Translations under genes and position numbers: made by a program
The notes under the pieces: model-generated
What the model was told of the DNA's origin: nothing
Seen by the model: the letters and a program-made list of their open reading frames with translations, nothing else
Database searches by the model: none
Origin: Trypanosoma brucei
Taxonomy: Eukaryota
DNA length: 64,000 nucleotides
Direction: 5' to 3'
Assembly: GCA_000002445.1 (NCBI GenBank)
Contig: CH464491.1
Coordinates: 3,840,001 to 3,904,000 of the forward strand
Shown: one piece after another, positions 1 to 64,000 of the stretch
Numbering within the stretch: position 1 is the first letter of the stretch
Layout of the letters: each line of letters opens with the position of its first letter

Positions 1-3000
1 CTTTTTCTTTGGAGGGATTGTAGAGGTCCAAAAATCCATCGAGGCGCCGTGAGACGCGACCAATCAATTGCTTTGGATCAAAAGACCTCTGCCGCTTCGA
101 CTGTTCGCGCATCCATTCCACTAATGGATCATGAAGTAAAGTTTCCACAACACTCATAACTGCAGTTTTGTTCTTCATTTGACAGCGCAACGCAGCCTGA
201 CAACAGGCACGGAAGGGACCATCGACACCCAAAACCCCCATTCCATCAACAACGTTTTGTGTGAGACGAAACCGCACTCGTTCCGGAACCTCCAGCGTTT
301 CTCCCTTGTCGAACATACACGCAAAATCAACATGCATTAATTCCCCAGTGCGAACGTCAATCATAAGGTTTTCACCGTGTCTATCCCCCAACCCAACGAT
401 GTGTCCCGCAATGCTCCACAGCGCAGTTGCTTGTGTGTAAATTGTACGTGCGTGATACCAGTCTTGGTGACTGCGAAAGTTACTGTAGAACCAAATATGA
501 AACACCGGTGGGGCCCTGGGGAAAATAAACCTTTCAAACATGTCCAACTTCTTCATAATCCCACTGTCAACCTTTGCTTTCCATGCCCTGACGTTGGAGA
601 TACAAACGCCCGTACCATCGATCGCATAGCACTCCTCCACTCCTTTACGAAAAGGGACGAGATTGTTCACCCACTCAATTATGGCACAGTCGTCGTTGAG
701 AGCTGAAACAGCGTATCGGCGTAATGCAAAACGCTTGCGCCTCGCCTCCGGGTCTGAGAGAAAAAATGTATTCATCAGTGTTGCAATCTCCATCATTCGC
801 ATATCTTTCCGCGGTTCGTCCCTCGATTTACACAGAAAGGATACAGGTTCCCCCTCGCTACTGACGACCGTAATGCGCTTCGGTTTTTGCAGAGAACTCA
901 TGATGTTAACCTTTGGTATGAATTCTTGGAAGGTTGCAGAACCCGCAAAGACGCCGCTCTTACTTGGTATGTGAAGCACGTTTGGTGAGAGATTTGCTGT
1001 AGTAGGTAGCAATACCTTCGTTGTGGTAAATATCTTTTCCATTCGCTGAATAAATGGTCTCCCTGCTAGTGATGGCTCACTTGAACGGTTACCATTGGTG
1101 AGTTCCCCCACGGAACAATTGCACAAATCAATCAGCGACTTGAAGACAATAATCATGTTGTCCACAAGTTTCTTTTCATTGGCGGATAATCTTGAATAGG
1201 GTTCTAAAATACCGCGCCGCGCCACCTCGCCACGGCTTGCTTGTTTACTACGGTCAATAGGTAAAACCTGCCACAGACACTGTTGCGGGAATGTTTTCAT
1301 CAAGTTAACGACGGTTTTTGTTATAATGTTCACTACATGTTTGCTTTCATGCCCAATGCGGGAGAGTAGCTGGGGAAGCGCCGTAATAAGGAGTTGTGGA
1401 GAGAGTTTGGTCTCTTCCACAAGAAGAAAGCGCTCAATCATATCGGCCATTTTCTGCAAGGAGGGCGCTACAATATTCGAATCAGGATAGGCTTCGGCAG
1501 CACTACTTGCAAGGGAGGAAGAGCAATTCAGCCACAAGTTGAGCATACGGGGCAGCGAAATTAACACGGTTTTGCATCCCAACTGCAGGGCCATTCCGAA
1601 ATGCTTGATAGCTAGTAGTACGTAAGTTTCCACTGCTTCTACTTCCTTCCTCTCAAAAGTTTCCCTCGTGCTTTTGGCGGCGTCGCTGCTTGATTGAAGA
1701 AGAGAACTGTGCACGGAGTGGTAAACCGTTTCATAGAATAGTGCAAGGTGATGATGCGCCTTTTCCGATGGATGCATGACCAGGGCGAGCTCATAGGAGT
1801 CGACAACCTCCTGAGGTGTTTGATAACTTATGTCTTGTTTCCACCGAGTTAGAAGAACGCGCAGCTTGGCACGAATTTCTGGTGGGATACTTTCGTCACT
1901 GGCTGCATCCTCCGCAAACTCAATGGCTTGTTTCGACATATTCATTTCATAGAGAAGCTTCGCTGGCGTTGTCCAGTACGATGGAGAAGTGAATTTGTTG
2001 TTTAAACTTGCTTGCTTCACAGCACTAAGGGCGGGTTCAAGAAATCCCTCGTTGCGAAGTAGTTTCACATGACTCATCCACGTTTTGCTCACTTCTTCTT
2101 CCATGCTGAACGCGCGGAAGATGGAACGGTGCAGCGATAGTAGAAGCTCTTGTGTGTCCAAGGTCGTCTCAGTTAAGGATGCCCGACGCTGCAACGTTGG
2201 CCCCAGTTCCTGCATCTTCTTTGTATCCCGCAAACCTGTTGCCCGAAATGATACCACGGGATCACTTGGATCAGGTGAAACTTGTGCCATGCTGGTAGCG
2301 ACGGCCACGGCGGCAGATTCGATGTCAGTCAAGGCGTGAAGGAAAACTACATGCGGATACACTTGTGCATAGCTCTCGCGGCACGCCGCACGTATTATGG
2401 GGGCGATTTTCATCCGCTGAAATAGGCAAGCTGCGAAAACATCGTGTAGCGTCCCTCGCCTCTTGAGCATTTTGTTCAGCGCCACCATTGGCAAAGCCAA
2501 ACTCACAGGGAGGTCTTGGCGGGCCTGGACGCTGTCCCACTCCCCTAAGCGCCATGCGGCTTCATTAGCGTAGTTTTGCAGAGCAGCCAACTGTGTCTGG
2601 CGACACCACGTGGCGCTTTGGAGAGTGCTCGGACGCGGCGAATCCTTCAGGAGTGCCTGACTGTACCTGGACATGAGGTGCAGCTGTCCCAGCTGCTGCA
2701 TGCATCGCAAGGCTGTGAACTGGTGGTTTATGCTCTGTGGTCGTTGCTGAAGGACCAATTCACATGCCTGAAGGGCCTGTACCCACTCTCCATTGTTCTC
2801 GTGGGAAAAAGCAGCGTCTTCGGGATTGTGATCTTGCATCCTGTGGAGGCTTCTGGAGGAGTCCCTGTCGTTGAGAGCCGCAAATATGCGTTGCAACGAA
2901 ATACCCTTCCCAACCACGTCCTGTACCTTTGGGAGATATCGTTGACCCTCCAAGCAGCGTAACGCACGCATGCTGCTACCAATACCTATTGCTGCTTCCA

Positions 3001-6000
3001 CTTTCGATGTCCACGGGACGCGTTCGAAAAAATCCCGAATCACTTTGACAACCAAGTCGGCCTTTTCATTATCGATTCCTCCCTCATGTCCTGTCCTGCT
3101 CTTCCGTGGAGTGCGACGCAGTTCAAACAACAGGTGCTCAACACCCTCTAATACGTTGAATATTTGTTGAACGTGCTCTTCTAAAGAGGTTACGTTAGCC
3201 ATGTGTGTATTCACTTCCATCATGAGATTCTGCGAGTGCAGCGACGCTGCCTTGCAACTTTCCTGCACACCAGTTCTTGACGCCGCTTCAAGCAACAAAT
3301 TTACCTCGGTAACTATGGCGTCTGTATCTTCTTCATCCCCTTTGCTAATTATGTGAATAATCATGTGAGGTAACAAGTAACTTATAAGGGTCTGTTCACC
3401 CTTTGCCATGTTTCGTAGTGCCTTCATCATTTGTCCGAAAACTCCCCTACATCGCAGCACTAGATCGCAAAACCACACGTTGAGCCACGTGTTAATCTCC
3501 ATGCCAGACACATATACGGGGCTTCGGAGTTCCGTTCGCTGCAGTACACAAGCAGTGTACTTAGTCGTGGTATATCCTTCAATCATCTGCCGACAGGAGG
3601 GCTCCAGTTCCATCCACCATGAATAGCGTTGCAACTCCTCTATATGCAGTGCCTCATCATTCTGCAACGTAGGGTAACATTTGGACTCTCGCTCAGCGTT
3701 AGCGAATACGCGCAGCAACTCTTGCACCGCAAACGCGGCACGATCGTGCATTGTTGGGTCGGCAGTGTTAGCAAGAGCGCGCGGGCAATGAACGCTCAGC
3801 AACTCCACGGCGAATTCCCTCCAATGAAGAACTTCAGTCGGATGCGATAGTAATAACTTTCGTGTGGAGGATGACACGCGACCACTTAAGTGAAGAGACA
3901 CCGGCGACAAATTGTTCGAGCCTGTGTGCTGACAGCCGTGACGTAGCATCGATCCGTTTGAGTGTCCAACCGCACCAATCATGCCCACGCAAGCGAGGAC
4001 GTACTGAACATACTCATCGTGCAGCTCGAAGACGCAGTTCAACAAGGTTGGTATAAGTTGAGGATGCTGTCTTGCCGCACAAGTGAGTTCCATCCGACCC
4101 GCAACGTCTGTCGTTGAAAGATACTGGTAAAGGGCACGGACAAATACCTTTTTGCACTTTGTTGAACTACTCTGTACGACTGAAAACAAACCAGTTACAA
4201 TAACGTCTACACTTCCTTTTGCACTTAAGGGAGCGTTTCCCGATTCGTACGTTTGGCATTTGGCGGATGATCCATTGCTTCTTAGCCGACGAATAAGAAT
4301 ATTTGAGCGGCTCATAATTTTAAAGTACAACTCCCAAAAGGGTTCAGACTTTGAACGCTCATACACCACTCGCATCGCCTCATCCAAATGAAGAAGGGCC
4401 TCAATATCGCCTGGCTCCGTTAACGCCTCCATACTTAGTAAGTCAACGACAATAGAGGGTGAGTGTTCACTAAGGTACCTAGGTGTGCATCGACTGAGCA
4501 ACTCACGCCACACGGAACAGACAACACGCACCAACTGGGGTCGGAAGCTGCAGAAGTCTAGTATCGCCGGCAGCTTCGACGCTATCACTGTTGTGTGACT
4601 GCCAAGGCACCGGATAAGGGAGATCAGGCCATACAGCCAACGTTGCACTGTGTGGACCGACACATCGACAGTTTCTGCGGTTACGCGGTTGTTTATGCCA
4701 ACGCACTGTGATACTGTGTCAAGTACGGAGAATACATGCTTGGTTAGTGACCCTCCGTCCACTGTGTCATTGGTAACTTGCATTTCCAACACCAGCTTTA
4801 TGTCAGTAACAGAGGGTCCACATTCTCCAATACACAGAGCCATTTCGACAGCAAGGTCAAACTCTGACAGCCCCCCAACATCATCTTCACGCTTCTCTGC
4901 TTCAATATTGTTTCCTACCGCTACTCGTTTTTGTTCGGTGAGGCTGCCCCTATCCCTTGACAAAACTTCCCGGCCGCCATGAAGGTACATCAGACTTGCT
5001 ATTATAGACCCTAGTGAGCGGTTAACCATGTCGGGTAGATCACTTAACCGCTTTGACAAAAACTGGAGGACCTTCTTGACGTTGTCCAGTCTCTCCGAAG
5101 CACCATTCGCCGCATCACAAAGTAAAATATATGCCATTATCATGGGGAACTTAGACATGAGCGAAAGTGGCTCTCCCAATAGTTCATTGATGCGCAGCAA
5201 CTGCTCTGCACCATCGTCGGCAAGTAAAGAACGCGGAAGAATGTCGTCAAGGCCCCGCATGACAACTTCCCGGACGTTTTTACCCAGAAGGTAACACATA
5301 GCCCTGAAGAAAACGGTGTGAATGATATCGGGATCACATGAAAACAGATAGTCCATAGACCACGAAAAGCGAGACATCACGCCATGAGCCACTTCGAGAG
5401 CCGTCGCCTTTGTAGCATACATGTCCCCATCAAGTTCACAAATGGCTCTGCACACGTTGATAACATCACGGCACACTTTAGTATTGCAGTGATCTCGAAG
5501 TGATGAAATGGTGGTTAAGGAAAGGGAGGACGGTGAGAAATCACGTAGCGTGCCGCTGCGCGGCCCCTGCTGAACAAAACCTTCCCACTCCTCCGTGAAA
5601 GCCGCCCGAAGCGTTTCCAGTTGCCTTAACAGTAGTGAAGGCCCAGTACGCTCATCTGCATTTGAATGTTTAGAGATGGTATCCTTTAAAACAGCGGCCA
5701 CATCAACATTGCCGCTGCGCTCAAGAAGAACACGTAAAGATAACGCCGCGTAGCCAAGACGTATTACCTCGTTCCTGTGGCCGAATGCATGTGCCAGCAC
5801 AAAGTCTGTCGAGGAAGACTTACGTGCACTCAAAAGAACGTTACATAAACACATCAAAGATATGAATGCATCCTGAACGGCTCCGTTATTTGTTGCGCAT
5901 TTATCGGGTACGAGTTGCTGAACCGCGCAAGCTAGATCGTACACTACCGTATCTGTTCTGCCTGTAAGTTCCATTACTGCGGCAACCGGCTGCTTTAACA

Positions 6001-7171
6001 CGAATGGATTTACCTCGTGCTCATTAAGCAACTCACTGCACTGTGCTTTTGGTTTTTCTCCATCATACGGTTTTACTTCAACGACATCGTCATTGGTAGA
6101 AGACGAGGAAACCACTTCCACGCCCGTCGTTGCTGTTTCATCCGATGAAGGCTCAACCTCACAATAATCCGCCTGAGTTGCCCGCATCCTCTCAAAAATA
6201 GCAAAAAGTTCGGTCGTGATACCTAACAACTGATTGAGAAAATGCAGCAACGCGTCATTACCGTACGTGGCACCAGACTTGGCCAAACTTACCGCAAAAG
6301 ACGTAGACCAACCCAGTGCATCAAGCAACTTTTGTGATGCAATGACAGTAGCACTGACTCTGGCGGTATCAAGTGGCCCATCTAACGGGGAAGGAGTAAC
6401 GTCGTTTCCGCTCTGCTGGTAGTTGCGAGTCACATGTTCTCGCCACCCACGAAGTACGCCACTGATTCGCCACATCGCAACGTCTTGCTCACCAGCACGC
6501 ACATTGATCACCTCTACGATGAGGCGAGCGATATTGTTGGTGTAGCTAAAGTCCGTTATGGGAAGTCTACGCACAAGTTCAGCGTACAGTAGTGAATACC
6601 GAAGCGGTGAATCACCGATACGAACTGTAACTTTCCCGGAGGTGAGATCCCGCAGCGAATCCAACACTACCGACTGCATTGTTTCTTTTTCACACCCGAA
6701 ACGGAGAATTATTATAGCAGCGTCCAATATACTACTGTCATACTCTGTTACCAGCTGTTTCCACACACAACGGAAAGTTGCTGCCTCTTCGCACAGTATT
6801 GCAGAAGCATTTGCTTTAGCTAAGAGGTAATCGTTGTTCCCCATAACCGCGCGACGGCGTTGTAATATTTTACGCAGCAATGACGATACAGCATCACGTG
6901 GGAAGAAACACAAAAGTTGGTGTACCACACTTGCCTCCACTGACATATCGTGGAAATAGATGGATTCGGGCGTCACCCGCCTGGTGACCAACGCATCCAA
7001 CACATTTTCCCCAATCCTGTAGAAGGTTTCCTCAAAACGCGGCAACAAATCTTGTTTGCATGAGAGAGCCCTTTTGAGCAACGCCAACAGCAACAAAGCT
7101 GCCTCGCGCTTTTCCGCGTCCACCTGTCCAGTTGAACAGCAAGTAATCGCAGAAACTGTGTCATCGCACAT
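1..7171 (-). CDS. ATR: ATR-like phosphatidylinositol 3-kinase-related kinase (PIKK), 3'-truncated by window edge; N-terminal HEAT/FAT region and C-terminal kinase domain
   Basis: My own minus-strand translation gives an uninterrupted frame of about 2390 codons, from the ATG at 7171 (revcomp of cat 7169-7171; in-frame stop upstream at 7340-7342) to the window start. The ORF track does not list it because it lacks a stop within the window. The C-terminal end carries the catalytic motifs GLGDRHGEN...DFACMFDKG and FRLTQNVVDGMGVLGVDGPFRACC...LLHDPLVEWM, closely resembling the human ATR kinase/FATC-proximal region. The ORF is not listed in the track because it runs off the window. Confidence 0.8.
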   Translation of the reverse strand, partial: MCDDTVSAITCCSTGQVDAEKREAALLLLALLKRALSCKQDLLPRFEETFYRIGENVLDALVTRRVTPESIYFHDMSVEASVVHQLLCFFPRDAVSSLLRKILQRRRAVMGNNDYLLAKANASAILCEEAATFRCVWKQLVTEYDSSILDAAIIILRFGCEKETMQSVVLDSLRDLTSGKVTVRIGDSPLRYSLLYAELVRRLPITDFSYTNNIARLIVEVINVRAGEQDVAMWRISGVLRGWREHVTRNYQQSGNDVTPSPLDGPLDTARVSATVIASQKLLDALGWSTSFAVSLAKSGATYGNDALLHFLNQLLGITTELFAIFERMRATQADYCEVEPSSDETATTGVEVVSSSSTNDDVVEVKPYDGEKPKAQCSELLNEHEVNPFVLKQPVAAVMELTGRTDTVVYDLACAVQQLVPDKCATNNGAVQDAFISLMCLCNVLLSARKSSSTDFVLAHAFGHRNEVIRLGYAALSLRVLLERSGNVDVAAVLKDTISKHSNADERTGPSLLLRQLETLRAAFTEEWEGFVQQGPRSGTLRDFSPSSLSLTTISSLRDHCNTKVCRDVINVCRAICELDGDMYATKATALEVAHGVMSRFSWSMDYLFSCDPDIIHTVFFRAMCYLLGKNVREVVMRGLDDILPRSLLADDGAEQLLRINELLGEPLSLMSKFPMIMAYILLCDAANGASERLDNVKKVLQFLSKRLSDLPDMVNRSLGSIIASLMYLHGGREVLSRDRGSLTEQKRVAVGNNIEAEKREDDVGGLSEFDLAVEMALCIGECGPSVTDIKLVLEMQVTNDTVDGGSLTKHVFSVLDTVSQCVGINNRVTAETVDVSVHTVQRWLYGLISLIRCLGSHTTVIASKLPAILDFCSFRPQLVRVVCSVWRELLSRCTPRYLSEHSPSIVVDLLSMEALTEPGDIEALLHLDEAMRVVYERSKSEPFWELYFKIMSRSNILIRRLRSNGSSAKCQTYESGNAPLSAKGSVDVIVTGLFSVVQSSSTKCKKVFVRALYQYLSTTDVAGRMELTCAARQHPQLIPTLLNCVFELHDEYVQYVLACVGMIGAVGHSNGSMLRHGCQHTGSNNLSPVSLHLSGRVSSSTRKLLLSHPTEVLHWREFAVELLSVHCPRALANTADPTMHDRAAFAVQELLRVFANAERESKCYPTLQNDEALHIEELQRYSWWMELEPSCRQMIEGYTTTKYTACVLQRTELRSPVYVSGMEINTWLNVWFCDLVLRCRGVFGQMMKALRNMAKGEQTLISYLLPHMIIHIISKGDEEDTDAIVTEVNLLLEAASRTGVQESCKAASLHSQNLMMEVNTHMANVTSLEEHVQQIFNVLEGVEHLLFELRRTPRKSRTGHEGGIDNEKADLVVKVIRDFFERVPWTSKVEAAIGIGSSMRALRCLEGQRYLPKVQDVVGKGISLQRIFAALNDRDSSRSLHRMQDHNPEDAAFSHENNGEWVQALQACELVLQQRPQSINHQFTALRCMQQLGQLHLMSRYSQALLKDSPRPSTLQSATWCRQTQLAALQNYANEAAWRLGEWDSVQARQDLPVSLALPMVALNKMLKRRGTLHDVFAACLFQRMKIAPIIRAACRESYAQVYPHVVFLHALTDIESAAVAVATSMAQVSPDPSDPVVSFRATGLRDTKKMQELGPTLQRRASLTETTLDTQELLLSLHRSIFRAFSMEEEVSKTWMSHVKLLRNEGFLEPALSAVKQASLNNKFTSPSYWTTPAKLLYEMNMSKQAIEFAEDAASDESIPPEIRAKLRVLLTRWKQDISYQTPQEVVDSYELALVMHPSEKAHHHLALFYETVYHSVHSSLLQSSSDAAKSTRETFERKEVEAVETYVLLAIKHFGMALQLGCKTVLISLPRMLNLWLNCSSSLASSAAEAYPDSNIVAPSLQKMADMIERFLLVEETKLSPQLLITALPQLLSRIGHESKHVVNIITKTVVNLMKTFPQQCLWQVLPIDRSKQASRGEVARRGILEPYSRLSANEKKLVDNMIIVFKSLIDLCNCSVGELTNGNRSSEPSLAGRPFIQRMEKIFTTTKVLLPTTANLSPNVLHIPSKSGVFAGSATFQEFIPKVNIMSSLQKPKRITVVSSEGEPVSFLCKSRDEPRKDMRMMEIATLMNTFFLSDPEARRKRFALRRYAVSALNDDCAIIEWVNNLVPFRKGVEECYAIDGTGVCISNVRAWKAKVDSGIMKKLDMFERFIFPRAPPVFHIWFYSNFRSHQDWYHARTIYTQATALWSIAGHIVGLGDRHGENLMIDVRTGELMHVDFACMFDKGETLEVPERVRFRLTQNVVDGMGVLGVDGPFRACCQAALRCQMKNKTAVMSVVETLLHDPLVEWMREQSKRQRSFDPKQLIGRVSRRLDGFLDLYNPSKEK

Positions 7172-8860
7172 GTTTGTATTGAATAATGAATTTGTCAACC
7201 ACTCACTTTGACAAAAGGGGGACTCCCTCTGACCAACTTTCCTTGTTTGTCCAGTGTTTTGCTGAGTAAAACTCTTCCCTACGTGGGGAGGAAACAATTC
7301 TTGTCGAACTTCGCACTGCCTCTCCCTCTTCTGATCAACTAACCAACGGAGTAGAGCTAGTTCTTTACTCCACCCCTTCTTCACGTGCGCACGTGACATC
7401 TCGTACACATGTTGCACAAGTGTGTAAAGGATCATCGGCGCATGAAGTTCCTTCACGAGTAAGTCACTCATCAACATCGCGTGAAGTAGTGATGCAGCGG
7501 TGGTGTGAAGCGCGAAGGCCAGGTTTACTCCCTCTTCACCGTTGCGGCGTTCTCCATTACCGACCGTCTCCTTCCACGATTCATACATTGAAGTGGACAA
7601 GCCAGCAGCCACATTGACGGAAAGAAGACTGCAGGCCAAACGAAGGATACTTTTGCGTTCCCTCCACGTCGGCAAAAGAGGAAAGTTTCCTGTTAGCAAC
7701 ATATTTATTACCGTGCAAAAACATTGAGCAACACTAACCACTTCGTAGAGGCTTTCCGCGACAATTGTAGTCCTGAAGAGCTGTCTCGTGTCTCCCCTAA
7801 ATCCCAAAACTTCAGGCAGCCTAAGAACCTGTATCGTACACCGTCCATACCCGCTTCGTCGGCCAGGAACAGTTGTGAATACGAACGCTCCGATGACCTC
7901 CTCCTGGACGATGACTTTAAACAGCTGCAGTAGAAGCGGCTGATAACAATTGTACAAAACGTCAAAAGCGTGGTGAAGTACCTTAAACAAAATATCGCCT
8001 ATGGCGCATGTCTTTGAAGGTATACCCAAGATGGGAAACAGTGAAAAGAGTGTCAAAATGCAGTGAATGAGGATAGCCGGGGCAGCTACGACTATGCGGG
8101 TTACTGTGGCATACATGCGAAGAGTGAGCACCGAATACCTTGCCACACGCTGCGGGTTCCCCAGCATCAATTCGCGCACCTCCCCGGGGAGCTGTGCTAC
8201 ATTTGGTGAAGCAAACCCAACAACATAGGGCCTCAAGTCAAGAACAAGGTTCCACATCTTCCCTTGCAGGGCTTCGCTTGGTTTGTCTGCACCAGCTGCA
8301 ACCTCATCCCTGAGCGCTGCCGCACGTTGCCCAAACTCCTTTAGGCGAAGCCTAAAGGTAGACGAGTCCTCTGTAGAGTCACGAGGCCGCTTCGACGCGG
8401 TGGAAAATCGATTATGTTCGGTCACGTTACCCGGCGATGTGACAATGGTAACAACGTTTTCCGCATCTATCTCCATCCACTTGCAGCTGAAAATCGAATG
8501 CAAAACAGCCTATAACGCTTTGGGCAACTTCCTTACAGTTATTTACCCTCCTGTTCATGGTAGAAAGATTGACGTTAAAGGTAATTAAAATGACGAGAGT
8601 AATAAGTGATAAGGACAGACATAATATCCACTTGTACCACGATGCGAAAATCAGGGTGGGTAGCAAAACTGATTAATATTTGCCAAAACTGCGGTGTCCT
8701 CTCCCCTTCCTCATATGCAACTTCCCGTGACCATTAGTATTTGTATGCTCTAACGCGCAACCGCAATCACGGTGCTGCACATTCTTCGCACTGTAGACAT
8801 GCAACCGAAAGGGATACGGAAGAATGTATAGCGCAGAGGCTGTGCATACGCAAAAAGGGT

Positions 8861-9673
8861 TCAGGTAAGCAGCACCATCAGTTTATTCAATATTTCCCTG
8901 TTTTCTTCCTCTAGTGCTTGGAGTTTCTGAACAGATTCCAATTGCCGCTTGATGGCTGTTTCTAGAGCTTCTTGCGGCAGTGGTGTTGGCTGTGTTTCGG
9001 CTGTGTCGTTTTGAAGCTCCTTGTACATTGCTACAATGCTCTCCCCCATATCCTTCACTGAGGTCTGTTCGTCCAAATGAAACTGCCCAAAAGCACTTAA
9101 CTTCTCGAAGAAATTAGTCGATTCCTGGGAAAGTTTAACCTTTTCTAGCGCCCTTTCCGAATCCTCCCACTTCTGCTCCGACGAAGTCGTATCCACAAGC
9201 ACCTTTTCCCTTGTTGACGCCCGTGCACCTTTCCCATCAGCAGTCTGTTGACGTGAACTTTCCGCTGATTGTGCGCCTTGGTTTTTCTTTGCCTTGTCCT
9301 GCTGAGCGTAACCGACAGCCATCGCAAGGCATTGCAAGAAAGTATTTGTCCTCTCTGGCTCGCTTCCCGAAACTATTTTCTTCACGTTTACGTCCACTTT
9401 CTTTCCTAGCAAGGAGCTTATATATTCAACTAAGGTTGTGAGGTACTCAATTTTCTTCTCCTTTGAGTCTATGCATGAAGCGTCTAGTTGATCCGGGCGA
9501 AATATATGATCGTACGCCGCGAAACGAGCGTTGATTGAAGTGACGATGTCATGAATGAACCGGAAGGGCGGGCGCTTCAACAATTTTGGCGTAAGTTCTG
9601 GATTTCCCAACTGAAGCGGAGCGAAAGCTTGCACAGTAGCCGACCAAAAGTCCACTTCTCCTTCAGTGGCCAT
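8861..9673 (-). CDS. IFT54: intraflagellar transport protein IFT54 (TRAF3IP1/MIP-T3 homologue), 270 aa
   Basis: The N-terminal segment LTPKLLKRPPFRFIHDIVTSI...IVSGSEPERTNTFLQCLA aligns with the TRAF3IP1 CH-like domain ([21 protein letters not shown]...IVAGHEPERTNELLQIIG). The C-terminus is coiled-coil. The start is the ATG at 9673 (MATEGEVDFW). The track ORF begins at 9880 and runs through the (AT)14 repeat, which I treat as a spurious extension. Confidence 0.75.
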   Translation of the reverse strand: MATEGEVDFWSATVQAFAPLQLGNPELTPKLLKRPPFRFIHDIVTSINARFAAYDHIFRPDQLDASCIDSKEKKIEYLTTLVEYISSLLGKKVDVNVKKIVSGSEPERTNTFLQCLAMAVGYAQQDKAKKNQGAQSAESSRQQTADGKGARASTREKVLVDTTSSEQKWEDSERALEKVKLSQESTNFFEKLSAFGQFHLDEQTSVKDMGESIVAMYKELQNDTAETQPTPLPQEALETAIKRQLESVQKLQALEEENREILNKLMVLLT

Positions 9674-9711
9674 CGTCACGAAATAGGCAGAGGATGAACA
9701 AGGCACAAACG

Positions 9712-9716
<5 letters not shown>

Positions 9717-9744
<28 letters not shown>
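9717..9744. repeat. (AT)14 microsatellite in the IFT54 5' flank
   Basis: Direct read. Confidence 0.95.
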
Positions 9745-9748
<4 letters not shown>

Positions 9749-10039
9749 GGATACGCGTGGATGCTTGTCCCGCTCCTCACTAGTGTATTCACTGTTGATT
9801 TTTAAGGATGAGAAGGATGAGGGCATTATAAGATAACGAGAGCAATACAAGAGAGTTAAGCAACGGAGCCGACATTTCATCTAGGTTTGTGCACACAAGA
9901 GTAGATTGTGCTTGGTGCACAAATACTGTCAATTAGAGGCGTCTGTAATACGCATTCTTCCTACATGCACATATACTTATGTACATATATTATTCGTCTG
10001 AAAACATTTGTGTGTGTGTCGTTACTCGTAAACTTATAC

Positions 10040-11683
10040 TTACTTTTCGATAGTGTCCTTTTTTTCAGTACTGCTCTTGGTATCCCCGATTTCGTTAGTA
10101 CACTCACATCCAGTAATCTTCTTGAACTCATCGATTTGTCGCGTTTCGTCGGGCATGCCAAGAACAGCATTAAGCGAGAAACTACTTTCCAGTCGTCGCT
10201 GTTGTGACCTCGGAAGGAGGCGGTTCACCGTGGGGTTATGTGATACAGGTAGGAAGAGTGAGCTTGCGCCAACTCCTAACATTTTCACCTTCAGGTTTCG
10301 TATAGCGGTATGTGTGTCATAATGGCGTACAGAGAGCCAAGAACGGAGCTCTGGATTCTCCTTCTTCAGGTAAGTCATTTCACGTAACTTATTGATGATG
10401 GCGACAATACTAAATGGTGCATCCTTTCCAAGCCAATGTTCCTGTATTGCTTCGACAGGTGTGTAGTGTGGATAAATCAATTCCTCAATGCCCATCCATC
10501 CCTTCACGGCGTGACTAACACCAACAGTATCGTGCATCCGCACCTTTGCTGTGCGCATCAGCTGGGAAGGCCGATAGAAATCTTTCATTGGTCTTTCCAG
10601 CAGACGATTTATGCATATTAGAATTATGTAGCTAAAGGCATGAGCCGAAAGAGCAATGACATAGGTTCCAGACGGATCTTCGTAGTCGAGAGCGGTGTAA
10701 TCACGATCCATAAGTGCCGGATGGAATCCCCAAGTGCTCCTATCCTCCACTGTTGCACTTTGCTCGTACTCGTCCCTTTCAGATTTACGAGCGTATTTGT
10801 TGTACTTTTCTGGTGGTCGGAAGGCGACTGTAACGTCGGAAGTGTAACGTGATAGTTTGCGAATGGAAATATCTCGTGTAACTCCCATGCCATCGTCGAA
10901 TCGGATGGTTCGATGAACGTCAGCACGACCCAGGCACGCACCAATGGCGGCAAGTAAGTCGGTTAATCCTTCCGAATGCGATACGTCGTTACGAGCCGTC
11001 CAGACCACATCCCGAGTTCCAGTTTTTTTGTCTGTGAAGTAAAAAGATATGGTGAACACCTCTTCGGGCCTGTGCTTGTCCATATCGATGATACAATCCA
11101 TGCATTCAATCTCCTCTCCAAGTTGTCGCCATGTCAAATGTTTTGGACTTTTCCTGAACTTGTGCACAAACATAAGTTTGTGTTTCCACTGCTCCTCTTC
11201 ATCATACGGCACCAGGGAACTATCTGACTGGGAAATAGCCTCCACGACTTCACTTTCCACTTCGTCAATACGCCTGAAGTCAACCGTAGCCTTCGTAGCG
11301 TCCACAACTTCCTCCACCTTCCAAAGACCGGTGGGTCGGAGGGGACCGTGGTCTGGTACAGTTGATTCGCCATCGGCTGCAACAGTAGAAACGTCTTGTG
11401 AACGACTTCCTATACTCTCGCGGTGTCTGGTAGGGAGTGTGTTGGGGACGGGTGCCTCTTTGACGCAGTTTCCCCTGCCACTGTGGAGCACTATCGGCGT
11501 GACCTGCGCCGCGCTGCGCCAAGTGCCTGAATCGGTTTCATCAGGACTCCCACAGGGGCTCACACTACCGCCTGTGTTTCCCTTCACACCAGCGTCGCCG
11601 GAATTCGTTAGCTTCCGGCATTGATGCAGAAGTGGAGAAATGCATACAGGGATGTAGCGCGTCAGAGATGGCTTGAAATACAT
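10040..11683 (-). CDS. conserved hypothetical protein (547 aa), no domain recognised
   Basis: Long ATG-initiated minus-strand ORF in register with the flanking polycistron. The N-terminal third is S/P/D-rich low complexity and the C-terminal 350 aa look globular. No family assigned. Confidence 0.55.
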   Translation of the reverse strand: MYFKPSLTRYIPVCISPLLHQCRKLTNSGDAGVKGNTGGSVSPCGSPDETDSGTWRSAAQVTPIVLHSGRGNCVKEAPVPNTLPTRHRESIGSRSQDVSTVAADGESTVPDHGPLRPTGLWKVEEVVDATKATVDFRRIDEVESEVVEAISQSDSSLVPYDEEEQWKHKLMFVHKFRKSPKHLTWRQLGEEIECMDCIIDMDKHRPEEVFTISFYFTDKKTGTRDVVWTARNDVSHSEGLTDLLAAIGACLGRADVHRTIRFDDGMGVTRDISIRKLSRYTSDVTVAFRPPEKYNKYARKSERDEYEQSATVEDRSTWGFHPALMDRDYTALDYEDPSGTYVIALSAHAFSYIILICINRLLERPMKDFYRPSQLMRTAKVRMHDTVGVSHAVKGWMGIEELIYPHYTPVEAIQEHWLGKDAPFSIVAIINKLREMTYLKKENPELRSWLSVRHYDTHTAIRNLKVKMLGVGASSLFLPVSHNPTVNRLLPRSQQRRLESSFSLNAVLGMPDETRQIDEFKKITGCECTNEIGDTKSSTEKKDTIEK

Positions 11684-11858
11684 CCATAAGCAACCCCTAA
11701 GGTATCTCGACGACCGCCTACCAGGATGTCAAATTCTTCGCGTCAGCGCTAGCAGCAAGAGTGACGCGAGTAGGTGGGAAAAAGTCGGTGTAAAAAACAA
11801 TGTATAGGAGAGGGGAAATGAATACACAACAGAAAATTCAGTGCCCAGAGCAACACAG

Positions 11859-11860
<2 letters not shown>

Positions 11861-11900
<40 letters not shown>
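11861..11900. repeat. (AT)20 microsatellite
   Basis: Direct read. Confidence 0.95.
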
Positions 11901-11902
<2 letters not shown>

Positions 11903-12618
11903 AAGTTGTACGTACAACGCACCATATTGAAAAGTATGGGAAATTCAAACATGGTGAGTAACACCTTCTCGTGTTGCGGGCAGCCATATTGCCGCGGAAC
12001 CGATCCCAACGGACATCAAGCGCACAATGGTTTCTGTGTCTCTGAAAAAGAGATGCATCACCCTTCACTGTATCATTGACTGTGGTCGAAGTCCTCTTCT
12101 GCGAAATACGGATCGTGAACGCAGTCCCATAACTGCAAGCGGGAAGAGAATACCCGCGCACACTAGCACCATCCCCATTATGTATCCTACAATTGAGAGC
12201 TCTAGAGTCGCCCCTGCCATGGCGGCAATCTGCGGTCCTCGTCAACTTCACGATGAGCCTGAGGGCGGAGGGAAGGGAATGTGCCAAATCTACGAACCAC
12301 AACTTTCAGCTACTTACAGGATAGAATGGAAAAAAAAGATAAGTGTCCGAGTGCTCGAAGAAGTTCACTAGTTAATACAGAATGCAAAAGAAGTCATCAC
12401 GAATTCTTTCCCCTTCCCACCTTTCTTCTTTCTTTCTTTGAGACATTTTTTAAAAGATCCCTCGGCATACATCGGCAGGTGTCATTTTCTGAAATCCAAA
12501 TTACACACTTAAACTGGGTTAATTGCTGATTACTCGTTATTGCACAGAAATAGTGATGAACCGACAGTGCGGAGAACCCAAAATAGTGGCGAAGACGCCA
12601 CTAATCGCCTCTCTTCAC

Positions 12619-13227
12619 TCATTGTTGCTGATTTCGTTGAATTTTGTTCAACAATGCCTCGACTCTGCCACTCATGACAGGTTGGCCCTTACGGGTTCTT
12701 TGCGCATACAAGGCGTTCTGCGCCATACGCTCCTTTATTCGCTTCACCTTCATTTCATCGCGTTCCCTTTTCGCCACCCTCGCTGCTTCGATTTCCTCCT
12801 GTCGCTTCTTTCGTATTTTTTCTACTTTTGTCAAGGCGTTGTGATGTTTTTCTTGTTTCTGCACGAGATCCATCACCGTCTGCCCGGCATAATTCCGCTT
12901 GAGGTTATACCTCCGCTTCCTCTTTTCGGCGTTCGTGAGGCTCTGATCATATTCAATATGATTTAGCTTCTCACCTAGTTTATTTGCCGCTTCCTCACGC
13001 ATTGCGTCGTACTCCTGCAAACGCTTGGATTGAATACCTTCCGCTTTACATAGCCGTCGGAACTCTTCCATCCGCTGCCTCTCTGCATCCTTCCGTTCGC
13101 GACCGCTGAGCAGCAGCTCGTTCCGCACTTTGCGCCTAAAAGCTGCCTGCCGCTCTGCCTTTAACATCGGTGGAGGACGTCGCTCCACACCAGCCCTAGC
13201 TTCGTCTCTACCCATTTTCTTGACCAT
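12619..13227 (-). CDS. basic K/R/E-rich coiled-coil protein (202 aa), possibly nucleolar or ribosome-biogenesis related
   Basis: ATG verified at 13227. Composition resembles small nucleolar rRNA-processing factors (KRKRRYNLKR, REEIEAARVAKRERDE). The functional assignment is a guess. Confidence 0.5.
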   Translation of the reverse strand: MVKKMGRDEARAGVERRPPPMLKAERQAAFRRKVRNELLLSGRERKDAERQRMEEFRRLCKAEGIQSKRLQEYDAMREEAANKLGEKLNHIEYDQSLTNAEKRKRRYNLKRNYAGQTVMDLVQKQEKHHNALTKVEKIRKKRQEEIEAARVAKRERDEMKVKRIKERMAQNALYAQRTRKGQPVMSGRVEALLNKIQRNQQQ

Positions 13228-13612
13228 AATTCTGGGGATTGGCTAAGGAAGAAATTTCATGCAAACCCAACAGCGGAGCGGTAAATAAACACATATATGA
13301 GGAAACGTATCGTGTTAAACACGAATATTCAAATTTGTGCATTTGATGTGCGATTTTTTTATTTTTGACACAAACAGTAGGAAACTCTGTTTTGACGAGC
13401 AATGACACCGAATATCTTAATAAAGTAAAACATATAACAGAGAGATAAAAGCGAATTCATTACCGAGCAATGTAGTGCACAAGTGCGTGACATCTAGAAG
13501 TGACTGAAATAACTAGCATCGTTGTTCATCGTAATGGTACACACGACGTGCTGAACGGAAGAAATACGATGGAGAGGATGACACAAATCAGCGCATGGAA
13601 AGAATCCTGCGC

Positions 13613-14743
13613 TCACGAAGACGCCGCTTTCCCAGGAGGCGTTCCACATTCCATGAGTTTTGCCTTCGCTGACCAAATAAGTTCCCGCAGCAGCGCTTCC
13701 GGTATATTTTCGCGACGGTACAATGCCCCTCCCGGGTATATTAGATAGTGATGCTCCGGCAGTAACTGCTTCACCGAACAAACAGGGCGTCCGTGAGGCT
13801 CGTACAACACACGTGGAGCTGGACGGCACTTGGTGGCTGCAGCAGCTCTCTCAATCACGTCCTCTACATAAAAAAAGTTTCCATATACAGCAATACGACT
13901 GGGCACACACGACCGTACCGAAAAACTTCCGAAACACGGCCACACATTGATCCAAAAGGTTTGGTCGGGTGACGTTCGGCATGGAGAGTAGGAGGGACCA
14001 CTGGGTGATATCATACGGTCCACACGTGTTTGCGCGGCACGACGGGGTCGGCGAGATTGACAATTGACGGCAGACACCTTTTTCCTATTGGATGGTTGTG
14101 TCGTTGGTGTTTTCTTGGAAAGACTTTGAGGGACGCAAAAAGTCCCCTTTTCAAAAAGGCACCGACTGCCCTTCTTGTGTACGTGTGGCCTCGTGCACGC
14201 CTCAATCACGTGCACGCACGGAATTGAGGCATAAACAGTTTGAAGCTTTCCGCTGCGCTTTCCAACATCGAAATGGGTTTCCTCTGGAATGTGACTCGCG
14301 TCCTCTTGTTGCTCACTAACTTCTCCCATAATAGAAGCATCCGACCCCCCGCTACCGTTACCCATAAATGTCTTCTTTGGTAACTCCGAAGATGGAGCAG
14401 CGTCGTCACGTCCTACGTTCTCAACCTCTCCGTGCGAATTATCTGACGCACTATCCTCAGAAATGCACATGTCATTCATCGACTCTCCATCCTCCATTGT
14501 GGACAACTCCACGTCCTCTGGCAAAATGGTTCCCCGATCACGCGGTGAATGTACTGAGGGTGAATCGATATTAGTCCCTAGAAATCCTTTCATTATTGTT
14601 TCTCTCGCTTTCCTAAGTTTATCCCAACCTTCCCGAACGACTTGCAAATCACTTTCAAGCACCCCCGACACCTCACGAATCATTTCACGTATCTGGTGTA
14701 TCTGAGGGTATACACCACTGGACGCATCAGGTGTCTCAATCAT
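13613..14743 (-). CDS. hypothetical protein (376 aa) with acidic/Ser-rich middle and C-terminal ubiquitin-like/doublecortin-like segment
   Basis: The track ORF starts at a GTG at 14851. The first in-frame ATG is 14743 (MIETPDASSG). The C-terminal sequence IAVYGNFFYVEDVIER...RVLYEPHGRPVCSVKQLLPEHHYLIYPGG resembles a DCX/ubiquitin-like fold. Confidence 0.5.
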   Translation of the reverse strand: MIETPDASSGVYPQIHQIREMIREVSGVLESDLQVVREGWDKLRKARETIMKGFLGTNIDSPSVHSPRDRGTILPEDVELSTMEDGESMNDMCISEDSASDNSHGEVENVGRDDAAPSSELPKKTFMGNGSGGSDASIMGEVSEQQEDASHIPEETHFDVGKRSGKLQTVYASIPCVHVIEACTRPHVHKKGSRCLFEKGTFCVPQSLSKKTPTTQPSNRKKVSAVNCQSRRPRRAAQTRVDRMISPSGPSYSPCRTSPDQTFWINVWPCFGSFSVRSCVPSRIAVYGNFFYVEDVIERAAAATKCRPAPRVLYEPHGRPVCSVKQLLPEHHYLIYPGGALYRRENIPEALLRELIWSAKAKLMECGTPPGKAASS

Positions 14744-15569
14744 GTCTAAATGCTTAGGTACAGCAGCATGAATTTGACGAGACAGCGGTGAAAAAAAAAA
14801 AAGAAAAGAATAGAAAGGGAGGAATAGAATGAAAGGAGTGAGGCGCAACACAACAACGGCAACATCATCAAAAAAGCGTCACATCCGCAGTTTAAGTGGG
14901 ATGTTTATTTTAAGGTGCGCATGTGCCCACTTACACACCCAGGTAGATTATCAACCATAATGGTAACTACAGTTAGGGTAACACTGCCGCACAGAAACGG
15001 CCAGATACCCTTGACATGCACTACCACATACGCACACACACAAATACAAGTTCCTCCGTCGTCCCCCATTAACTACTTACTTCTAATCATCATATTCCCA
15101 CAAACGTAAACCGCTCGCAAAAATTTCACCAGTAACTCAACAACCTGCGACGACCATGCGTGACATCTCAGGAAGCGAGAAAATCATACAGCATAATATG
15201 AACCACCTGCACCACCATGCGCACGAACGTAATAAATAAAAGGATACTGCTGCTTCCCTCACACCCCCTCTTCCAAACGTTCCGGTGTTTGCTCTTCCCG
15301 TTATGTTGTCATTCTCATCAGGTGTTTTTCTTCTGTTTGTTTACAAGAAAAAAAAAGACGTAGCAACAACAACAGTCCAAACAATAATAACGACGAGAGT
15401 TGCAACCACAATATATTTTTGAGAATTATCGGCTCGTGGCTTCCTGCTGGAACGCCAGCGACGGAACAACAATTAAATGAATTGGCAACCAACTCTGTGA
15501 GCAGATAAAAGTAAAAGAATGAAAACAAACAAGCAACACCTTAAGAACATGAAATAAAATTCACCAGCT

Positions 15570-17603
15570 CTAGCTGGTATCAGTGACTATTGGACGAGGA
15601 CCGAGGATCTGCTCAATGTCGGCTTTCGTTAGCTCCTTCTTTTCCAGTAAAAGTTTCGTAAGCTTTTCATGAAGCTCACGTTTCTCCAAGAGAACCTTCT
15701 CTGTATGTTTATAAGCCGAAGCGACGAGATGCCGCGCTTCCTCTTCCACTTTCGCATGTAGTTCTTCTGAAAAGTTCATCCAACCGCGGCCCTCATTTCT
15801 TTCGTTCGCTTTGAAGGCAAGCTGACCAATGGACTTAGACATTCCATAAAGAAGAAGCTTCTCCATGGCAATACGCGTCGCACGTTGGAGATCATCCATA
15901 GCACCTGTTGATATGTCCTTCATGAAAATACGCTCGGCCACACGACCGCCCATCAGCACACAAAGTTGAGAAAACAAAAAGGCATCTGTGCGAGGCTCCA
16001 TCGCTTCGTCCTGCATTTGTTGCGTGTATCCACCAGCTCTACCTCGAGGAATGATTGATATCTTTAAAACATCCTTCTGTAGTGGTGATGTCCACGCCAT
16101 AATCGCATGGCCAACTTCGTGGTAGGCGGTCCGTTCCAATGAGCTGTCACTCATACGCTGCCGGTGTTTTTTTCCGATGAGGACATCGTCGATGCTTTCC
16201 TGAAGGGTTTTCAACGGGACCACCTCACATTCCGCAACTGCAGAGGTGAGTGCAGCCTCGTTAACAATTGTAGCGATTTGAGCTGGCGATACACCGGGAG
16301 TGCGATCCGCAAGAGCTATGGCGTATTCTTTATTGCTCACCCCGGGAATCACTTTGACTTCGGGTGCCTCCTCCTCCGCGGTAAGCGAAGCTACTTTCTC
16401 TTTTCCATCGTTTGCCTTTGGGGAAGCTGCGGATTCTGTTTTAATGTTGTCCCCGTCTTCGCTTTCCTTACGAGTTCGGAAGCGCTGTATCTTTGGTTTA
16501 CACTCCGCGTCACCAGTTATGATGCGCTTCAAGTAGTATTCAAATAACTCAACTCGCGCCGATCTGTCAGGCATTGGGACATTCACCTTGCGATCAAAGC
16601 GACCCTCGCGTAGAAGAGCCTTGTCAATGACTTCGGGGTAGTTTGTCGCCGCAATAACTACAATTGCCTCCTTACTCGTCAAACCGTCCAACTCTGCAAG
16701 AAGTTGGTTAATAGTACGGTTTTCTTCACTACCTCCACCTCCCATACTCCGACCACTTTGGTTACGAGAGCCAATGGCGTCAATTTCGTCAATGAAAACA
16801 ATGCAGGGTGCAGCCTCTCGTGCTTGTGCAAAAAGTTCACGAACGCGCTTTGGTCCGCTTCCACCAAAAATTTCGATAAAGTCAGCCCCTGAGCAACTGA
16901 GAAAGGGCGCATTCGCCTCACCAGCAACGGCTCGGGCGAGTAATGTTTTTCCCGTACCGGGGCTTCCCGTTAGCAGGCACCCCTTTGGAAGCCGAGCGCC
17001 AAGCCTTGTAAATTTTTTTGGGTCCTTGATGAAGTCAACATATTGCTTCAAATCCTCTTTCGCCTCAGGAATGCCGATAATATCTGCGAAGGTGGTACCC
17101 TTCACATCAACACGAAAATTCTTTGGTTTCATGGGGTTCATCATTTCCATCAAATTCCCCATTCCAGGTTTCTTCCCTGCCCCACCAGCTGCGCCTTGGG
17201 CCATAGCCTGCGTGTATTTCCGTCGCACATACCACAATGGACCAACGAATATGGCAATATTAACAATCAGCGGTGCCACCCAACTGACTATATTACCGAC
17301 GACAGGTCCCGATGGTTTCACTACGCCGTCGTAAAATCCCTTGTAGTAATCACTGTCCTGCTGGGGAGAAATAAAAGGTGGTGGCTGGAGCGGAGCCCCT
17401 GGTGGATAATACGAATTATTTGGTTGGTTGTACGTTTGGCCACCATGCGGTTGGGTAAATGAGGTTTGAGGTGGTACATAATGTGCTGGTTGAGGAATTT
17501 GATGCTGTTGGGGCGAAAACCCCTGCGGCTGCGCGAAATGCTGCTGATGCATTTGTTCAAACAGCGACTGCCCACTGGGCGCACCACGCGGTTCTCCCTG
17601 CAT
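15570..17603 (-). CDS. ATP-dependent zinc metalloprotease FtsH family (i-AAA/YME1-like, single TM), 677 aa
   Basis: Walker A (GSPGTGKTLLARAVAGE), Walker B (IVFIDEIDA), the second region of homology and the HEVGH zinc site are all present. There is one predicted TM helix (IVSWVAPLIVNIAIFVGPLWYV) after a Q/P-rich 100-aa N-terminus. ATG verified at 17603. Confidence 0.9.
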   Translation of the reverse strand: MQGEPRGAPSGQSLFEQMHQQHFAQPQGFSPQQHQIPQPAHYVPPQTSFTQPHGGQTYNQPNNSYYPPGAPLQPPPFISPQQDSDYYKGFYDGVVKPSGPVVGNIVSWVAPLIVNIAIFVGPLWYVRRKYTQAMAQGAAGGAGKKPGMGNLMEMMNPMKPKNFRVDVKGTTFADIIGIPEAKEDLKQYVDFIKDPKKFTRLGARLPKGCLLTGSPGTGKTLLARAVAGEANAPFLSCSGADFIEIFGGSGPKRVRELFAQAREAAPCIVFIDEIDAIGSRNQSGRSMGGGGSEENRTINQLLAELDGLTSKEAIVVIAATNYPEVIDKALLREGRFDRKVNVPMPDRSARVELFEYYLKRIITGDAECKPKIQRFRTRKESEDGDNIKTESAASPKANDGKEKVASLTAEEEAPEVKVIPGVSNKEYAIALADRTPGVSPAQIATIVNEAALTSAVAECEVVPLKTLQESIDDVLIGKKHRQRMSDSSLERTAYHEVGHAIMAWTSPLQKDVLKISIIPRGRAGGYTQQMQDEAMEPRTDAFLFSQLCVLMGGRVAERIFMKDISTGAMDDLQRATRIAMEKLLLYGMSKSIGQLAFKANERNEGRGWMNFSEELHAKVEEEARHLVASAYKHTEKVLLEKRELHEKLTKLLLEKKELTKADIEQILGPRPIVTDTS

Positions 17604-17641
17604 TTACTTTCTTCTGTGAATAACGAACAAACCAAGAAGTA

Positions 17642-17710
17642 CTGTAAAAGACAGGAAACACAAATTAAAAAACAAAACAGGAAGAAACAAATAGTTATAA
17701 AAGAAACCAG
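17642..17710 (-). promoter_or_regulatory. polypyrimidine tract plus candidate trans-splice acceptor AG for the FtsH gene
   Basis: The minus strand reads TTTCTTTTATAACTATTTGTTTCTTCCTGTTTTGTTTTTTAATTTGTGTTTCCTGTCTTTTACAG, followed about 35 nt later by the ATG. This is the typical trypanosomatid SL-addition signal. Confidence 0.4.
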
Positions 17711-18427
17711 GGGCACTGTTAAAATTACTAACGACCATTTGCTATCGAACAGTAACGAAACTTACCACCTACCCCTTAGGATCCAATTTAAATAAACGCT
17801 TCTCTCTGTCGGCTGGACAGAGTCATGAAAAAACAATATATATATATATTTTCCATCTCCAACTGACACAATTAATGTCTGGATCCTGTCGCTAATTCAA
17901 ACTGTGAAACCAATTTTATGGTATAATAGTACACGGCGAATATTAGCGGCATTCTTCCGTCTTCTGAGGCTCTAATTTACCATTGTACCTAACCTCCATG
18001 CTAGTTTTGAAAACATAAAAAAAAAGAGCATGTCACAAACCGAGTTGACACGCGTAAAAAATGTGCAAAAATGTGCCTTTAGATATGAAAGAAGAACAAA
18101 AAGAGAGTAAGAGAAAGATATGCAAGGGCGTTTTTTTAAAGCAAAGAACAAAAATAGCTCAGTTTTACTGGGACAATGAAACACACAAACGCTAATAGGG
18201 GTAAAAATTGGGGCGAAAAACGAAAGGAACCAATAAAGTATATATTTAGTCATGAAAGTTTTTTCTTAAAGGAAAAGAAGAAAGAAAGGAAGGGGTTCAC
18301 GTGAAGTAAAACACATTCAGTATATAAGAATCCTTCACATCTTCCTATAGCGCACAAAAAGTAAAGTACTTCGGAAGAAAAGAGAAAAAAGATGAAAGAA
18401 AAGTTTCCAGTATGAAGAAGGTCCTTC

Positions 18428-19930
18428 TCAGCTAATAACCTCAACAGAAGAACATGATGACGTCCCCCCGTCTTCGACGACAATAATTGGGTCATTATCG
18501 CTCTCAATCGGATCGCTTTGACTTACAGATAATACGGCGCCCTCAGGCTGTGAACAGAGAGGTGTGGTTAATTGCCTGATATCTGGTGGGGACGCTAATG
18601 GATTGAGCCTGGAGAATAACTTCCTTTCACAGAACCTTAACCTCCTTAAACAAATGCCGCATCCTTGACTGCTATCACAGCATGCCGGTTCACCTGGAGT
18701 ATATACGCGGCACGTTACTCGATAATCACTAAAATCAACTGGTTTTAATAACGCCAGAGCCTCCCCTCCTCCGGCCGCTGCCCCATTGGGAGCACCACCG
18801 CACCACCGACTTGCAAGCGAGTTTCTACAGCGGCTGATGCTACCGGTGCTATCTGCAGTGGCACAACACCACATCATCGCCTCTTCACCGTATTCAACAC
18901 CTTCCGACTTAATGAGTCCATGGTTATTGTCGAAAAGAAATCGTGTCACTGGGCTCGATAGCATCCGCAGGATCTCCTCTTGCTCACGGCTACGCCGGGG
19001 GTCCATGTAAGGGTTCACAAACTTTGCAAAAAAGGGGAAACGTCGATTGTCGCAAATTGGTTTGGAGTTAGATATATCATACGGAAAAATCAGTGGCTCC
19101 ACGTTAATCCTTGAATAGTCGAACTCGCCAAACTTAAAGTCTTTTGTAAGTGACTTTGGTGGACCATCGCGGATCCACTCCACTACTTGGAGAAGTTTCG
19201 GGTGTGCCCATCTCCAAAACTCGTCACTGCGGTAAACTCGCCATGCAACAACTTGGCAAACTGGTTTATCCAGATAGACAAAGAAGTCGCATACATCCAC
19301 ATCGGCAATCGCCATCTGACCTTGCATTTGACAAAGGTACTGTTGAGGTATTCCAAAGGGGTGACATAAGCGTTTGGTGCTGTCGTATAATGCGTAATAG
19401 GGGGATTTGATTTCCAACAATCTTGCCAAGCGTTTCGATGTGGAAGCCGTGGGTGAATCGGGAGACGGTGTGGTGGCTAAAGAATCATCCCTTACACTCT
19501 TTGACCTGAACGGAATTCGGATAGATATTGGATTCTCTTGATGTTTCCCATTCTTTACACCCATCAACTTGGTTTCATTTCCCTTTCGCGATGGCGACAT
19601 TAACTGCGAAGATACCGGTGGCGCGTCCTCAAAGACACGTCCATCAGGAGAGCAACCAAGAAGCCTTCCTTCCAAAAGATAGAAGCCACCGTCACTAACA
19701 GCTGTAGAGGTTAATAATTCATACAGCGCACGCGACTTTGGCTCAGTGTTTATACCGTGATCAGTAATTGCGTTGCCTGTAAATTCCAACTCCGTGCCAA
19801 CGATATTTCGGACATAATCCACAAAGTGAACAATGTGTCCGCTAAGCCCGAGAGCCATGCCAAATTGCGATGCGGTGAGCCCAAAAGGCACCTCTTTTTT
19901 CCATTCTAGTTTCTTCCTGGGTTGGGCCAT
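18428..19930 (-). CDS. YqaJ/lambda-exonuclease-like PD-(D/E)XK nuclease domain protein with C-terminal Cys-rich region (500 aa)
   Basis: Motifs appear in canonical order: LTASQFGMALGLSG (motif I), GCSPDGRVF (catalytic D), LLEIKSP (E-x-K) and YLCQMQGQM (Q-rich motif). A low-complexity insertion of about 85 aa lies between the D and ExK motifs. The C-terminus has a CC...C...C...CC...C-x-C-x2-C cluster. The track ORF begins at a GTG at 19969. The first ATG is 19930 (MAQPRKK). Confidence 0.7.
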   Translation of the reverse strand: MAQPRKKLEWKKEVPFGLTASQFGMALGLSGHIVHFVDYVRNIVGTELEFTGNAITDHGINTEPKSRALYELLTSTAVSDGGFYLLEGRLLGCSPDGRVFEDAPPVSSQLMSPSRKGNETKLMGVKNGKHQENPISIRIPFRSKSVRDDSLATTPSPDSPTASTSKRLARLLEIKSPYYALYDSTKRLCHPFGIPQQYLCQMQGQMAIADVDVCDFFVYLDKPVCQVVAWRVYRSDEFWRWAHPKLLQVVEWIRDGPPKSLTKDFKFGEFDYSRINVEPLIFPYDISNSKPICDNRRFPFFAKFVNPYMDPRRSREQEEILRMLSSPVTRFLFDNNHGLIKSEGVEYGEEAMMWCCATADSTGSISRCRNSLASRWCGGAPNGAAAGGGEALALLKPVDFSDYRVTCRVYTPGEPACCDSSQGCGICLRRLRFCERKLFSRLNPLASPPDIRQLTTPLCSQPEGAVLSVSQSDPIESDNDPIIVVEDGGTSSCSSVEVIS

Positions 19931-20211
19931 TTGGTGTTCAGCTAACGCCGCCACTGGCACGTGTATCACAAAAAAGAAAAGAAAAGAAGATGCTGTTCAT
20001 TCAACAAACAACACCTTTGGCACCGAGCCTTAGGATAATACTGACCAATCACCATCAGAAAGGAAACTAATCACAACTGTAAGACGTGTTTACTAATAAA
20101 AGAGATTAATGGCCAAACGATAATCAGTAGACTGTTTTCCTCTTCAACTACTTCCGAACGCCTCCACGACTAATCGTTGTAAAACCGTAATTAAAGACTA
20201 GACACGCCACA

Positions 20212-20237
<26 letters not shown>
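20212..20237. repeat. (AT)13 microsatellite
   Basis: Direct read. Confidence 0.95.
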
Positions 20238-20242
<5 letters not shown>

Positions 20243-21208
20243 TACGAATAAGTAGTATAAATATATATTGTGTGGAATATGTGTAACATTTTCCCCTAAA
20301 CGGTTGCACGGTATCGTTGGCGCGTCATCAAAATGAAATATTCCGCTCTGGCAGTACACGGCATTGCCTTTTTTTGTTATGTTTCCACAGATACAAACAT
20401 GAGCATGTGTCGTCATTAATTCCTCCTCAACTAAACTATGGAGTAACACATTGTTTTGAACATAATAACAGTAGGAGGAGGAAGTAGGAGGAGAACCAAA
20501 ACTACGGATGCAAATATATATATATATAATAAAAGATGTATGAGAAAATAAACACTAAAAGAATAATTTTTTTTTAAAAAAAAGAAGAAAAGGAAGAGGA
20601 AAAAAGACATAATGAGAGGATGGGCTCCGAATTGGAGTGGCATATTGAGATAGATGATGAAAAACATGAGGACAACAGCCTCTACAAGGATTGGAAAAGG
20701 AAACAAAAAAGAAAAAAAGAAACAACAACAACAACAGCGACGCCAAAAGGGGGAAAAAAAAATGATATAGTAACGGAGAGAAGGGAATGGAAAGTGAACC
20801 ATTCCATAAGGTAGTGCAAAGTCGTTGTGAAAAAATACAAAAGGTTAAGAGGGAGGGGAGAAGAAAAAAAAGAGAGAGAAAACAACAACAACTACCGACC
20901 TTCACCCGTGCCGTCTGAAGTACAAGATTAAACCAATCAAAAAGAAAAAAAGAGGGATTGTCGGGTCTCCACAAAGTGGAAAAGACAAACTTTTATTCTC
21001 CTGCGTATATTTATTTTTTTTTCGGAATATTTTCAGTATTCGTCTTTTTTTTTTTCGTTTACCCCCAAAAAATTTTTTTCCTTTTATTCTTTTCTTTACC
21101 TGCTTCATTCCTATCCTCCTAATTTGATCAAAAGATGTCCCTTTAGATCACCTTTTTTTTGTTTTCTTTTGCATATGTATGTAAATAAATATATTTAAAT
21201 AAATATAA

Positions 21209-21230
21209 ATATATATATATATATATATAT
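21209..21230. repeat. (AT)11 microsatellite embedded in AT-rich AAATA-repeat context
   Basis: Direct read. Confidence 0.9.
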
Positions 21231-23224
21231 CATTTGTCTTTCATTTCCATTACTTCTTTTTTCTTTTTTTATAAAAAAAAGGGGGTTGCGTCACTGCTCC
21301 ATTTCTTCACGTTCTTGCGGTCCTCCTCTTGAGGTGATACGAAATAAAAAAGAGTTCATATCTGAAGGAGGAATTGCTGCGTGGACAATCAAATGAAGAA
21401 AATACGGGGAATCCACACGATACGCAGAAATGACAAAAAATGAATTAAAAAAAAAAAAGAAAACACTCCAACACTACAAAAAGTGAAGAAAGTTAAAAAA
21501 ATGATAAAAAAAACAACAAAAACTCCCACATGTTCACATCAGGCCGCAGAAATTCGAGTCGAGTTCAGTTAACTGTAGTCGAATATGTGTCTGTATGTCT
21601 GTAAATATGTCTGTAAGTATGCTGTTCTTTTTTTTTCCTCTTTGGGATTCCGTTGTGCCTTATTCGGATATCATGAATCCAACACATTCCGTCACTACTC
21701 CACTCCTTTAGAATCAAGTGGCGGTCAAAATAAATTATTTATATATTATAATAATTATTATTATTAAAGAAAAAAAGGAGGAGTTGAGGAATGACACGAG
21801 AGTAAAGAAACGGAAAACATGAAATAATGACGCCGTTTTTCCCCCCCCCCCCATCAGATGTGTGACTGATGCACTCCCGTATTGACCTCAAACAGAAGAA
21901 GTGGAGGAAAAGAGAAGAGGGGAGAAAAGAAAAAAAGATCAAAAATCAAAAAACAAAAGGAAAAGGAAATGAAAATAGAAATGGGAAAAGAAGAAGAAAG
22001 GAAAGGGAATAGTGTAAAGGGTGCTTCACGCGCACTCTTTTGCGATCCTTTCCTTTCCTTTACTTTTTCTTTTCCCATTTCTTTTTTCTTCTATGCGACA
22101 AACAGCAATGAATTTATAAATTATAGGCTGCTCTGTTATAAAATGGTGGGAATGAAGGGGGAGTGGGGGAAAAAAAAAGAACCGATAGAAAGTGGAGGGT
22201 AAAAGGGTTTTAAAAAAAAAAATGTGGCCATAATAAATACAGAGGGAAGAGAAGGGTAAAAATGTAATAAATAAGTAAAATATTTTTATTAAAAAAAAGC
22301 CAAAGCAAAACAAACCATAAAGAAACTAACAGAAAAGAAAAGAACAAAAGAATGACATATACCGAAATAAGTCTAAAGGAAAATGAAATCAAAATAGAAA
22401 AAAAAACAAAAAAATTTTTTTTGAAAAAAAAATTACTGGCCACAATTCAAAATTTTTTTTTCTTTTTTGTTTACCCCCCCCCACTTCTTTGGCACCTTCA
22501 TGACTCTATCGAAACCTTGTGAGCAGAAATTCTCACATTTTTTGTTTTATTTTCCTTCTCTAAACGTGCGGAAGATGTGAGTGAAAGGAGTAACGAAGAG
22601 GGTGGACGGAAGTTTCTTATTATTGTTATTACAACTTTCCTCTCCTATTTTTAAGGTATTTTTTTTTTAATAATCTCATTTTCTTTAAAAATAAAAAAAA
22701 ATCGATTACCACCGCATTTGCTTTCATCATGTTTCTGTCTTTGTTTCTTTTACTTTTTTATTTGCGTATGAGAGTATGCATGTATTATTTTCTCCTCTAT
22801 CATATTTTTCTTCTTTCTTTCTTTGCTTTAGTTTTGGTTCTATGGTAATTCCGTTTTCGCTCGACTCACTTTAAGTCCCTGTTTCCCTTACCCTCCGGCA
22901 ACTTGGAGGGGAACGAAGCAAGAAACATAAAACCAATTATTTGATATTTATTTGTTCCGTCTCCATACGCACCCCCCTCTGCTCCACATTCTAACCGCTA
23001 TCGTTGTCTATTTATTTATTTTTGTTTTTTTTGTTTTTCATTAATCATCATTCACTCTTTTATCCATTCAATGTTGTTTTCTTGGAGGGAGGAAAGGTAG
23101 AAAGAAGGAAAGAAGGAGGGAAATTTTTACTTGTTTTTTTTTCCTCTTTTTTGTCAAGTAAACTCCAACGCCACCAGTCAGCAGCGTGAGAATGTGAGTA
23201 AAACACTGTTGAATTGTTGCGACC

Positions 23225-24343
23225 TTATTTGTACGTTGGAGGGCGGAGGCCACTCTTCTGGTACTGCGTTTTCTCCTCCCGTGACATGGCTCCAGCTGGA
23301 ACAACATTCTTCACGGAATTGTTCACGTTCTGAAGCCATATGCGGACACCGAAGATGCGGAACAACTCACTGTTCAGCTGCCGGAAATCAATAGAGCGGG
23401 ATGCCTCGTAGTAGAAACTGATCTTCTGTTGATCGAATTGATACTCGCAATCAACGACATCCATGTCGAGCCCAAGGCGCGCTACAATCTCGCGGCATGT
23501 CTTTAAGGCCAGATTCTCATTGCGCGAGATCTCCCCGAAAAGGCGCTCCACTTCCTCCTCCGTTGCCACGCGCAATACTCGACCCATTTCACCCTTCATC
23601 CGCACCACATTCGTCACATTGCCGTCAAAACTCTCTTCACGGACGATGCAGCCCTTCTCAGCATTCCATTCACTGCATTGGTTGACAACACCACAATCGT
23701 GGCCGCGGTCTCCCTGTACAATAGCGTACTGTCCGGGTGTGATGAAGGAACTGCTCACGCACCGCTTCATGCGTTGGCATTTGAATTCGACCAACAAAAT
23801 GAAGCAGTCGTGTCTCTTCCAGCTGTTGTGATCATCTCCACGAGTGGCACTCGAGGACTGTGGGTTTGATAGGGCCCTCTTGTTATCGGTAGCTTTTATG
23901 TGCTCCTCCTCCTTGTCCCTTGTGGAAACCATCGGAGTCGTAACGGTGTCTATCGTCCCACTGGTAAGTGGATCATGGGTAGGAGATTCAAAGAACTGAG
24001 GGGCAGAGTGCGTAGCGTGTGGCATGGCACTACTCAGCATCGAAACAAAGTTGGGCTCCTCTTCAGGAAAGGCGGGATGCACAGCTTCGATTGTTGAGGT
24101 TTGTGATGTAGAGGTTAGTAACTCAGGTGCGGTGGGTAATTGCCTTTGCTGAACCAGGTGCAGCATAAGTCCATAAATAGCATCCACTTTACGGGAGAGT
24201 TGGTCCAACTTTTCTGCGATGCCTTCATCAGTAGTAAATACCGGTGCCGTCATTCGCGCCGCTACCTCCATGTCAGATTCATGCATGTGATGAGGATGCA
24301 CCTGACGCTTGCTTTGGGTCACGTTAGTCAGATCGTGGAACAT
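23225..24343 (-). CDS. PSP1 C-terminal domain-containing protein (372 aa)
   Basis: The C-terminal half (QYAIVQGDRGHDCGVV...VATEEEVERL...CREIVARLGLDMDVVDCEYQFDQQKISFYYEASRSIDFRQL) matches the PSP1-C conserved region. The first ATG is 24343 (MFHDLTNV). The track N-terminus runs through a (TAA)n/(TTA)n stretch and is spurious. Confidence 0.65.
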   Translation of the reverse strand: MFHDLTNVTQSKRQVHPHHMHESDMEVAARMTAPVFTTDEGIAEKLDQLSRKVDAIYGLMLHLVQQRQLPTAPELLTSTSQTSTIEAVHPAFPEEEPNFVSMLSSAMPHATHSAPQFFESPTHDPLTSGTIDTVTTPMVSTRDKEEEHIKATDNKRALSNPQSSSATRGDDHNSWKRHDCFILLVEFKCQRMKRCVSSSFITPGQYAIVQGDRGHDCGVVNQCSEWNAEKGCIVREESFDGNVTNVVRMKGEMGRVLRVATEEEVERLFGEISRNENLALKTCREIVARLGLDMDVVDCEYQFDQQKISFYYEASRSIDFRQLNSELFRIFGVRIWLQNVNNSVKNVVPAGAMSREEKTQYQKSGLRPPTYK

Positions 24344-24845
24344 TGCAAATAGTGGAGCTAACTTAAATAGTGATGTTGTGCTACACAGTGGAAACTGGTG
24401 GAATCGCTTATAATAAATATACTTATTTTGAAAATGTAAAAATAATAATAATAATAAAACAACAACAGTCAAAACAGTGAAGTAAGTTATACCAACAATA
24501 CCGAAAAGAAGTGGTGAGGGACAGATTCTGTGAATTTACACTAACCGCAGCACAACTCACAATAACCTCCATCTACCCCACTAGTAGTATATGCGGCTGT
24601 CGTTACCGAATAACCAGAAGAAAGGGTAATACCAGTTAACGGGAATAAACAAATAGGAAAGTGAACCCACAGTTTTACACCCGAATAAAGAAATCAATAT
24701 GGACTTCTCGATGTATAGGGCACTACGTACAGATTAAATACAAACTGATCTTCAAGTTGAAACAAAAACGAAAACGATGAGTTACATGTATCGAAACGTA
24801 AGTAGTTCGGAGGTGTTGCGAACTACTTCGCAGAATATCTCATCC

Positions 24846-27155
24846 TTAGATTGGTTGCTCAGTAAGGTAGAATGGCTCGTGGGGGAGTTTGCCGCCACTT
24901 GTGCTTCCTTCCACACCATCTGTGAAGGCGCCAATCCAAAATAGCAGTGTCTCACCCAAACTGTCGTATAGCCCCCTTCGGAGTTCTTCCTGTGCTTCTT
25001 CATCTGCAACATACGGGGGAACCACAACTTTTACAACGGGTTCAACACTTTCCAACTGAAGAAACGGTCGCTCTTCACCATATAGCGACTCTACGCTTGA
25101 ACTGCTGAGCACAATACCAGAGAGGTCCGCTACGCGATGGTACAAAAGCTCAACATCCATCTTTTCTGTATTGAATGGCTCTAGTGGCCCATACATTTTC
25201 TCTATAGTGGGGCCGATTTCGTCTGCCCAGAACCGCTCTGGCACGTGACCAGACGATTGCAAGAGCCCTAAAAAGAGGTCCTGGGAGATCTGCCTCACCT
25301 CGTCTATGACTTGCGAAGTAGAGCGTAACTTATTGCGGAACACGCGGACCGCTGCCCGCGCAACCATTTCAATTTCACAGTAGTGTCCCACAACGGGTTT
25401 TGCACCCGCCGGTATGGCATGATATACAAAAGGCAAAAACCGCATATTCAGTCCATTCGCATGAAAAATTGACGATAGCGAGGGCTGCATCAGTAGACCT
25501 TTGGGTCCACGAAAGCCTGCACCACACTTAACGGCATCACAGAAAATATCACGAGTCGAGTCTCCTTGCTCGGACAGTCGCCTGGCGTAGCAATGGGAGC
25601 ATATATGGCAACACTTTTCATTGCTCCGACACACGACAAACCGCAGCTCATTTGTTAGGGTATTACCACATAAAGTACACTCTACGGCATCCTGGCGTGG
25701 TATGTCGATGGGTTCATGTAAACCTACCATCGCTGCCACCGTTGGTATTAACTTCGCTCGTATGTATTCCGTGGCCTCAACGATGGTGGCGTTATCCTCC
25801 GGGGTTGCAGTGGATTCCACGAAGGCATCCGGGTTCAGTGGAGCACTCCACCTAAGAAGGAACTCTGGTCGAAAACGTAAAGTCGTCAAGGTATCATCCC
25901 ACAGATTACATTTGGTGGGGTCCTTCATGTTTTCTTCATTACCGAGAAGCGCAAGCTCTGGAAGCAGGCGACCGGAACCTATGATATAGAGTCGCTTATC
26001 ATATCCTTTAATCAGAGCGACATCAGCGGACATTGCCACATCAACACTTTTTCCCTCAGCCCCTTTGAGGACATGTCCCTTCAATGATATTGCAGCGCCG
26101 AGTTCACCAAGTCGCCTCTGGACAAAGTTAGGTGTTTCCAAGTTTCCGCGCTCGAGTTCCTGTATCGGTAAGTACACAACGTTCTGCAATTCAATCGGCG
26201 CAATAGCGAAAACACAAACCCGGACGCCACAAAATGTAACGAGCGCCGTCGGAAGGGTGTGAAACAGTTGCTTTGGTGCCTCTAACGATAACACTTGCTG
26301 CGCAAGAAAAAACTGTGTGGCAACCTGCCACGCTTGTTCACTGCCTTTGTTCTCTTCGTCGTCGCAGTCATCCAGCATAACTCGAACGAGGAGGCCATTA
26401 CGTGCGAAGTAGTTTCGTTCCCCGGTGACTCCCCTTCCTGATCGTAACTCTGCTGGAAGTACTAACTCTGCTACAACGCCCAGTGCCGCCTCCTCAGCAG
26501 CTGCTTTGAACTCCTCCATAAAGCAACGAAGCTGATCTCTGGCCGAAGTGCTCGCCTCTCGCTCTGCAAAAAGGTTCTGCTCCACCAACTGTTGGTACTG
26601 TGTGTTCCAATCGCGCGTATGCGCCGCGGGATTCGAAGTCATCGCTCGCCAAGATTTACCCAAAACACGAATGAACTGATGTACATCATCCAGTGAAGGA
26701 AGCTCCTTTGTGCTCACTTCAGGTGGAATGGAATAACTGCCAAGTACGGCAACCTCCTCAGTGCGGGGACTGCTTGGTATATCTTGGTCCTGCTGGTCGT
26801 ATACCCTGCGCCACTGACCAACTTCACCATCTGAGGAAGGCGGCGATGAGAACAGTAACCACAACAGCGAATCATCTACTGAGCGCGAAGCCACCCACCA
26901 ATTCCCAAATGGATCCCTGTACCGGCGAGTTTCACGTATAACTGTACCCTCTTCAACTTCACCAACCACTTCACCCAGTGGACCACAATACAGAGGAGCT
27001 GAAGCACCAAAAAGTTTCCAGTAAATAAGTGATTTCTTGAAACGTATGCTGCCACGACGGGCCGCGCTTCTCGCAGCCGGTGCAGTTGCAACAGACTGAC
27101 GACGTTGGATACCATCCGCTTGGGACCCCTGTACTATTGGTGGTAGTCGCACCAT
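24846..27155 (-). CDS. Clu-domain-like protein with Cys/His zinc-ribbon motif, lacking TPR region (769 aa)
   Basis: FHANGLNMRFLPFV and EMVARAAVRVF resemble the Clu-domain signatures GINMRYLGKV and ELVARAAKHV. They are preceded by C-x2-C-x14-C-x5-CCHIC-x-HC. The track start is a TTG at 27194. The first ATG is 27155 (MVRLPPIV). Confidence 0.45.
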   Translation of the reverse strand: MVRLPPIVQGSQADGIQRRQSVATAPAARSAARRGSIRFKKSLIYWKLFGASAPLYCGPLGEVVGEVEEGTVIRETRRYRDPFGNWWVASRSVDDSLLWLLFSSPPSSDGEVGQWRRVYDQQDQDIPSSPRTEEVAVLGSYSIPPEVSTKELPSLDDVHQFIRVLGKSWRAMTSNPAAHTRDWNTQYQQLVEQNLFAEREASTSARDQLRCFMEEFKAAAEEAALGVVAELVLPAELRSGRGVTGERNYFARNGLLVRVMLDDCDDEENKGSEQAWQVATQFFLAQQVLSLEAPKQLFHTLPTALVTFCGVRVCVFAIAPIELQNVVYLPIQELERGNLETPNFVQRRLGELGAAISLKGHVLKGAEGKSVDVAMSADVALIKGYDKRLYIIGSGRLLPELALLGNEENMKDPTKCNLWDDTLTTLRFRPEFLLRWSAPLNPDAFVESTATPEDNATIVEATEYIRAKLIPTVAAMVGLHEPIDIPRQDAVECTLCGNTLTNELRFVVCRSNEKCCHICSHCYARRLSEQGDSTRDIFCDAVKCGAGFRGPKGLLMQPSLSSIFHANGLNMRFLPFVYHAIPAGAKPVVGHYCEIEMVARAAVRVFRNKLRSTSQVIDEVRQISQDLFLGLLQSSGHVPERFWADEIGPTIEKMYGPLEPFNTEKMDVELLYHRVADLSGIVLSSSSVESLYGEERPFLQLESVEPVVKVVVPPYVADEEAQEELRRGLYDSLGETLLFWIGAFTDGVEGSTSGGKLPHEPFYLTEQPI

Positions 27156-27625
27156 TCCAGATCGTTGAGGTCGGAATATGTATAATATGTGCAAAAGTCC
27201 TTTGCCCCGCGATTGGCGCTATGAAGAAGTTGAGAGAAAATTAAATTACCAATTTTTTCATAAACCAAGAAATGAAGACTCGTCGGCGCAAGTACTAACA
27301 GCAGTTGATAACTCAACTACGACAAGTAAAGAATCAGTTCATGATGAAAACAGAACAGCATTGTCGAGGAGGTAAACAAAAGTGACAGCTCCCACCATAA
27401 CACATGGCGGAGGGATTGATTAAAATACCGAACTTTTGGGGGCATCCAATCGCGGCTTTCAGATGATACATATCCAAAAGAAGAAATTTCATGAGCGAAG
27501 TGGGACCAGACATCATTGCGGTGTCACTGTCGCACACACGAAAACAACAGCAGCAACATTTTGATTCATCAAAGAGCCATAATCAAAAACTAATAATAAC
27601 AACACGGTAGTTCACGCCATGCAGC

Positions 27626-27630
<5 letters not shown>

Positions 27631-27667
<37 letters not shown>
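27631..27667. repeat. (CA)18 microsatellite
   Basis: Direct read. Confidence 0.95.
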
Positions 27668-27668
<1 letters not shown>

Positions 27669-28078
27669 CGGTACCACCACTGGTGCGAACAGAACACAAG
27701 GCCTTGCGCTTGCGAGAAACTCACCAAATTAATGGAAAGGTGAAAAAAAATATACAGAGCACGCTACACAAAGAGTATCAAGTACTCTACACCACAATTG
27801 CAGGATAAGCACCGGTCCGATCATCACGACGTGCACCCTGTTCCCGTCGCTCATTTCCATATCTGGCTCGAAAAAGGAAGAAAAATGCAACGAAATAAAA
27901 CAAGGTATGCATGTTGACCAAATGGAAAGGGTCATACACAAGATATTCAAAGGAAGAAAGAAAGGATGAAAGATCGCTGTCGTGTATGGCCTCAACGCAC
28001 ATAATAAAAAAACGCTTTGCGTAATTGAGGTAAGAATAGCAGCACAAAGTTGAGGAGAGTAACTGAACACAGCGTACT

Positions 28079-28100
28079 TGTGTGTGTGTGTGTGTGTGTG
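28079..28100. repeat. (TG)11 microsatellite, inverted relative to the (CA)18 at 27631
   Basis: Direct read. Confidence 0.95.
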
Positions 28101-28131
28101 ATACAAAATCACTTACACATAGAGACGGGTA

Positions 28132-28890
28132 TTACATAACACCACACGTTTGCGCCATACCTGCGGGTTTGGAAAGTTGGTTGAGAAATTCCTCCTCCGA
28201 CACTTTTCCCGTCAGAAGCTCCTTGTAGTATTCATCACGTACTGCCCCTGTCGTGTGGAGGCCATCGCCAAGCACCTTCTGCACATCCACACCGTACTCC
28301 AGAAGTAACTGTAAACGCAGTTGCTGCTTCGTCATTCGAACAGACGGGGACGGTTCCACACCGCCAGTTTTTTTGTGTTTCCGTGCCAATGCAAGCGCCT
28401 CTTCTTGAGATTTCAGCATTTTGGTGGTGAACTGCCACAAGAAACAGTACATTGCTACGGCGTCCTGCTCACGTGACGTAAAGGAGGTTGTGTTGTTTGA
28501 CGGCTGCTCGCCGGACGTCGCGGTTGTATTCGATTCCGAGGAATTTGTGGAATTTCCACCATGCTGCCTTTTTTCCGGTGCACCAGCTGTACTTCCCTTT
28601 CTGATGTTAGTTTTTCGGGTTGCTCCCTTCCACAGACGATCCTTCAGCACCCCGAATGCCATCTGCATAAAGACGTGGTGAGACAACTTCACTGGAATAG
28701 GTTCTCCAACACATAAGAAATTTGGGCATTGCCCTGGTATAGATTCTGGGTCCCGTTTGTACCACAGCAGAACATAATCACAGTGGAGTTTTTGTTGCAA
28801 CTCTTGTTGTGAGCGGAGAAATGGCGACACACCAGTTACAGCACCCTTTGGTGCCTTTACACTAGGTGAAATTGAGGATTTAGTACTCAT
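28132..28890 (-). CDS. hypothetical protein (252 aa)
   Basis: The track ORF starts at a GTG at 28932. The first ATG is 28890 (MSTKSSISP). No domain recognised. The middle is Ser/Thr/Asn-rich. Confidence 0.45.
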   Translation of the reverse strand: MSTKSSISPSVKAPKGAVTGVSPFLRSQQELQQKLHCDYVLLWYKRDPESIPGQCPNFLCVGEPIPVKLSHHVFMQMAFGVLKDRLWKGATRKTNIRKGSTAGAPEKRQHGGNSTNSSESNTTATSGEQPSNNTTSFTSREQDAVAMYCFLWQFTTKMLKSQEEALALARKHKKTGGVEPSPSVRMTKQQLRLQLLLEYGVDVQKVLGDGLHTTGAVRDEYYKELLTGKVSEEEFLNQLSKPAGMAQTCGVM

Positions 28891-29289
28891 CCCTCCAGCG
28901 CCTCCTTTACATACACTTCTCTTTTTCTGCACTTATCGGCCTACTACGCGAATGGTAACTGTGCAACAGCTACTATTAACAACCACCTGTTTAGGCGGTT
29001 ACATGTGTATACGTGCACGTATAAGTAAGTGAAATTAAATGAAGGATAAGTTCTGACCAATTTAGAAAGAAAAATCTTTTTTGCGATAGCAATCATGGGA
29101 GGCAAATACATTAGCAGCTCTACGTATGCGGAGATACGAAACTCGCACAACCGTCACCGTGAATAATCGATATGATGTAAATGGGTTCTTAACAGTCGAA
29201 AGTGTGCGTGTGTGTGAGAAATAATAGTACCAGAAGAAGGAAGCGTTGGTTATGTTTCTCAGGAAATGATTTCGTAACAGCTCTTGTGC

Positions 29290-29311
29290 ATATATATATA
29301 TATATATATAT
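29290..29311. repeat. (AT)11 microsatellite
   Basis: Direct read. Confidence 0.95.
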
Positions 29312-30352
29312 TCCACGGAATGAAATAACTGCCCTTGCCGCGGTCACCTCACCACTCTGCACCTACCGCCACTTCCATGAATATATTATAAACAAATTCG
29401 CGCTTCACACACTTATATTACGGTGCCTCATTAACGAGCACAGTGGGTTAGCACCCGTGTGCAGGTTGGGGAAGAGGACGAGGTCCAAACCATCTCTCCT
29501 CATAACAAAACTGATCATGTCTTTCTTTTTATTCTTACTTTTCCACTTTTCTTTCCTATCTTCCTTCCTCGATCCAATATGGGAGAGATAGCAGAATAAA
29601 AAAAAGTCTGTCACGCAGTCACAACGACAATACAGCACAACCAACCAAACCCGACAAAAAATGTAAATAAATAAAGGAACGCTATCCATACGGGTACCTG
29701 ATATGCTGAAGGAAAAGGTAATCCACAAGTAACAGCACACACACAAAAAAAAACGATAAAAAAAAGAGAACATTGCAGCATAGATAAGTAAAAAAAGGGG
29801 GGAGAAACATTCAGTGTTGAAAGATCCTAATCAACACGTGGTTACCACAACCTATTGCAACTCTGATGCAACATCGCACCTCCCCTCTCGCTAAAATAGA
29901 AAATATACCGTAAATTATCGTAATGAAGAATATTTCCGCCAGGCACATCGCCTTCATCCAAACTCGACAATTTGTGCATCCCTTTACTTTGTCGTTGCAC
30001 GCATTCAACAAATTTTCTCATTTTAGACGAGTGGAAGGACAGAGGAGGGAGGCGACATTAGTTGATGGTGCCTTTCCATCCAAAACTATACTCACCCCCT
30101 TTCCTACCAGTTCTATATCACAAAATGTTGCATTATTAATTGAGCCCCTTTCACCTTATTGTACATATTGCAACTGTTTACACAGCAGCATGGTCCGAAC
30201 ACTAAGTATAATAAAAAGCGTTACCTACTGCATTCCCCTTATTATTATTATTTTTCTCTTTTACTTTTGCTGATATTCTGCTAACTTGTCTTTGCCGTCC
30301 GCATCTACAAATTTTTATTTTGATAATCTGCGTTGCACCAACACACCGAGTC

Positions 30353-31582
30353 TCACATATGCGATGCCGAATGGAGAGAGTAATTCATGGATGCCACAAA
30401 GATCTGAAAATCGCCAAACGCCTCAATCTTTAGGTCACCATAAGGGACGAGAAAACATTCACCCAAACGCACTCTTTCCCCGTTTACAATGCCACATCCT
30501 TCCACGCAAAATCCCAACCCAACCGTTGGAAGTTTTATGTGTGTTTGTCCCTGCCTTTCCACACGATGTTCAATGCGGTAAAGAGAAAAGTCTTGAAACT
30601 CTCTGGGTGGGGAATAATGTTGCAATTCCCATTCTGATCCCTCGGGGGCTCGATAGCGCTCGAATTTTGCACGCTCAAGACCATCAGTGCCGTAACGCAA
30701 CATCCTCAACAGGGTGGGCACATCTTTCCATTTTGGAGTGAGCCCCGCCCGCACAACATTATCGCTGCATGCCATTATTTCAACACTATCTCCAAACAGA
30801 TAGGCATGAGGCTCACTGTCAGCCAAAAAAAGACCCTCACCTGGTGCTAATTGCACATAGTTGAGGAAGTACACCATCCAACAACCCATATCGTCGGGAT
30901 ATTGATAAAGGACACGTAAGAAAACACTATCTTCTTTAGTCATTTCTCCACCCCTACTTCGCAGCTCCTCCGCATGTTCTTGTAGTGCCTCTGCATGCTT
31001 CTTTGCATCGGTATTGTAAACAATATCCATCATATGTTTGATCGCTTCACTATCTTCGACCTCTCCGGGTAGCACATCGGCAGCGGGCCCCAAAAGAGTT
31101 TTCAACGGGGACGCGGATTCCAAGAACTCGAGAATGTCTTTTAACGGGCGAAAGCAACACAGTGCTTCGAAAGGCGTCAGTGCCACCACTAACTCTGGTT
31201 TATGGTTGGGGTCTTTGTATTTCTCGGGATTCTCCCTGTGGAGTTTCTCCGCCAATTGTTTGTTTGGGTGTGCTTGAATAGACAAAGCCGTTTGCACTGA
31301 CAGTAACTTGAGTAGGAATGGCACAGTATCACGGAAACGTGGATCTGCTTGCTGTTTGGGATGGACAAATCGTGACATGTTGTTGTCATTCTTTAGAAAG
31401 TCATCCAAATTTTGTCCAGAAAACGTTTTCGATGGGCAATTTGGGTGCGTTCCAACCCAAAGTTCCGCATACTTACCCTCCTTATTTCCCTCACCTTTCA
31501 TTTTAGCGACATAACTCTCCGCGGCTTCCTTTCCCCACGCATAGTGTTGGACGCCACAATCCAATTTAATTAACTTCGACAT
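30353..31582 (-). CDS. PMI: mannose-6-phosphate isomerase, type I (phosphomannose isomerase), 409 aa
   Basis: The N-terminus LDCGVQHYAWGK, the metal-binding QAHP region (SIQAHPNKQLAEKLH), the YKDPNHKPE motif and an overall length of about 410 aa are diagnostic of class-I PMI. ATG verified at 31582. Confidence 0.9.
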   Translation of the reverse strand: MSKLIKLDCGVQHYAWGKEAAESYVAKMKGEGNKEGKYAELWVGTHPNCPSKTFSGQNLDDFLKNDNNMSRFVHPKQQADPRFRDTVPFLLKLLSVQTALSIQAHPNKQLAEKLHRENPEKYKDPNHKPELVVALTPFEALCCFRPLKDILEFLESASPLKTLLGPAADVLPGEVEDSEAIKHMMDIVYNTDAKKHAEALQEHAEELRSRGGEMTKEDSVFLRVLYQYPDDMGCWMVYFLNYVQLAPGEGLFLADSEPHAYLFGDSVEIMACSDNVVRAGLTPKWKDVPTLLRMLRYGTDGLERAKFERYRAPEGSEWELQHYSPPREFQDFSLYRIEHRVERQGQTHIKLPTVGLGFCVEGCGIVNGERVRLGECFLVPYGDLKIEAFGDFQIFVASMNYSLHSASHM

Positions 31583-31607
31583 GTCGGATTCCTTTAAACT
31601 ACCTAGT

Positions 31608-31645
31608 CTTAAATGGGGAAGGAAGAAAGGGAAGTAATAAATGAT
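31608..31645 (-). promoter_or_regulatory. polypyrimidine tract plus candidate trans-splice acceptor for PMI
   Basis: The minus strand reads TTACTTCCCTTTCTTCCTTCCCCATTTAAG about 25 nt upstream of the ATG. Confidence 0.35.
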
Positions 31646-32079
31646 TAAATGAATGAATTAAAGCAAGAAAAAAGGCAGATATTTCAATGATCGTACACCT
31701 TCTTCCGTTTCTGTTACGGAAAAGAATTGAATATTTTAGAAAGCCAATAACAGATATGATGGTGGCGACCTCTATCAAGGGAGTCCCGCTTAAAAGAAAA
31801 CAAAAGTACAAACGACTATATATATTAGATGACACATGCACAAAAAAAAAAAAGAGATGGAAGACAAGGTAAGGCAACCGCAGTTCAGGCCATTTAAAAA
31901 ATAAAAAATAAATTCGAGACTGTAGGACCTGTGAGAATAAAAATAAAAAAAACATGGTAACACGACAGTGGAAACTGCCAAGGAGGGGAAGTTTAGCAAA
32001 AAAAAATTAACTGGTTAAGACAGATGAATACAACAAAACGCTTGCGCAAATAAAAAAGAGTGCAAATAATTGGGTAATT

Positions 32080-32082
<3 letters not shown>

Positions 32083-32110
<28 letters not shown>
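32083..32110. repeat. (AT)14 microsatellite
   Basis: Direct read. Confidence 0.95.
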
Positions 32111-32114
<4 letters not shown>

Positions 32115-32192
32115 AAAAATAACAAGAAGAGAATCACAACTAAAAACAAACACAGAGGATGAATGGAAGGGAGGGGCACGAAAAACGATATC

Positions 32193-34652
32193 TCACTTGT
32201 GGTGTTTCCACGTCGCACAGTACAGTGCAAGCTCCAAGACGGATGGGTTAGACGCCGAAAGGGCTTTGCCATTATTAACCATGCGTTGTAATTCTTTCCA
32301 CTTCTTCCACTTTGTCTCAGCCTCCGCAACGTTGGGAAGTGACGAGGAGAAATGCAGTGCCCCGGGATGAACAGTTACCATACGGGGGGAGACATTTATC
32401 ATGCGCAATTGAGAGAACTTCTTCACGCGACTCGCAGCAACATAAATGATATGGTTACAGGGAAAGAACCCCTTGCAGTCTAGCAGTATAGAATGATCCA
32501 GAGTGAGTCCTTGCGTCTTGTGTACAGTAAATGCATAGGCAGGTACGAGGGGCATTGTGACGACACGTGCAGTACAAAACACTCGGTCTTGCAGATCCGG
32601 TAGCGGAAGGGATAACCAAGGTATAGCCACATCCTTTCCGTCAGCGTCCATCCGCACAATGGGAACAATAACGTCGTCATAGTTGACAACGTCAAGCGCC
32701 TGTTCCTTCCCATTGCCGCCGTATGAATTTTCTGATGACCCGGCCGAACTGTCACTACTAACCACTGGTCTCCGTGAAAGAGAGGCGTACACTTTCCGCG
32801 AAAGTTGGGTTCTGATACCTTTGGGAAATAAATGCCGAGATTTATTTACAGGTTGAAAGCCGATGACGGTACCGGTAGAGCCGTTAACGTACTCATTGCT
32901 TAAGTTTCGCAGTAGTATTACCCTACAACCGACCTTTAGTCTCTTGCTTTGGAGTACATTATCACTCTCTATCACCTTCGAGTATGCCTGCTTCAGGGAG
33001 GCGCGCAGAAAAGTACTGAGGGAGTTCTTATGTTTCACTTCAAACAGCACCCTACCAAAAAACCTTCGAGCGGATTTACTTTCGGGCGTGGTACCGTAAT
33101 AACTACGCTCCCATTCTGCTTTCATTTTAGCCACTGGATAGAGACAATCGTACTGCTTACTCACACAAAAGTGTACGTAGACTTTCAGATAGGGTTGTCT
33201 TGAACTATAAGGAGGTGCTACTACAGAAGTGGCTATACCGGAGATGCCACACCGCGTGCATATCTGTCCCACAAACTTCTTCACTTCCCGTTGCCATCTT
33301 CGGGAGGACCTCATCTTCTCTAGGAAGTGCAACACCACCACATCATTACAACCGTCGACGTTGTTTGCTCCTCGACTGTTCGGCGATGCATGACCTTTGG
33401 GGCCGGAAAGACCGGCTGACTCAACTATACTCCGAAATAGATGTTCCTCCCCGTCAAGTTCAAGCATTTTACTTTCATTAAACGCCGCCACAGATCGGCG
33501 GGTGGGATAGAGTTGGATGGCGTTAGGATCTTCCGGATTAACCAACGCAGACCGCATCATGCGACGAGTGAGAACACCTTGACGGAGCTTGTTGAGGTCA
33601 TTCAGAAATGCGGTGTCACCATGCCGCTTAACTTCGCAAAGTTGAAGGTGAAGCAAACAGGTTAAGAAGAGAGGGCTCTCGAAGATTAGACCACTGCTTG
33701 TCCGCTGACGCTCACCTACACAAATATTTTTCACCGCCGACATAATATGTCCCTGGTCTGTGACAGCAGCTGTAGAGCTTACGTCGCTTCTATTTTGTCC
33801 TGCTGTATTCTCGGTGGTTTCGTCCCCTCGGTAACCAATTTTGTTGCCTGCATCACCACCGCCATCTTGAGAAGTACAATTCTCAGTGCTATGCATTAGT
33901 TGCATGAAGTCTCCGCATAATATAACTTGAATGCCACCAAATGGAAGGTGAGGTATCCTTCCAGGTGCCCCGCGGGCGGCAATATCCAGCCCCTCCAAAT
34001 GTCTAGCGTGTAAAAGCGATACTTCATCCACAACAATAACGTCCACTTTGGCAAGAAGACTCTTGCTGTAGCGAAGGATCGAGACGGCACATGATTCGTT
34101 TGTCTCACTGTTACCAACGGAGGTAACTCGTACTCCAAATGTGCTGTGAAAAGTGCTTCCCCCAATGTTGAGTGCAGCTATTCCGGTAGATGCCGTTACG
34201 ACAACGTCAAGGTCCTTCGCCCTTAACGCTGTCACAATACTCTGGATCATATATGACTTACCGACACCAGCACCACCACCAATGAAAAGCGGAGCTCCAT
34301 CAAGGACAAGTGTGAGAGCCCTCCGCTTCTCCTCATTGAGACCGAGTGACGAAAAAGCTGACTCATCACCGCTTGATTTTTCCTTTTCCTGAAGCCCCAG
34401 GTCGTTGTGGCCAGCGCTAGACGCCTGCCGACAGGTCTTCGTGTCTCTTTCCTTGATTTCGTTGACTTCTGCAGCCCCACAACAGGAAGTACTCTCCGGT
34501 GCAGGGGAAAGCTGCCCCCCTTTTTCACCTTCTGCAGCAACGGTCCAAGCAGAAACACCTTTCGCAAGGCGGGATTGCCGTCCTTCTCGCCCCGGTGCAA
34601 AAAGCAGTCTTCCATACGTTAGCAATAGAGTCCTGGTGGAGTTGAGGAGCAT
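32193..34652 (-). CDS. PIF1-family 5'-3' DNA helicase (819 aa) with lineage-specific insertions
   Basis: Walker A (FIGGGAGVGKSY), ASTGIAALNIGGSTFHS, the DEVSLL motif and the PIF1 signature region are present. A C-terminal FTVHKTQGLTLD motif is also present. ATG verified at 34652. Confidence 0.85.
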   Translation of the reverse strand: MLLNSTRTLLLTYGRLLFAPGREGRQSRLAKGVSAWTVAAEGEKGGQLSPAPESTSCCGAAEVNEIKERDTKTCRQASSAGHNDLGLQEKEKSSGDESAFSSLGLNEEKRRALTLVLDGAPLFIGGGAGVGKSYMIQSIVTALRAKDLDVVVTASTGIAALNIGGSTFHSTFGVRVTSVGNSETNESCAVSILRYSKSLLAKVDVIVVDEVSLLHARHLEGLDIAARGAPGRIPHLPFGGIQVILCGDFMQLMHSTENCTSQDGGGDAGNKIGYRGDETTENTAGQNRSDVSSTAAVTDQGHIMSAVKNICVGERQRTSSGLIFESPLFLTCLLHLQLCEVKRHGDTAFLNDLNKLRQGVLTRRMMRSALVNPEDPNAIQLYPTRRSVAAFNESKMLELDGEEHLFRSIVESAGLSGPKGHASPNSRGANNVDGCNDVVVLHFLEKMRSSRRWQREVKKFVGQICTRCGISGIATSVVAPPYSSRQPYLKVYVHFCVSKQYDCLYPVAKMKAEWERSYYGTTPESKSARRFFGRVLFEVKHKNSLSTFLRASLKQAYSKVIESDNVLQSKRLKVGCRVILLRNLSNEYVNGSTGTVIGFQPVNKSRHLFPKGIRTQLSRKVYASLSRRPVVSSDSSAGSSENSYGGNGKEQALDVVNYDDVIVPIVRMDADGKDVAIPWLSLPLPDLQDRVFCTARVVTMPLVPAYAFTVHKTQGLTLDHSILLDCKGFFPCNHIIYVAASRVKKFSQLRMINVSPRMVTVHPGALHFSSSLPNVAEAETKWKKWKELQRMVNNGKALSASNPSVLELALYCATWKHHK

Positions 34653-35109
34653 GACGTGGCTCGAGCATTAACCAAGCGACCAACGCGGACAGTGGAGGTT
34701 CACGACATTAGAGGTAACATGCAATGAAAGAAAAAAAAGAAAAGAGCAGTAAGTTGTGTGGTGGCCTAAGCCTGCGGCAGTGACGGTGTGCAGTCCCCCT
34801 TAACAACTACAGTACACACAAACAAACAGGAAATACATGCCGTTGGGGTCATATGCACTTACTCCCCTCGGGTAGTGAAGGTAAAACAGGTGTACGAACG
34901 AATAAATAAAATTTATAACTGACCAACATGTACCAAAACAATAAAAAGATTAAACAACAATTTAGAAAATCTAAAAGTCAGCATATTTCTTCATTATGAT
35001 AACTGCATATAGGTGACAGATGTGGGGCGTGTGGGAATGGAGACAAACGTCTAAACAAGAAATATTGAGTTGAGCCTACAGCTTGTTTTCCGCCGTTTAT
35101 TCTATAAAT

Positions 35110-36531
35110 CTATCGCTGACGCAGATTGCACTGCAGTTCCGAAGTTCTATGCATCTGACCAGTTCTTCGTGTAGGCCCCGACTCGGCCCGTTGCTGCATG
35201 GGTGAACCCCGGATTCTGGGTTCCACCGGGTTCCGACTACACTGTGCTCTAAGTTTAGTGCGCAGGTCCAAGAGTTGGCGGTGTTCTTCGGGTGATAAAT
35301 ACACAGAATGACATCGGGCCTCTGGTAGTAGGTACTCCCCTGTATCACCACGAGAAACAATGACGCCGCGGAGTCTGAGAAGGGCAAAGAGCTCTGCTCC
35401 CGTTAAAATGTCCAGGACGGTTCTCTGCGGAGCCGTTTTGCGCGGCAAAACAGGGCGGACGGGGTCGCCACCGACTTGTGATGGGGTCCTTCCTCGAGGT
35501 CCTGAGTTTCCCCTAATCGTGTTTTTACACGAAACACTCTTTTCGGTAACGCGAGGAGAACCTGGAGAGTGCGGTGCGCGGGCGAAAATGGGGCGCATGA
35601 AGTTTGTGCCTTGTACTCGGTGTTGGCATGACCCACGCGAAACCAGAGGCCGAGAAACTTCAGTAACAACGGAACTGCTGCGGACTGTAGGGCGTTTATC
35701 TTCCCCAGCGCACAGATACTCTGTGTCTAACGCACACGAACCACAACCCTTGTCCACATACTGTTTGTATTGTTTCTCAGAACTTTCCCTGACTGGCCCT
35801 TGCGTTTTGTTACTAGGTGTTTCTGCTGTGGCAGTCCATGGCTCATGCAGCGGGCTGTTCTCTGCAGCACTGTTTGAGATATTTCGTTGCTCCACTGGTA
35901 GGTTGTTGACGGATCCCACAGTATCTGAAGGGTGATTACTGCTTGATACCTTTTTGCGCAGCTTCTCACGGAGACGGATCTCCATTGCCTGGAGGGGGTC
36001 AAAAGAGCCACCTACCAGATGAGTTAAGGGTTGAGACGACGACACGTGCACCTGCCTTTCCGCTTGTAAAACTCCCGCTTGTGGGGGACCCCCATTAATG
36101 TTATTATTTTTTGTGTACGGTGCTCCAAGTTGATACGTTGTTTTGATGCTCTCTTGCTCCTTTATGCCCGAGTCACACATTTCTACCTCCTCCACGAGTG
36201 CTGTGGTGCTCCCTTTCCTTCGTGAAGTGTTAAGTGTCTTTATGTTACCATCACCCGCTTCTTCACGGAGCACTGATAGTTTCTCTTCCTTCGTAAAGAT
36301 GCGCTCCGCACTTGATGAAATCGAAGTCTGGCGTTTACGGGGGAGTTCCTCATCAGCTGCGTGTGAAACGATGCTATTCCTTTCATCCTGTTGATAAACT
36401 TCAGGTGATCTGCCGGGCACAAACCCAGCATCAAATTCTTCATCACGCTGAAGGCACTGGCTTATGTTCATTAAACGATCACGCATCTCGTTAATTTTGC
36501 AGTCGACATCGGCCAAAGATTCTGAGGGCAT
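35110..36531 (-). CDS. hypothetical Ser-rich protein (473 aa) with possible C-terminal SAP-like motif
   Basis: ATG verified at 36531. Mostly low complexity. LDILTGAELFALLRLRGVIVSRGDTGEYLL fits the SAP L-x2-L-x-V-x-EL-x2-L-x2-RGL pattern loosely. Confidence 0.45.
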   Translation of the reverse strand: MPSESLADVDCKINEMRDRLMNISQCLQRDEEFDAGFVPGRSPEVYQQDERNSIVSHAADEELPRKRQTSISSSAERIFTKEEKLSVLREEAGDGNIKTLNTSRRKGSTTALVEEVEMCDSGIKEQESIKTTYQLGAPYTKNNNINGGPPQAGVLQAERQVHVSSSQPLTHLVGGSFDPLQAMEIRLREKLRKKVSSSNHPSDTVGSVNNLPVEQRNISNSAAENSPLHEPWTATAETPSNKTQGPVRESSEKQYKQYVDKGCGSCALDTEYLCAGEDKRPTVRSSSVVTEVSRPLVSRGSCQHRVQGTNFMRPIFARAPHSPGSPRVTEKSVSCKNTIRGNSGPRGRTPSQVGGDPVRPVLPRKTAPQRTVLDILTGAELFALLRLRGVIVSRGDTGEYLLPEARCHSVYLSPEEHRQLLDLRTKLRAQCSRNPVEPRIRGSPMQQRAESGPTRRTGQMHRTSELQCNLRQR

Positions 36532-36866
36532 TCACAATGAGTCCACTAATATGTACAAAGAGGAAGGTAAACAAAATACAGTACCGGTATAAAAGTATAT
36601 GGAAAGCCTATAGAGACAAGTGACAAAGCTAGTGTGAACGGTTTAACGTTACTTGGAACTGACAACAGCCGATTTGAGTACCCATGTCAGAGCGGTTCAT
36701 GTTAAATACAGTGAAAATCGCGACACAACAACAAAAAAAAATTCTCAATACAACCTCATACAATGTCACCGTTTTCACCTAGCGCAGTGATACGCGGTTC
36801 CCGTCGTGCGCAACATACCCTCAAACCCACATCGGGAAAGAGTGGTGTACGAGTCCAAAATGCATA

Positions 36867-37808
36867 TCACTTATGATGAATGATGCGTCTCACCGCCGTC
36901 TCCAAATCCCGCCATACCGGAAAGAATTTCTTATTGTGTTTACAAACATTGATTACTTCCAACTGGGAGGTTAGTTCGTTTTCCATAATGTCACGGGAAG
37001 TTTTCCTCCCTGCTACTCGCCTCCTCTCGCTAATGGCACGAAGAAGTCCTTGGTCACCGCTCACAACAATCAAAGGCATATGAACCATTGCGTACGCAAT
37101 TTGCATAATGACACCGTCAGCTGCCTGCTGTTGACCACCACATGGTGTAAAGTGCAAACGCCCCTCGTCCGCGAGGTGCTTCCACACACTTTTCTTTCCT
37201 TGGCCCCAATTCAAGTTATTCACATCGCTATGTCTGGCATCAGCCTCGGACCCGCTGTTGCGTTGGCAAACGACATGTGCATCGGGCAACACTCCATGAT
37301 AACGTGCGAAGCATGAGCTAAAGAAACTCCACACAAATAAGTGATCCAGTACATTGATGTTACTGCCTTCACTTCTCCGCGGTGGGACGCTTTTGAATTG
37401 ATTGAAACCGTAGTTGTCTAGGTCAAGTAGCAAAACAACAGTTTTCCTACCCCCAACCCTGTCCCCTGTCGGCCTCAAATCCCTTTTAAACCGCCCCTGC
37501 AACTTTGAAAGACTCGATGACGCCTTCAACACTTCACAGTAGACACAGTGGCATTCATCACTGACCCACGAATCTCCGTTAATAAGTTTTTCATCATACA
37601 TTCTTGTGGCACCGTCAGCAGGCCCCGCCACACAGGAGAAACCTTCGCTCCCTGGGCGATGTAACTGCACCACGAGAGCGTCGTCATTAGGCGTTAGGGC
37701 AGAAGAACTGCCACTATCTTGAATCGAAGAACAAGCACACTCAGAAACACCTCCCGGTGCGGAGGAGGAATTATCTGCCTCAGCATCGAAGTCTAACTCA
37801 GCGAACAT
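36867..37808 (-). CDS. NYN/PIN-like nuclease domain protein (313 aa)
   Basis: VVLLLDLDNYGF, AADGVIMQIAYAM and IVVSGDQGLLRAI match the three conserved acidic-residue blocks of NYN domains. The first ATG is 37808 (MFAELDFD). The track N-terminus comes from (TA)n/(GA)n repeat translation. Confidence 0.55.
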   Translation of the reverse strand: MFAELDFDAEADNSSSAPGGVSECACSSIQDSGSSSALTPNDDALVVQLHRPGSEGFSCVAGPADGATRMYDEKLINGDSWVSDECHCVYCEVLKASSSLSKLQGRFKRDLRPTGDRVGGRKTVVLLLDLDNYGFNQFKSVPPRRSEGSNINVLDHLFVWSFFSSCFARYHGVLPDAHVVCQRNSGSEADARHSDVNNLNWGQGKKSVWKHLADEGRLHFTPCGGQQQAADGVIMQIAYAMVHMPLIVVSGDQGLLRAISERRRVAGRKTSRDIMENELTSQLEVINVCKHNKKFFPVWRDLETAVRRIIHHK

Positions 37809-37812
37809 ATAA

Positions 37813-37824
37813 CTTGAATATATG

Positions 37825-37868
<44 letters not shown>
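37813..37868 (-). promoter_or_regulatory. (TC)10-(TA)12 microsatellite acting as polypyrimidine tract, with AG 4-5 nt upstream of the ATG
   Basis: The minus strand reads TCTCTCTCTCTCTCTCTCTC TATATATATATATATATATATACATATATTCAAG, followed by TTAT and the ATG. The call is inferred. Confidence 0.3.
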
Positions 37869-38169
37869 CCACACAAAAGAAACGTAAAACCTCCCTCTGC
37901 CGCCACTAGAGCTGGGATGCTGAAGAGAAGAAAAAAAAAGGCAGAAGGTGGTAAAATGGAAATCTGCAGTATTGGGAGCATCTTAACCGAGTAATTACGG
38001 AATGTGCATGAGAAAAAAGAAATGGAATGAGTTACAGATAAGTTTGTACGAGCGTGCGAGCACATTCATGTGTCTTCCTATGAATGCACACGAAAACAGT
38101 TGAAGGAAAGGCCCCGATAACAACTGCAATGACGTGTAGATGCATGCACAGTGCATGCAACCTTGTTGA

Positions 38170-40308
38170 TTACTCTTTACGCAGCCTTTTATAGTCTCGC
38201 TCCTCATGGCCAACATCAACATGTGTGCCATTCACCATTTGTTGCGCCCCATGTAGTGCTGATCTCCTCTCACTACTCACAGAAAAGAGGGAAACGCGGC
38301 GACTGCCACGAAGGCCTCCCTCAACAACAAAGCCAGAAGAAAGGAAATCAGTCCAGGCATCAGTGACAATGTCGCTCACTGCTGCGGGCGACAGTCGCTG
38401 AAGTGAAAGGTAGTGCCGGTGCAACTCGCAAACAAAATCATCCGCAGGTGCGTGCTCAGCACCATGTACGCGTAGAGTACGACGGAGTGAATTCAAAACA
38501 GAAGTCATGGACCCTACCCAGCTCGTCAGCAGAGTTCCATCCGCATTTTTGTCCAGTTGACTCATCTCTTTGAAACCAAGGTCAACCATGGGGAGGAGCA
38601 GCTGCCTGACGTCTACTGCGCAGGATATTCCGTGACACAAAAGAAGCAGCCTCGACTCCACAACGGAGCTCCGAACAACAATTAACATCAACGGGATGCT
38701 CAAACAAAAACGCGTTCCACTTGCACATAAATCAGAACACGCACGTCGAATACCACGAAGAAATGCGCCAATGGCCGTGTGCTTCAACCACTCAGCAACC
38801 GTGTTCCCTGCAACGCATTTAAGTTTGTCCTTCACGCTCTCCTCGCACCGCTTCGACACCACGGCAGCCTTGTACACGTCTAGGCACCGCAGGACAGAAA
38901 GGCACACAAACTGCACAGCCTCCACAGCCGAATTGTAATCCACATCGGTCTCTCCACTACAGTAAGCAGACATCACCCATTTGAGCAACTCTGTGTGTCT
39001 CTGCAACAGAAACTCCCAAAGATCCGTATCCAGAAACAATGGGATGTCGCCCCTGTGACGTTCCCCTGTGTAAGCTTCAAACCATCTCAGTAACAATGAG
39101 AGGAGAAACTCAAGACGCTCCAGGTTAGCAGAAGGTGGCGACGACGGATTACACTCCACGATGGATTGCACAGCGGTTGCAAATGCGGTCACCGATCTAA
39201 CGGCTTTACAACTAATGCAACGCACGAGTTCTTCGGGAAACTTAAGCGCTGTTGCATCAGTGCCACACGACCTCTCTTCCTCTTCAACCCCACATTCATA
39301 TTCCTCCTCAACTCCTTTTTGTTGCAATTTGCTCTGCGATTGATGTTTAACGAACTTGTCATGAGCCAGAATGCACCACAGCCCCTTAAGAGTATCCCCC
39401 GCCCTCTTCAGTAACACTCGCTGCTTCGACTCGTTGACCTCAAACGACTTGTAATCTTCAAGTAATTCACCACTAACAAGTTCCAAACTAGGGACATCAA
39501 AGTCACGCTTGAAGCTACGCCTGATAAGTACCTCTGCAGCTTCTTCATGCCGTTCCAGAAGCAAAGTGTCAGTAAGCCACAAACGCTCCGCCTTACCCAC
39601 AGAAGCATAGAAACCGAACAGATGGGCTGATTCGCAAGCAAGCCTCTGAAAACTATAAAGCTCTCGGAAGTACCGTTTTCGCAAAAGAATGGCACCCTCC
39701 CCCATATCATCCGCACTCTCCTCTGCTGCTATACGAACTTCTTCCAAGTCCGCGCCATTACCATCCATTCCGTCTCCTGCAACAGGCGAGACGGAGATAA
39801 TTTCATCTTCGTGAGGGAATCGGGAGACAAGGAGTTTCAGACGCAGCGAGCAACTATCCACAGTACCCCAGAAAGCAACAACAAATTGCTCACGCTGCTG
39901 GGAAAGAAATGCGCCACACAGAACTTCCAATTCACAACATCCTGTGTGAAGGGTGGTACTTGAACCATTACTACTGTTTCCGCCATCAGTGCCGTTGTTG
40001 TTTGTGTGATCCATAAACTCACAAAGCCCTTCTTGCCATTTTCTCCAATGCAATGGTCGAAGGACAATCAGTTGTGATGCCTTCATGTAGACGTTATGGT
40101 AATGCCTAACCGCCTCGCACACCGCTGAAGTGGGTAGTGACGCCAAGGGTGGTAAAAGGAGGGGGTCACACCGCGCAGCCTCCAGAGTTCGGAGCGTATT
40201 ATCCCACTCTTTGATGGAAAAACATACCGCGTCTCCAAGCAACGCCGAGCCCACACTGCAGAATTTGTTCACCTGTTGCTTTGAACGAACACTACGCAGA
40301 GCAGCCAT
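38170..40308 (-). CDS. conserved hypothetical protein (712 aa), predicted helical
   Basis: ATG verified at 40308. No domain recognised. Confidence 0.5.
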   Translation of the reverse strand: MAALRSVRSKQQVNKFCSVGSALLGDAVCFSIKEWDNTLRTLEAARCDPLLLPPLASLPTSAVCEAVRHYHNVYMKASQLIVLRPLHWRKWQEGLCEFMDHTNNNGTDGGNSSNGSSTTLHTGCCELEVLCGAFLSQQREQFVVAFWGTVDSCSLRLKLLVSRFPHEDEIISVSPVAGDGMDGNGADLEEVRIAAEESADDMGEGAILLRKRYFRELYSFQRLACESAHLFGFYASVGKAERLWLTDTLLLERHEEAAEVLIRRSFKRDFDVPSLELVSGELLEDYKSFEVNESKQRVLLKRAGDTLKGLWCILAHDKFVKHQSQSKLQQKGVEEEYECGVEEEERSCGTDATALKFPEELVRCISCKAVRSVTAFATAVQSIVECNPSSPPSANLERLEFLLSLLLRWFEAYTGERHRGDIPLFLDTDLWEFLLQRHTELLKWVMSAYCSGETDVDYNSAVEAVQFVCLSVLRCLDVYKAAVVSKRCEESVKDKLKCVAGNTVAEWLKHTAIGAFLRGIRRACSDLCASGTRFCLSIPLMLIVVRSSVVESRLLLLCHGISCAVDVRQLLLPMVDLGFKEMSQLDKNADGTLLTSWVGSMTSVLNSLRRTLRVHGAEHAPADDFVCELHRHYLSLQRLSPAAVSDIVTDAWTDFLSSGFVVEGGLRGSRRVSLFSVSSERRSALHGAQQMVNGTHVDVGHEERDYKRLRKE

Positions 40309-40500
40309 TATTCGTACTTCAGTGCCCTGCTAAAACAGAAGGCCAGTATGTGTGCGAAGACCAGGGTGGTATCCTGCCGCCACTCGAGGAATATTACGTT
40401 CCAACGTCGCTGTTCGTGTGCCGGGAGGTAACGCACATGCTTCCGTAGTAATAATAGGTAGACAAATAGAAATGGCGACCGTGAAAAAAAAAAAATAATA

Positions 40501-40540
40501 ACACACACACACACACACACAGACAGAGAGGGAGAGAGAG
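40501..40540. repeat. (AC)11 followed by (AG)-rich purine run
   Basis: Direct read. Confidence 0.9.
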
Positions 40541-40962
40541 CATACAATTCGAGCAAGGGCAGTGGCGCCACCACTTCAAGATAGTAAAAATGGAAGACAA
40601 ATTAGAGACTGCTCACGTAGGTTAACACCCACGGGCAGGTACAGCATTATTTTTTTAATCTACTACTTTTTTAAAAAGGTAGAGTTGTGAACTTGAGCTG
40701 CGCCAATATGAGAGCATGCGATGAGCACATACGCGCAACGCACGTCTCGTTATGCGCATTGTGGATTCACTGCTTCTGTACAGCAAAATCACACTTCAGT
40801 ACGCCCTTCAAATTTTCCCATGCATTTTCGAGATATTGTTCAACTGTTCAGCTCTGCAGAACTACTCCCTTCAAATGAAACGTCCTCCTTCTTCTTTTAT
40901 ATAACAAAAGGTTTTCAAACCAATTGTGCAAGTCTATAAATATCAGCAGTGCCCGGTGGCCG

Positions 40963-40980
40963 ATATATATATATATATAT
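40963..40980. repeat. (AT)9 microsatellite
   Basis: Direct read. Confidence 0.9.
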
Positions 40981-41055
40981 AACTGTGATGACAAAAACAA
41001 AGTGCCCGGGTTAGTGGGAGGTAATGGCCCACACACACATCTAGACTCATCACCA

Positions 41056-41727
41056 TTACATCTTCCTTACACATGCCATTTTGGCAAAGAAATCGGATAA
41101 CTTCATTTGACTTTTTGGAGGTGTTGGAATGCCCCCTTGAGCACGTAAGGGAGATTTGCCAGTTGGCGTTGTATTTCCCACTCCACTAATCCCACTTTTT
41201 ATGGCATCCCCTTGTGGAAAGAGTTCGCAAACTGTGGGAACCGCAGAAGTGGAGTCATTGTTGTTTTCCATAATGTCTGTAGAGCTGGGATGGTCAGGGG
41301 AACCGGAAAATGGGCTCAGAAGTGCAGACGAGCCATGCTGTGATGACGGCGACACATCACCCTTTACCACCTTCGGCACGGTAGGTGGATTATTTCCCCT
41401 GAAACATGTGGAAGGTGTTTGTTCCTGTGATGTGGTGGCTGTTGTGGTAGTGGTGGTGGCACCACTGGGTGATGGGTGGTCTAACCGGTCGACGAGGTTC
41501 ACCTTCACGACCCCAGCGGCAAATGCAAATGCAGCCATTTTCTCCACACCATCTCCACCACGGCGTGCAATATTCAACTCCGCCGCTGAACTATTACCCT
41601 CTGCGATGACATTTGTTCTTTCGACTGGCACCCCATTATGCAACATCGAATCTGCCATAACAGGTTCAGTGCGCATAACCTTCGTTGGTGGATTGTATTC
41701 ATCGTCGTCATCCAAAAGCAAACTCAT
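41056..41727 (-). CDS. small disordered S/T/P-rich protein with C-terminal PIP box (223 aa)
   Basis: ATG at 41727. Mostly low complexity with a TTTTTATT run. The C-terminal QMKLSDFF fits the canonical PCNA-interacting peptide Q-x-x-[LIM]-x-x-[FY]-[FY]. Confidence 0.5.
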   Translation of the reverse strand: MSLLLDDDDEYNPPTKVMRTEPVMADSMLHNGVPVERTNVIAEGNSSAAELNIARRGGDGVEKMAAFAFAAGVVKVNLVDRLDHPSPSGATTTTTTATTSQEQTPSTCFRGNNPPTVPKVVKGDVSPSSQHGSSALLSPFSGSPDHPSSTDIMENNNDSTSAVPTVCELFPQGDAIKSGISGVGNTTPTGKSPLRAQGGIPTPPKSQMKLSDFFAKMACVRKM

Positions 41728-42573
41728 CTTCGGCCCTCTCAGCTTTCACACGTCCTTTTGTGTTTCCGTAAAAGTTTTCAGCCCTTGAACAAACGCAAAT
41801 TCTTTAAAATATAAAAATACATGTACATAAAGTGGTAAAAAAATAACAATGAAAATAGAGGGGAACATGGAAATGTTACAATGAGCATTGAAACACAGTA
41901 CAAGTAGTCACCAGAGTGTAGTGTATCGGAGGAGGTGCGATATATTCAAAAAAAATGTACACATATCTTTTTAAAAGGTACAATAAAGGTACAAATACGG
42001 GGGCACCGCCGAATGGGCACATAGTCCCGCAGTAGGAACCAAATCATGTCCTTCAAGGGAAGGGTTAGCTGCAGGGGTATAGCAAGAAAGAAAACGGGAA
42101 AAAATACAAGGCAACATAATGAAAACAACACAAACAAAATCAACCGCTCCTTTAAATAGAGATACAAAAATGCCTTTCCTTTCCCCCTTCCCTCACTACA
42201 TATTTCCTCTCATTTCCTCCCTGAACCCCAACAAAACCTCGTTTGGTAGTTGCATGCGCTCCCTGTGACGAAATAAAATCAGTGACAATACAACATTATG
42301 ATACATCACTTGACAGGTACAAAAAAATAATGGACAGACGAAGACGACTGTAACGGATCGGTTATCTCCAAATAAAAGTACAACGTATACGCATATATAT
42401 ATAATATTTTACTTAGCCACGCCGTATAACTGCGTACATAGATGGACGAGAGACAAATGTTCATGTGCCCACCTCTGTCTGCATATATTCACGCTTATGC
42501 AAAACTAAGAGCACACGTGACGATGTTTCCCTGAAAATACAAAAAAAAATCAAGAAAGACAGTCACTTCCTAC

Positions 42574-43326
42574 CTAGAAATGCAGAGGTAAACTTTCGGT
42601 AGGAGAGTCAGCTGGCGTCAATTCAAGTGTTCTTTCAAACCCCTTAAATACCGGTGGAGTAGCAAAATGGACATCACCCGCGGAGCGGCGCGTCGCTGAC
42701 CGCAGAGCGCTCGACCCATCTTCAGAAAACATGGTTGTTTTACCATCAGTTGCACAGCTTGGGCTCTGTAGCATCATATCCGAATAATCAGGTGTACCAC
42801 TTTGTGGGGTCCGAGCTCTAAGATAAGTGGCGTAGAGACAATCCCTTTCGGCTGGGTCGATTGGCATCACTACTCGTGGAGATACTCCACCGCTTTGGGG
42901 ACTGCAATACCGCGACTGCTGACGCTGTTGAGGTTTTCGTTGTTGCCCCGAAGTTGTGTTGCTAAATGCATTTAAACGCCCGCTTGCTGCTTTCTCTGAC
43001 TTCTTGGATTTCAAGTTTGCTCCGGTATCTTTGTCATCTGGCTGAATGAGTTGCAGTCCCTTCGGAAGTCGGGGGTCGACGCGAACCTTCAGTTGACTGC
43101 GGGTGGTGTTGTTAAACTTCGCTACAGCCTGCATTACTAGTTTAGCGTAGCACCGGTTGAACTGCTCACCATTCTGCCGATTAAGCGCTAATTCAACCAT
43201 ATCCGGTGCTATGAAGAACCGCTTCTGCAGAATAAAATTGAGTTTGTTTCGGTGACCGAACAGTTCCCCCGGGGTACGCGGCAACTTGCGAAGCCCTTCG
43301 AATAAGTCATCTTTCTTCCACTGCAT
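42574..43326 (-). CDS. hypothetical protein (250 aa), globular N-terminal domain and basic/S-rich tail
   Basis: The track ORF starts at a GTG at 43422 inside a K-rich purine run. The first ATG is 43326 (MQWKKDDLFEGL). Confidence 0.45.
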   Translation of the reverse strand: MQWKKDDLFEGLRKLPRTPGELFGHRNKLNFILQKRFFIAPDMVELALNRQNGEQFNRCYAKLVMQAVAKFNNTTRSQLKVRVDPRLPKGLQLIQPDDKDTGANLKSKKSEKAASGRLNAFSNTTSGQQRKPQQRQQSRYCSPQSGGVSPRVVMPIDPAERDCLYATYLRARTPQSGTPDYSDMMLQSPSCATDGKTTMFSEDGSSALRSATRRSAGDVHFATPPVFKGFERTLELTPADSPTESLPLHF

Positions 43327-44551
43327 TCCCTTTTCTTTTTTCTTTCTACTGTGCGATACCTTTTTCCTGGGTCTTTTCTTCTTCTTTCCTTTTGTTTTCC
43401 TTTTCTTTTTGATTTTCTCCACAATCCTTCGCTTACTTTCTTATTTTCCCACACGAGAGCTTTAGTTTCCGCTCCCCCTGTCAGTTTAACCCTTCTGGAT
43501 AAATTTATAAGTATCAGTTCTTTGTTTGCTTTTCCCAACGACTTTACAAGTTTCCTACACCACTAGTAAAGAAAAAAAGAAAATGCCGCCACGGTTTTAC
43601 AACTGAAGAAAGTTGAACGACACTCAGCACCTTTTGAGTTGTCCTTATTCTTTTTTCCGTACAGCGCTTCAGTGGAGATTTCTTTTCAGTTGTCTTTGTT
43701 CCCCTTGCGAGCACTTCCTAAAAACCCTGTTAGAAGTTTGTTTGTTTGTTTTGTTATGAATGGCAGGTGTCTTCGTAAATTTATTTTGGGAGCTTTTAGA
43801 AAAGCAGCTTAAAAAGAAAAAAGAACAAATGTTCCTCTTCTTTTTTCCCCCTTAAATTAAGGTCGAGGGAGCAACCAATGCGGAAAAAAGCAACAAAAAG
43901 GAAAATGTAAAGGGAAGTGAAGGCGTTTGATAATTGATTGAGTGAAGGACAGTAAAGTTTTGTGCGGGGGAAATCTCCAAAGGGGGGGGGGAAGAGGACC
44001 CCATGGTCTGATGAGAGAAACAATTAGAGGTTACAAGGGGGAAAAAGCGCATAGCGGCAGCGTTGCAAACATACGTGCACAAATACATTAGAGTATGCAA
44101 CATCAAAATAGTGCTATTTAGTTTGATTGCAGCGCATGGGCATGCACGCGGAAGCGCGACATTAGATGTTCTTCACACTAATTTACAGTGGTAACCGGTT
44201 CCAGCGTGACGGATCGGATGTGCCTGGTAGTTCGTGGACTCCGGTCAACCTGCTCGATGTGTATTTAAAAATCGCTTCGGCACCGGAATACTCCATAAAA
44301 AACGACGACAACAACAAAATAAAAAAGAAAAAAAAGGTCCCTACGGGAATCCCTCCGTTCCACAAACCGCCACACGTCACTGAATCAGAAAAACCCGCTC
44401 GCTACAATTGTGCAGACTGTGGACCTTCAGTTTCGTTGCAATTAACACAAATCTGCTTACCATGTTTTAGTGCTCGTGCATACAAAAAACACTAAATTTA
44501 TTAAGGTTTTCATTTCGTTAGTTGCCGTGTCAGCGGCACTTTAACAAGTAC

Positions 44552-46750
44552 TTAGCGCTCAAACAGGAAGACGCCTCGTCCGTCCCTTAAACTCATTGCA
44601 AATCGATCCCCTCCCTCAGAAATTGATACACAAGTGACTCTATTGGCGATGGGTTCTGGCAAGTGGGTTTGGTGAAACTGACCACACTCACTGTGCGTGG
44701 AACAATAAACCCCCAACCTGCGCGAAAAAGATGCCTGAAGTGTTTCTACCGTCACCCTACCCCCATTTTCCACTTCGCAGAGTAACGCTAACGGATCAGC
44801 ACGATAAAAGGTTAGGATTTCTTCACCACCAGGCCGTCCAGAGTGAAAGGGTTGCCATGCGGCCACAGCACCGTCATAGAGTCCAGTAATGATTGTTCCC
44901 GAAACATGATCTACTGCCGCTGAGAACCGATCAAAAATGGCGTCGCTTTCATAGAGTGAGCGTAAGTACGGTTCTACGTAAGGCATAAGACGGACCATGT
45001 CGCACGGTTCTGAGGTGCGGCGCAGGTCCCACAGCTTGAGGGAAAAGTAATCACGCGTTACGATGTGATCAGTACCTATAAAACCGGCGGCTGAAACACT
45101 ACATAATATTTCGCCGTAGTCTTGTAAGCGAGAGTTCCATCCTGCTCCAGCCCTCCCTCGCACATATGTACTGTAGCGACGTTGTGCGCCAGTCGCTGCC
45201 TCGCGCAAATCGCCGATGCCGAGGAACCCCGAGTTCCGACCAACGAAAAATAGGGAGTTGTGGGTTGGGTGAAACCCGGCCGTCGTGACCAACTCCACTA
45301 CGTCGTCCATGTTTCCAGAAGGTGGACGCATGTCTGCGATGCGCGATCCGTTAGAGCCGTCTGCGCACTCAAAGTTCCACCAGAACACTTCAAGATCATC
45401 CACGCTCAGAAAAGATTGATCATCAGCACAAACACTAAGACCATGTATTCGGTTGATGTGATTTCCCGAATAAACGCGTGCGGGAAGTATCAGAGACGGC
45501 AGTGTTGCGCAAGGAAAGTATTTTGTCTTGGAAAGTTCTGGTCCGACAATGGACTCCATCTCCGGAAAGGCATGGAACATTGAAAGTCCTTCACGCTGCA
45601 CCCGAAACAGCTTAATAACTCGGTCGTTTGAAGTCAAATAGCTCACCGTGCTTGGGGACAGATGGGGTCTAAGAAACTGAAAGCAGTTCACAGACTGCGA
45701 TATTGGAACCGAAGTTAAGCAATCCAACTCCTCGACATATGCCTGATGCGTGTGTTTTCGCACCGACTGTTGCTGGAATCCGAATGTGTCAAGCTGCTGA
45801 CGGGGAGAAACCGAAGGAATGGAAGTCGAAATACTCGAAACATCCATGTCGGTGCGACACTGGCTTGCTGTGGTGACAACAGATTCACTCTTCCTTTGGC
45901 TGGAAAGTGATGGTCGTGAGAGTTTTGCATCTCCTACAGGTATTTCACAGTAGTTCACTCGTCCATTGGCATCCCCGACTCCGATCGCAATAAGTGAGGA
46001 ACCGGTTGCAAAATTTGGTAGCACTGACAATGCCATGCTGTTCACTCTCGAGGGGATTGTATTCGCCACCTTTCTAAGAACGCTGCGCATGCCTCCTGCA
46101 TCTCCACTGTTGGTCACCATGAAATCTCCTATGGCTTCCAACTCGGCGCTATCAGTCGCTTCGGGTTTATGTGAACAAGGACCCCATCTGGGCATAACGT
46201 CATGTGTACTAAACGGATGGCAAAGCTTCTGAAATAGTTTGAATCCATTCCCACCACCACGACTCAAGTAAGAGGAGTTGTTATCCGAATCAGCAACATC
46301 TTTTGACCACTCGGGGGATTCAACATTTCTACCACTACTTCCGCTGGCAGTAGCAGTAACAGCAGCAGTGCCCTTGGTAGGCAACTTTCCTTCTCGATTA
46401 GAACCACCATCTCTGCGCGCGCCTCGCTTTCCCCTATTATTGTGATGACGCGGACGGTCCTTTCTAAGCTTTGTTTCCACACCTTTTGGTTCGTTTAGCC
46501 CAGTTACTTCGTTCTCCTGCACTTGCGACTTGTATAGGGAGCAACTCTCAAGGCATTTCCCCCCTCGTTTACGTTGCAGTTGCTCGTCTCGCACTCGGGA
46601 TTGGCGGTCGGACTTCGGCAGGTGCGAGCGGTGAGGCACTTCACTTTCCGCCCGCGAGCCACGGCAGGATAATGTCTCTGCACTACTTTCCATAGAACAG
46701 CATGGCGAGGGGGAAGGTGAGGGCGAGTGGTTGCCGTCCTGATCAGACAT
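44552..46750 (-). CDS. protein phosphatase 2A regulatory subunit B (B55/PR55, WD40) with ~250-aa S/R-rich N-terminal extension
   Basis: TRDYFSLKLWDL, VEPYLRSLYESDAIFDRFSAAV and GFHPTHNSLFFVG align with the human B55 segments [38 protein letters not shown] and EFHPNSCNTFVYS. The first ATG is 46750. The track starts at a GTG two codons upstream. Confidence 0.8.
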   Translation of the reverse strand: MSDQDGNHSPSPSPSPCCSMESSAETLSCRGSRAESEVPHRSHLPKSDRQSRVRDEQLQRKRGGKCLESCSLYKSQVQENEVTGLNEPKGVETKLRKDRPRHHNNRGKRGARRDGGSNREGKLPTKGTAAVTATASGSSGRNVESPEWSKDVADSDNNSSYLSRGGGNGFKLFQKLCHPFSTHDVMPRWGPCSHKPEATDSAELEAIGDFMVTNSGDAGGMRSVLRKVANTIPSRVNSMALSVLPNFATGSSLIAIGVGDANGRVNYCEIPVGDAKLSRPSLSSQRKSESVVTTASQCRTDMDVSSISTSIPSVSPRQQLDTFGFQQQSVRKHTHQAYVEELDCLTSVPISQSVNCFQFLRPHLSPSTVSYLTSNDRVIKLFRVQREGLSMFHAFPEMESIVGPELSKTKYFPCATLPSLILPARVYSGNHINRIHGLSVCADDQSFLSVDDLEVFWWNFECADGSNGSRIADMRPPSGNMDDVVELVTTAGFHPTHNSLFFVGRNSGFLGIGDLREAATGAQRRYSTYVRGRAGAGWNSRLQDYGEILCSVSAAGFIGTDHIVTRDYFSLKLWDLRRTSEPCDMVRLMPYVEPYLRSLYESDAIFDRFSAAVDHVSGTIITGLYDGAVAAWQPFHSGRPGGEEILTFYRADPLALLCEVENGGRVTVETLQASFSRRLGVYCSTHSECGQFHQTHLPEPIANRVTCVSISEGGDRFAMSLRDGRGVFLFER

Positions 46751-47422
46751 GATCACGCTGGGAATTCGATGAAATAAGCTTCGCGACCAAAAAACAAGTT
46801 CCCCCCTTTTGGAACGCGATGACGTTCAACCAGCGCGGAGTCCTTGTAAAAGGAGACAAAACTGGAAAGGGGGAAGAAAGGAATAATCAACGATTAAACT
46901 AAAGATAAACAAATGTTGCTTTCTAGGCAAGTTCAAAAGAAAGAAAACGTTGAAGAAAGTGTGAATGACAGGGGAACAACACAAAAAAAAAAGAAAGCGT
47001 TCTGAGGAGGGAGCGAATGTATGTGACGGTTGTGGTCCTGATTTACTTTTTTTAAGCATTAGTTACAGCTAAGGGGATGCGTGCAAATCGTGGTCTTCGT
47101 ACGACCTACGCGCGCAGCTGGTTGGAAAAGAGAGAAGAGAAAACGGTATGAAAAACGTTGTAGAACCCACAGTCACAAACACATATTCACATGTGTATAT
47201 ACTACAACCTGGAACCGAGAAGTACAAGGGGGATGAGATTTGCAAAAAATAAATAAATAGGCCTTCTCGTGAGAAACAGCAAAGATACGTCTATGGATGT
47301 AACTTTATATATAAAAAAGGAGACAAAATATTTCGATGATTCTATACCGTTATCTATGGATGTGCACAAATTTGTGTATGTGTCAGTATGTGTATTTTTA
47401 TATACAAAGATGGGTTTGTCAA

Positions 47423-49360
47423 TTAGTTTGCGCACTGTTGGCGCACAAGTGCAAAGCTCGACGCCATTCTTCTAATATATGCCGGCGTTCGTGATATCTT
47501 TGGACGAAAGGTGGCTTGTTCAGCCATTTCTCGCTCCTTCTCACGTTCTTTTTGCTCCCTCATTTCCGCCAATCTCTCTTTCTGTCGTTTTAGATTCTCC
47601 GTGTATGCTACGAGGTGTTTGCTACTCAAGTAAGACTCCACGTTCCGGTTCCGCTCATCGTTGAGTGTTGGTTTAAATGGGTGCTTCATCTCCGCTGAGC
47701 GCGCCTTCTCCTGTGCAGCCTTTATTGAATTCCTTCGACGCACGCTATCAAGAAACAACACCTCAACACCAGAAGGTTTTGCACCACTAGAACCAGGAGC
47801 TGTTTCTGGTTTAAATGTGCACGGGTCAACATAAGGGGAACGGTGCTTTTTCACTGCCGCCGCGAGCGTAGGAGCGCTTTTCACGTTCCCAACTTCAGAT
47901 TCATTTCTCGCAAGTAGCCTCTTCGCGATCCGCACGCTGGTGTTAGTGATCTGCGGTTTGAACGATGGACGCTGAGACTCCTCAATTTGTCGCACAGTGC
48001 GTGTGCGGTTTGCTAAATGCTTGTCCTGGCGTAGCAAAAAACTATCGAAGCTCGCGCCCCTACTACTACCGCTGTCGTGATGACCTCCATTATACGAAGT
48101 TGTGCGGTTGAATGTGTTTTCATGCCTTACAGTCATAAGTTTACGCGCTAAAGGGGATTGATATTTTGTGTCGACGAATGCAGCTTTTTGTTCGTCTTTT
48201 GAGCCCAGTATATTAAACATAAACAATTCGAACGAATCCGCGCCTCCCTTTGTCGACGTCGCACCTCCATACATTTCACGCAACTGATCTTTTTCAGCTA
48301 GCAGAAGTTCCCGTACGCTACTGTTGTTGCCACCTTCCGAGCGTTTTCCCGCGAAGTTACGTTGGTACAACCGCTGAAAAACGCTGTCTCTGCTTTGCGA
48401 GCTTTTCTGAAACATGGAAACTGATGCGCGGGACAGTTGTGGGCGAAAGGTACATTCCTGTAGTTCTTTTGCCTCCCATTTCTCTTTAGTGCGCTGCCGG
48501 CGCTCCATGAGTGAATCCCCTCGGTGCTGTAGTGACGATGAACCTCCCCCGTGTTCCTCATCCGAGTCAAACACGTCAGAAACTTCTATGGTCGTTTCGT
48601 CTCGCATCAAATATTCGTTCCAACGAGTGGCTGCACGTGTAAGTGCCCCATTTTTACCAGATAAAGAGGCAGCCTCCGGTAGATTTTTTTCCCTTTTTGG
48701 CGTCATCACAAACGCTATCTGACTGCCATCTTCATGTGACCGAGAAATGCGTTCCATCTCCTGATTCTGATCTCGCCCCTCTTCCTCTTCCATTTCACCA
48801 TAAACATTCCGGAATTGTCGAAGGAATGAAGGATCCGTTCGCCCTATGCGCTCCAACTCTATGTTGAGTTGCTCAACATCCATGTGAAGAGAATCCGACC
48901 ACTTTGTCTCATTCACTCGTGCACTCCCTTTGTGAAGAGAAGTTTCGTCCAATGACGGCTCCTCCCTTTTCCTTACCGGAGAACCCTTTCCCAGCTTCCG
49001 CACTTGCACCTGACGCGATTGCTCGGTAGGATAGATGTAATGCCCGGCGCTCGTGCCATGAAATGTGTCAAACCTGCTGCCACCTTGGGAACATATCTCA
49101 CTGGCAGTTTCTGTAATTCCTTGATTGCCATAACTCCACGTGTGTTCGTTGAATTCGTCGAAACCCGATTGCTCACTCCAACTGCTGTCACTGCGCGTAG
49201 GTTCCTTGTACTGCCCCTCTGCCTTAATCCGAAGGTATGTATCCAGTAAACTGTCATCTTCGTAGTCACTCATGGTTCCCTCTGATCGTGCAGTCAGCTC
49301 ACGCTGCCTCTCAAGTGCGGCAACCGCCTCCATGATCAAGTTTTCGCGGTCCGCAAACAT
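47423..49360 (-). CDS. protein with TPX2-like [ST]F[KR]P repeats (645 aa), candidate microtubule-associated protein
   Basis: Five dispersed motifs TFRPQ, SFKPQ, TFKPE, PFKPT and TFRPK lie in K/E/R-rich coiled-coil context, resembling TPX2 PFKPQIP/KFKALP repeats. The first ATG is 49360. The track start is a TTG inside an (AC)n run. Confidence 0.45.
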   Translation of the reverse strand: MFADRENLIMEAVAALERQRELTARSEGTMSDYEDDSLLDTYLRIKAEGQYKEPTRSDSSWSEQSGFDEFNEHTWSYGNQGITETASEICSQGGSRFDTFHGTSAGHYIYPTEQSRQVQVRKLGKGSPVRKREEPSLDETSLHKGSARVNETKWSDSLHMDVEQLNIELERIGRTDPSFLRQFRNVYGEMEEEEGRDQNQEMERISRSHEDGSQIAFVMTPKREKNLPEAASLSGKNGALTRAATRWNEYLMRDETTIEVSDVFDSDEEHGGGSSSLQHRGDSLMERRQRTKEKWEAKELQECTFRPQLSRASVSMFQKSSQSRDSVFQRLYQRNFAGKRSEGGNNSSVRELLLAEKDQLREMYGGATSTKGGADSFELFMFNILGSKDEQKAAFVDTKYQSPLARKLMTVRHENTFNRTTSYNGGHHDSGSSRGASFDSFLLRQDKHLANRTRTVRQIEESQRPSFKPQITNTSVRIAKRLLARNESEVGNVKSAPTLAAAVKKHRSPYVDPCTFKPETAPGSSGAKPSGVEVLFLDSVRRRNSIKAAQEKARSAEMKHPFKPTLNDERNRNVESYLSSKHLVAYTENLKRQKERLAEMREQKEREKEREMAEQATFRPKISRTPAYIRRMASSFALVRQQCAN

Positions 49361-49683
49361 CACTAGGAGCGATCTCTTTTCCTTAGAGGGGAAAACACAC
49401 ACACACAAAAAAAAAGTAAACTGGAAGGGGAGGATAAAATGCGGGTGTAACGAAGCTCTTTTCCCCCTTTTAAAGAGACATAACAGACAACTTACAGTTG
49501 CAATGAGGAAACGATGCTTAACTGCTCAACGTCCCAAGCGGACATCAATGCATGAAGGCAGCACAAAATATGCAATACTACAGACCTTATTATAGTAATC
49601 CTTTCAGCTCCTCCAGGAGGTAAAAGGTAACTGAAACATCCAACAAAGTTTAGTATTGCTGTTATTTTTTTTTTAAGTTTATC

Positions 49684-50568
49684 CTACAGGTTCACAATAC
49701 CGTTTAACTTATGGGCGTTGCGGCAGTGGGTTTCTTCACAACTTTTCATATATGCCTCAAACTGGTGACGAGCTTCAGCGGACAGTGACTTCTTTTTCAT
49801 CTCCCTTTCTCCGTTGTTGAGCTTTAAAAAGTATCCTGTGTAAAGCTCCACAAAATCGTATGGAAAGCCGAGCTCTTCCTCATCGGTTTGTCCATCCCAC
49901 AAATCAGCCGAGGGAGCGGCTTGGAGAGTATTTTCTGGTACACCAAGCTCACGCGCGACCTTAAAGACTTCACTTTTGTGCAGGTCTGATATGAGTTGCA
50001 CATCCACAACACCATCACCCGCTTTGCAAAAGTAACCAAGGTAGCCATCCTCGTCCATGTTGCCTGTGCCCATTACAATGGTCGGTGTTCCACTCTGGCT
50101 ACATAGTTGAGCTACATAATACCCGACAGGGGCACGCATGTAGCTGCGCAACTGTCCCCTCGCAAAGTCCTTGCCGTCAATGCCAACAGCGGCTTCAACA
50201 CTCAGCGACAACTGCCTATGAATATCGGTTTGGTCCACTACAACCTCCTCCGCACCGGCAGCACGAATGTTCTCACGACCACGTTCAAGTGCCCACGCGC
50301 TACTGCATATCGGTTGGCAGATGCCAACATTTCTCACGATCGGACTACCTTCCATGCGCTGGGCTCGCGAGCACAGCGACAACACAACGGCAGAATCCAC
50401 ACCACCAGAAACATTTGTTACACAACCTCGTAGCTTATTGTTCCGCATGTATTCGTTCAGTTTGGTGCATTTTTCTTCAATCCATGCAATAGGGTTGAAT
50501 GCGCGATGCCTTCGGTATTCCTCCAACCACTCACGTAACTCAGCATGAAGAATGGGCTCCTTCGGCAT
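49684..50568 (-). CDS. NH3-dependent NAD+ synthetase (NadE-type, single domain), 294 aa
   Basis: PP-loop SGGVDSAVV is present, with overall NadE architecture and length. There is no N-terminal nitrilase/glutaminase domain. ATG verified at 50568. Confidence 0.85.
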   Translation of the reverse strand: MPKEPILHAELREWLEEYRRHRAFNPIAWIEEKCTKLNEYMRNNKLRGCVTNVSGGVDSAVVLSLCSRAQRMEGSPIVRNVGICQPICSSAWALERGRENIRAAGAEEVVVDQTDIHRQLSLSVEAAVGIDGKDFARGQLRSYMRAPVGYYVAQLCSQSGTPTIVMGTGNMDEDGYLGYFCKAGDGVVDVQLISDLHKSEVFKVARELGVPENTLQAAPSADLWDGQTDEEELGFPYDFVELYTGYFLKLNNGEREMKKKSLSAEARHQFEAYMKSCEETHCRNAHKLNGIVNL

Positions 50569-51685
50569 TGCGTGGCGATATGATACTTCACACCTCTCTT
50601 CGTTTAACAGTTATTTGTTGGTTTTGCTTGTGCTACTGAATCTCCGATGGAGATGCTATATGCTGTTGCACAGAGTTAACTGCGAATTACTCACTTGATA
50701 TAATAATTATCTTTAAAACGCTCTAGTGAGACCAAAATCGGAATAAATGGTTCGAAAAAGAGGGAAACATGTTACCACGAGCAAATGAAATGATGACAAA
50801 ACAGTCCTGAGGTAGTGGAGAACAGGGATTAGTACTGAGAGCAGGAAGAAGGAACAAAGTAACAATAAACAGGGGGAAAAGAAGAAAAATCGCGTGATAA
50901 GAACCAAACACAAGGCCCCATGTAATACATCTACTATATGAACTCAGTGCCGGGTACCCAAGACGAGAACACCACCAATGAACGTTCACGAATATATTTA
51001 CCCATGTGTGTATTTGTGTGTGTGCCCAGTTGTAAACGTAACGCTTCTCACTTCTTCCTTTCTACCGCAGTATCACCTTCTTAACCTCTTCTCCGCTCGC
51101 ACGTATACAAGCGAACCTGCCCAACTCTTGTCAGTGTATAAATACATTGATAGTGGTTTACATTTTCTACCCTCAGCAACAAATAAACATAACAGCCAGA
51201 GTAATAATCAATGAAGACCAGCGAAGGGGGAAGTAAAGTGGAGCAACAGAAACACGAAAGGGGAAATGAGTGCCCCCTGCAGTCCACTTAACAACAATGT
51301 TGACTTCCTTTCTTCGCTGCACGCCTACATACATCACACACACAGGCAAACAACTTTCCCTCTACTATTTGCCCAACACAATTATTGATCTCTACACCCT
51401 CCCTTTGGGAATTGCAAACAGAAAAAAATCGCCTCAGCGGGACTAATGGCCAACGACAAACGTCGTGTTAACGGCATGCCAGTAGCGGTAAACAAAATAA
51501 AAGGCGTCTGTTTCACGTGGCCACCCGCCGACTGGCGTAAGACGGGGGGCCGCGGTTAGTGCACACTGTTTGCTGTTGTCTCCCACACGCATGATATTAC
51601 TCGAGCTGTGTGAAAAAAAAAAGAAGACATCGTCCCTCCGCGAGGGAAATTTCTTTCACGAGGGGATGTAACCCGACAACCATGG

Positions 51686-52801
51686 CTACTCCTGAGCCTC
51701 CGCATTTTCTTCAGCAGGAGCATCACCCGCCGCCTCCTCTGGAGCATCTTGTGCAACCTCCTCCTGTGGTTCCTCAACGGGCTGTTCGGTAGCTTCCTCA
51801 GCAGGTTGCTCAGCCGGTTCCTCAACTGGTTGCGAAACTTCCTCAGCAGGTTGCTCCACCGGGTACGATGTTTCCTCCGCGAGTTCCTCAGTTTGCTGTG
51901 GTTCCTCTGCAGGCACCTCAGCCGGTTGTGAAGCTTCTTCCAGAGGTTCCTCAACGGGCTGTTCGGTAGCTTCCTCCACGGGTTGCTCAGCCGGCTCCTC
52001 AACTGGTTGCGAAACCTCCTCAGCAGGTTGCTCAGCCGGCTCCTCAGCTGGTTGCGAAACCTCCTCAGCAGGTTGCTCCACCGGGTACGATGTTTCCTCC
52101 GCGAGTTCCTCAGTTTGCTGTGGTTCCTCTGCAGGCACCTCAGCCGGTTGTGAAGCTTCCTCCGCAGGTTGCTCGGTTTCCTCCTCAGGTTTATCAGCTG
52201 GTTCTGGGGCCTGCTCCGCGGGTTGCTCAACTGGGTATGGATCCTCCTCTTTCTTGGGGCTCTTGAGGGCCTCTTGAATTGGTTTAGTAGAGTAGATTGA
52301 CGGCGTTATATCACATGTTGCACCCACTGGAGGAGCAGCGCTTCGAGAACCACTGACGCCAGTATAACCGATAGCCTTCACTTCGTCCGCACCAGTGCCC
52401 TTGGCTCCTTCTGTCCCTCTCTTCGTTCGGAAGCTGCTTATCAGACCTTGTTTGTAACTTGCCGCCTCTGACATGTCCCGCGTGCGCTGATCCCGCTTGT
52501 ACTCCTCCATAAACCTCTCTTGCCATTGAATTCCCTCCATGACAAGGTCCCGACGCTCAGTGTTGGATCTACGGCGCTCCTCAATGTACGCACGGAGCAC
52601 CTCCTCCTTCACCACTTCTTCCGACTCCGTTTCCTTCAGGTCGGACATGTTCACGAGCTCTGCGTGTCGCACCCACGTATCATCATTGATACAGCTTAAG
52701 TAGTCGCGGATAACCACATCATCGGGAACTAACGATTTGTGTGTCTTGTCCTCATCCACATAGAGCTGAGCAAGAGCAGTAGATGTGGGGTCAGCAGACA
52801 T
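51686..52801 (-). CDS. acidic tandem-repeat protein (371 aa): globular N-terminal ~190 aa plus P/A/E/Q-rich repeats
   Basis: ATG verified at 52801. The C-terminal half is encoded by about 177-bp imperfect tandem repeats with 45-bp sub-repeats (QPAEEVSQPVEEPAE). Confidence 0.6.
   Translation of the reverse strand: MSADPTSTALAQLYVDEDKTHKSLVPDDVVIRDYLSCINDDTWVRHAELVNMSDLKETESEEVVKEEVLRAYIEERRRSNTERRDLVMEGIQWQERFMEEYKRDQRTRDMSEAASYKQGLISSFRTKRGTEGAKGTGADEVKAIGYTGVSGSRSAAPPVGATCDITPSIYSTKPIQEALKSPKKEEDPYPVEQPAEQAPEPADKPEEETEQPAEEASQPAEVPAEEPQQTEELAEETSYPVEQPAEEVSQPAEEPAEQPAEEVSQPVEEPAEQPVEEATEQPVEEPLEEASQPAEVPAEEPQQTEELAEETSYPVEQPAEEVSQPVEEPAEQPAEEATEQPVEEPQEEVAQDAPEEAAGDAPAEENAEAQE
51700..52250. 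repeat. coding tandem repeat array, unit ~177 bp (one copy expanded to 222 bp by a 45-bp internal duplication)
   Basis: Near-identical segments start at 51768 and 51945 (ggttcctcaacgggctgttcggtagcttcctc...). A near-identical 97-nt block recurs at 51841 and 52063. Confidence 0.8.
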
Positions 52802-53713
52802 GGTGATACCGAGATGCTTTGCTTTTCTTTGACCACGTTGCAGCTGCTCCAGAAAATTTTTCCTAGTTCCCTTTTGATAATCTCACTTGTTTCACTATTA
52901 CCTTTACAACTTTCGTTTTCGCCCTCTTTGACTTCTCCCTCACAACTCTTCCGAGATCCCAGTATTCTAGTTTGATATGATACGCTGCGTTGAGTTAAAC
53001 CTTTTCGCCAAGTGCCACTGCGGAAGGTGTGACAATGCGAAGGTCAGTGGGGTGTTGGAGAAAAAATGAAAAGGAGACGAATCATTTTGTAGCACATACA
53101 CAAAATAAATAGATAACATTAACGAAGCGTAGCAATACCACAGGACAACGAAAGATCCGACATAGAAGTGCCTACGACAAAGTAAGATCAGCTATAAGTT
53201 ACAGATATATCAAATACAAAAACAAATTTACATCTCACTTCTTCTGACTGCCACCAACACACCACAACCAGTAAACGAAACTTTACGGCAACGGATGGCA
53301 ATTACAAGAAGTTTGACACTTTTTAAAACTCCCTACCAATACATCGGTCATTTACAACCATCATTTCTATCATTGAAATACGCCGCACACTCAACCTACG
53401 AAGCTTACTAATTATACGAGTAAAGAAATCGGGGGGAAAAAGTGAGTGTACCGATTGCTACATTAATGAAGTGTGTACTGCTCAGAATAAACAACAAATT
53501 TATAACCTTCCGCGCAGTTGTTAAGATGAGCCCGGAGAGCTTTAAGGCAAGCAGCACAGGTGCATGTCACTGCAAGTTGCGTTCTCTATGCTTATATCTA
53601 TTTGGATTTATGTAAAAATTTGAAGGGGTTTTTTCCAAACACACGATCATTTCCCCAACACTCAAATCAGTGTGAAAACTTGGTTGAATAGGAAGGAAAA
53701 TAAATGACCTTTC

Positions 53714-55660
53714 TCACGCAGCGGCGGCGATATTAGTAAAATGAATGACGCCACATACCACTCCATTCACCTCAGACGCACCACGACACACAACACGCTC
53801 GCTATCTTCAACCGTAACCTCGGCCACACGTAGCTCAAATCGCGGCGTCGTTCGTCGGCACCACACTTCCTGGTTCACGACCATAACACCAGATGCGGCT
53901 GCTGGATCATCAAGGGCTTCCTCATTATGCTGATGCGTTACGAAGGCAAAACGCGGCCGTGTTGAGGGAAGGAACAACAAATGGGGCATCCACTCAACGG
54001 TAGAATCCTCCTCCCCGCATTTACTAAAGTTAGTAGGGTACACCAACTGGTCATCCTCCTCCTGTTTCACTCGCTTAGCCTCTTGCTTCGTATCGCCATC
54101 ACTATCCAAAGTATTCAAGACACTCGCTGCACTAAGTAGTCGAACTGCATCCCAAGTTAGAGCAGATGTGCTGATGTCCTCCTTGGGTAAACGTCCTTCT
54201 GGGTTAGGCGGAAGAAAGTCCAAACGAAGTGCCCCAATATGTTGTAGATCATGCTTCACCGCTGGAAATTCATAAAGTGGGGCATACAAACGACTTTGGA
54301 CGAGAGCTTCCACAACGCGACGGAGGCTTCCCGACTCCGTGGGCCATCGCTCTACCATCTTCTCTCGCATGTCACCGACAACATCGTCGTTGCACACGCC
54401 AATGTGAATGCCGTTTACAGCGATGCGGCATGGGTTCGAACGCACCCAAATGCTATCGGTACTCTCCAAGCTGTACATTGTGATAGGGATAGCCGGGATT
54501 TGCGTAACGTCATCTCTGTGTGGCACCAGAACCACCTTCATTCGATCCCGAGTGCGTGGGTTTTTGCTGGAAGCATAGTACTTCTCCATAGTCTCTTCTA
54601 TGGTATCCATGTACGAAGAAAGTAGCTCGTCGAACGTAAGTTGCAGCAACTTCAGTGAGTCCTTCTCGTACTCCTCGAATTCCCTTACAAGAGGCCCACC
54701 AATGATGAGGAGATCAGCGCCTCGGTGAAGAGCGTTGAGAGTTACACTGCTTAATATGTGGCCCGTCTCGCGCCGAGGGAACGGCCCACTACAGAAATGT
54801 ATGCGCGTAGGGATCGCGAAGTGTGACAACGCCGTGGGTATAGGCCTTTCGATTCCCCATGGGAACTGGGGACGTGAGGGAAGAATAAATCGACGAACAA
54901 GCACTGCAGTTAGCGCCCCCGACGAACTGCGCTTAAACGGCTCACCAACAATACCGACAACCATACCCGAATAAAGGCCCGTGAACTGCGGCGTTAAACG
55001 TGTGTAAAGAGATAACCTCGACACGGAGTGAGGGTTGTTCCTGTGATATGATGCGCCTTCCCCGCCACTTGCATCAGTTGCGCCTCCGGTTGCACCGCCA
55101 TCGTCATCATCCTCATTCTCTATTCGAAGGAAACCGCCAGTAGGAGCGACATCTTTTGTCATGGCCCGGATCGGAGCAGCGTACGTGTCATCATCATCAA
55201 CATTCACTATGGGGAAAAACTCCCATGGGAGAAGAAGTTCTTCCTCAGTTGCTAAGGGGCTGCAGAGTTGCGTCAGAATACCTCGGGCGCGATACAACGA
55301 CCCTTCGTTCGGCTTCTGCAACGAAGGAACGTCGTCCCTTTCCTCTTGTTTAATGTCGGTAGGATTTTCTTCTTCACCTTTCAATATCACTCCCCCACCA
55401 TCCGCCTCCCACAGGTTAATTTTTGAGAGCATGTAGCGATAGTAACCTGCTAAACGACGACGCGTGGTGTTGCTACCATAGTCCTGACGGTTACAATACA
55501 TTGTGTCCCTAAAATTAACGCTGTTCCGTGCATCCACAACACCCCCGTCGTTGATTTGCGACCCGGCGGTATAGTCCCTGACGATGCGAGCAGCCGGGTG
55601 GTGAATACCTAGCAACAAATCAAGGTTAGCAGCAGCCTTCCATCGCGTTGATTGTTGCAT
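53714..55660 (-). CDS. DNA polymerase alpha/epsilon subunit B family protein (likely Pol alpha B subunit), 648 aa
   Basis: The C-terminal calcineurin-like/PDE fold shows blocks HFCSGPF, LLIIGGPLV, VVLVPHRDDVTQIPAIP and CRIAVNGIHIGVCNDDVV typical of POLA2/POLE2. There is a D/G-rich insertion. The first ATG is 55660. The track start is a GTG. Confidence 0.55.
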   Translation of the reverse strand: MQQSTRWKAAANLDLLLGIHHPAARIVRDYTAGSQINDGGVVDARNSVNFRDTMYCNRQDYGSNTTRRRLAGYYRYMLSKINLWEADGGGVILKGEEENPTDIKQEERDDVPSLQKPNEGSLYRARGILTQLCSPLATEEELLLPWEFFPIVNVDDDDTYAAPIRAMTKDVAPTGGFLRIENEDDDDGGATGGATDASGGEGASYHRNNPHSVSRLSLYTRLTPQFTGLYSGMVVGIVGEPFKRSSSGALTAVLVRRFILPSRPQFPWGIERPIPTALSHFAIPTRIHFCSGPFPRRETGHILSSVTLNALHRGADLLIIGGPLVREFEEYEKDSLKLLQLTFDELLSSYMDTIEETMEKYYASSKNPRTRDRMKVVLVPHRDDVTQIPAIPITMYSLESTDSIWVRSNPCRIAVNGIHIGVCNDDVVGDMREKMVERWPTESGSLRRVVEALVQSRLYAPLYEFPAVKHDLQHIGALRLDFLPPNPEGRLPKEDISTSALTWDAVRLLSAASVLNTLDSDGDTKQEAKRVKQEEDDQLVYPTNFSKCGEEDSTVEWMPHLLFLPSTRPRFAFVTHQHNEEALDDPAAASGVMVVNQEVWCRRTTPRFELRVAEVTVEDSERVVCRGASEVNGVVCGVIHFTNIAAAA

Positions 55661-56192
55661 TATCTGTAGAAAATGATTGACAGTGTGAACCGAAATGTTT
55701 TTTATTTTACTTCCCACTTGTCGCTACAGCGACCTTAAACGCCTGTTTTCTCGAAGTTCACTCTTTTCACACGCTCAGTAAAGGGGGACAACTCCCTGCC
55801 ACTTGCCAGCGGTGAAACCTAAACCTGCTGTAGAGATATTAGCGGCACTTTAACACAGTTGGGAATGTCTTAAAAGAATGGGTTAGGGTTACAAATTAAG
55901 GAGGAGAAAGGAAGTCAAAGTGGAACAATATGTGCGAAAAAAACTGAGAACCAGAAGTGTTGCAAAATGCACATGAATGCTTGTGACTTTCCGCACGGAA
56001 TATTTTTTTTGGCAAAGGTGAACAGTAAACGTGACTTTCTCTTTCTTTTTTTAGTGTTTTGATGTTGAGGTTTTACCGGAATTAGGAAATAACACTCCCC
56101 CCTCCTGTTTTTCTTTTAGATGTTATCTTTCCCTCATAACCAAGAAAACTAACAACAACAAAGAAAGTAAAATTTTTTTGTTACTTTCGCCC

Positions 56193-57167
56193 CTATGCAG
56201 ATGCCGTAAATTCTTCAATAGCCGCGTCTAATGCCGCACTTGCGGCGCTGAATGAACGACTCCACGGTCCCGATGTCGCAACCGCCTGTCGTGTATAGAG
56301 ACCCGTAGAGTCTAATCCCTTTCCAGAGTGAGCTGAAATCACCGCCAAGTTAGCTGTTGTGTCCGAGTCACCAGACTTCATGGCCAATACATCAAGAAGG
56401 GTACGCTCCGCTTCGGTATATTCCCCTAGCTGTATCTGTGCAAGCGCTGTGAGATTGCTTGCGAGAACACTCTGACCGCATGACATCGTGAGTTCCTTGA
56501 ATCGTCGCAGGGCCGTTTGATAAGCTTCTTTTGTTTTGATACCCTCGTAAAGGTTCGTTATACCAGAGCACAACACCGTTAGCATAGATTCCTCATCCGC
56601 TTGCTCCATGGCCTTTACTTCGCTCCGCGCCATCTCTGTGCGTCCCATCCTCAGCAACGCCTCCACAACGATTACGCGTAGTTCCATATGTAACCTTAAC
56701 AAACTGTTTTCCCGTGAATGTCTCTGGTCGTTCAACCACTCCTTCGACAACTTAAGAGCGCCTGCATTGTCACCTACAGCGAGGAGAGCAGCGGCGGCAA
56801 GCACAGCAATTTGTGTCCGCGCAGGATCAATCACTTCAGCGGCTTCAGTTAGTTTCTTCAGCTGCATGCAAATGACTGGATCGGATTGAATATCTCCTGA
56901 TAGATTTTTCATAGCGGAGCAGAATACTGCCCACTCACGTACCGCCACCAATATTGGGCACGTTGCAGCCTTGAGTTGTGCAACCACAGCATCACCTTGA
57001 CCTAATCCCGTCTGAGCGAGTGCAAGCAATACTTCTTTCTCAGCGTGAAACGCAGCAATATCTTCGGCCTTGCGGGCATCTGTTTTCGTTCCGCTCGCTT
57101 CAGCTACGGCCTGATGATAATTTCCGAGGGCGAGAGCATTGCGTGCATCGTAAAATGGATCCGCCAT
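56193..57167 (-). CDS. COPE: coatomer subunit epsilon (324 aa)
   Basis: DPFYDARNALALGNYHQAVAEA versus human [20 protein letters not shown]. The C-terminal TPR-like block ...LASNLTALAQIQLGEYTEAERTLLDVLAMKSGDSDTTANLAVISAHSGK aligns with COPE ...[48 protein letters not shown]. ATG at 57167 (MADPFYD). Confidence 0.75.
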   Translation of the reverse strand: MADPFYDARNALALGNYHQAVAEASGTKTDARKAEDIAAFHAEKEVLLALAQTGLGQGDAVVAQLKAATCPILVAVREWAVFCSAMKNLSGDIQSDPVICMQLKKLTEAAEVIDPARTQIAVLAAAALLAVGDNAGALKLSKEWLNDQRHSRENSLLRLHMELRVIVVEALLRMGRTEMARSEVKAMEQADEESMLTVLCSGITNLYEGIKTKEAYQTALRRFKELTMSCGQSVLASNLTALAQIQLGEYTEAERTLLDVLAMKSGDSDTTANLAVISAHSGKGLDSTGLYTRQAVATSGPWSRSFSAASAALDAAIEEFTASA

Positions 57168-58106
57168 GAGCTGCGGTGCAATTCTAAACGTACACACGGT
57201 AACCACTCATTCAAGAGGGAAATAGGAAAAGAGATGTTGGCAACAGTAAAGGGGGTTCAACTCCAGATAAAATCCAAATCAGTACACGACATGCAGAAAA
57301 AAAAAGATGAAACTCAAATATCAAGCAAACGAGAAGACGTACACGCTAGTGTCCATCCACACTGCTACCTAGTGCCGAAACGGAACCACATGTGGTACGA
57401 TGGCGGCACCACGCACATAGATGGAAAGAAAAGCCCTCAAGTACAAAAAAAAAACACAAGCCCGCCAAACATTCAGCACTGCAAAGGACTGTATCACTGT
57501 TATTCTAAAATTCCTTTTGTTACCCGTCATTTCCTTCTCATTTCCTTGCGTATTGCCTCCCCCCCTAAAAAAGTCCGCGAATACATTGACCAACAAACCA
57601 CCAAATGAAGTCCCCACAAAAGGAATGTACTCACATCAAAAAAAAAAAGGCAAAAGTTCATCAAACGGGTCCTACAACTCCAGAAGCGCCACCAACGTTC
57701 TTGAGTAATCAAGTGCGTTACCTTCAATAGAGAGTGAAGAAACTGAAAGAAGAAAGGGTAAAAATAAACTGTTGACCAGCCCCAATTGATCCTGCGCCTT
57801 TCCTCACGGTGTATGTATGAGTGGCGTTGCACCACTTAGTTGAGTAGGGAGCCCTCCTCCACAAGGATTAGAAGTGATCTTATATCACCGAAGCGAAAAA
57901 GACGTCAAAAGGGAGACGCATCGCTCTTCTCGAGTCTGCTTGTGTGTCCAATGACGAAAAGAAAAAAATACACCCGGTTATGGCGGAAACACTAGGGCAG
58001 GCAATTGATAAGCACAACAGAAAAGTAACGAATAACGCGCGCATAAAAAATTAACAATGACAAATGAAAAGCCGAATATACGTGCATGCGCTTCAACGCA
58101 AATGTT

Positions 58107-58124
58107 ATATATATATATATATAT
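58107..58124. repeat. (AT)9 microsatellite
   Basis: Direct read. Confidence 0.9.
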
Positions 58125-58540
58125 GACCTTCAAACAGGAATCAGGGCAGCCATAGTCTCTTCTATCCTACTACCCGTTCATTAACGTGCCCTCGTTATTG
58201 AAGTATTGTTTATAGGGCGCGGTGCGTGGAAAGATGGAAAAAAACGTCAACCCTACCGTCCAACGTCAATTGTTGGTGAGGCTAAGACATACCCACATAC
58301 GTGTGCGTGTATTTGTTTATGTTTCGGTGGGAACCTTCCATCACACAACCCTCGCAAAGGCAAATGTTTGATTTTCTCTCATCCTTTCCAAACCCCACTG
58401 CCATCACAATGTCGGTAATTGCCACTTCTACCACTGTCTGCAGCCGTTAACTCCACAGACAAATTCACAACCGGGACACCTCTACCAGTCCGATTCTTCG
58501 TTCATCAGTTAGTGCTACAAGGCGAGGCTGGCGTGAGCCA

Positions 58541-58565
58541 GTGGTGGTGGTGGTGGTGGTGGTGT
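58541..58565. repeat. (GGT)8 trinucleotide repeat, intergenic
   Basis: Direct read. Confidence 0.9.
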
Positions 58566-59033
58566 TCCCCCGTGTCGCTTCCCTCTACCGTTTAGGGGCG
58601 TCACAATTATCAAACAAACTTTGGGGGAAGGGAAGATAGGGGTAAGGAGGAGGGTGAAGAAATACTTAATGACTTGTACCGTCGCAAGTCCCCTCCCCCC
58701 TCCGCCTCCACATCTCCGTGAATAAACGTGGGCAGAATGTGGGGAGTGTAAGTCCCAATTCGGAATTACGCTACATTACCTTCATTTCACCTATCTAACG
58801 TCGTCACAGCCCTCTCCCTGACAACCAAAGAAGGACAATAACGAGAGAGCGAACAGGAAGTAGTGACATGCCAACAACGACGCCTCTATTGCTCAACAGT
58901 CTGTGTACCCTCTCTTACTCATCTGCATCAACGATACTATATGTAAGTGCATCTTTCCCATTTATATCGCATCTCCGCCGCGCCCCCTAACGCTACAGAC
59001 ATCCACAATGCATCCGCATTCTCACACTTGGTT

Positions 59034-60323
59034 TCAACTCTCCTCCCCATCTTCTGCTACTAATAGTGAGTTAGTCTCTGTAACATTACTTCCAACTCGT
59101 CTGTTTTCCTCCCGGAAATCTCTACCGCCTCCGTCAGATGCAGGGCTCAGTAGAGGTAATTGTTCAGGGGACTCTGCTACGTCAGCAGCTGGGACATTAA
59201 ATTCCTCTTCTGGAGAAACAGGAGGCGATTGCTTAAATTTAACAATGACAACAGACATGTTGTCGCATCCAACACCAAAGGGATGGGGGGAAAGGCAGTG
59301 ATCCAGCAATTCCTCGGCTATTTTGTCCAAGGGGACCTGACGCTGGATGCGGAGACGCACAAACCGCACCACTTGTTCGTTGCTCAACACATCCCATATC
59401 CCATCGCAAGCGACAACCGCGAATTCATCGCGTGTGCGGTCCAAAAGAGTGCGATGAACCTCCGGAGCACTCGTAACAGCCTGTTGATCCCACGGCACCA
59501 GAGTATTTGACTTGAAACTGAAGTCACCGATAGCCCTGCTAAGAGCCAACGCTCCATTCACACGGCGGTTCCACACATAGCCGCCAGCACGTTCAATGCG
59601 GGTCTGTTCCGTAGGAAGAAAGGGCTTGTGGTCTGTGCTGAGAGGCACCGGTTCCCCATCGCTACAGAGTACCGATCGGCTGTCCCCAGCATTGCCGCAG
59701 TAGAGATTGTCACCCTTAACAAAGAGAACAACCGCTGTACAACCACTCTTTTCATCCTTAAAATTTGAATAGATGTGCTTATCTATGGTCATAAATCCGT
59801 CGTAGATAGCCCTAGAGTAGTTTCCATTTTTATATGCCTCAGTTTGCGATATGAACCCGAATATATTGCCACCACAAAACTTCGCCACATTCGCCCCACT
59901 GTGGCCGTCAAACACACCGAAAAAGCCACCGTCACAGGTCAGGAGAGTAACATGATCATCCTCCATAGCCCGACGCCAGCCCTGCATGCAGCTAAACCCG
60001 AAGGAAACCCACGCATTCTCTCCACAATCTGAGAATTTCTGATTACTAGGATGCTGCATCAAGTCCGCACGACGTAGCATATTATTATAATTTGCCTCAT
60101 TAGCGTTGACGACCACGAGGTTCAGTGCATGTCGCAGTAAGTTAAACGAGCCGAACAAGAACAGCGCCAGGGTAATTATAACTGTGATGGGCCCCATTTT
60201 GGTCCCGACCAAATAACTAGCGACTATTGAAACAGCAAACGCCGCAAAAGCGCGAGCGATAGACGCTCTTGGCACGACGCAAGGACGTACGGGCGGCTGC
60301 CGGGGAGGCATCGCGCCTTTCAT
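59034..60323 (-). CDS. PP2C-family Ser/Thr phosphatase with N-terminal double transmembrane anchor (429 aa)
   Basis: FFGVFDGHSGANVAKF, GNAGDSRSVL and VACDGIWDVLSNEQ are PP2C motifs. Two hydrophobic helices sit in the first 70 aa. The first ATG is 60323. The track start is a GTG. Confidence 0.8.
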   Translation of the reverse strand: MKGAMPPRQPPVRPCVVPRASIARAFAAFAVSIVASYLVGTKMGPITVIITLALFLFGSFNLLRHALNLVVVNANEANYNNMLRRADLMQHPSNQKFSDCGENAWVSFGFSCMQGWRRAMEDDHVTLLTCDGGFFGVFDGHSGANVAKFCGGNIFGFISQTEAYKNGNYSRAIYDGFMTIDKHIYSNFKDEKSGCTAVVLFVKGDNLYCGNAGDSRSVLCSDGEPVPLSTDHKPFLPTEQTRIERAGGYVWNRRVNGALALSRAIGDFSFKSNTLVPWDQQAVTSAPEVHRTLLDRTRDEFAVVACDGIWDVLSNEQVVRFVRLRIQRQVPLDKIAEELLDHCLSPHPFGVGCDNMSVVIVKFKQSPPVSPEEEFNVPAADVAESPEQLPLLSPASDGGGRDFREENRRVGSNVTETNSLLVAEDGEES

Positions 60324-61351
60324 ACTACTACTTAAACTAACCACCGTTTAATCCACTGATGAGTACGTACGAATTGTAAGTGAAAAGGGGGAACAGCCGG
60401 TGGGTGAGTTTTTTTATTTAAAAAATCACAACGGCGGATTGTGAGGAGTCTAAGAGACGAAAAGAAGAAGTTAACCAGTAGAGTCAATTGCATTACTTTA
60501 TTCACGTAAACCACTCACTTCGCCACTTGTTGTTGCAGCCAATTGTTCTCGTCCTGTTCGAAATTCGTTACGTTGTTCAAACCAACCTTCACGTTTTTCA
60601 AGCGCATCTACCTGCTCATTGATGCACACATCATGTACTGTATAGCATAATTCTTGAATAACGTTGCAAGGCATGACACAGCACGAAAATGACATATACA
60701 GCAAACAAAAAAAGTGGAAACTGGAGCCAATAAAGTTAACACCGCAAGGGGGGGGGAGCAATAAACATTATGAGGAAATAATGAGTAACACAACTCCTCC
60801 ACGACATTGAGCCACGTGGGCAACTGAATCACGTCACACGAGCACAAACACTCAGTGGTGAGTACATATGCTCAAGAAACCACGGACATAGAAAAGTAAG
60901 GGCCCACATATCGATCCACCCTTCAAGCCTGGTCTGCCTACTGAATAGTTGCGAAAACAGAGGATGGATTTTAAAAAAAAATGATTACAAAACGAACAAG
61001 GAAACAAACAATCATATACATAAGCGAAAATAGGCACACACGTACGAATCTAAATGTGTAGTCTCATAGGGGCTTGACGAACTAGGATACCTTATACAAA
61101 CATCAAGGTCTCCGGAAATGCAGTAATGTGAACGCGGAACCTTCTCACGACAGAGTGAAAAAAGAAAACGTACCTTCGCAAAGGATGATGCTGGATAAAA
61201 AATATGAGACCTCACTTCATGCCGAATATGTACCTGAGAAAAAGCACACACTCACAACGTTCACATTATTAAACACTGTGCGGAATAACACATAATGGTG
61301 CGAGTGGGATAGATGAGAGTCACTATCAAGCATGCCACTACATCGTCGGCG

Positions 61352-63928
61352 TCACCCTGAGCACTCATCGACATCGACAGAAACTGATGAAGCGCTATAC
61401 CTTCCGGAGGTGCGGGAAATCGTGTCTGCATCGCACGCCGACTGTGTTCTAGTATCGTCTCCATATGTTGCTAGCAACTGCCCACTGTTATTTGTATCTG
61501 CTTGTTCCCCCTCGTCATCGGCTTTTGGTGGGTCAACTGAGGTATTGCCCACGTAGCAGCAGTAGTTCTCAATGGGAAGCTGGTGAAGTTGGTGTGAGGG
61601 GCCAACCGCATGGGGTAGGGTCTCGTACACAAATGCACCAAAGCGATGCGAGCGCGTCCCCAACCCTGATTCGGACTCCTGGTAACAATCAGATGATTGC
61701 TCAGAGAACTGCCCGGCGGTGGGACATGCTTCTTCCGTTTGCTCGTCGGGCTCTTGACGGTCAACATTTTCGCAGTCCAAATAACTCCTCTCTTCGCCAG
61801 CTGATTTTCCATCAGTATTTACCATCCCTTCCCCATCAGTTCCCTTAGTTCTGTTGCTGGTGCTGTGGTACCGGCAGGCGGTCGCGTTCTCACTCCCAAG
61901 GGACACAGCAGAGAGTTGATGCAAATTGACGGCTGATGACCCCAGAGACGTGGAGAAGGAATCTACGAGATACTTCACAATGTCGGTGATGACTTGTTCG
62001 TTGTCGATCAAGGAAACTAGCGGTAAAGGGTGGCGTCGACTATCATAGACCAAGTTTTTCTGCTTCGCGGGTCGGCAAGCCTTAAGGCATTCCGCTTTGG
62101 CCAATACTTCCTCGGCTATAACGGAAACGAGTAACCTGTCGACTAAGGGAACCTCATTGACATCTACTAAGGCATTCTGCATGGTGACATCGTCAAGGGC
62201 GGTTTCCAAATCGGGAAGAAATTTCAAGAGGAGATCCGTAATGTACGTATGACCACGCTCATGGTACCATAGAAGCGCTGAAACAAACGAAAGAAGTTTA
62301 CTCCACATCGGGAAGGGTGTGTGGTGCGACCGGAACAGTGACATAAACGGGAGTACAACGAGAATCTCAAAGTATTGTTGGAAAGAGAGAACGTTGTCCT
62401 CACACAAACAGCACCTATCATCTGCCGTATCCGTGCAACTGTGAAGGGAACAAACGTCAATGTCGTCCAGTCCCGGGCCAGAAAACGATCTTCCGGGATG
62501 AACACCATTCTGCTTACTCAAATCCACACGGCTAAGAAGCATTTCAACCGAGGGAACGTTGAATACCTCCGAGCACACTCGAAACAGTTCATCCAGCACA
62601 TATTTCATCCGCAACGACAAATTCTTCAGCGAACTACCAGAACCACCCGAAAACACCACTAACGACTGCTTCCACGTCTCGCCAAACAGTCCTAGACAAT
62701 CCCAGAGGGAATACACTGGTGGGCCACCAAGGTCGGCGTTGCTCCTCACAAGGTTCGTCGTGCTGTTCTCTCTGCTTTTCGATTCTTCTACGTGCAGTGT
62801 CTTGAGGACCTCCGGACTGAACCCAGCCAAATTAAGGGACACCCAGTCACATAGGAGAACCAGCTCGGAGAAGGCCAGCAGTGCCGCACTACCACTATTA
62901 TCCTGACTGAATTCACTTAAATACTTCAGCACTACAGCGGTGTTGTGCTTATAGTTACGCCCTATGGTACTGCGCAGTTCATCGTTATCCCTCTTTTGCT
63001 TTGCCGTAAGCCTTCCCTGCTGGAGGAGCACAAGTTGCACAGCTGCGCACTCCGGTAGGACGGTTAATTGGAAGGTACCCGACGAGCAGGGAGGAGGTTT
63101 GGGTATTACGTTAAGAAATTTCAAGCATCCATGTCTGTGGAAAACCGTCAGCAAGTCACATACCGAGGACCAAGCATCAGAAGCGAACAAGAGTGCGAAA
63201 CCAGCCCAGAAACATGAAACAAGGTAACTGCTTGGGAACGAGCTATTGCTTCCAAACGGGGTCGCAATTGCCAAAACCTCAGGCTTCGTTCTGTCCATCC
63301 CCTGCTTCTGAGATTCCGAGGAATAGAGAATCTCATGGATCGTTATGTCGCGCAGCAGGCACGCCAGCGTTGTTATGACAGGAATGCACGGGACATACCT
63401 TTTGTTCGTCACTATATGCTGAGGATTAGCACCCGACTGGACGGTGCTGTTCGCCCCCACACGATCCGACAAAACTGCGAGTAGGTGACGCAACAGGTTC
63501 GCTTCTGCCAGCTGCATTGACATCTTTTCCACCCACAGATGTCGGCTGCCGCAGCCGACAAGAAGGTTCTCGGTTGAGAGGGAGAGACACGTGGAGATGC
63601 TCCGAATTACCTTCATGCAGAGAAGCGAAATATGTGAATGAACTTGGTGCCTCCGTTGCCACGCCCTGTTTTCCATCATAAAACCCTGTGTCAGCCATTT
63701 CGATGAATCATGGAGGCAACGCTGAAGAAACCGTCGTCCGAACACATTTCGACCGTGCCCTGTAATTCCCATGAAAAGCTCAGCGAAAACAATATCCACG
63801 GTGGAAGAGGGGGAATGAGCATGGTTCTCATTTAATTTTGAATCGCCAAAGACCAGCGACTCTTCCAGTAGCAACGTATCCCAACATTCCCATATCTGCT
63901 GCATTTCATTCCCTTTCTGCGCCATCAT
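61352..63928 (-). CDS. large conserved hypothetical protein (~858 aa)
   Basis: Long minus-strand ORF. The track start at 63967 is a TTG. The first ATGs are tandem Met-Met at about 63928. No domain recognised. Coordinates are ±2 because of the line-numbering irregularity near the window end. Confidence 0.5.
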   Translation of the reverse strand: MMAQKGNEMQQIWECWDTLLLEESLVFGDSKLNENHAHSPSSTVDIVFAELFMGITGHGRNVFGRRFLQRCLHDSSKWLTQGFMMENRAWQRRHQVHSHISLLCMKVIRSISTCLSLSTENLLVGCGSRHLWVEKMSMQLAEANLLRHLLAVLSDRVGANSTVQSGANPQHIVTNKRYVPCIPVITTLACLLRDITIHEILYSSESQKQGMDRTKPEVLAIATPFGSNSSFPSSYLVSCFWAGFALLFASDAWSSVCDLLTVFHRHGCLKFLNVIPKPPPCSSGTFQLTVLPECAAVQLVLLQQGRLTAKQKRDNDELRSTIGRNYKHNTAVVLKYLSEFSQDNSGSAALLAFSELVLLCDWVSLNLAGFSPEVLKTLHVEESKSRENSTTNLVRSNADLGGPPVYSLWDCLGLFGETWKQSLVVFSGGSGSSLKNLSLRMKYVLDELFRVCSEVFNVPSVEMLLSRVDLSKQNGVHPGRSFSGPGLDDIDVCSLHSCTDTADDRCCLCEDNVLSFQQYFEILVVLPFMSLFRSHHTPFPMWSKLLSFVSALLWYHERGHTYITDLLLKFLPDLETALDDVTMQNALVDVNEVPLVDRLLVSVIAEEVLAKAECLKACRPAKQKNLVYDSRRHPLPLVSLIDNEQVITDIVKYLVDSFSTSLGSSAVNLHQLSAVSLGSENATACRYHSTSNRTKGTDGEGMVNTDGKSAGEERSYLDCENVDRQEPDEQTEEACPTAGQFSEQSSDCYQESESGLGTRSHRFGAFVYETLPHAVGPSHQLHQLPIENYCCYVGNTSVDPPKADDEGEQADTNNSGQLLATYGDDTRTQSACDADTISRTSGRYSASSVSVDVDECSG

Positions 63929-64000
63929 CAAATCACGATGTCTTAACCTTGTGAGAGTGAGTTCCAACCAGTACTTTGTAGAATTCGGAGCACGGTACGT

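What the first reader, a model, noticed from the sequence alone, without database searches (positions are those of the whole stretch)
18428..19969. Viral-type YqaJ/lambda-exonuclease nuclease with intact active site, a long insertion and a Cys-rich tail
The protein carries the full PD-(D/E)XK lambda-exo/YqaJ motif set in canonical order: T-A-S-Q-F, SPDG, LLEIKSP and QMQGQM. These define the 5'-3' recombination exonucleases of phages (RecE, lambda Red-alpha, YqaJ) and herpesvirus alkaline nuclease. Two non-canonical additions are present. One is a low-complexity S/P-rich loop of about 85 aa inserted between the catalytic Asp and the E-x-K motif, which normally lie about 15-20 residues apart. 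The other is a C-terminal Cys cluster of about 180 aa (CC...C...C...CC...CGIC) that looks like a zinc-binding module. This fold is sporadic in eukaryotes. In a kinetoplastid it could be a nuclear or kinetoplast DNA end-resection or recombination enzyme (kDNA minicircle or VSG-recombination context), or an ancient viral acquisition. Of the genes here, this is the one I would most like to see characterised.
Basis: partly seen in the sequence, partly recalled or inferred. Interest (0 to 1): 0.7.

Follow-up and report, generated by a model that had tools for sequence, protein, structure and literature searches.

The report
Trypanosome lambda-exonuclease-like nuclease, uncharacterised
This Trypanosoma brucei gene (Tb927.11.14740) encodes a lambda-exonuclease/YqaJ-type nuclease with an intact active site and a floppy inserted loop, but the cysteine-rich tail is not a conserved zinc module, databases already carry the domain annotation, and where the enzyme acts is still unknown.

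Summary
The ORF is real: minus strand, 18428-19969, with the likely CDS at 18428-19930 (500 aa). It is Tb927.11.14740, already named "YqaJ-like viral recombinase domain protein" in public databases.

**Insertion.** It is real but smaller than stated. There are 72 residues between SPDG and RLLEIK (Asp-to-Glu spacing 77, against a median of 12 in relatives). It is predicted disordered and varies in length (spacing 25-216). It carries a conserved peptide, S-[VF]-[RK]-[VI]-P-F, followed by basic residues.

**Cys tail.** It is not a conserved zinc module. Only C407 is widely conserved, and CCx5Cx2C is shared only with T. congolense.

**New points.**
- The family lacks the arginine that holds the DNA 5'-phosphate in lambda exonuclease (Arg-28). 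That position is Arg in 58 of 61 outgroup relatives.
- The gene is syntenic in Leishmania.
- The next-best relatives are diplonemid proteins.
- Spatial proteomics detects the protein but places it in neither nucleus nor mitochondrion.

Function is inferred, not shown.

The parts
18428..19930 (-). Probable CDS of Tb927.11.14740 (500 aa plus stop).
   Evidence: ORF. 100% identity to the 500-aa database protein P0001. Gene ID from neighbour mapping and literature.
19954..19990 (-). Polypyrimidine tract (19990-19970) and first downstream AG (19955-19954): putative trans-splice acceptor, giving a short 5'UTR.
   Evidence: Sequence read. Interpretation from the general trypanosome trans-splicing rule (inference).
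19610..19930 (-). N-terminal half of the nuclease core (residues 1-107). It includes the W10...TAS(19-21) motif and the SPDG catalytic Asp96 (19640-19651).
   Evidence: Pfam YqaJ match over residues 23-224 of the 513-aa ORF. Model pLDDT 86-97. D96, S21 and W10 invariant in 29 of 29.
19424..19639 (-). Insertion between SPDG and RLLEIK (residues 98-169, 72 aa). Disordered, length-variable and moderately S/P-rich.
   Evidence: pLDDT below 50 for residues 108-162. Asp-to-Glu spacing 77 here, 25-216 across the family, median 12 in outgroup relatives.
19499..19525 (-). Conserved short peptide inside the insertion: S136-I-R-I-P-F-R-S-K144. Family consensus is S-[VF]-[RK]-[VI]-P-F followed by a basic cluster.
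   Evidence: Found in 36 family representatives: Pro in 35 of 36, Phe in 36 of 36, preceding Ser in 30. No match to the core pattern in the family representatives with the shortest loops (spacing 25-44).
19400..19420 (-). LLEIKSP: the catalytic Glu173-x-Lys175 strand.
   Evidence: E173 in 28 of 29, K175 in 29 of 29, R170 in 29 of 29. Lies in model strand 167-175.
19313..19330 (-). QMQGQM helix motif (Q201, Q203, G204, Q205).
   Evidence: Invariant in 29 of 29. Aligns with QMQTQMA of LHK-Exo and QVQTQL of mimivirus R354.
18926..19312 (-). Rest of the core plus a family-specific conserved extension (residues 207-335): FWxWAxPKLLQVxxWxxDGPP...FxFxxFDF...VxPLVFP...RRFPFF.
   Evidence: pLDDT 94-99. 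Many invariant columns up to F301. Diplonemid homologues match the family profile up to position 316.
18581..18883 (-). C-terminal beta-rich region (residues 350-450) of unknown fold. Holds most of the T. brucei-specific cysteines, including CCx5Cx2C (417-427, window 18650-18682).
   Evidence: Mixed model confidence, 39-93 per 10-residue block. Weak but alignable conservation. Cys conservation table. No Pfam or PDB match.
18431..18568 (-). Disordered acidic/Ser-rich tail (residues 455-500) with two hydrophobic motifs: IIVVED (482-487, window 18470-18487) and SSVEVIS (494-500, window 18431-18451).
   Evidence: pLDDT below 50. Both motifs conserved in T. congolense, T. vivax, T. theileri, T. grayi and T. 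melophagium. The SUMO-interaction reading is my inference only.

Best explanation
Tb927.11.14740 is a cellular, single-copy, vertically inherited nuclease of the lambda-exonuclease/YqaJ branch of the PD-(D/E)XK superfamily. It is found across kinetoplastids and has more distant counterparts in diplonemids.

**Shown.** It has the fold and the complete metal-binding and catalytic set (Asp96, Glu173, Lys175, QxQGQ helix). These are conserved in 28-29 of 29 aligned orthologues.

**Inferred.** It is an active Mg2+-dependent nuclease that, like its relatives, most likely trims DNA ends in the 5'-to-3' direction.

It differs from the phage enzymes in three ways that probably change how it engages substrate and how it is controlled.
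1. The arginine that grips the terminal 5'-phosphate in lambda exonuclease (Arg-28, the processivity 'ratchet') is not conserved. Strict 5'-phosphate-driven processive digestion is therefore unlikely.
2. The hairpin between the catalytic Asp strand and the ExK strand carries a disordered, length-variable insertion. It displays one conserved peptide (S-[VF]-[RK]-[VI]-P-F plus basic residues). I read this as a docking or targeting peptide, or alternatively a DNA-contacting wedge or basic patch next to the active site.
3. A conserved extension and a C-terminal region of unknown fold follow the core.

The Cys-rich patch is a T. brucei/T. congolense peculiarity, not a family zinc module. The pathway and compartment are not established. 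My leaning is processing of DNA ends or recombination intermediates in a regulated, partner-dependent manner.
For: - **HMM match.** Pfam PF09588 at 67.7 bits, E=1.8e-18. All orthologues carry the same domain.
- **Catalytic residues.** Invariant or near-invariant.
- **Arg loss.** W+4 is Arg in 58 of 61 outgroup relatives but H, V, F, T or I in the family. In the pairwise alignment V14 aligns with Arg of R354. The role of Arg-28 is described in PMC11611040.
- **Loop.** Disorder; length range and conserved peptide.
- **Cys.** Non-conservation.
- **Cellular, vertical inheritance.** The same downstream neighbour (AAA/M41 protease) is present in L. major chromosome 32. All large ORFs of the window lie on one strand, as in a polycistron. 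The kinetoplastid clade has 100/100 NJ bootstrap support and kinetoplastid+diplonemid 60/100. No close viral donor turned up among 1.84 billion representatives.
- **Expression.** Translated, with higher translation efficiency in bloodstream forms (PMC4210626). Detected as protein in both life stages (PMC10361982).
Against: - No biochemical or genetic data exist for this protein in the searched literature.
- The DNA 5'-3' exonuclease assignment is by homology only. Some family relatives also cut RNA or act as endonucleases.
- Loss of the Arg-28 equivalent could mean a different substrate altogether.
- I could not inspect model coordinates, so active-site geometry rests on fold superposition and motif alignment.
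- hyperLOPIT does not place the protein in the nucleus. The nearest classes are 'microtubule structures 1' in bloodstream forms and 'cytosol' in procyclic forms, and the final call is 'unknown'. This weakens a simple nuclear-repair picture.
- The role of the conserved loop peptide is unassigned. It matches no docking motif I could name, and the PP1 RVxF rule excludes Pro at that position.
Confidence: 0.6

Rival explanations
1. It is a kinetoplast or mitochondrial genome-maintenance nuclease. It would work at or near the kDNA (minicircle or maxicircle 5'-end, flap or primer processing), functionally like MGME1 or EXO5/DEM1.
For: - The subfamily is confined to kinetoplastids, with diplonemids as the next relatives. 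Both lineages have highly unusual mitochondrial genomes.
- In one bloodstream-form hyperLOPIT iteration the protein fell in 'microtubule structures 1'. That class holds basal-body-proximal proteins and, in bloodstream forms, some proteins of the tripartite attachment complex that links the basal body to kDNA.
Against: - There is no N-terminal extension. Residue 1 onwards is the conserved start of the fold (MAQHPxKLxWK), with acidic residues and model pLDDT 86-97.
- It is not classified to any mitochondrial class in either life stage, whereas its neighbour Tb927.11.14730 is 'mitochondrion - IM' with p~1 in the same tables.
- Diplonemid homologues end in KRRR-type nuclear-localisation-like peptides.
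- It is structurally much closer to lambda exonuclease than to MGME1 or EXO5.
Confidence: 0.15
2. It acts on RNA rather than DNA, for example in mRNA or 5'-end processing or decay. Precedents are the herpesvirus SOX/BGLF5 alkaline nucleases and the DXO/Rai1 PD-(D/E)XK enzymes.
For: - The conserved DNA 5'-phosphate-binding Arg is lost.
- The nearest hyperLOPIT class in procyclic forms is cytosol.
- Two orthologues are labelled 'oligoribonuclease' in NCBI.
Against: - The top fold and sequence matches are all DNA exonucleases.
- No RNA-binding domain was detected.
- The 'oligoribonuclease' label has no supporting domain hit and looks like annotation carry-over.
- The protein is not in the ribonucleoprotein classes of hyperLOPIT.
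Confidence: 0.1
3. It is a recent viral or transposon remnant (a giant-virus insertion, or the YqaJ gene of an ISL2EU-type transposon) with no host function.
For: YqaJ genes are common in giant viruses, including Bodo saltans virus, which infects a kinetoplastid. They also occur in ISL2EU transposons of eukaryotes (PMC4482050, listed).
Against: - Single cluster per species. It is syntenic between T. brucei and L. major and embedded in a housekeeping polycistron with no transposase or viral genes nearby.
- Catalytic residues are invariant across deep kinetoplastid divergence.
- It is translated and detected as protein.
- The Bodo saltans virus protein is only 19% identical in the structural match.
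- No non-euglenozoan hit scores better than 1e-24.
Confidence: 0.03
4. The Cys-rich tail is a zinc- or iron-sulfur-binding module needed for function, by analogy with Cas4, AddB, EXO5 and Dna2.
Against: - The knot is absent from T. vivax, T. cruzi, T. rangeli, T. theileri, T. grayi, Leishmania and basal kinetoplastids.
- Model confidence there is only about 65.
- There is no Pfam or PDB match.
- The Fe-S nucleases place their cysteines around the nuclease core, not in a distal tail. The core cysteines conserved here (C93, C200, C214, C225) do not form that pattern.
Confidence: 0.07

Closest known systems
Lambda exonuclease (Red-alpha) and bacterial LHK-Exo (PDB 3slp, 3syy); Pfam PF09588 YqaJ
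   Different: - Asp-to-Glu spacing is 77 against about 10-16.
- The Arg-28 equivalent is not conserved.
- About 275 extra C-terminal residues.
- No annealase partner gene nearby.
- Eukaryotic cellular gene.
- Oligomeric state and activity untested.
Mimivirus R354 (MIMIVIRE Cas4-like nuclease; PDB 5yet/5yeu) and giant-virus YqaJ-like recombinases
   Different: R354 keeps the Arg at W+4 and has a short hairpin (Asp-to-Glu about 20). Identity is only about 20%. The family-specific extension, loop peptide and C-terminal region are absent.
Uncharacterised ~290-aa eukaryote-type YqaJ proteins (sea star Patiria, oysters Saccostrea, choanoflagellates Hartaetosiga and Choanoeca, malawimonad Gefionella)
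   Same: Next-closest sequences after diplonemids (E 1e-24 to 1e-14). They share the ...GIPxxYxxQxQGQ... and CDF motifs and the FW-helix after the core.
   Different: They are single-domain, keep the Arg at W+4, have short hairpins, and lack the loop peptide and C-terminal region. They too are functionally uncharacterised, as far as I could find.
Herpesvirus alkaline nuclease (UL12/BGLF5; PF01771) and mitochondrial MGME1 and EXO5
   Different: No HMM match to those families, and much lower structural similarity than to lambda exonuclease. No Fe-S cysteine set as in EXO5. No mitochondrial presequence or mitochondrial proteomic assignment.

Membership tests
YqaJ / lambda-exonuclease family (Pfam PF09588, PD-(D/E)XK superfamily) | Significant profile-HMM match above the curated threshold | tested here: met
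   67.7 bits against a cut-off of 22, E=1.8e-18, profile positions 2-149 of 150. All orthologues tested also match. NCBIfam TIGR03033 scores only 35.1 against a cut-off of 68.
YqaJ / lambda-exonuclease family (Pfam PF09588, PD-(D/E)XK superfamily) | Catalytic D...ExK triad plus the QxQ helix, conserved among orthologues | tested here: met
   D96 in 29/29, E173 in 28/29, K175 in 29/29, and Q201, Q203 and Q205 in 29/29.
YqaJ / lambda-exonuclease family (Pfam PF09588, PD-(D/E)XK superfamily) | Lambda-exonuclease three-dimensional fold | tested here: met
YqaJ / lambda-exonuclease family (Pfam PF09588, PD-(D/E)XK superfamily) | Arginine that binds the terminal 5'-phosphate (lambda Arg-28, at W+4 before the TAS motif) | tested here: not met
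   This is a mechanistic feature of lambda exonuclease, not a Pfam membership criterion. The position is V14 in T. brucei and H, V, F, T or I across the family. It is Arg in 58 of 61 outgroup relatives and in R354. The role of Arg-28 is described in PMC11611040. The lambda numbering alignment comes from my knowledge of the lambda sequence.
YqaJ / lambda-exonuclease family (Pfam PF09588, PD-(D/E)XK superfamily) | Toroidal homo-oligomer and processive 5'-3' dsDNA exonuclease activity | not testable with these tools
   No multimer prediction or biochemistry available.
Phage exonuclease-annealase (Red-alpha/beta-type) two-component recombinase | Adjacent or co-encoded single-strand annealing protein | tested here: not met
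   Annotated neighbours are an AAA/M41 protease, PSP1-domain protein, CLU, phosphomannose isomerase, PIF1 helicase and MIP-T3. Several neighbouring ORFs have no Pfam match. No annealase domain was found, and none was flagged among the L. major neighbours, one of which has no Pfam hit.
Fe-S cluster PD-(D/E)XK nucleases (Cas4, AddB, EXO5, Dna2 type) | Four conserved cysteines bracketing the nuclease core | tested here: not met
Zinc-finger or zinc-ribbon module in the C-terminal tail | Ligand set (Cys/His) conserved among orthologues, or a match to a known zinc-binding domain | tested here: not met
   C417, C418, C424 and C427 are shared only with T. congolense. C356, C434 and C493 are conserved in none of the 28 other aligned orthologues. 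No Pfam hit. No PDB hit with a profile of the C-terminal region.
Herpesvirus alkaline nuclease (PF01771) | Profile-HMM match to PF01771 | tested here: not met
Transposon-borne YqaJ (ISL2EU) or endogenous giant-virus element | Multi-copy, or flanked by transposase or viral genes; not syntenic between species | tested here: not met
   One cluster per species. Housekeeping neighbours. The YqaJ-to-M41-protease gene order is kept in L. major.
Mitochondrial genome-maintenance exonucleases (MGME1, EXO5/DEM1), by function | Mitochondrial targeting and localisation | tested here: not met
   No N-terminal extension. hyperLOPIT gives no mitochondrial class in either bloodstream or procyclic forms. One-iteration proximity to a basal-body/TAC-containing class keeps a kDNA-proximal role open.

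The most novel reading that the evidence does not exclude
A Euglenozoa-specific offshoot of the lambda-exonuclease family has been rebuilt from a processive phage 'ratchet' enzyme into a regulated, partner-recruited end-processing nuclease. It gave up the 5'-phosphate-gripping arginine. It also gained a conserved docking or DNA-wedge peptide on a flexible tether right beside the active site.

In trypanosomatids it could be the unidentified nuclease of the RAD51-independent microhomology/single-strand-annealing repair route, with relevance to VSG gene conversion or Leishmania gene amplification. Trypanosomatids lack classical end-joining and RAD52 (my background knowledge). Alternatively it could act at a basal-body-linked kDNA site.
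Probability: 0.15. Interest if true: 0.7.

Novelty: new variant of a known kind. Interest (0 to 1): 0.4.

Why it matters
Trypanosomatids repair DNA breaks without classical end-joining and rely on recombination for antigenic variation and gene amplification, yet the nucleases involved are only partly known (background knowledge).

This is a conserved, expressed nuclease with an intact lambda-exonuclease-type active site, and no functional study of it turned up in the searched literature. That makes it a concrete and easily testable candidate. Its departures from the phage enzymes (lost 5'-phosphate arginine, tethered conserved peptide at the active-site hairpin) give specific mutants to make.

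The value is tempered.

Tried and rejected
1. **C-terminal fold.** I modelled the region after the nuclease core using a basal orthologue (P0036 residues 222-707, 16-sequence alignment). The model failed (pLDDT 42, pTM 0.25), so no fold search was run on it. A profile of the same region found nothing in the PDB, and Pfam found nothing in ten long orthologues.
2. **AlphaFold-database fold search.** The library was not available.
3. **Literature.** Searches combining YqaJ or 'viral recombinase' with trypanosomatid terms gave only giant-virus phylogeny papers with no statement on this gene. One search was wasted by a loose term setting.
4. **Supplement look-ups.** The gene was not found in the held text (some files are truncated) of the nuclear proteome, the DNA-damage phosphoproteome, TrypTag or the MMS RNAi screen. 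Absence there is not informative.
5. **Phylogeny.** A first NJ bootstrap used capped Kimura distances and included fragments. It gave poor support: 40%, 40% and 0.5%. An even earlier run was invalid because of numerical errors. I therefore treat only the cleaned 94-sequence analysis as usable, and only as moderate evidence.
6. **Loop peptide.** I compared it from memory with known docking motifs: PP1 RVxF, PCNA PIP/APIM, MLH1 MIP box, Ku-binding motif, BRCT pSxxF, cyclin RxL and ABBA. None fits.
7. **Flanking DNA.** Rfam and tandem-repeat scans around the gene showed only AT-rich microsatellites.
Full report
**Observation.** The minus strand carries an uninterrupted ORF at 18428..19969 (513 aa from an in-frame GTG).
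- The public protein is 500 aa, starts at the ATG at 19930, and is 100% identical (P0001).
- The GTG directly follows a 21-nt polypyrimidine tract (19990-19970) and lies upstream of the first AG (19955-19954). By the usual trypanosome trans-splicing rule, ATG 19930 is therefore the likely start (sequence; inference).

**Locus identity.** Every ORF of 250 aa or more in the window is on the minus strand, as expected for a kinetoplastid polycistron.
- Neighbours are an AAA/M41 protease (15570-17603), a PSP1-domain protein, CLU, phosphomannose isomerase (30353-31582), a PIF1-like helicase and MIP-T3.
- TbPMI is Tb927.11.14780, and Tb927.11.14730 is a mitochondrial protein.
- Tb927.11.14740 is listed as 'Recombinase-like domain protein' in a ribosome-profiling paper.
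- The hyperLOPIT classes of the neighbours (14730 mitochondrial inner membrane, 14780 glycosome in one of the two 33-plex tables) fit the order of genes in the window.
- The gene is therefore Tb927.11.14740.

**Family membership.**
- Pfam PF09588 (YqaJ) matches at 67.7 bits (cut-off 22), E=1.8e-18, over nearly the whole profile.
- The closest solved structures by sequence are mimivirus R354 and LHK-Exo.
- An AlphaFold2 model built on 29 orthologues has mean pLDDT 77 and pTM 0.76. Residues 1-107 and 163-335 are above 90.
- In the viral structure library the best matches are giant-virus and phage YqaJ proteins.
- Phage exonucleases are 31-36% identical over the core of a short-loop orthologue.
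- Across 29 kinetoplastid sequences, D96, K175, Q201, Q203, G204 and Q205 are invariant and E173 is present in 28.

**The insertion.**
- There are 72 residues between SPDG and RLLEIK, and the Asp-to-Glu spacing is 77. In 74 non-family relatives the median spacing is 12 (IQR 10-16). The insertion is thus about 60-65 residues, not 85.
- In the model it is an extruded, low-confidence loop (residues 108-162 below 50) between two confident strands.
- Its length is very variable: spacing is 64-79 in Trypanosoma, 107-150 in Leishmania-like sequences, up to 216 elsewhere, and only 25-44 in several basal family members.
- It is not featureless. It holds a short conserved peptide, S-[VF]-[RK]-[VI]-P-F, usually followed by a basic run (K-S-K-R-R-x-R-S-P in the Leishmania group). 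This peptide is present in 36 family representatives and missing from the members with the shortest loops (spacing 25-44). In T. brucei it is S136-IRIPFRSK-144.
- A conserved peptide on variable tethers next to the active site suggests a docking or targeting peptide, or a DNA-contacting wedge and basic patch. I could not assign it to a known motif.

**The Cys-rich tail.**
- The enrichment is real in T. brucei, with 12 Cys in the last 180 residues, but it is not conserved.
- C407 is conserved in 18 of 28 other sequences, and C355 is conserved within Trypanosoma. The CCx5Cx2C knot (417-427) is shared only with T. congolense. The other tail cysteines are each shared by at most 3 of the 28.
- No Pfam or PDB match exists for this region.
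- A family-wide zinc module is not supported. A lineage-specific metal knot in T. brucei and T. congolense cannot be excluded.

**Other conserved anatomy.**
- After the Pfam domain comes a strongly conserved, confidently modelled extension up to about residue 335.
- A beta-rich region of unknown fold follows (350-450).
- The tail is disordered (455-500). Its two hydrophobic, acidic/Ser-flanked motifs (IIVVED, SSVEVIS) recur in six Trypanosoma species. They resemble SUMO-interaction motifs, but that is only my reading.
- Leishmania and several basal kinetoplastid orthologues have a further 250-300 residue C-terminal region that Trypanosoma lacks. I could not model or identify it.

**A lost arginine.** In lambda exonuclease, Arg-28 binds the terminal 5'-phosphate and underlies the 'electrostatic ratchet' for processivity (PMC11611040).
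- By my knowledge of the lambda sequence, Arg-28 sits four residues after the conserved Trp that precedes the TAS motif.
- In 61 non-family relatives with that motif the position is Arg in 58 and Lys in 2. In R354 it is Arg and aligns with T. brucei V14.
- In the kinetoplastid family it is His, Val, Phe, Thr or Ile, followed by a conserved Pro. Most of the diplonemid homologues examined (5 of 6) also lack the Trp...Arg motif.
- This suggests that end recognition differs from the phage enzymes (inference).

**Distribution and origin.**
- A profile search of 1.84 billion representatives found about 30 family members at E<1e-70, then a gap. The scores and shared architecture of these members mark them as kinetoplastid-type.
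- Diplonemid proteins come next (Lacrimia, Diplonema, Rhynchopus; 1e-34 to 1e-21).
- After them come ~290-aa proteins from animals, choanoflagellates and a malawimonad, plus environmental 'phage-type endonucleases'.
- Diplonemid proteins share part of the post-core extension. They have a different N-terminal region and KRRR-type C-termini.
- A neighbour-joining tree of 94 well-covered sequences gives 100/100 for the kinetoplastid clade, 95/100 for diplonemids and 60/100 for the two together. An earlier, cruder bootstrap was poor, so deep relationships are only moderately supported.
- The YqaJ-to-M41-protease gene order is the same in L. major chromosome 32.
- This is an old cellular gene. If it was ever of viral origin, the transfer predates kinetoplastid diversification.

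**Experimental record.**
- I found no functional study.
- Ribosome profiling lists the gene among those with higher translation efficiency in bloodstream forms without an mRNA change (values 1.70 and 2.08).
- hyperLOPIT detects the protein in bloodstream and procyclic forms but leaves it 'unknown' in both. The nearest classes are 'microtubule structures 1' and 'cytosol'. One bloodstream iteration assigned it to 'microtubule structures 1', a class of basal-body-proximal structures that also captures some tripartite-attachment-complex proteins.
- It is in neither the nuclear nor the mitochondrial classes.

**Mechanism and rivals.**
- Best supported: an active Mg2+-dependent nuclease of lambda-exonuclease type, most likely working on DNA 5' ends. 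It has altered end recognition and a tethered regulatory or substrate-contact peptide. Pathway and compartment are open.
- Rivals: a kDNA-proximal maintenance nuclease (0.15), an RNA-directed nuclease (0.10), a functional metal-binding tail (0.07) and a recent viral or transposon remnant (0.03). The evidence for each is listed in the corresponding fields.

**Novelty.** The domain call itself is already in NCBI and UniProt names. The following are not described in anything I could find:
- the family-wide loss of the 5'-phosphate arginine;
- the conserved loop peptide;
- the euglenozoan distribution;
- the non-conservation of the Cys patch.

I rate it a new variant of a known kind, of moderate interest. 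It is a well-defined, untested candidate nuclease rather than a surprise.

Noticed in passing
window 18431-18487 (-), residues 482-500: Two hydrophobic motifs flanked by acidic/Ser residues (IIVVED, SSVEVIS) sit at the extreme C-terminus. They are conserved in T. congolense, T. vivax, T. theileri, T. grayi and T. melophagium but missing from the shorter T. cruzi, T. rangeli and T. conorhini models. They resemble tandem SUMO-interaction motifs (my reading only).
   Followed up: partly
Orthologues P0017-P0024, P0027 (Leishmania and relatives) and P0010, P0033, P0035, P0036, P0039, P0040; alignment A1 columns ~1120-1400: Leishmania and several basal kinetoplastid orthologues carry an extra 250-300 residue C-terminal region (LLxxIRxAxDCxGVVLVS ... 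CFVV) that all Trypanosoma proteins lack. It has no Pfam or PDB match, and the AlphaFold model failed (pLDDT 42).
   Followed up: partly
P0055-P0058, P0061, P0065 (diplonemids): Diplonemid homologues place the nuclease after an unrelated ~250-residue N-terminal region. They end in KRRR/KRKRK peptides that look like nuclear localisation signals.
   Followed up: no
window 32193-34652 (-): A PIF1-like helicase gene (PF05970, E=4e-32) lies five genes upstream of the nuclease in the same polycistron. Proximity in a kinetoplastid polycistron does not imply a shared function.
   Followed up: no
window 15570-17603 (-): The downstream neighbour is an AAA/M41 (FtsH-type) protease with a long Q/P-rich N-terminal region. 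It is Tb927.11.14730, used in the literature as an ATOM69-dependent mitochondrial import substrate and classed as mitochondrial inner membrane by hyperLOPIT.
   Followed up: partly
window 19970-23225: A 3.2-kb gap separates the nuclease gene from the upstream PSP1-domain gene. GC drops to 0.34, and there are (AT)13 at 20212-20237 and AT-rich repeats at 21173-21230. There is no Rfam match and no convincing ORF. It is probably the long 3'UTR or intergenic region of the upstream gene.
   Followed up: yes
P0003 (T. conorhini), P0006 (T. rangeli): These orthologues are named 'oligoribonuclease' in NCBI and UniProt, although the only domain found is YqaJ. This is probably an annotation error that could mislead automated transfers.
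   Followed up: partly
P0064, P0066, P0073, P0082, P0206/P0207: A set of ~290-aa single-domain YqaJ proteins occurs in a sea star, oysters, choanoflagellates and a malawimonad. They share the GIPxxYxxQxQGQ signature with the kinetoplastid family and appear uncharacterised. Whether they are cellular genes or come from viruses or transposons was not examined.
   Followed up: no
P0054 (295 aa, on a 764-kb environmental contig): This is the best non-kinetoplastid-family hit (E=9e-38). It also has an S/P-rich insertion at the same hairpin but lacks the conserved loop peptide. The gene model breaks off after the QxQ motif. Its source organism is unknown.
   Followed up: no

What the first reader, a model, noticed from the sequence alone, without database searches (positions are those of the whole stretch)
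20000..23224. Unusually long (3.2 kb) gene-free low-complexity spacer with an internal strand-composition switch
Most spacers in this window are 0.5-1.5 kb. This one is 3.2 kb and contains no credible ORF on either strand. Its coding-strand (minus) composition flips at about 22440: it is pyrimidine-rich downstream and purine-rich nearer the PSP1-domain gene stop. The spacer holds AT-rich U-rich/AUUUA-like blocks (around 21181-21240 and 23005-23040 as seen on the mRNA strand), homopolymer C12 and C9 runs, and a degenerate tgtctgtaa(a/g)tatg triple repeat at 21585-21626. In trypanosomes, long 3'UTRs are the main regulatory layer, for example developmental regulation through RBPs such as ZFPs, PUFs and RBP10. 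PSP1-C proteins are themselves RNA-associated. The interval could also hide a small ncRNA (snoRNA cluster) or a degenerate retroposon relic.
Basis: seen in the sequence. Interest (0 to 1): 0.5.

Follow-up and report, generated by a model that had tools for sequence, protein, structure and literature searches.

The report
Long regulatory 3'UTR of trypanosome PCD1
The 3.3 kb gene-free stretch is mostly the already annotated 2.5 kb 3' untranslated region of a cell-cycle-regulated Trypanosoma brucei mRNA (PCD1), at a spot where related parasites still carry one or two genes; it is real but of a known kind.

Summary
The stop-to-ATG spacer (window 19931-23224, 3294 bp) is the longest of 23 in the window, has no credible ORF, Pfam relic, tRNA or Rfam family, and its purine/pyrimidine blocks far exceed shuffles. 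There are at least 8 switches, not one.

The upstream gene is Tb927.11.14750 (PCD1), a PSP1-C protein whose mRNA and protein cycle with the cell cycle. A curated public annotation gives it a 2537-nt 3'UTR (about window 20688-23224; genome median 388 nt). The remaining ~750 nt is intergenic sequence plus the 5'UTR of the YqaJ-domain gene.

The UTR fits the published 'P5-UTR' class: long, with complementary polypurine, polypyrimidine and palindromic tracts.

New here:
- Two CAUAGAA cycling-sequence elements lie in the UTR. The same element recurs in the 3' region of the orthologue in all seven other Trypanosoma species examined and in Phytomonas.
- A 128-nt hairpin (z = -6) is the strongest local fold in the 64 kb, and its 5' base abuts the second element.
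- Leishmania and six other Trypanosoma species have one or two genes of an ancient kinetoplastid family between these two genes. No trace remains here.

No snoRNA or protein-coding retroposon relic was detected. Interest is modest.

The parts
23225..24343 (-). CDS of the upstream gene, Tb927.11.14750 = PCD1 (PSP1 C-terminal domain protein, 372 aa). Context for the spacer.
   Evidence: Pfam PF04468, E = 2.8e-27. The published phosphopeptide KEEEHIKATDNKRALSNPQSSSATRGDDHNS (Tb927.11.14750 S159; PMC6907760 supplement) is present in the translation. An identical protein is encoded in T. equiperdum.
20688..23224 (-). Annotated 3'UTR of PCD1 (2537 nt). The low-coordinate end is approximate, +/-1-2 nt plus possible strain indels.
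   Evidence: Trenaman et al. 2024, Suppl. Data 1: the UTR is Tb927_11_v5.1:3920226-3922762, minus strand. The offset to the window was derived from three gene stops. The annotation was curated with nanopore direct RNA reads carrying SL or poly(A).
22838..22844 (-). Cycling-sequence element 1, CAUAGAA(C), 380 nt after the stop codon.
   Evidence: CAUAGAA occurs twice, 0.11 expected, P = 0.007. Read directly on the + strand as TTCTATG.
22088..22095 (-). Cycling-sequence element 2, the canonical octamer CAUAGAAG, 1129 nt after the stop. Its last base is the first paired base of the hairpin.
   Evidence: position in the fold.
21963..22090 (-). Long imperfect hairpin. In the mRNA the 5' arm is purine-rich, the 3' arm is pyrimidine-rich, and the loop is ~40 nt.
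   Evidence: Arms are 39-44 nt and 85% complementary. MFE is -53.4 against -32.8 +/- 3.4 kcal/mol in shuffles, z = -6.0. It is the strongest GC-adjusted 170-nt fold of the whole window. It is identical in T. equiperdum. Rfam gives only sub-threshold miRNA-precursor-like hits on both strands.
22241..22822 (-). Purine-rich block (22822-22557) followed in the mRNA by a pyrimidine-rich block (22503-22241).
   Evidence: Nested 26-33 bp stems appear in the whole-UTR fold. On its own the segment is not better than shuffles: z = -1.1.
21836..21852 (-). G12 run in the mRNA (C12 on the + strand), predicted to pair with the C-rich tract at 22157-22174. A second G9 run lies at 22474-22482.
   Evidence: (G5+ tracts: 16 observed, 1.6 expected).
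21172..21240 (-). AU-rich, largely self-complementary block, (AU)n / UAUUUAU x3.
   Evidence: UAUUUAU: 5 observed, 0.5 expected.
21588..21625 (-). Short degenerate tandem repeat (period 12, 2.8 copies, overlapping an 8-nt period). No function assigned.
20432..20995 (-). ~560 nt that is pyrimidine-rich on the mRNA strand. It holds the annotated poly(A) site (~20688) and the polypyrimidine tracts and AG dinucleotides expected to drive trans-splicing of the next gene.
   Evidence: MPRA fragment peak_4396 (window ~19764-21174) is flagged as containing the downstream splice site, and it raised reporter expression: log2FC 4.7, FDR 0.052.
19931..20687 (-). Intergenic sequence plus the 5'UTR of Tb927.11.14740. 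It includes (AT)13 at 20212-20237 and a second short polypyrimidine tract at 19965-19995, just upstream of the ATG.
   Evidence: By subtraction from the annotated UTR; sequence. The splice site actually used is not known here.
18428..19930 (-). Downstream gene, a YqaJ-like exonuclease-domain protein. Tb927.11.14740 by position: IDs run in tens from Tb927.11.14700 to 14750 across the window genes.
   Evidence: Pfam PF09588, E = 1.8e-18.

Best explanation
What it is. About 2.5 kb of the interval (window ~20688-23224, minus strand) is the 3'UTR of the mRNA for PCD1 (Tb927.11.14750). PCD1 is a PSP1-C-domain, mRNA-associated protein. Its transcript and protein are among the most robustly cell-cycle-regulated in T. 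brucei. The remaining ~750 nt holds the polyadenylation and trans-splicing signals and the 5'UTR of the next gene, Tb927.11.14740. This part is shown by a published curated annotation and by the sequence.

How it most likely works (inferred).
1. Two cycling-sequence elements (CAUAGAA at +380, CAUAGAAG at +1129) give the mRNA its S-phase periodicity, as in other kinetoplastid S-phase mRNAs.
2. The alternating A-rich polypurine, U-rich polypyrimidine, G/C and (AU)n tracts make it a 'P5'-type UTR. Polypurine tracts promote translation. Pairing with complementary polypyrimidine tracts can mask them or other motifs, in a way sensitive to temperature and AGO1.
3. The clearest structural element is the 128-nt hairpin at 21963-22090, which abuts the second cycling element.

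History (shown by synteny; the mode of loss is inferred). The interval sits where the kinetoplastid ancestor had at least one gene of an uncharacterised membrane-anchored family between the PSP1 and YqaJ genes. That gene is gone without trace in the T. brucei group. This probably explains why the spacer is so long.
For: Gene identity.
- Pfam PSP1, and an exact match to the Tb927.11.14750 phosphopeptide.

UTR extent and reporter data.
- Annotated 3'UTR: 3920226-3922762, 2537 nt. The annotation is manually curated from SL- and poly(A)-containing nanopore reads.
- Genome-wide mean is 622 nt and median 388 nt.
- The MPRA fragment spanning the distal UTR plus downstream signals was enriched under positive selection, with zero counts under negative selection.

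No gene or ncRNA in the interval.

Cell-cycle regulation of PCD1 mRNA and protein.
- PMC6907760 and PMC5986242.
- PMC10212563 lists three PSP1 homologues as cycling in all four datasets. One of them, Tb427_110165900, I take to be PCD1 from its position in the ID series; this mapping was not checked.

Cycling elements.
- CAUAGAA occurs twice, 0.11 expected, P = 0.007.
- CAUAGAR occurs 2 times here against 1 in the 17.1 kb of all other spacers.
- The 3' region of the orthologue holds CAUAGA(A/G) 108-204 nt after the stop in T. cruzi, T. theileri, T. grayi, T. melophagium, T. rangeli and T. conorhini. Four of these (T. cruzi, T. theileri, T. grayi, T. melophagium) have a second copy. Per-species P is 0.0005-0.06.
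- In Phytomonas it lies at +58.
- Archer 2011 found this motif enriched in S-phase clusters.

P5 features.
- A8+, U8+ and G5+ tracts are all enriched.
- The UTR has the highest joint density of purine and pyrimidine runs among the window's spacers.
- Block structure far exceeds shuffles.
- (AU)n palindromes are present.
- PCD1 protein rises at 40 C: log2FC 0.34, FDR 3e-4.
- The class is defined.

Structure.
- Hairpin z = -6.0, the top fold of the window.
- Whole UTR z = -2.7.

Gene loss.
- One or two family genes lie between PSP1 and YqaJ in T. cruzi, T. theileri, T. grayi, T. melophagium and T. conorhini. Leishmania has one.
- The family reaches Trypanoplasma and beyond. None of the 32 of 33 family representatives looked up, plus the 5 word-index hits, is from a salivarian trypanosome.
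- tblastn and a family HMM find nothing in the spacer, against 409 bits in the T. cruzi control.
Against: - The UTR boundary comes from a published table, not from reads I could inspect. The chromosome-to-window offset is off by 1 nt between genes, so the window may not be identical to TREU927 v5.1.
- Several long internal polypyrimidine tracts could support alternative splicing or polyadenylation, or a separate non-coding transcript. I could not check this.
- In T. brucei the cycling elements are not alignable to those of other species and lie further from the stop. Two heptamers in 2.5 kb give only P ~0.01-0.02 on their own.
- The large purine/pyrimidine fold-backs are not thermodynamically better than shuffles (z = -1.1 and -1.4). 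Only the one hairpin is robust.
- The temperature effect on PCD1 protein is small, and I did not see its mRNA or ago1-null data.
- The middle MPRA fragment had zero counts and the proximal one only a weak signal.
- Phytomonas also lacks the family gene at this position, and T. vivax and T. congolense loci could not be fetched. The timing of the loss, and in-situ decay versus deletion plus expansion, remain open.
Confidence: 0.75

Rival explanations
1. The interval is not one UTR. Internal polypyrimidine tracts (mRNA sense, e.g. 22445-22114, 22045-21862, 21539-21339) act as trans-splice acceptors. PCD1 mRNAs would then mostly end early (~0.8-1.2 kb), and the distal part would be released as one or more SL-capped, polyadenylated long non-coding RNAs, of which T. 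brucei has more than a thousand.
For: - Long pyrimidine-rich blocks followed by AG occur repeatedly on the mRNA strand.
- lncRNAs lying between or next to coding genes are documented in T. brucei (titles and abstracts).
- The middle MPRA fragment (window ~21291-21883) gave no counts in either arm, so there is no functional readout for that part.
Against: - The curated annotation, built from SL- and poly(A)-containing nanopore reads, draws a single 2537-nt UTR to ~20688.
- No gene ID lies between Tb927.11.14740 and 14750 in any table seen.
- lncRNA supplement tables were not available, so this rival is untested rather than refuted.
Confidence: 0.12
2. The extra length is functionally inert. After the resident gene or genes died, the sequence drifted into low-complexity, slippage-prone DNA that happens to be transcribed as part of the PCD1 mRNA. 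The purine/pyrimidine blocks, the hairpin and the motifs are by-products of mutation bias, not selected elements.
For: - No trace of the lost genes remains.
- The differences from T. equiperdum are almost all microsatellite or homopolymer indels.
- The big fold-backs are no more stable than shuffles.
- Spacer length (3294 bp) is close to the gene-bearing intervals of T. grayi, T. theileri and T. melophagium (3566, 3870 and 4180 bp). This is compatible with in-situ decay.
Against: - The cycling element is kept in the 3' region of the orthologue in every Trypanosoma examined.
- The host mRNA is tightly regulated.
- The hairpin is a 6-sigma outlier.
- Tract-rich long UTRs as a class have measured effects on translation and temperature response.
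- The distal fragment boosts a reporter.
Confidence: 0.1
3. The interval hides a small structured RNA gene (snoRNA cluster, or a hairpin processed into small RNAs) or a degenerate retroposon.
For: - One very stable hairpin gives sub-threshold matches to many miRNA-precursor models.
- T. brucei has an active RNAi pathway, and AGO1 affects transcripts with such UTRs.
Against: - No Rfam family reaches its gathering score anywhere in the window.
- The hairpin hits score 42 bits at best against thresholds of 62-100, occur on both strands, and are to plant and animal families. They are generic hairpin matches.
- There are no tandem gene-sized repeats of the kind that trypanosome snoRNA clusters form.
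- There is no RT or endonuclease relic, and no dispersed repeat apart from (AT)n.
- Known siRNA-producing inverted repeats have arms of 422 bp or more and lie elsewhere; the chromosome 11 one is at 4.22 Mb.
Confidence: 0.03

Closest known systems
P5-UTRs / polypurine-polypyrimidine regulatory 3'UTRs of T. brucei (Trenaman et al. 2024, PMC11405848; Bravo Ruiz et al. 2026 preprint, 10.64898/2026.01.20.700697)
   Same: - Long 3'UTR: 2537 nt against a mean of 622 nt.
- Rich in A-rich polypurine tracts, U-rich polypyrimidine tracts, G and C tracts and palindromic (AU)n.
- The complementary tracts sit on the same RNA.
- The protein is modestly up at 40 C.
- A fragment of the UTR scored positive in the reporter screen.
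   Different: - Not named as an exemplar in either paper.
- I have no mRNA-level temperature or ago1-null data for it.
- Apart from one hairpin, its predicted tract-tract pairing is no more stable than in shuffled sequence.
Cycling-sequence (CAUAGAAG) S-phase mRNAs of kinetoplastids (Crithidia TOP2, DHFR-TS, KAP3, RPA1; T. brucei S-phase clusters of Archer et al. 2011, PMC3069104)
   Same: - One canonical octamer plus one heptamer in the UTR.
- The element is conserved in the orthologue's 3' region across Trypanosoma and Phytomonas.
- The host mRNA is periodic.
   Different: - Function of the elements in this mRNA is untested.
- The gene encodes an RNA-associated PSP1-C protein rather than a DNA-replication enzyme.
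- The T. brucei copies lie further from the stop (+380, +1129) than in other species (+108 to +204).
Other very long T. brucei 3'UTRs of regulators (e.g. PUF9 Tb927.1.2600 ~4.0 kb and Tb927.1.1500 ~7.9 kb in the same annotation table; RBP10 is cited in the literature as having a long regulatory UTR)
   Same: A multi-kb, low-complexity 3'UTR on an mRNA for an RNA-associated, tightly regulated protein.
   Different: No RBP10-type UA(U)6 enrichment and no PUF9 motif here. The documented regulation is through the cell cycle rather than through development.
Endogenous siRNA-producing inverted repeats of T. brucei (Tschudi et al. 2012, PMC3447711)
   Same: A fold-back on a Pol II transcript in an RNAi-competent organism.
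   Different: Those repeats have essentially identical arms of 422-10,011 bp. This one has ~40-nt arms at 85% complementarity and is not among the seven listed loci.

Membership tests
Trypanosome mRNA 3'UTR | Lies directly downstream of a CDS on the transcribed strand of a polycistronic unit, with no intervening gene | tested here: met
   All ORFs of 150 aa or more that are not nested in another gene are on the minus strand. There is no credible ORF, Pfam relic, tRNA or Rfam family in 19931-23224.
Trypanosome mRNA 3'UTR | Experimentally supported poly(A) site that defines the 3' end | tested here: met
   Taken from a published curated annotation rather than from reads: UTR 3920226-3922762 for Tb927.11.14750, curated with SL/poly(A) nanopore reads.
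Trypanosome mRNA 3'UTR | Polypyrimidine tract and AG acceptor for the downstream gene just beyond the poly(A) site | tested here: met
   Pyrimidine-rich mRNA-sense tracts at 20762-20690 and 20612-20574 are followed by AG. The MPRA table flags a downstream splice site in the fragment covering this region.
P5-UTR class | 3'UTR longer than average | tested here: met
   2537 nt against a mean of 622 and median of 388 nt.
P5-UTR class | Enrichment of potentially complementary A-rich/U-rich and G-rich/C-rich tracts and of palindromic sequence | tested here: met
   - A8+ tracts: 18 observed, 3.2 expected.
- U8+ tracts: 23 observed, 7.1 expected.
- G5+ tracts: 16 observed, 1.6 expected.
- C5+ tracts: 4 observed, 1.5 expected, P = 0.09.
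- Highest joint purine-run and pyrimidine-run density among the window's spacers.
- (AU)n palindromes present.
P5-UTR class | Temperature-responsive expression | tested here: inconclusive
   Protein log2FC 40 C vs 34 C is +0.34, FDR 3.1e-4. The effect is small, and the RNA sheet was not available.
P5-UTR class | AGO1 dependence of the response | not testable with these tools
   Per-gene ago1-null data were not in the stored part of the supplement.
Cycling-sequence (CS) regulated S-phase mRNA | One or more copies of CAUAGAAG (consensus (C/A)AUAGAA(G/A)) in a UTR | tested here: met
   CAUAGAAG at 22095-22088 and CAUAGAAC at 22844-22837. P = 0.007 for two heptamers.
Cycling-sequence (CS) regulated S-phase mRNA | Periodic mRNA abundance through the cell cycle | tested here: met
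   From the literature only. The PCD1 transcript is stated to be cell-cycle regulated, and PSP1 homologues are cell-cycle regulated in four datasets. The cluster assignment in Archer 2011 could not be retrieved.
Cycling-sequence (CS) regulated S-phase mRNA | Conservation of the element in orthologous UTRs | tested here: met
   CAUAGA(A/G) lies at +108 to +204 in six other Trypanosoma species and at +58 in Phytomonas. It is absent in the one Leishmania locus.
Cycling-sequence (CS) regulated S-phase mRNA | The element is required for cycling and is bound by CSBP-type proteins | not testable with these tools
   Needs reporter mutagenesis and RNA-protein binding assays.
snoRNA cluster / other known ncRNA | Match to a curated RNA family, or tandemly repeated snoRNA-sized units | tested here: not met
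   0 matches at gathering score. Only sub-threshold hairpin-type hits. No gene-sized tandem repeats.
Retroposon relic (ingi/RIME/DIRE/SIDER) | Remnant of RT/endonuclease coding sequence, or a dispersed repeat copy | tested here: not met
   No Pfam family on the coding-strand frames (the + strand frames were not scanned). No similarity to the rest of the window apart from (AT)n.
Retroposon relic (ingi/RIME/DIRE/SIDER) | The conserved ~79-nt 5' signature of these elements | not tested
   No reference sequence was available in the tools, so short non-coding relics (RIME/SIDER-like) are not excluded.
Pseudogene of the ancestral resident gene family | Detectable protein-level similarity to the family found at this position in other kinetoplastids | tested here: not met
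   tblastn gives no hit in the spacer at E<10. The family HMM scores 2 bits or less, against 409 bits for the T. cruzi control.
siRNA-producing long inverted repeat | Near-identical arms of hundreds of bp and AGO1-bound small RNAs | tested here: not met
   Arms are 39-44 nt and 73-85% complementary. The locus is not among the seven published ones. Small-RNA data are not testable here.

The most novel reading that the evidence does not exclude
The conserved cycling-sequence elements in the PCD1 3'UTR form an autoregulatory or cross-regulatory loop. PCD1 is a PSP1-C protein, and its orthologues are annotated as the CS-binding phosphoprotein 'RBP33'. PCD1, or its paralogues CSBPII-33/45 and PCD4, would bind CAUAGAA in PCD1's own mRNA. 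The 128-nt purine/pyrimidine hairpin that abuts the second element would act as a structural gate, sensitive to temperature or AGO1, that exposes or hides it. That would link cell-cycle periodicity to the 'zipper' control proposed for P5-UTRs. The T. brucei-specific extra length would have been freed by loss of the neighbouring genes and recruited for this control.
Probability: 0.1. Interest if true: 0.6.

Novelty: already known. Interest (0 to 1): 0.3.

Why it matters
Trypanosomes control almost all gene expression after transcription, so long 3'UTRs are where regulation lives.

This UTR belongs to one of the few mRNAs found to cycle with the cell cycle in every dataset. That makes it a compact test case for two open questions:
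- how the old CAUAGAAG cycling element works in T. brucei, where the CSBPII complex appears to have diverged;
- whether polypurine/polypyrimidine pairing really gates access to such motifs.

The synteny result also gives a concrete example of how a gene-loss site can end up as an over-long UTR.

None of this changes the basic picture. The UTR itself is already annotated and has been screened, and it fits a published class.

Tried and rejected
- snoRNA or other ncRNA: Rfam at gathering score on the whole window and at E<=5 on the interval gave only generic hairpin hits. ARAGORN found nothing. Rejected.
- Hidden protein gene or pseudogene: ORF listing, Pfam on the three coding-strand frames with stops masked, tblastn of the syntenic genes and a family HMM on six frames were all negative. 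My first Pfam attempt with DNA references failed because of stop codons.
- Dispersed repeat or retroposon: self-BLAST against the rest of the window found only (AT)n.
- Named regulator motifs: the PUF9, PUF-core, RBP10 and (UUA)4 motifs are absent or at chance.
- Large R/Y fold-backs as stable structures: predicted in the whole-UTR fold, but z is only -1.1 and -1.4 when tested alone, and 22130-22510 gives z = +0.2. I kept only the hairpin.
- What the lost gene family does: Pfam gave only noise, the PDB profile search gave 0 hits, and the AlphaFold model was poor (pLDDT 41). No fold search was run. Function unknown.
- T. vivax and T. congolense loci: their PSP1 proteins are not on record for contigs, so the loss could not be dated within Salivaria.
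- Literature tables:
  - The lncRNA list of Guegan 2022 and the ZC3H28 tables are not held.
  - Antwi 2016 and Archer 2011 supplements have no entry under the new gene ID or 'PSP1'.
  - The Archer cluster and any lncRNA overlap therefore remain unchecked.

Full report
**Observation**

All genes in the window lie on the minus strand, as in a trypanosomatid polycistronic unit. The gene ending at 23225 carries a PSP1 C-terminal domain (PF04468, E = 2.8e-27). The next gene downstream (18428-19930) has a YqaJ-like exonuclease domain. The stop-to-ATG spacer is 19931-23224, 3294 bp. The other 22 spacers are 16-1866 bp.

GC is 0.34 against 0.47 for the window. The longest ATG ORF on the coding strand is a 123-aa F/L-rich translation of a pyrimidine tract. 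The three coding-strand frames hit no Pfam family at E<=0.1. There is no tRNA and no Rfam family at gathering score in the whole window.

The composition switch at ~22440 is real, but it is one of at least eight purine/pyrimidine alternations. The variance of windowed purine fraction is 0.0284, against 0.0036 in dinucleotide shuffles (maximum 0.0060 of 300). That exceeds every other spacer in the window.

There is one error. The 23005-23040 block is A-rich on the mRNA strand, not U-rich or AUUUA-like, and AUUUA overall is at chance.

**Identity of the gene and of the interval**

The protein is 100% identical to a T. equiperdum protein and 55-64% identical over its full length to its orthologues in other Trypanosoma species. 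The published phosphopeptide of Tb927.11.14750 (S159, KEEEHIKATDNKRALSNPQSSSATRGDDHNS) occurs in the window's translation. The gene is therefore PCD1.

Benz and Urbaniak (PMC6907760) report that PCD1 changes about 6-fold at protein level and up to 25-fold at the phosphosite across the cell cycle, and that its transcript is cell-cycle regulated. Crozier et al. and Briggs et al. place PSP1 homologues among the few genes periodic in every transcriptomic and proteomic dataset.

Supplementary Data 1 of Trenaman et al. 2024 (PMC11405848) lists the 3'UTR of Tb927.11.14750 as Tb927_11_v5.1:3920226-3922762 on the minus strand, 2537 nt. That annotation was curated by hand from nanopore reads carrying the spliced leader or a poly(A) tail.

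I derived the chromosome-to-window offset from the stops of Tb927.11.14700, Tb927.11.14730 and Tb927.11.14750. The three agree to within 1 nt. The UTR then corresponds to window ~20688-23224. The remaining ~750 nt (19931-20687) is intergenic sequence plus the 5'UTR of Tb927.11.14740.

The genome-wide mean 3'UTR is 622 nt and the median 388 nt. This UTR is therefore about 6.5 times the median. UTRs of 3-8 kb occur in the same table, so it is long but not unique.

In the same screen three fragments overlap this UTR:
- The fragment covering the distal 486 nt of the UTR plus the downstream processing signals was enriched under blasticidin (positive) selection, with zero counts under ganciclovir: log2FC 4.7, FDR 0.052.
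- The proximal fragment gave a weak signal.
- The middle fragment gave no counts.

**Anatomy of the UTR**

Read 5' to 3' on the mRNA, the UTR starts with ~780 nt that is purine (A)-rich. It then alternates between pyrimidine-rich and purine-rich blocks, and ends in a ~560-nt pyrimidine-rich zone. That last zone contains the annotated poly(A) site and the polypyrimidine/AG signals for the next gene.

A8+, U8+ and G5+ tracts are all strongly over-represented. The UTR also has the highest joint density of purine and pyrimidine runs of 10 nt or more among the window's spacers.

This is the architecture described by the Horn laboratory. A-rich polypurine tracts raise translation efficiency, and U-rich polypyrimidine tracts may mask them. 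Long UTRs rich in polypurine, polypyrimidine and palindromic tracts ('P5-UTRs') show AGO1-dependent temperature responses. In that preprint's proteome, PCD1 rises slightly but significantly at 40 C: log2FC 0.34, FDR 3e-4.

**Structure**

The inverted repeat at 21963-22090 folds into a ~45-bp imperfect hairpin. Its MFE is -53.4 kcal/mol against -32.8 +/- 3.4 for shuffles, z = -6.0. It is the strongest GC-adjusted 170-nt fold in the whole 64 kb, and it is identical in T. equiperdum.

Rfam's permissive scan hits it with many plant and animal miRNA-precursor models. The hits are on both strands and reach about half the gathering score or less, so they are generic hairpin matches.

A fold of the whole UTR is somewhat more stable than shuffles (z = -2.7). 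It draws nested purine-pyrimidine fold-backs whose turns coincide with the composition switches, including the one at ~22440. Tested alone, those fold-backs are not better than shuffles: z = -1.1 and -1.4, and z = +0.2 for 22130-22510. I therefore treat only the hairpin as established.

**Motifs**

The heptamer CAUAGAA occurs twice, 0.11 expected, P = 0.007. One copy lies at +380. The other lies at +1129 as the canonical octamer CAUAGAAG, and its last base is the first paired base of the hairpin. CAUAGAR occurs only once in the 17.1 kb of all other spacers in the window.

This is the kinetoplastid cycling sequence, which Archer et al. found enriched in T. brucei S-phase mRNA clusters.

The 3' region of the orthologue contains the same element in every other Trypanosoma species I could fetch:
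- T. cruzi: +108 and +245.
- T. theileri: +149 and +339.
- T. grayi: +204 and +377.
- T. melophagium: +176 and +354.
- T. rangeli: +144.
- T. conorhini: +128.

The first copy in each lies in a small conserved block, (AU)CAUAGA(A/G)GCA. Per-species P values are 0.0005-0.06. Phytomonas has CAUAGAAG at +58. The one Leishmania locus has none.

The T. brucei copies are not alignable to the others and lie further downstream. Assigning them to the same functional element is an inference.

**History of the interval**

In T. theileri, T. melophagium and T. grayi, two paralogous genes lie between the PSP1 and YqaJ genes (~300 aa and ~370 aa, with an N-terminal hydrophobic segment and no Pfam domain). 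T. cruzi and T. conorhini have one.

A profile of the family finds 33 representatives among 1.84 billion proteins. They include Leishmania, Lotmaria, Novymonas and Trypanoplasma borreli. None of the 32 looked up, nor the 5 word-index hits, is from T. brucei, T. congolense or T. vivax. The Leishmania member sits in the same place, between PSP1 (followed by a NUDIX gene) and YqaJ. The gene is therefore ancestral at this position.

The T. brucei-group window and Phytomonas lack it. A family HMM scores 2 bits or less on the six frames of the spacer, against 409 bits on the T. cruzi control.

The interval is 3294 bp here. In the species with two genes it is 3566-4180 bp. That is compatible with decay in place, but it does not prove it.

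Two other syntenic genes are also missing from the window, and there the spacers are short. They are an ArfGAP, and a 361-393 aa gene that lies between YqaJ and the M41 peptidase in other species.

**Conclusion**

The side suggestions (snoRNA cluster, retroposon relic, RBP10/PUF/ZFP targets) find no support.

The object itself is already annotated, has been assayed in a genome-wide screen, and fits a published class. What this analysis adds is the conserved cycling element, the outlier hairpin next to it, and the gene-loss origin of the site. These are useful leads but not surprising. The main open rival is alternative processing or an embedded lncRNA, which needs read-level data I could not access.

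Noticed in passing
window 2-8509 (minus strand): The first 8.5 kb shows no listed ORF because it is a single open frame of more than 2836 aa that runs off the left end of the window. Its C-terminal tail (…HDPLVEWMREQSKRQ…) looks like a PI3K-related kinase. It is not a gene desert.
   Followed up: partly
window 28891-30352 and 17604-18427; loci L002-L004, L007-L009: Two further syntenic genes present in other Trypanosoma species are absent from the window. One is an ArfGAP gene between the phosphomannose isomerase gene and the 252-aa gene. The other is a 361-393 aa gene between YqaJ and the M41 peptidase, which also has a 232-aa relative in Phytomonas. tblastn finds no trace of either. This block has lost four genes in the T. 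brucei lineage.
   Followed up: partly
L004:12079-14395, L003:12192-14695, L008:8106-10995, L002:11919-13022, L006:10001-11767: The family lost from T. brucei is an uncharacterised, apparently membrane-anchored protein family. It is conserved from Trypanoplasma to Leishmania and present in other protists. It has no Pfam or PDB match. There is a faint methyltransferase-like hint (Methyltransf_31, E = 0.14) and an alternating beta-alpha pattern in a poor AlphaFold model.
   Followed up: partly
window 11806-12025 and 49506-49675: These are the next strongest GC-adjusted local RNA folds in the window (z about -3.7 and -3.2). Both lie in intergenic spacers. The first contains an (AT)n palindrome similar to those at 20212-20237 and 21209-21230.
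   Followed up: no
L005:13369-14397 (Phytomonas sp. Hart1): The YqaJ-domain gene is not called in the Phytomonas record. tblastn finds it in two pieces (residues 3-195 and 249-336), which suggests a pseudogene or a missed gene.
   Followed up: no
window 15570 versus 23225: The offset between window and Tb927_11_v5.1 coordinates differs by 1 nt between the stops of Tb927.11.14700/14730 and the stop of Tb927.11.14750. The window is therefore either not exactly TREU927 v5.1 or carries a 1-nt indel. It differs from T. equiperdum by 0.7%, mostly homopolymer and microsatellite indels.
   Followed up: partly
(annotation of orthologues): Orthologues of PCD1 in T. cruzi, T. grayi, T. theileri, T. rangeli and T. 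conorhini are annotated as 'cell cycle sequence binding phosphoprotein (RBP33)'. In T. brucei the name CSBPII-33 is given to a different gene, Tb927.11.7140, which is itself described as 'RBP45' in some tables. The naming of this family is inconsistent across databases.
   Followed up: no
window 29405-29773 (minus strand): A 122-aa ATG ORF sits in the spacer from which the ArfGAP gene is missing. It has no similarity to ArfGAP by tblastn and was not otherwise examined.
   Followed up: no

What the first reader, a model, noticed from the sequence alone, without database searches (positions are those of the whole stretch)
36867..37874. NYN/PIN-like RNase-domain protein whose 5' flank is a (TC)10-(TA)12 compound microsatellite abutting the start codon
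Two separate points. First, the protein has the three acidic blocks of NYN nucleases (DLDN, AADG, SGDQG), the family of Zc3h12a/MARF1-type RNases. Such an endonuclease is interesting in a parasite that regulates genes almost purely post-transcriptionally. Second, the only pyrimidine tract upstream of its ATG is a perfect (TC)10 microsatellite followed by (TA)12. The first AG lies 4-5 nt before the ATG, implying an extremely short 5'UTR. Alternatively, a downstream ATG is used and trans-splicing efficiency depends on microsatellite length. Length polymorphism of this repeat between strains could directly tune expression.
Basis: partly seen in the sequence, partly recalled or inferred. Interest (0 to 1): 0.5.

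Follow-up and report, generated by a model that had tools for sequence, protein, structure and literature searches.

The report
Divergent PIN-like nuclease gene, ordinary microsatellite
This Trypanosoma brucei gene (Tb927.11.14810) encodes an uncharacterised protein that looks like a distant relative of the NYN/PIN family of nucleases, and the dinucleotide repeat in front of it is a common, length-variable repeat that is not the only possible splicing signal.

Summary
The sequence features are real. On the minus strand, (TC)10(TA)12 is followed 16 nt later by ATG 37808. An AG lies 4 nt before that ATG. The 313-aa protein contains DLDN, AADG and SGDQG. By synteny numbering the gene is Tb927.11.14810 (Tb11.01.6440), protein Q381V4, "hypothetical protein, conserved".

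The family does hit PIN_11 (PF18479), an NYN-group PIN-like domain. The scores are E 2.8e-4 for T. brucei (below the curated cut-off), 15 of 56 relatives at E<0.01, and 27.4 bits for the family consensus (cut-off 26.6). D129, D131, N132, D231 and D252 are invariant from trypanosomes to Acrasis. Fold searches are uninformative.

The splicing argument rests on a wrong premise. A T-rich 27-nt pyrimidine tract with an AG sits 111 nt upstream and is conserved in four assemblies. The repeat is therefore most likely inside the 5'UTR, or a secondary acceptor signal. Its length does vary between assemblies: (TC)10(TA)12, (TC)4(TA)6 and (TC)5(TA)5. The invariant N-terminus MFxExxF rules out a downstream start codon.

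Verdict: a plausible divergent PIN-like nuclease of modest interest. The microsatellite is ordinary, and no spliced-leader site for this gene could be found.

The parts
36867..37808 (-). CDS of Tb927.11.14810 / Tb11.01.6440 (Q381V4): 313 aa plus a TGA stop, 34.6 kDa
   Evidence: The translation is 100% identical to XP_829539.1/EAN80427.1 (T. brucei TREU927) and to T. equiperdum TEOVI_000858600. The gene ID comes from synteny numbering anchored on PMI Tb927.11.14780/Tb11.01.6410, PCD1 Tb927.11.14750 and coordinates in the Kolev supplement.
37788..37808 (-). Invariant N-terminal motif M-F-x-E-x-x-F, which fixes the start codon
   Evidence: M1, F2, E4 and F7 are invariant in 19 trypanosomatid orthologues and are kept in most of the 56 wider relatives.
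37536..37661 (-). Conserved N-terminal module: H50-R-P-G ... G78-D-x-W ... C86-x-C88-x-x-C91-E. This is a putative zinc-binding knuckle (inferred, not shown).
   Evidence: H50, C86, C88 and C91 are invariant in trypanosomatids, and CxCxxC is kept across the wider family. Residues 80-117 have pLDDT 82-95 in the AF2 model.
36894..37445 (-). Predicted PIN-like (NYN-group) alpha/beta core, residues about 122-305, with five beta-alpha units
   Evidence: AF2 core model has pLDDT 82.7 and strands at residues 124-129, 157-163, 218-222, 246-250 and 283-287. PIN_11 PF18479 hits are.
37413..37424 (-). DLDN (D129, D131, N132) at the C-terminal end of strand 1
   Evidence: Invariant in 24 diverse family cores.
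37113..37124 (-). AADG (D231) at the start of the helix after strand 3
   Evidence: D231 is invariant and Q228 nearly invariant. It aligns with the EADD metal-binding motif of FEN-type 5'-3' exonucleases in weak matches.
37047..37061 (-). SGDQG (D252) at the end of strand 4. The canonical second Asp of the NYN motif 'SGDxD' is absent.
   Evidence: D252 is invariant and the following residues vary.
37849..37868 (-). (TC)10 microsatellite as read on the minus strand, (AG)10.5 on the plus strand. It is a possible secondary polypyrimidine tract.
   Evidence: Length varies between assemblies: 10, 4, 5 and at least 9 units.
37825..37848 (-). (TA)12 microsatellite. An imperfect extension reaches 37818.
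   Evidence: There are 12, 6 and 5 units in three assemblies.
37813..37814 (-). AG dinucleotide 4 nt before the ATG.
   Evidence: Position -3 is A, which the rules in Kolev 2010 allow.
37920..37948 (-). T-rich polypyrimidine tract (37948-37922) plus AG (37921/37920). This is the most likely main spliced-leader acceptor region. Further AGs lie at 37913/12, 37907/06 and 37898/97.
   Evidence: It is conserved in four Trypanozoon assemblies, with only a TT-to-CC change in two of them. The rule 'first AG after the longest pyrimidine run' reproduces 4 of 4 mapped 5' ends in this window.

Best explanation
The locus is Tb927.11.14810, a single-copy gene in a minus-strand polycistron on T. brucei chromosome 11.

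Protein. It encodes a 313-aa protein in three parts:
- an acidic, disordered N-terminus that begins with an invariant MFxExxF motif;
- a conserved His/Cys module (H50, C86-x-C88-x2-C91), inferred to bind zinc;
- a five-stranded alpha/beta core that is a divergent member of the PIN-like nuclease superfamily. Its closest relative is the NYN-group family PIN_11.

Four invariant aspartates (D129, D131, D231, D252) and N132 lie at the C-terminal ends of strands 1, 3 and 4. PIN and NYN nucleases hold their catalytic Mg2+/Mn2+ at these positions. The most likely activity is therefore metal-dependent endonucleolytic cleavage of nucleic acid, probably RNA. The activity and the substrate are inferred, not shown.

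Microsatellite. The (TC)10(TA)12 repeat is an ordinary polymorphic intergenic microsatellite. The spliced leader is most likely added at the AG cluster just after the T-rich tract, 88-111 nt upstream of the ATG. That places the repeat inside the 5'UTR. The (TC)n tract with the AG 4 nt before the ATG may act as a secondary acceptor.
For: Identity and conservation. There are 62 relatives among 1.84 billion representatives, including the euglenid Neometanema and the heterolobosean Acrasis.

Catalytic-type residues are invariant in 24 diverse cores.

PIN_11 hits:
- T. brucei protein: 21.5 bits, E 2.8e-4.
- 15 of 56 relatives at E<0.01.
- Family consensus: 27.4 bits against a cut-off of 26.6, E 4e-6. 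The other weak hits are mostly PIN-like too: NYN_YacP, PIN_4 and 5_3_exonuc_N.
- Distant members match PIN_11 profile positions 3-55 and T. brucei matches 37-103, so both halves are covered in the same order.
- PIN_11 is placed in the NYN group by Matelska 2017, PMC5499597.

The best weak PDB and E. coli matches put QAAD...TGD in register with the metal-binding motifs of a mycobacterial 5'-3' exonuclease, Xni and YaiI. UniRef names the T. vivax orthologue 'NYN domain-containing protein'.

Splicing:
- The upstream tract and its AG are, and they are conserved in four assemblies.
- Published rules: tract median 18 nt, T preferred over C, median 5'UTR 130 nt including the 39-nt spliced leader.
- The rule was calibrated 4 of 4 on mapped sites in this window.
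- A second repeat, (AT)14, lies inside an experimentally mapped 5'UTR in the same window.
Against: - No hit to PF01936 or PF11977.
- The T. brucei protein itself is below the PIN_11 curated cut-off.
- Foldseek finds nothing significant.
- The canonical fourth Asp of NYN (SGDxD) is missing.
- hhalign against single PIN-like sequences is not significant.
- No spliced-leader site for this gene could be retrieved.
- The TriTrypDB transcript length of 1121 nt leaves 176 nt of UTR in total. That fits either acceptor.
Confidence: 0.55

Rival explanations
1. The (TC)n microsatellite is the functional polypyrimidine tract. The spliced leader is joined at the AG 4 nt before the ATG, so repeat length sets trans-splicing efficiency and expression.
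For: - (TC)10T is a 21-nt uninterrupted pyrimidine run, as long as the upstream one.
- The next AG has A at position -3 and lies 35 nt downstream, within published ranges. 5'UTRs as short as the bare spliced leader exist.
- A 3'UTR of about 172 nt plus a 5'UTR of 4 nt also sums to the annotated 1121-nt transcript.
- The repeat is length-polymorphic.
Against: - It is not the only tract. A T-rich tract with an adjacent AG lies upstream and is transcribed first.
- Trypanosome tracts prefer T over C.
- In DAL972 and GCA_003543875 the TC run is only 4-5 units (9-11 nt), while the upstream tract is intact.
- Orthologues in T. vivax, T. cruzi and Leptomonas have no repeat near the ATG. They have ordinary tract-AG pairs 46-165 nt upstream.
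Confidence: 0.3
2. The protein is not a nuclease. It is another Rossmann-like enzyme, for example a HAD-type phosphatase that uses the DxD of DLDN, or a catalytically inert PIN-like scaffold.
For: - DLDN resembles HAD motif I, DxDx[T/V].
- The fourth NYN Asp is missing.
Against: - No HAD, receiver-domain or PTA Pfam family appears even at E<=10 for the family consensus, whereas PIN-like families recur.
- HAD motifs II-IV are not conserved in the family.
- hhalign against E. coli Gph gives only an irrelevant 15-column match.
- Four Asp and one Asn are invariant across the Discoba, which argues against an inert scaffold.
Confidence: 0.12
3. It is a PIN-like nuclease that acts on DNA (FEN-like, or linked to the nearby PIF1 helicase) rather than on RNA.
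For: - The best weak sequence matches in PDB and E. coli are 5'-3' flap exonucleases.
- A PIF1-like helicase lies two genes downstream in all trypanosomatids checked.
- One database protein (P0024) joins the two.
Against: - P0024 is a collinear merge of three neighbouring genes, so it is a gene-model artefact.
- From general knowledge of these polycistronic genomes (not tested here), gene order in trypanosomatids does not imply shared function.
- The significant hit is to the NYN group, whose characterised members are RNases.
Confidence: 0.1

Closest known systems
PIN_11 (Pfam PF18479), the C-terminal domain of metazoan ZNF451; NYN group of the PIN-like superfamily (Matelska et al. 2017, PMC5499597)
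   Same: It is the only Pfam family hit significantly and repeatedly. Both have a minimal NYN-type alpha/beta core with at least four conserved Asp. Both have conserved Cys/His residues associated with the domain.
   Different: PIN_11 is described as specific to Eumetazoa and fused to C2H2 zinc fingers. This family is found in Discoba and has no C2H2 fingers. Its Cys/His module lies N-terminal to the core. The T. brucei protein scores below the curated cut-off.
NYN domain proper (PF01936; LabA-like 2qip, MARF1) and NYN_YacP (Rae1, 5mq8)
   Different: There is no PF01936 hit. The second Asp of SGDxD is absent and an extra invariant Asp (D131) is present. A long conserved loop, DLDNxGF, replaces the helix that directly follows strand 1. 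There are no LOTUS or other partner domains.
Regnase-1/ZC3H12A (PF11977): a PIN-like RNase with an adjacent CCCH zinc finger
   Same: Similar in design only: a small PIN-like catalytic core next to a putative Cys/His metal-binding module that could help bind RNA.
   Different: No HMM hit. The zinc finger is C-terminal and CCCH in Regnase. Here the module is N-terminal with the pattern H...CxCxxC.
Trypanosome trans-splice acceptor architecture (Kolev 2010, PMC2936537)
   Same: Both candidate acceptors have a pyrimidine tract of at least 20 nt, an AG and no G at position -3. The upstream one gives a 5'UTR of 111+39 nt, close to the genome median of 130 nt.
   Different: A perfect alternating (TC)10 is C-rich compared with typical T-rich tracts. 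A 4-nt gap between the spliced leader and the AUG would be near the extreme of the distribution.

Membership tests
Pfam NYN (PF01936) | Match to the family HMM at or above the gathering score | tested here: not met
   No PF01936 hit at E<=1 in 19 orthologues, at E<=0.01 in 56 relatives, or at E<=10 for the window protein and for two family consensus sequences.
Pfam NYN (PF01936) | Four conserved acidic residues predicted to bind one metal ion (Anantharaman and Aravind 2006, cited from memory) | tested here: inconclusive
   Four Asp are invariant: D129, D131, D231 and D252. The canonical fourth position (SGDxD) is not acidic, and D131 is an extra residue in strand-1 motif DxDN.
Pfam NYN (PF01936) | PIN-like alpha/beta fold without the helical insert after strand 2 | tested here: inconclusive
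PIN_11 (PF18479) | Match to the family HMM at or above the gathering score of 26.6 bits | tested here: inconclusive
   T. brucei protein: 21.5 bits, E 2.8e-4. Best single member: E 2.5e-5, with 15 of 56 at E<0.01. Family consensus: 27.4 bits, E 4e-6.
PIN_11 (PF18479) | Eumetazoan distribution and fusion to C2H2 zinc fingers (ZNF451 architecture) | tested here: not met
   The relatives that could be traced are kinetoplastids, a euglenid and a heterolobosean; many are unnamed metagenome or Logan sequences. No C2H2 or other Pfam domain is found.
PIN domain-like superfamily | Significant similarity to at least one member family, with conserved acidic residues at the C-terminal ends of the core strands | tested here: met
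   PIN_11 E-values are 2.8e-4 to 4e-6. Weak hits to NYN_YacP, PIN_4 and 5_3_exonuc_N are in register. Invariant Asp lie at the ends of strands 1, 3 and 4.
PIN domain-like superfamily | Metal-dependent nuclease activity | not testable with these tools
   This needs recombinant protein assays with Asp-to-Asn mutants.
RNase_Zc3h12a / Regnase (PF11977) | HMM match and a CCCH zinc finger C-terminal to the PIN core | tested here: not met
   No hit. The Cys/His module is N-terminal, with the pattern H...CxCxxC.
HAD phosphatase superfamily | Motifs I (DxDx[T/V]), II (S/T), III (K/R) and IV (GDxxxD/DD), and a match to a HAD HMM | tested here: not met
   DLDN has Asn where HAD has T/V. Candidate motif II-IV positions are not conserved. 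No HAD family is hit at E<=10. hhalign against Gph is irrelevant.
Trypanosome spliced-leader acceptor at the microsatellite | Spliced-leader addition mapped experimentally to the AG at 37813 | not testable with these tools
   The supplements of Nilsson 2010 and Kolev 2010 that are held as text have no entry for this gene, and none are held for Siegel 2010.

The most novel reading that the evidence does not exclude
Tb927.11.14810 may be the founding member of an undescribed, Discoba-wide family of small endoribonucleases. The family would have a DxDN...AAD...GD active site, which is an NYN-like core that has swapped the position of its fourth acidic ligand. It would also have an N-terminal H/CxCxxC zinc knuckle and an invariant MFxExxF docking motif. 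It would act in cytoplasmic mRNA decay in organisms that control genes mostly after transcription. Its own expression would be modulated by a polymorphic 5'UTR/acceptor microsatellite.
Probability: 0.15. Interest if true: 0.6.

Novelty: new member of a known kind. Interest (0 to 1): 0.3.

Why it matters
Trypanosomes control gene expression mainly through mRNA processing and decay. In eukaryotes generally, characterised NYN-type nucleases act as endonucleases in RNA decay or processing.

This gene is a conserved, single-copy, uncharacterised PIN-like protein. Its catalytic-type residues are invariant from trypanosomes to heteroloboseans. That makes it a reasonable candidate nuclease to test by RNAi, localisation and active-site mutants.

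Its mRNA is rare and short-lived. There are about 1 copy per cell and a half-life of about 5 min in bloodstream forms.

The microsatellite matters less. Such repeats are common between genes here, and another one in this window already lies inside a mapped 5'UTR. At most it is a convenient strain marker, and a testable case of a repeat that could create a second splice acceptor.

Tried and rejected
1. Gene identity. I first suspected Tb927.11.14750, an mRNA-binding, PABP-associated protein. It is the PSP1-C protein PCD1 at window 23225-24472, so this was rejected. Numbering anchored on PMI, PCD1 and the Kolev coordinates gives Tb927.11.14810.

2. A 'fusion' of this domain to a PIF1 helicase in P0024. 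It is a collinear merge of three syntenic genes, so a gene-model artefact.

4. Sequence searches.
- Sequence and profile searches of PDB gave nothing significant.
- NCBIfam gave nothing.
- A second database search with a 24-sequence core profile at E<=10 returned only family members.
- hhalign of the profile against single E. coli proteins (Xni, YaiI and the HAD enzyme Gph) gave probabilities below 2% for all three.

5. Spliced-leader and other genome-wide data.
- The text-held supplements of Nilsson 2010, Kolev 2010, TrypTag 2023 and Erben 2014 do not contain the gene.
- Siegel 2010 has no supplements held.
- Alsford 2011 and Siegel 2005 are not held.

6. The 1121-nt transcript length cannot be split between the two acceptor models. 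Both give plausible poly(A) positions.

7. The bacterial promoter and terminator scan is irrelevant here.
Full report
**What is in the sequence**

The feature lies on the minus strand. Read 5'->3', the flank is ...GTGTGG (TC)10 (TA)12 CATATATTCAAGTTAT ATG TTC GCT....
- (TC)10 occupies 37868-37849 and (TA)12 occupies 37848-37825.
- The ATG is at 37808 and the stop codon ends at 36867.
- TRF reports the two repeats with scores 42 and 55.
- The first AG after the repeat is 4 nt before the ATG.

The 335-aa ORF that ends at 37874 is a mechanical GTG-initiated ORF. It translates the repeat itself. The real protein has 313 aa and contains DLDN (129-132), AADG (229-232) and SGDQG (250-254). The descriptive part of the finding is therefore correct apart from the ORF boundary.

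The statement that the repeat is the only pyrimidine tract upstream is wrong.
- CCTTCTGCCTTTTTTTTTCTTCTCTTC (37948-37922) is followed at once by AG (37921/20), 111 nt before the ATG.
- More AGs lie 103, 97 and 88 nt before the ATG.
- There is no upstream ATG in between.

**Where it comes from**

The protein is identical to T. brucei TREU927 XP_829539.1/EAN80427.1 (UniProt Q381V4) and to a T. equiperdum protein.

Neighbouring ORFs anchor the numbering:
- a PSP1-C protein, Tb927.11.14750 (PCD1);
- a CLU protein;
- phosphomannose isomerase, Tb927.11.14780 = Tb11.01.6410;
- a PIF1-like helicase.

Supplementary lists of Kolev et al. 2010 give chromosome coordinates for four genes. These equal the window coordinates plus 3,840,000. 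All four mapped 5' ends fall immediately after an AG in the window, which validates the mapping. Counting in tens from these anchors, the gene is Tb927.11.14810 / Tb11.01.6440.

Fadda et al. 2014 list it as 'hypothetical protein, conserved':
- The TriTrypDB transcript length is 1121 nt.
- Bloodstream forms have about 1.25 mRNAs per cell with a half-life of 5.0 min.
- Procyclic forms have about 0.73 mRNAs per cell with a half-life of 0.4 min.

No paper in the library discusses the gene.

**The protein family**

A word-indexed search found only kinetoplastid homologues. An exhaustive HMM search of 1.84 billion representative proteins found just 62 relatives. Those that can be traced include the euglenid Neometanema and the heterolobosean Acrasis kona. 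The family is therefore small and, as far as it can be traced, confined to the Discoba.

Conservation:
- In 19 trypanosomatid orthologues the N-terminus M-F-x-E-x-x-F is invariant. So are H50, C86, C88, C91, D129, D131, N132, W160, D231 and D252.
- In 24 diverse core sequences the only invariant residues are D129, D131, N132, G134, W160, D231 and D252. This pattern is what a metal-binding active site would show.

AlphaFold models give five beta-alpha units (full length pLDDT 75, core pLDDT 83). The invariant Asp residues lie at the C-terminal ends of strands 1, 3 and 4.

**Is it NYN or PIN-like?**

PF01936 is not hit by the T. brucei protein, by 19 orthologues, by 56 wider relatives or by two family consensus sequences. 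RNase_Zc3h12a is not hit either.

The one family that recurs is PIN_11 (PF18479):
- T. brucei protein: 21.5 bits, E 2.8e-4, below the curated 26.6 bits.
- 15 of 56 relatives at E<0.01, best 2.5e-5.
- Family consensus: 27.4 bits, E 4e-6.
- Distant members match profile positions 3-55 (the DLDN strand). The trypanosome protein matches 37-103 (AAD...SGD). Both halves of the domain are therefore covered in the same order.

Matelska et al. 2017 define PIN_11 as the C-terminal domain of metazoan ZNF451. They describe it as a minimal NYN-group variant of the PIN-like fold, with at least four conserved Asp and conserved Cys/His residues.

The remaining weak hits of the consensus include NYN_YacP, PIN_4 and 5_3_exonuc_N. 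No HAD or receiver-domain family appears even at E<=10. The best weak PDB match puts QAAD...TGD in register with the EADD...SGDRD metal-binding motifs of a mycobacterial 5'-3' exonuclease. Profile comparisons with E. coli Xni and YaiI pick the same register, but they are not significant.

Structure comparison does not help:
- Foldseek finds nothing significant.

My conclusion is that membership of the PIN-like superfamily, closest to the NYN group, is supported by sequence statistics and by the active-site pattern. Membership of Pfam NYN or of the Regnase/MARF1 families is not. The family departs from canonical NYN in three ways:
- it lacks the second Asp of SGDxD;
- it has an extra invariant Asp in DxDN;
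- it carries a conserved DLDNxGF loop.

**Mechanism proposed**

What is shown:
- a conserved ORF;
- invariant Asp and Asn residues at positions typical of PIN-like active sites;
- significant similarity to PIN_11.

What is inferred:
- The four Asp residues bind Mg2+/Mn2+ and the protein cleaves nucleic acid endonucleolytically.
- RNA is the more likely substrate, because characterised NYN-group enzymes are RNases.
- The H50/CxCxxC module binds zinc and helps bind the substrate, as the CCCH finger does in Regnase.
- The invariant MFxExxF N-terminus is a docking motif.

The acidic N-terminus (pI 4.05 over the first 45 residues) does not look like a mitochondrial presequence.

**The microsatellite and trans-splicing**

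Published rules for T. brucei acceptors come from Kolev 2010:
- an AG with no G at position -3;
- a pyrimidine tract with a median length of 18 nt (range 7-79), starting a median of 43 nt upstream, with T preferred over C;
- a median 5'UTR of 130 nt including the 39-nt spliced leader.

In this window the rule 'first AG after the longest pyrimidine run' reproduces 4 of 4 experimentally mapped 5' ends.

The gene has two runs of equal length.
- The T-rich run has its AG 111 nt before the ATG. This gives a 5'UTR of 111+39 nt, close to the median.
- The (TC)10T run has its AG 4 nt before the ATG.

The upstream signal is richer in T and is transcribed first. It is intact in all four Trypanozoon assemblies examined. 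In contrast, the TC run shrinks to 4-5 units in T. b. gambiense DAL972 and in GCA_003543875.

Orthologues in T. vivax, T. cruzi and Leptomonas have no repeat near the ATG. They have ordinary tract-AG pairs further upstream.

Dinucleotide repeats are common here. There are 13 of at least 8 units in 64 kb, 12 of them between ORFs. One of them, (AT)14 at 9717-9744, lies inside the mapped 5'UTR of Tb11.01.6310, about 44 nt before its probable ATG.

I therefore think the repeat most likely lies inside the 5'UTR. The annotated 1121-nt transcript leaves 176 nt of UTR. That is compatible with either acceptor.

The downstream-ATG alternative is refuted. The N-terminus is invariant. The gene is also absent from the Kolev supplementary list (file 17) in which the one entry from this window, Tb11.01.6310, has its mapped 5' end downstream of the annotated ATG. 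I did not read the header of that file.

The predicted length polymorphism is real at the assembly level: (TC)10(TA)12, (TC)4(TA)6 and (TC)5(TA)5. The T. equiperdum assembly has a gap at the repeat. Any effect on expression is untested.

**Verdict**

The protein is a plausible, uncharacterised and divergent PIN-like (NYN-group) nuclease conserved across the Discoba. It is a new member of a known kind. An automated annotation already labels one orthologue 'NYN domain-containing'. The microsatellite is an ordinary polymorphic intergenic repeat, and the splicing argument built on it starts from a wrong premise. Interest is modest.

Noticed in passing
window 9672-9880 (minus strand), Tb11.01.6310, the MIP-T3-domain gene: The mechanical or annotated ATG at 9880 lies upstream of the 5' end mapped by Kolev 2010 (chr11 3,849,791 = window 9791). 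The real start is probably ATG 9672. (AT)14 at 9717-9744 then lies inside the mapped 5'UTR, about 44 nt before the ATG. This is a second case in the window of a repeat close to a start codon.
   Followed up: partly
window 37788-37808 (minus strand), residues 1-7: The extreme N-terminus M-F-x-E-x-x-F is invariant in all 19 trypanosomatid orthologues and is kept in most distant relatives, although the next 40 or so residues are disordered and variable. It looks like a short docking or processing motif of unknown partner.
   Followed up: no
P0024 (EukProt, 1461 aa) compared with window 32193-37808: This database protein appears to fuse the PIN-like domain to a PIF1 helicase. It is a collinear merge of three neighbouring genes: the PIN-like gene, the 473-aa gene and the PIF1-like gene. 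It is therefore a gene-model artefact and not a real fusion.
   Followed up: yes
window 35110-36531 (minus strand), the 473-aa neighbour, inferred Tb927.11.14800: The protein has no Pfam domain. It has a short, strongly conserved C-terminal stretch (LTGAELFALLRLRGVIVSRGDTGEYLLPEARCH) that is 57% identical to the matching part of the distant sequence P0024.
   Followed up: no
L001:2640-3020 (T. equiperdum OVI, CZPT02000805.1): The assembly has a run of N exactly at the (TC)n(TA)n repeat. The repeat length in this strain is therefore unknown beyond at least 9 TC units. The repeat is evidently hard to assemble.
   Followed up: partly
window 37790-37919 (minus strand), the putative 5'UTR: If the upstream acceptor is used, the purine-rich GGCAGAGGGAGG (37900-37889) can pair with the (UC)n run, and (UA)12 can fold on itself. 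The MFE is -31.5 kcal/mol and z is -2.1 against shuffles. This is a modest, unverified structure just before the AUG whose stability would change with repeat length.
   Followed up: no
window 51793-52078 (minus-strand ORF 51686-52801): Tandem repeats of 21-24 and 45 nt lie inside a 371-aa ORF that has no Pfam hit. The 45-nt unit has 2.2 copies at 98% identity. This is a repetitive coding region.
   Followed up: no
Fadda 2014 supplementary table 4, entry Tb927.11.14810: The mRNA is rare and very unstable. There are about 1.25 copies per cell with a half-life of 5.0 min in bloodstream forms, and about 0.73 copies per cell with a half-life of 0.4 min in procyclic forms.
   Followed up: partly

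What the first reader, a model, noticed from the sequence alone, without database searches (positions are those of the whole stretch)
41056..41727. Disordered mini-protein ending in a canonical PIP box (QMKLSDFF): candidate PCNA-associated factor
The 223-aa ORF is almost entirely low-complexity S/T/P/G sequence. The last 20 residues contain Q-M-K-L-S-D-F-F, matching Q-x-x-[LIM]-x-x-[FY]-[FY] exactly, followed by basic residues (AKMACVRKM). Small intrinsically disordered proteins with a C-terminal PIP box form a recognisable class (PAF15, p21, Spd1-like). They regulate PCNA-dependent replication or are CRL4-Cdt2 degrons. The S-D at PIP positions 5-6 partly resembles the T-D of PIP degrons. Such genes are hard to find by homology, so a kinetoplastid member would be a useful handle on replication-coupled regulation. 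The gene sits in the same polycistron as other DNA-replication genes (Pol-alpha B, PIF1, ATR), although linkage means little in trypanosomes.
Basis: partly seen in the sequence, partly recalled or inferred. Interest (0 to 1): 0.6.

Follow-up and report, generated by a model that had tools for sequence, protein, structure and literature searches.

The report
Conserved S-phase PCNA-docking protein of trypanosomes
This small, mostly unstructured Trypanosoma brucei protein (Tb927.11.14830) ends in a textbook PCNA-binding motif that is unchanged across trypanosomes and Leishmania, and published data show it is nuclear and peaks in S phase, so it is a credible uncharacterised partner of the DNA replication clamp.

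Summary
Window 41056..41727 (-) encodes a 223-aa protein ending in QMKLSDFF + AKMACVRKM. The window is T. brucei chromosome 11, and the gene is Tb927.11.14830 (Tb11.01.6460, UniProt Q381V2), annotated 'hypothetical protein, conserved'.

- All 22 syntenic orthologues examined (Trypanosoma, Leishmania, Leptomonas, Lotmaria, Novymonas) keep one strict PIP box 2-10 residues from the C-terminus, with Q, L, S, D, F, F invariant.
- The antisense ORF is not conserved, and published phosphopeptides match the sense ORF.

Three further conserved islands sit in otherwise divergent, AlphaFold-disordered sequence.

Published T. brucei data give a late-G1 mRNA peak, about 5-fold protein accumulation peaking in S phase, S-G2/M phosphorylation at T187 and T189, and nucleoplasm annotation.

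There is no Pfam, PDB or profile similarity to PAF15 or POLD3 beyond the PIP box.

The PIP-degron idea is not supported. The motif has S-D rather than T-D and no basic residue at +4, and the protein rises in S phase rather than being destroyed.

Best reading: a trypanosomatid-specific, S-phase, PCNA-tethered adaptor or regulator. Direct PCNA binding remains untested. It is a new member of a known kind and a good experimental lead.

The parts
41056..41727 (-). Coding sequence of Tb927.11.14830 / Tb11.01.6460 / Q381V2 (223 aa plus stop)
   Evidence: ORF listed. It is 100% identical to T. brucei TREU927 XP_829541.1 / Q381V2. The gene ID was fixed from neighbours and a published table: CPC2 peptides, ATR at the left end, and a table pairing Tb927.11.14830 with Q381V2 and matching peptide sequence.
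41665..41727 (-). N-terminal conserved island, residues 1-21: M-[SGA]-LLL-D-D-[DE]-[DE], then P-x-K-x-x-R-x-E in Trypanosoma
   Evidence: L3, L4, L5, D6 and D7 are at least 90% conserved. 17 of 22 members match ^M.LLL[DE]D. The island is absent from the divergent orthologue P0027. Its partner is unknown.
41491..41571 (-). Central conserved island, residues 53-79: [RK]-G-G-[DN]-G-x-x-K-M-x-x-[FL]-x-F, predicted as a small strand-turn-helix-strand element
   Evidence: G57, G58, G60, K63 and M64 are invariant and F69 is at least 90% conserved. 21 of 22 members match the motif. AlphaFold2 predicts E51-54, H60-68, E76-79 in T. brucei with pLDDT 65-69. It predicts the same element in the L. donovani orthologue with pLDDT 68-82.
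41368..41397 (-). Third conserved island, residues 111-120: P-x-T-V-x-K (Trypanosoma) / T-Q-P-K-[IV]-V (Leishmaniinae)
   Evidence: The invariant columns shift with the alignment: P114 in A2, P114 and K119 in A1, T116 and K119 in A3. The majority fraction is 0.57 against about 0.3 in the flanks.
41161..41169 (-). Phosphorylated residues T187 (a T-P site) and T189
   Evidence: Published cell-cycle phosphoproteome, read. pT187 log2 values are 0, -0.80, 2.11, 2.43, 3.14, -0.08. pT189 values are 0, 0.35, 2.32, 2.93, 2.92, 2.87 and the site belongs to cluster Phos-02, which is enriched for CDK motifs. The sequence window printed there equals the ORF translation.
41086..41109 (-). Canonical PIP box Q207-M-K-L-S-D-F-F214
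   Evidence: Located. Q, L, S, D, F, F are invariant in 18-22 orthologues. It lies in a predicted short helix with the highest pLDDT of the protein, 74-82, and 69-77 in Leishmania.
41059..41085 (-). Conserved C-terminal tail after the PIP box: x-[KRQ]-M-[AS]-C-x-[KR]
   Evidence: M217, A218 and C219 are at least 90% conserved. The tail is 7-10 residues long in 21 of 22 members. A basic residue also sits 2-3 positions before the Q in nearly all members.
41156..41788 (+). Antisense ORF of 210 aa: not a gene
   Evidence: A long antisense open frame exists only in T. brucei (215 codons). The three orthologous loci reach at most 147, 132 and 98 codons. All ORFs of 200 aa or more in the window, apart from this antisense one, lie on the minus strand.

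Best explanation
Tb927.11.14830 encodes a trypanosomatid-specific, intrinsically disordered nuclear protein. It is made at the G1/S transition and accumulates through S phase.

Its invariant C-terminal PIP box (QMKLSDFF), with conserved basic and 'KMAC' flanks, most likely folds into the usual short helix. That helix would plug into the hydrophobic pocket of the PCNA sliding clamp and tether the protein to replication forks.

The rest of the chain would act as a flexible linker carrying three further conserved islands: the acidic-hydrophobic N-terminus, a small strand-turn-helix-strand element, and P-x-TV-x-K. These would bind one or more other partners. The protein would therefore work as a PCNA-bound adaptor or regulator, functionally comparable to PAF15 but unrelated in sequence.

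Phosphorylation at T-P sites rises from S phase to G2/M, and the protein falls back by the next early G1.

Shown: the ORF, its conservation, synteny, predicted disorder, mRNA and protein timing, phosphosites, and the nuclear annotation.

Inferred: PCNA binding, partner binding by the other islands, and a regulatory role for phosphorylation.
For: Motif and conservation
- Canonical PIP box at residues 207-214.
- Exactly one strict PIP box, 2-10 residues from the C-terminus, in 22 of 22 orthologues from Trypanosoma, Leishmania, Leptomonas, Lotmaria and Novymonas, while the rest of the sequence is only 24-34% identical.
- Gene order is conserved in T. grayi, T. theileri and L. donovani.

Structure prediction
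- The protein is mostly disordered, with the C-terminal helix as its most confident part, in both T. brucei and L. donovani.

Published expression data
- The mRNA peaks in late G1, a class rich in DNA replication genes.
- Protein log2 values relative to early G1 are 0, 0.65, 2.15, 2.32, 1.64, 1.20 across EG1, LG1, ES, LS, EG2M, LG2M.
- GO component annotation is nucleoplasm / nuclear lumen.
- The PCNA phosphosite pS211 has a similar profile, peaking one time point earlier (early S): 0, 1.22, 2.32, 2.15, 1.71, 1.30.

Precedent
- Trypanosomatid PCNA is reported to use PIP-box contacts with Cdc45 and MCM4 in L. donovani (titles and abstracts).
Against: No experiment shows binding to PCNA.

[quoted passage not shown] The gene ID appears in no main text in the library.

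PIP-like motifs can also bind other proteins.

The GO annotation also lists cytoplasm and ciliary plasm.

The protein was not detected in a second cell-cycle proteome.

The partners of the other three conserved islands are entirely unknown.

The Prot-01 co-regulation cluster is functionally mixed; it includes a transporter and a mitoribosomal protein.
Confidence: 0.6

Rival explanations
1. It is the trypanosomatid equivalent of the third subunit of DNA polymerase delta (Pol32 / POLD3 / Cdc27). On this reading the N-terminal islands bind the Pol31/POLD2 subunit and the extreme C-terminal PIP box ties the polymerase to PCNA.
For: - The layout matches: conserved N-terminal part, long disordered middle, and a PIP box within a few residues of the C-terminus followed by basic residues.
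- The protein is nuclear with G1/S-S timing.
- A 2017 review states that the composition of trypanosomatid Pol delta remains to be characterised.
- A literature search surfaced no paper describing a trypanosomatid Pol32/POLD3.
Against: - None of 18 members hits the Pfam CDC27/Pol32 family even at E <= 10.
- AlphaFold2 predicts no winged-helix domain.
- Residues 22-52, between the two N-terminal islands, are hypervariable and rich in insertions and deletions. That does not fit a compact ~100-140 residue Pol31-binding domain.
- The protein is only 223-275 aa, against 350-466 aa in yeast and human (lengths from my own knowledge).
Confidence: 0.15
2. The C-terminal motif is a PIP degron. On this reading the protein is a Cdt1 / p21 / Spd1-type substrate, ubiquitylated by a CRL4-Cdt2-like ligase on chromatin-bound PCNA and destroyed in S phase.
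For: - S-D at PIP positions 5-6 resembles the T-D of degrons, and there are basic residues downstream.
- T. brucei has a CUL4-like cullin with DDB1 and two DCAF proteins.
Against: - 0 of 22 members match Q..[LIVM]TD[FY][FY]...[KR].
- Position +4 after FF is Ala/Ser in every member.
- The protein rises about 5-fold into S phase and peaks in late S, the opposite of a CRL4-Cdt2 substrate.
- No Cdt2 is named among the T. brucei DCAFs in the paper read.
Confidence: 0.04
3. The Q-x-x-L-x-x-F-F motif binds something other than PCNA, either another PIP-like or FF-motif reader or a lineage-specific partner. The protein would then act in a different S-phase process.
For: - PIP-like motifs are known to be read by other proteins (established knowledge of Rev1- and Mlh1-binding FF motifs).
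- The conserved 'KMAC' tail is not a feature of known PIP boxes.
- The GO annotation also includes cytoplasm.
- The co-regulated cluster is functionally mixed.
Against: - The motif meets the strict PCNA consensus at every defining position, including the Q, in all 22 members. Rev1- and Mlh1-type motifs do not need the Q or the L.
- Basic residues flank it on both sides, as in strong PCNA binders.
- The nuclear S-phase behaviour fits PCNA.
Confidence: 0.12

Closest known systems
PAF15 / PCLAF (KIAA0101), the metazoan PCNA-associated factor
   Same: Both are small intrinsically disordered nuclear proteins with a canonical PIP box. Both accumulate in S/G2 and are low in G1. Neither has an enzymatic domain. 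This is the best functional analogy.
   Different: There is no sequence relationship: hhalign aligns only 14 columns at the PIP box, with probability 1.3%, and there is no Pfam hit. PAF15's PIP box is central, whereas here it is at the C-terminus. No KEN box occurs in any member and no conserved D-box was found. This family has its own three extra conserved islands.
Pol32 / POLD3 / Cdc27, third subunit of DNA polymerase delta
   Same: Both have a long disordered body with a canonical PIP box at the extreme C-terminus followed by basic residues, plus a conserved N-terminal part. A trypanosomatid counterpart has not been described in the literature searched.
   Different: There is no PF09507 match, no predicted winged-helix domain, and the protein is much shorter. 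Only the PIP box aligns with human POLD3.
PIP-degron proteins (Cdt1, p21, Set8, S. pombe Spd1)
   Same: These are also disordered proteins or regions with a PIP box and downstream basic residues. Human Cdt1's motif, as I recall it (Q-R-R-V-T-D-F-F), resembles QMKLSDFF.
   Different: Here the motif has S-D instead of T-D and no basic residue at +4 in any member. Abundance peaks in S phase instead of dropping.
Leishmania donovani Cdc45 and MCM4 PIP boxes
   Same: These are the reported cases of PIP-box-mediated binding to a trypanosomatid PCNA. They show that the mechanism operates in this lineage.
   Different: Those are internal motifs in large, folded, universally conserved replication proteins. 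This is a lineage-specific protein whose most conserved feature is the PIP box itself.

Membership tests
PIP-box PCNA-binding proteins (functional class) | Strict motif Q-x-x-[LIM]-x-x-[FY]-[FY] | tested here: met
   QMKLSDFF at residues 207-214. Present once in 22 of 22 orthologues.
PIP-box PCNA-binding proteins (functional class) | Motif lies in an accessible disordered region or terminus and can form a short helix | tested here: met
   AlphaFold2 predicts a disordered chain with helix 210-218 at pLDDT 74-82. The L. donovani orthologue gives the same result.
PIP-box PCNA-binding proteins (functional class) | Nuclear and present when PCNA is on DNA (S phase) | tested here: met
   Published data read give nucleoplasm / nuclear lumen annotation and a protein peak in early to late S phase, about 5-fold over early G1.
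PIP-box PCNA-binding proteins (functional class) | Direct, motif-dependent binding to PCNA | not testable with these tools
   No interaction data were found.
PAF15 / PCLAF family | Sequence homology to PCLAF | tested here: not met
   No Pfam family for any of 18 members.
PAF15 / PCLAF family | APC/C degrons (KEN box, D-box) | tested here: not met
   0 of 22 members have KEN. R..L..[LIVMK] occurs in only 5 of 22 members.
Pol32 / POLD3 / Cdc27 (Pfam PF09507) | Match to the family profile | tested here: not met
   hmmscan of 18 members at E <= 10 lists no CDC27 hit. hhalign against human POLD3 gives probability 0.4%.
Pol32 / POLD3 / Cdc27 (Pfam PF09507) | Folded N-terminal winged-helix domain that binds Pol31 / POLD2 | tested here: not met
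   Only a ~30-residue strand-helix-strand element is predicted. Residues 22-52 are hypervariable with large insertions and deletions. A shallow alignment limits the strength of this negative result.
Pol32 / POLD3 / Cdc27 (Pfam PF09507) | PIP box at the extreme C-terminus with a basic tail | tested here: met
   7-10 residues follow FF in 21 of 22 members. The tail ends in K/R in most and contains K/R in all 21.
Pol32 / POLD3 / Cdc27 (Pfam PF09507) | Stable association with the Pol delta catalytic and second subunits | not testable with these tools
   No Pol delta purification from trypanosomatids was found.
CRL4-Cdt2 PIP-degron substrates | T-D at PIP positions 5-6 and a basic residue at +4 after the box | tested here: not met
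   S-D is invariant, +4 is Ala/Ser in 22 of 22 members, and 0 of 22 match the degron pattern.
CRL4-Cdt2 PIP-degron substrates | Destruction during S phase | tested here: not met
   Protein log2 is 2.15 in early S and 2.32 in late S relative to early G1.
RNase H2 subunit B | Being the RNase H2B gene of T. brucei | tested here: not met
   T. brucei RH2B is Tb427.1.4220 on chromosome 1 and co-purifies with RH2A and RH2C. This gene is on chromosome 11.
CIP/KIP cyclin-dependent kinase inhibitors (p21-like) | N-terminal cyclin/CDK-inhibitory domain (Pfam CDI) | tested here: not met
   No Pfam hit for any member. No conserved R-x-L cyclin-docking motif: only 8 of 22 members match.

The most novel reading that the evidence does not exclude
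The family could be the lineage-specific stand-in for a replication factor that appears to be 'missing' from trypanosomatids. One option is the third subunit of Pol delta. Another is a new PCNA regulator whose N-terminal acidic motif and strand-helix-strand module recruit a kinetoplastid-only partner to the clamp. Either would make it a parasite-specific control point of S phase.
Probability: 0.2. Interest if true: 0.7.

Novelty: new member of a known kind. Interest (0 to 1): 0.5.

Why it matters
Trypanosomatid nuclear DNA replication has a divergent origin recognition complex and apparently lacks several standard regulators. Few PCNA partners have been studied in these parasites.

This is a protein restricted to these parasites and conserved from T. 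brucei to Leishmania. It is nuclear, accumulates about 5-fold in S phase, and its most conserved feature is a perfect PCNA-docking motif. That makes it a ready experimental handle on clamp-centred regulation.

Peptide binding, a three-residue mutant and proximity labelling would quickly show what it brings to the fork.

Because it has no detectable relative in the host, its interface with PCNA or with its unknown partners could also be parasite-specific.

Tried and rejected
- Pfam scans of the protein and of 18 orthologues gave nothing.
- A profile search of all PDB sequences gave nothing significant. The best hit was E = 0.24, to retroviral integrase over the GG-G-x-x-M region, which I judge to be chance.
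- Foldseek of the L. donovani model against the PDB had a best E of 1.4, a generic strand-helix-strand match that is not meaningful.
- Profile searches of 5.8 billion and 1.84 billion proteins found only trypanosomatid orthologues, all 'hypothetical'.
- hhalign against PAF15 and POLD3 aligned only the PIP box.
- RNase H2B identity was excluded.
- The cycling-element core CATAGAA is absent from this gene's flanks, and the window count is not above chance.
- A 2009 study found the transcript is not a PUF9 target, unlike its neighbour CPC2.
- Pattern searches found no PIP degron, KEN box or APIM in any member, and no conserved D-box or R-x-L motif.
- I compared the N-terminal LLLDD stretch by eye with the SUMO-interaction consensus as I recall it. 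It has only three hydrophobic residues and does not fit. No tool was used for this.
- An RPA70N-binding role for the acidic N-terminus is unlikely, because trypanosomatid RPA1 lacks that domain.
- Supplement look-ups were uninformative for the TrypTag paper and the genome-scale RNAi cell-cycle screen, which had no occurrences. The iPOND preprint has no supplement held.
- The gene ID occurs in no main text in the library.

Full report
**1. What is in the sequence**

Window 41056..41727 on the minus strand is an ATG-initiated ORF of 223 codons. It ends ...PPKSQMKLSDFFAKMACVRKM. The PIP-box match QMKLSDFF is residues 207-214, window 41086..41109.

Every ORF of at least 200 aa in the window lies on the minus strand, except the antisense ORF overlapping this gene. 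That fits one polycistronic unit.

S+T+P+G make up 38% of the protein, and the first ~80 residues have ordinary composition. 'Almost entirely low complexity' is therefore too strong. AlphaFold2 nevertheless predicts a mostly disordered chain. With an 18-sequence alignment the mean pLDDT is 53, and 119 of 223 residues score below 50. The only secondary-structure elements are E51-54, H60-68 and E76-79, plus a C-terminal helix at 210-218. That helix is the most confident part, at pLDDT 74-82.

**2. Identity of the locus**

The protein is 100% identical to T. brucei TREU927 XP_829541.1 / EAN80429.1 / UniProt Q381V2, 'hypothetical protein, conserved', on a 5.26-Mb chromosome.

The gene ID was worked out from neighbours:
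- The upstream ORF (42574..43329 from its Met32) contains the peptides KDDLFEGLRK and NKLNFILQK. A published cross-linking table assigns these to CPC2 residues 5 and 28. CPC2 is Tb927.11.14840 / Tb11.01.6470.
- The left end of the window (1..8476) is a PIKK with an ATR-type kinase domain. T. brucei ATR is Tb927.11.14680.
- IDs therefore rise to the right, and the gene is Tb927.11.14830 / Tb11.01.6460.

A published table prints Tb927.11.14830 next to Q381V2, 23.288 kDa, with a sequence window identical to this ORF. The count of intervening ORFs also fits: the PSP1-domain ORF at 23225..24472 is Tb927.11.14750.

PIF1 (32193..34652) and a Pol alpha/epsilon subunit B domain (53714..55717) are real.

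**3. Conservation (first refutation test)**

A full HMMER scan of 1.84 billion representative proteins found six orthologue clusters, in T. congolense, T. melophagium, T. conorhini, T. grayi, T. cruzi and an unnamed assembly. Profile searches added T. rangeli, T. theileri, seven Leishmania species, Leptomonas, Lotmaria, Novymonas and further unnamed assemblies. Nothing outside trypanosomatids was found, and every member is 'hypothetical'.

Overall identity to the T. brucei protein is only 24-34%. Four islands nevertheless stand out:
- The N-terminus, M-[SGA]-LLL-D-D-[DE]-[DE].
- [RK]-G-G-[DN]-G-x-x-K-M-x-x-[FL]-x-F.
- P-x-T-V-x-K in Trypanosoma, or T-Q-P-K-[IV]-V in Leishmaniinae.
- The C-terminus, [KR]-x-Q-M-K-L-S-D-F-F-x-K-M-A-C-x-[KR].

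Q207, L210, S211, D212, F213 and F214 are invariant. All 22 members carry exactly one strict PIP box, 2-10 residues from the C-terminus. The majority-residue fraction is 0.80 over residues 204-221, against 0.27-0.33 in the linkers.

Gene order is conserved. In T. grayi and T. theileri it runs NAD synthase, 661-aa gene, 734-aa gene, CPC2, this gene, 712-aa gene, 335-aa gene, 473-aa gene, PIF1. In L. donovani the five central genes are collinear.

One divergent orthologue lacks the N-terminal island but keeps the other three.

The three T. b. gambiense substitutions fall at Y11, S47 and S159, none of them an invariant column.

**4. Which strand is expressed (second refutation test)**

The antisense frame is open for 215 codons only in T. 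brucei. In the L. donovani, T. grayi and T. theileri loci the longest antisense open stretches are 147, 132 and 98 codons, while the sense frame is open throughout. Published peptides and phosphopeptides match the sense protein. The antisense ORF is a by-product of composition.

**5.

mRNA:
- In the cell-cycle transcriptome the values for Tb11.01.6460 are -0.16, 0.71, -0.06 and -0.49 for early G1, late G1, S and G2/M.
- It is listed as 'Late G1'. The authors describe that class as containing a large number of DNA replication genes.
- It is not a PUF9 target, unlike its neighbour CPC2.

Protein:
- One proteome did not detect it.
- The SILAC time course did, with 3 peptides and 17% coverage, and classed it as cell-cycle regulated.
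- Its log2 values relative to early G1 are 0, 0.65, 2.15, 2.32, 1.64 and 1.20 for EG1, LG1, ES, LS, EG2M and LG2M.
- That is about 5-fold, with peak time 3.92, in late S. The average change for regulated proteins in that study is 2-fold.

Phosphorylation and localisation:
- pT187 (a T-P site) and pT189 rise from early S. pT187 falls back by late G2/M, while pT189 stays high through G2/M. pT189 belongs to the cluster enriched for CDK motifs.
- The GO component annotation in the table is nucleoplasm, nuclear lumen, cytoplasm and ciliary plasm.
- The PCNA phosphosite pS211 has a similar profile, though it peaks one time point earlier, in early S: 0, 1.22, 2.32, 2.15, 1.71, 1.30.

**6. What it is not**

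- No Pfam family matches any of 18 members, even at E <= 10.
- No PDB sequence relative was found, and Foldseek gave no meaningful match.
- It is not RNase H2B, which is Tb427.1.4220.
- It is not a canonical PIP degron. S-D replaces T-D, and position +4 after FF is Ala/Ser in every member. The protein accumulates in S phase rather than being destroyed. T. brucei has a CUL4-like ligase with DDB1 and two DCAFs, but no Cdt2 is named in the paper read.
- No KEN box or APIM occurs in any member, and no conserved D-box or R-x-L motif was found.

**7. Most likely mechanism**

The evidence fits a PCNA-tethered adaptor or regulator. The protein is produced at G1/S and is nuclear. Its C-terminal PIP helix would dock in the PCNA pocket, helped by basic residues on both sides and by a conserved K-M-A-C tail that probably lies along the clamp surface. 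About 200 residues of flexible chain would then present three other conserved short modules to unknown partners.

The central module is predicted as the same strand-turn-helix-strand element in T. brucei (pLDDT 65-69) and in L. donovani (pLDDT 68-82). It may be a small binding module that folds on contact.

Phosphorylation in S-G2/M and the fall by early G1 suggest cell-cycle control of its residence or stability. This is closer to PAF15 than to degron proteins.

PCNA binding, partner binding and the role of phosphorylation are inferences. I put the PCNA-binding adaptor reading at 0.6.

**8. Rivals**

- A divergent Pol delta third subunit (0.15) fits the overall layout and the apparent absence of a described trypanosomatid POLD3. 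It fails the profile test and the N-terminal-domain test.
- A non-PCNA reader of the motif (0.12) cannot be excluded without a binding experiment.
- The PIP-degron reading (0.04) is contradicted by the sequence and by the S-phase peak.

**9. Novelty and value**

The gene ID appears in no main text of the searchable literature. The only mention found is as a negative control next to CPC2. The family is unnamed.

It is a new, lineage-specific member of a well-known kind: disordered PIP-box partners of PCNA. It is not a new kind of system.

Interest is moderate. It is unsurprising in principle, but it is a well-supported and easily testable entry point into clamp-centred regulation in parasites whose replication machinery is only partly charted.

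Noticed in passing
window 42574..43329 (-): The gene immediately upstream is CPC2 / PNT2 (Tb927.11.14840). It is a kinetoplastid-specific chromosomal passenger complex subunit and an S-phase PUF9 / EIF4E2 target mRNA. The mechanical ORF list starts it at a GTG (282 aa). Published cross-link peptides place residue 5 at KDDLFEGLRK, so the true start is the ATG at 43329 (251 aa).
   Followed up: yes
window 41156..41788 (+): A 210-aa antisense ORF overlaps almost the whole gene. The long open antisense frame is present only in T. brucei, not in the T. grayi, T. theileri or L. donovani loci, so it is a compositional by-product.
   Followed up: yes
window 18428..19969 (-): A 513-aa ORF (by ID count Tb927.11.14740) carries a YqaJ-like viral recombinase / exonuclease domain (PF09588, E = 1.8e-18). 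This is an unusual domain for a eukaryotic nuclear gene, and it sits in a unit with several DNA-metabolism genes.
   Followed up: no
window 23225..24472 (-) and 19970..23224: The PSP1 C-terminal domain gene (Tb927.11.14750) is itself strongly cell-cycle regulated at the protein level (log2 FCmax 2.58) in the same published table. It holds the only other strict PIP-regex match in the window (QQKISFYY, 23408..23431). It is followed by ~3.2 kb without a long ORF that contains two minus-strand CATAGAA cycling-element cores (22089 and 22838).
   Followed up: partly
L005 3449..3955 (protein P0027, unnamed Logan assembly SRR29272344): A divergent 168-aa orthologue lacks the N-terminal LLLDD island, and none is found in the upstream in-frame sequence. 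It keeps the central motif, PPTVAK and the PIP box, and ends only two residues after FF. The N-terminal island and the KMAC tail are therefore dispensable in at least one lineage.
   Followed up: partly
proteins P0008 / P0016 (T. cruzi), P0020, P0021: Several database entries carry hydrophobic N-terminal extensions of 30-100 residues before the conserved M-x-LLLDD. Other T. cruzi entries start at that Met (234 aa). The extensions look like mis-called start codons.
   Followed up: partly
window 40963..40980 and 41030..41040: A (TA)9 microsatellite and a short (GT)n run lie in the 3' region just after the stop codon. Further downstream (about 40400..40560) there is a (GT/CA)-rich tract, which gives the VCVCVCV-type spurious ORFs.
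   Followed up: no
window 38170..40308 (-), 35110..36531 (-), 44552..46756 (-), 47423..49408 (-): Four sizeable neighbours (712, 473, 734 and 661 aa) have no Pfam domain at E <= 0.01. All four are collinear and conserved in T. grayi and T. theileri. The 712-aa and 734-aa genes are also conserved in L. donovani.
   Followed up: no
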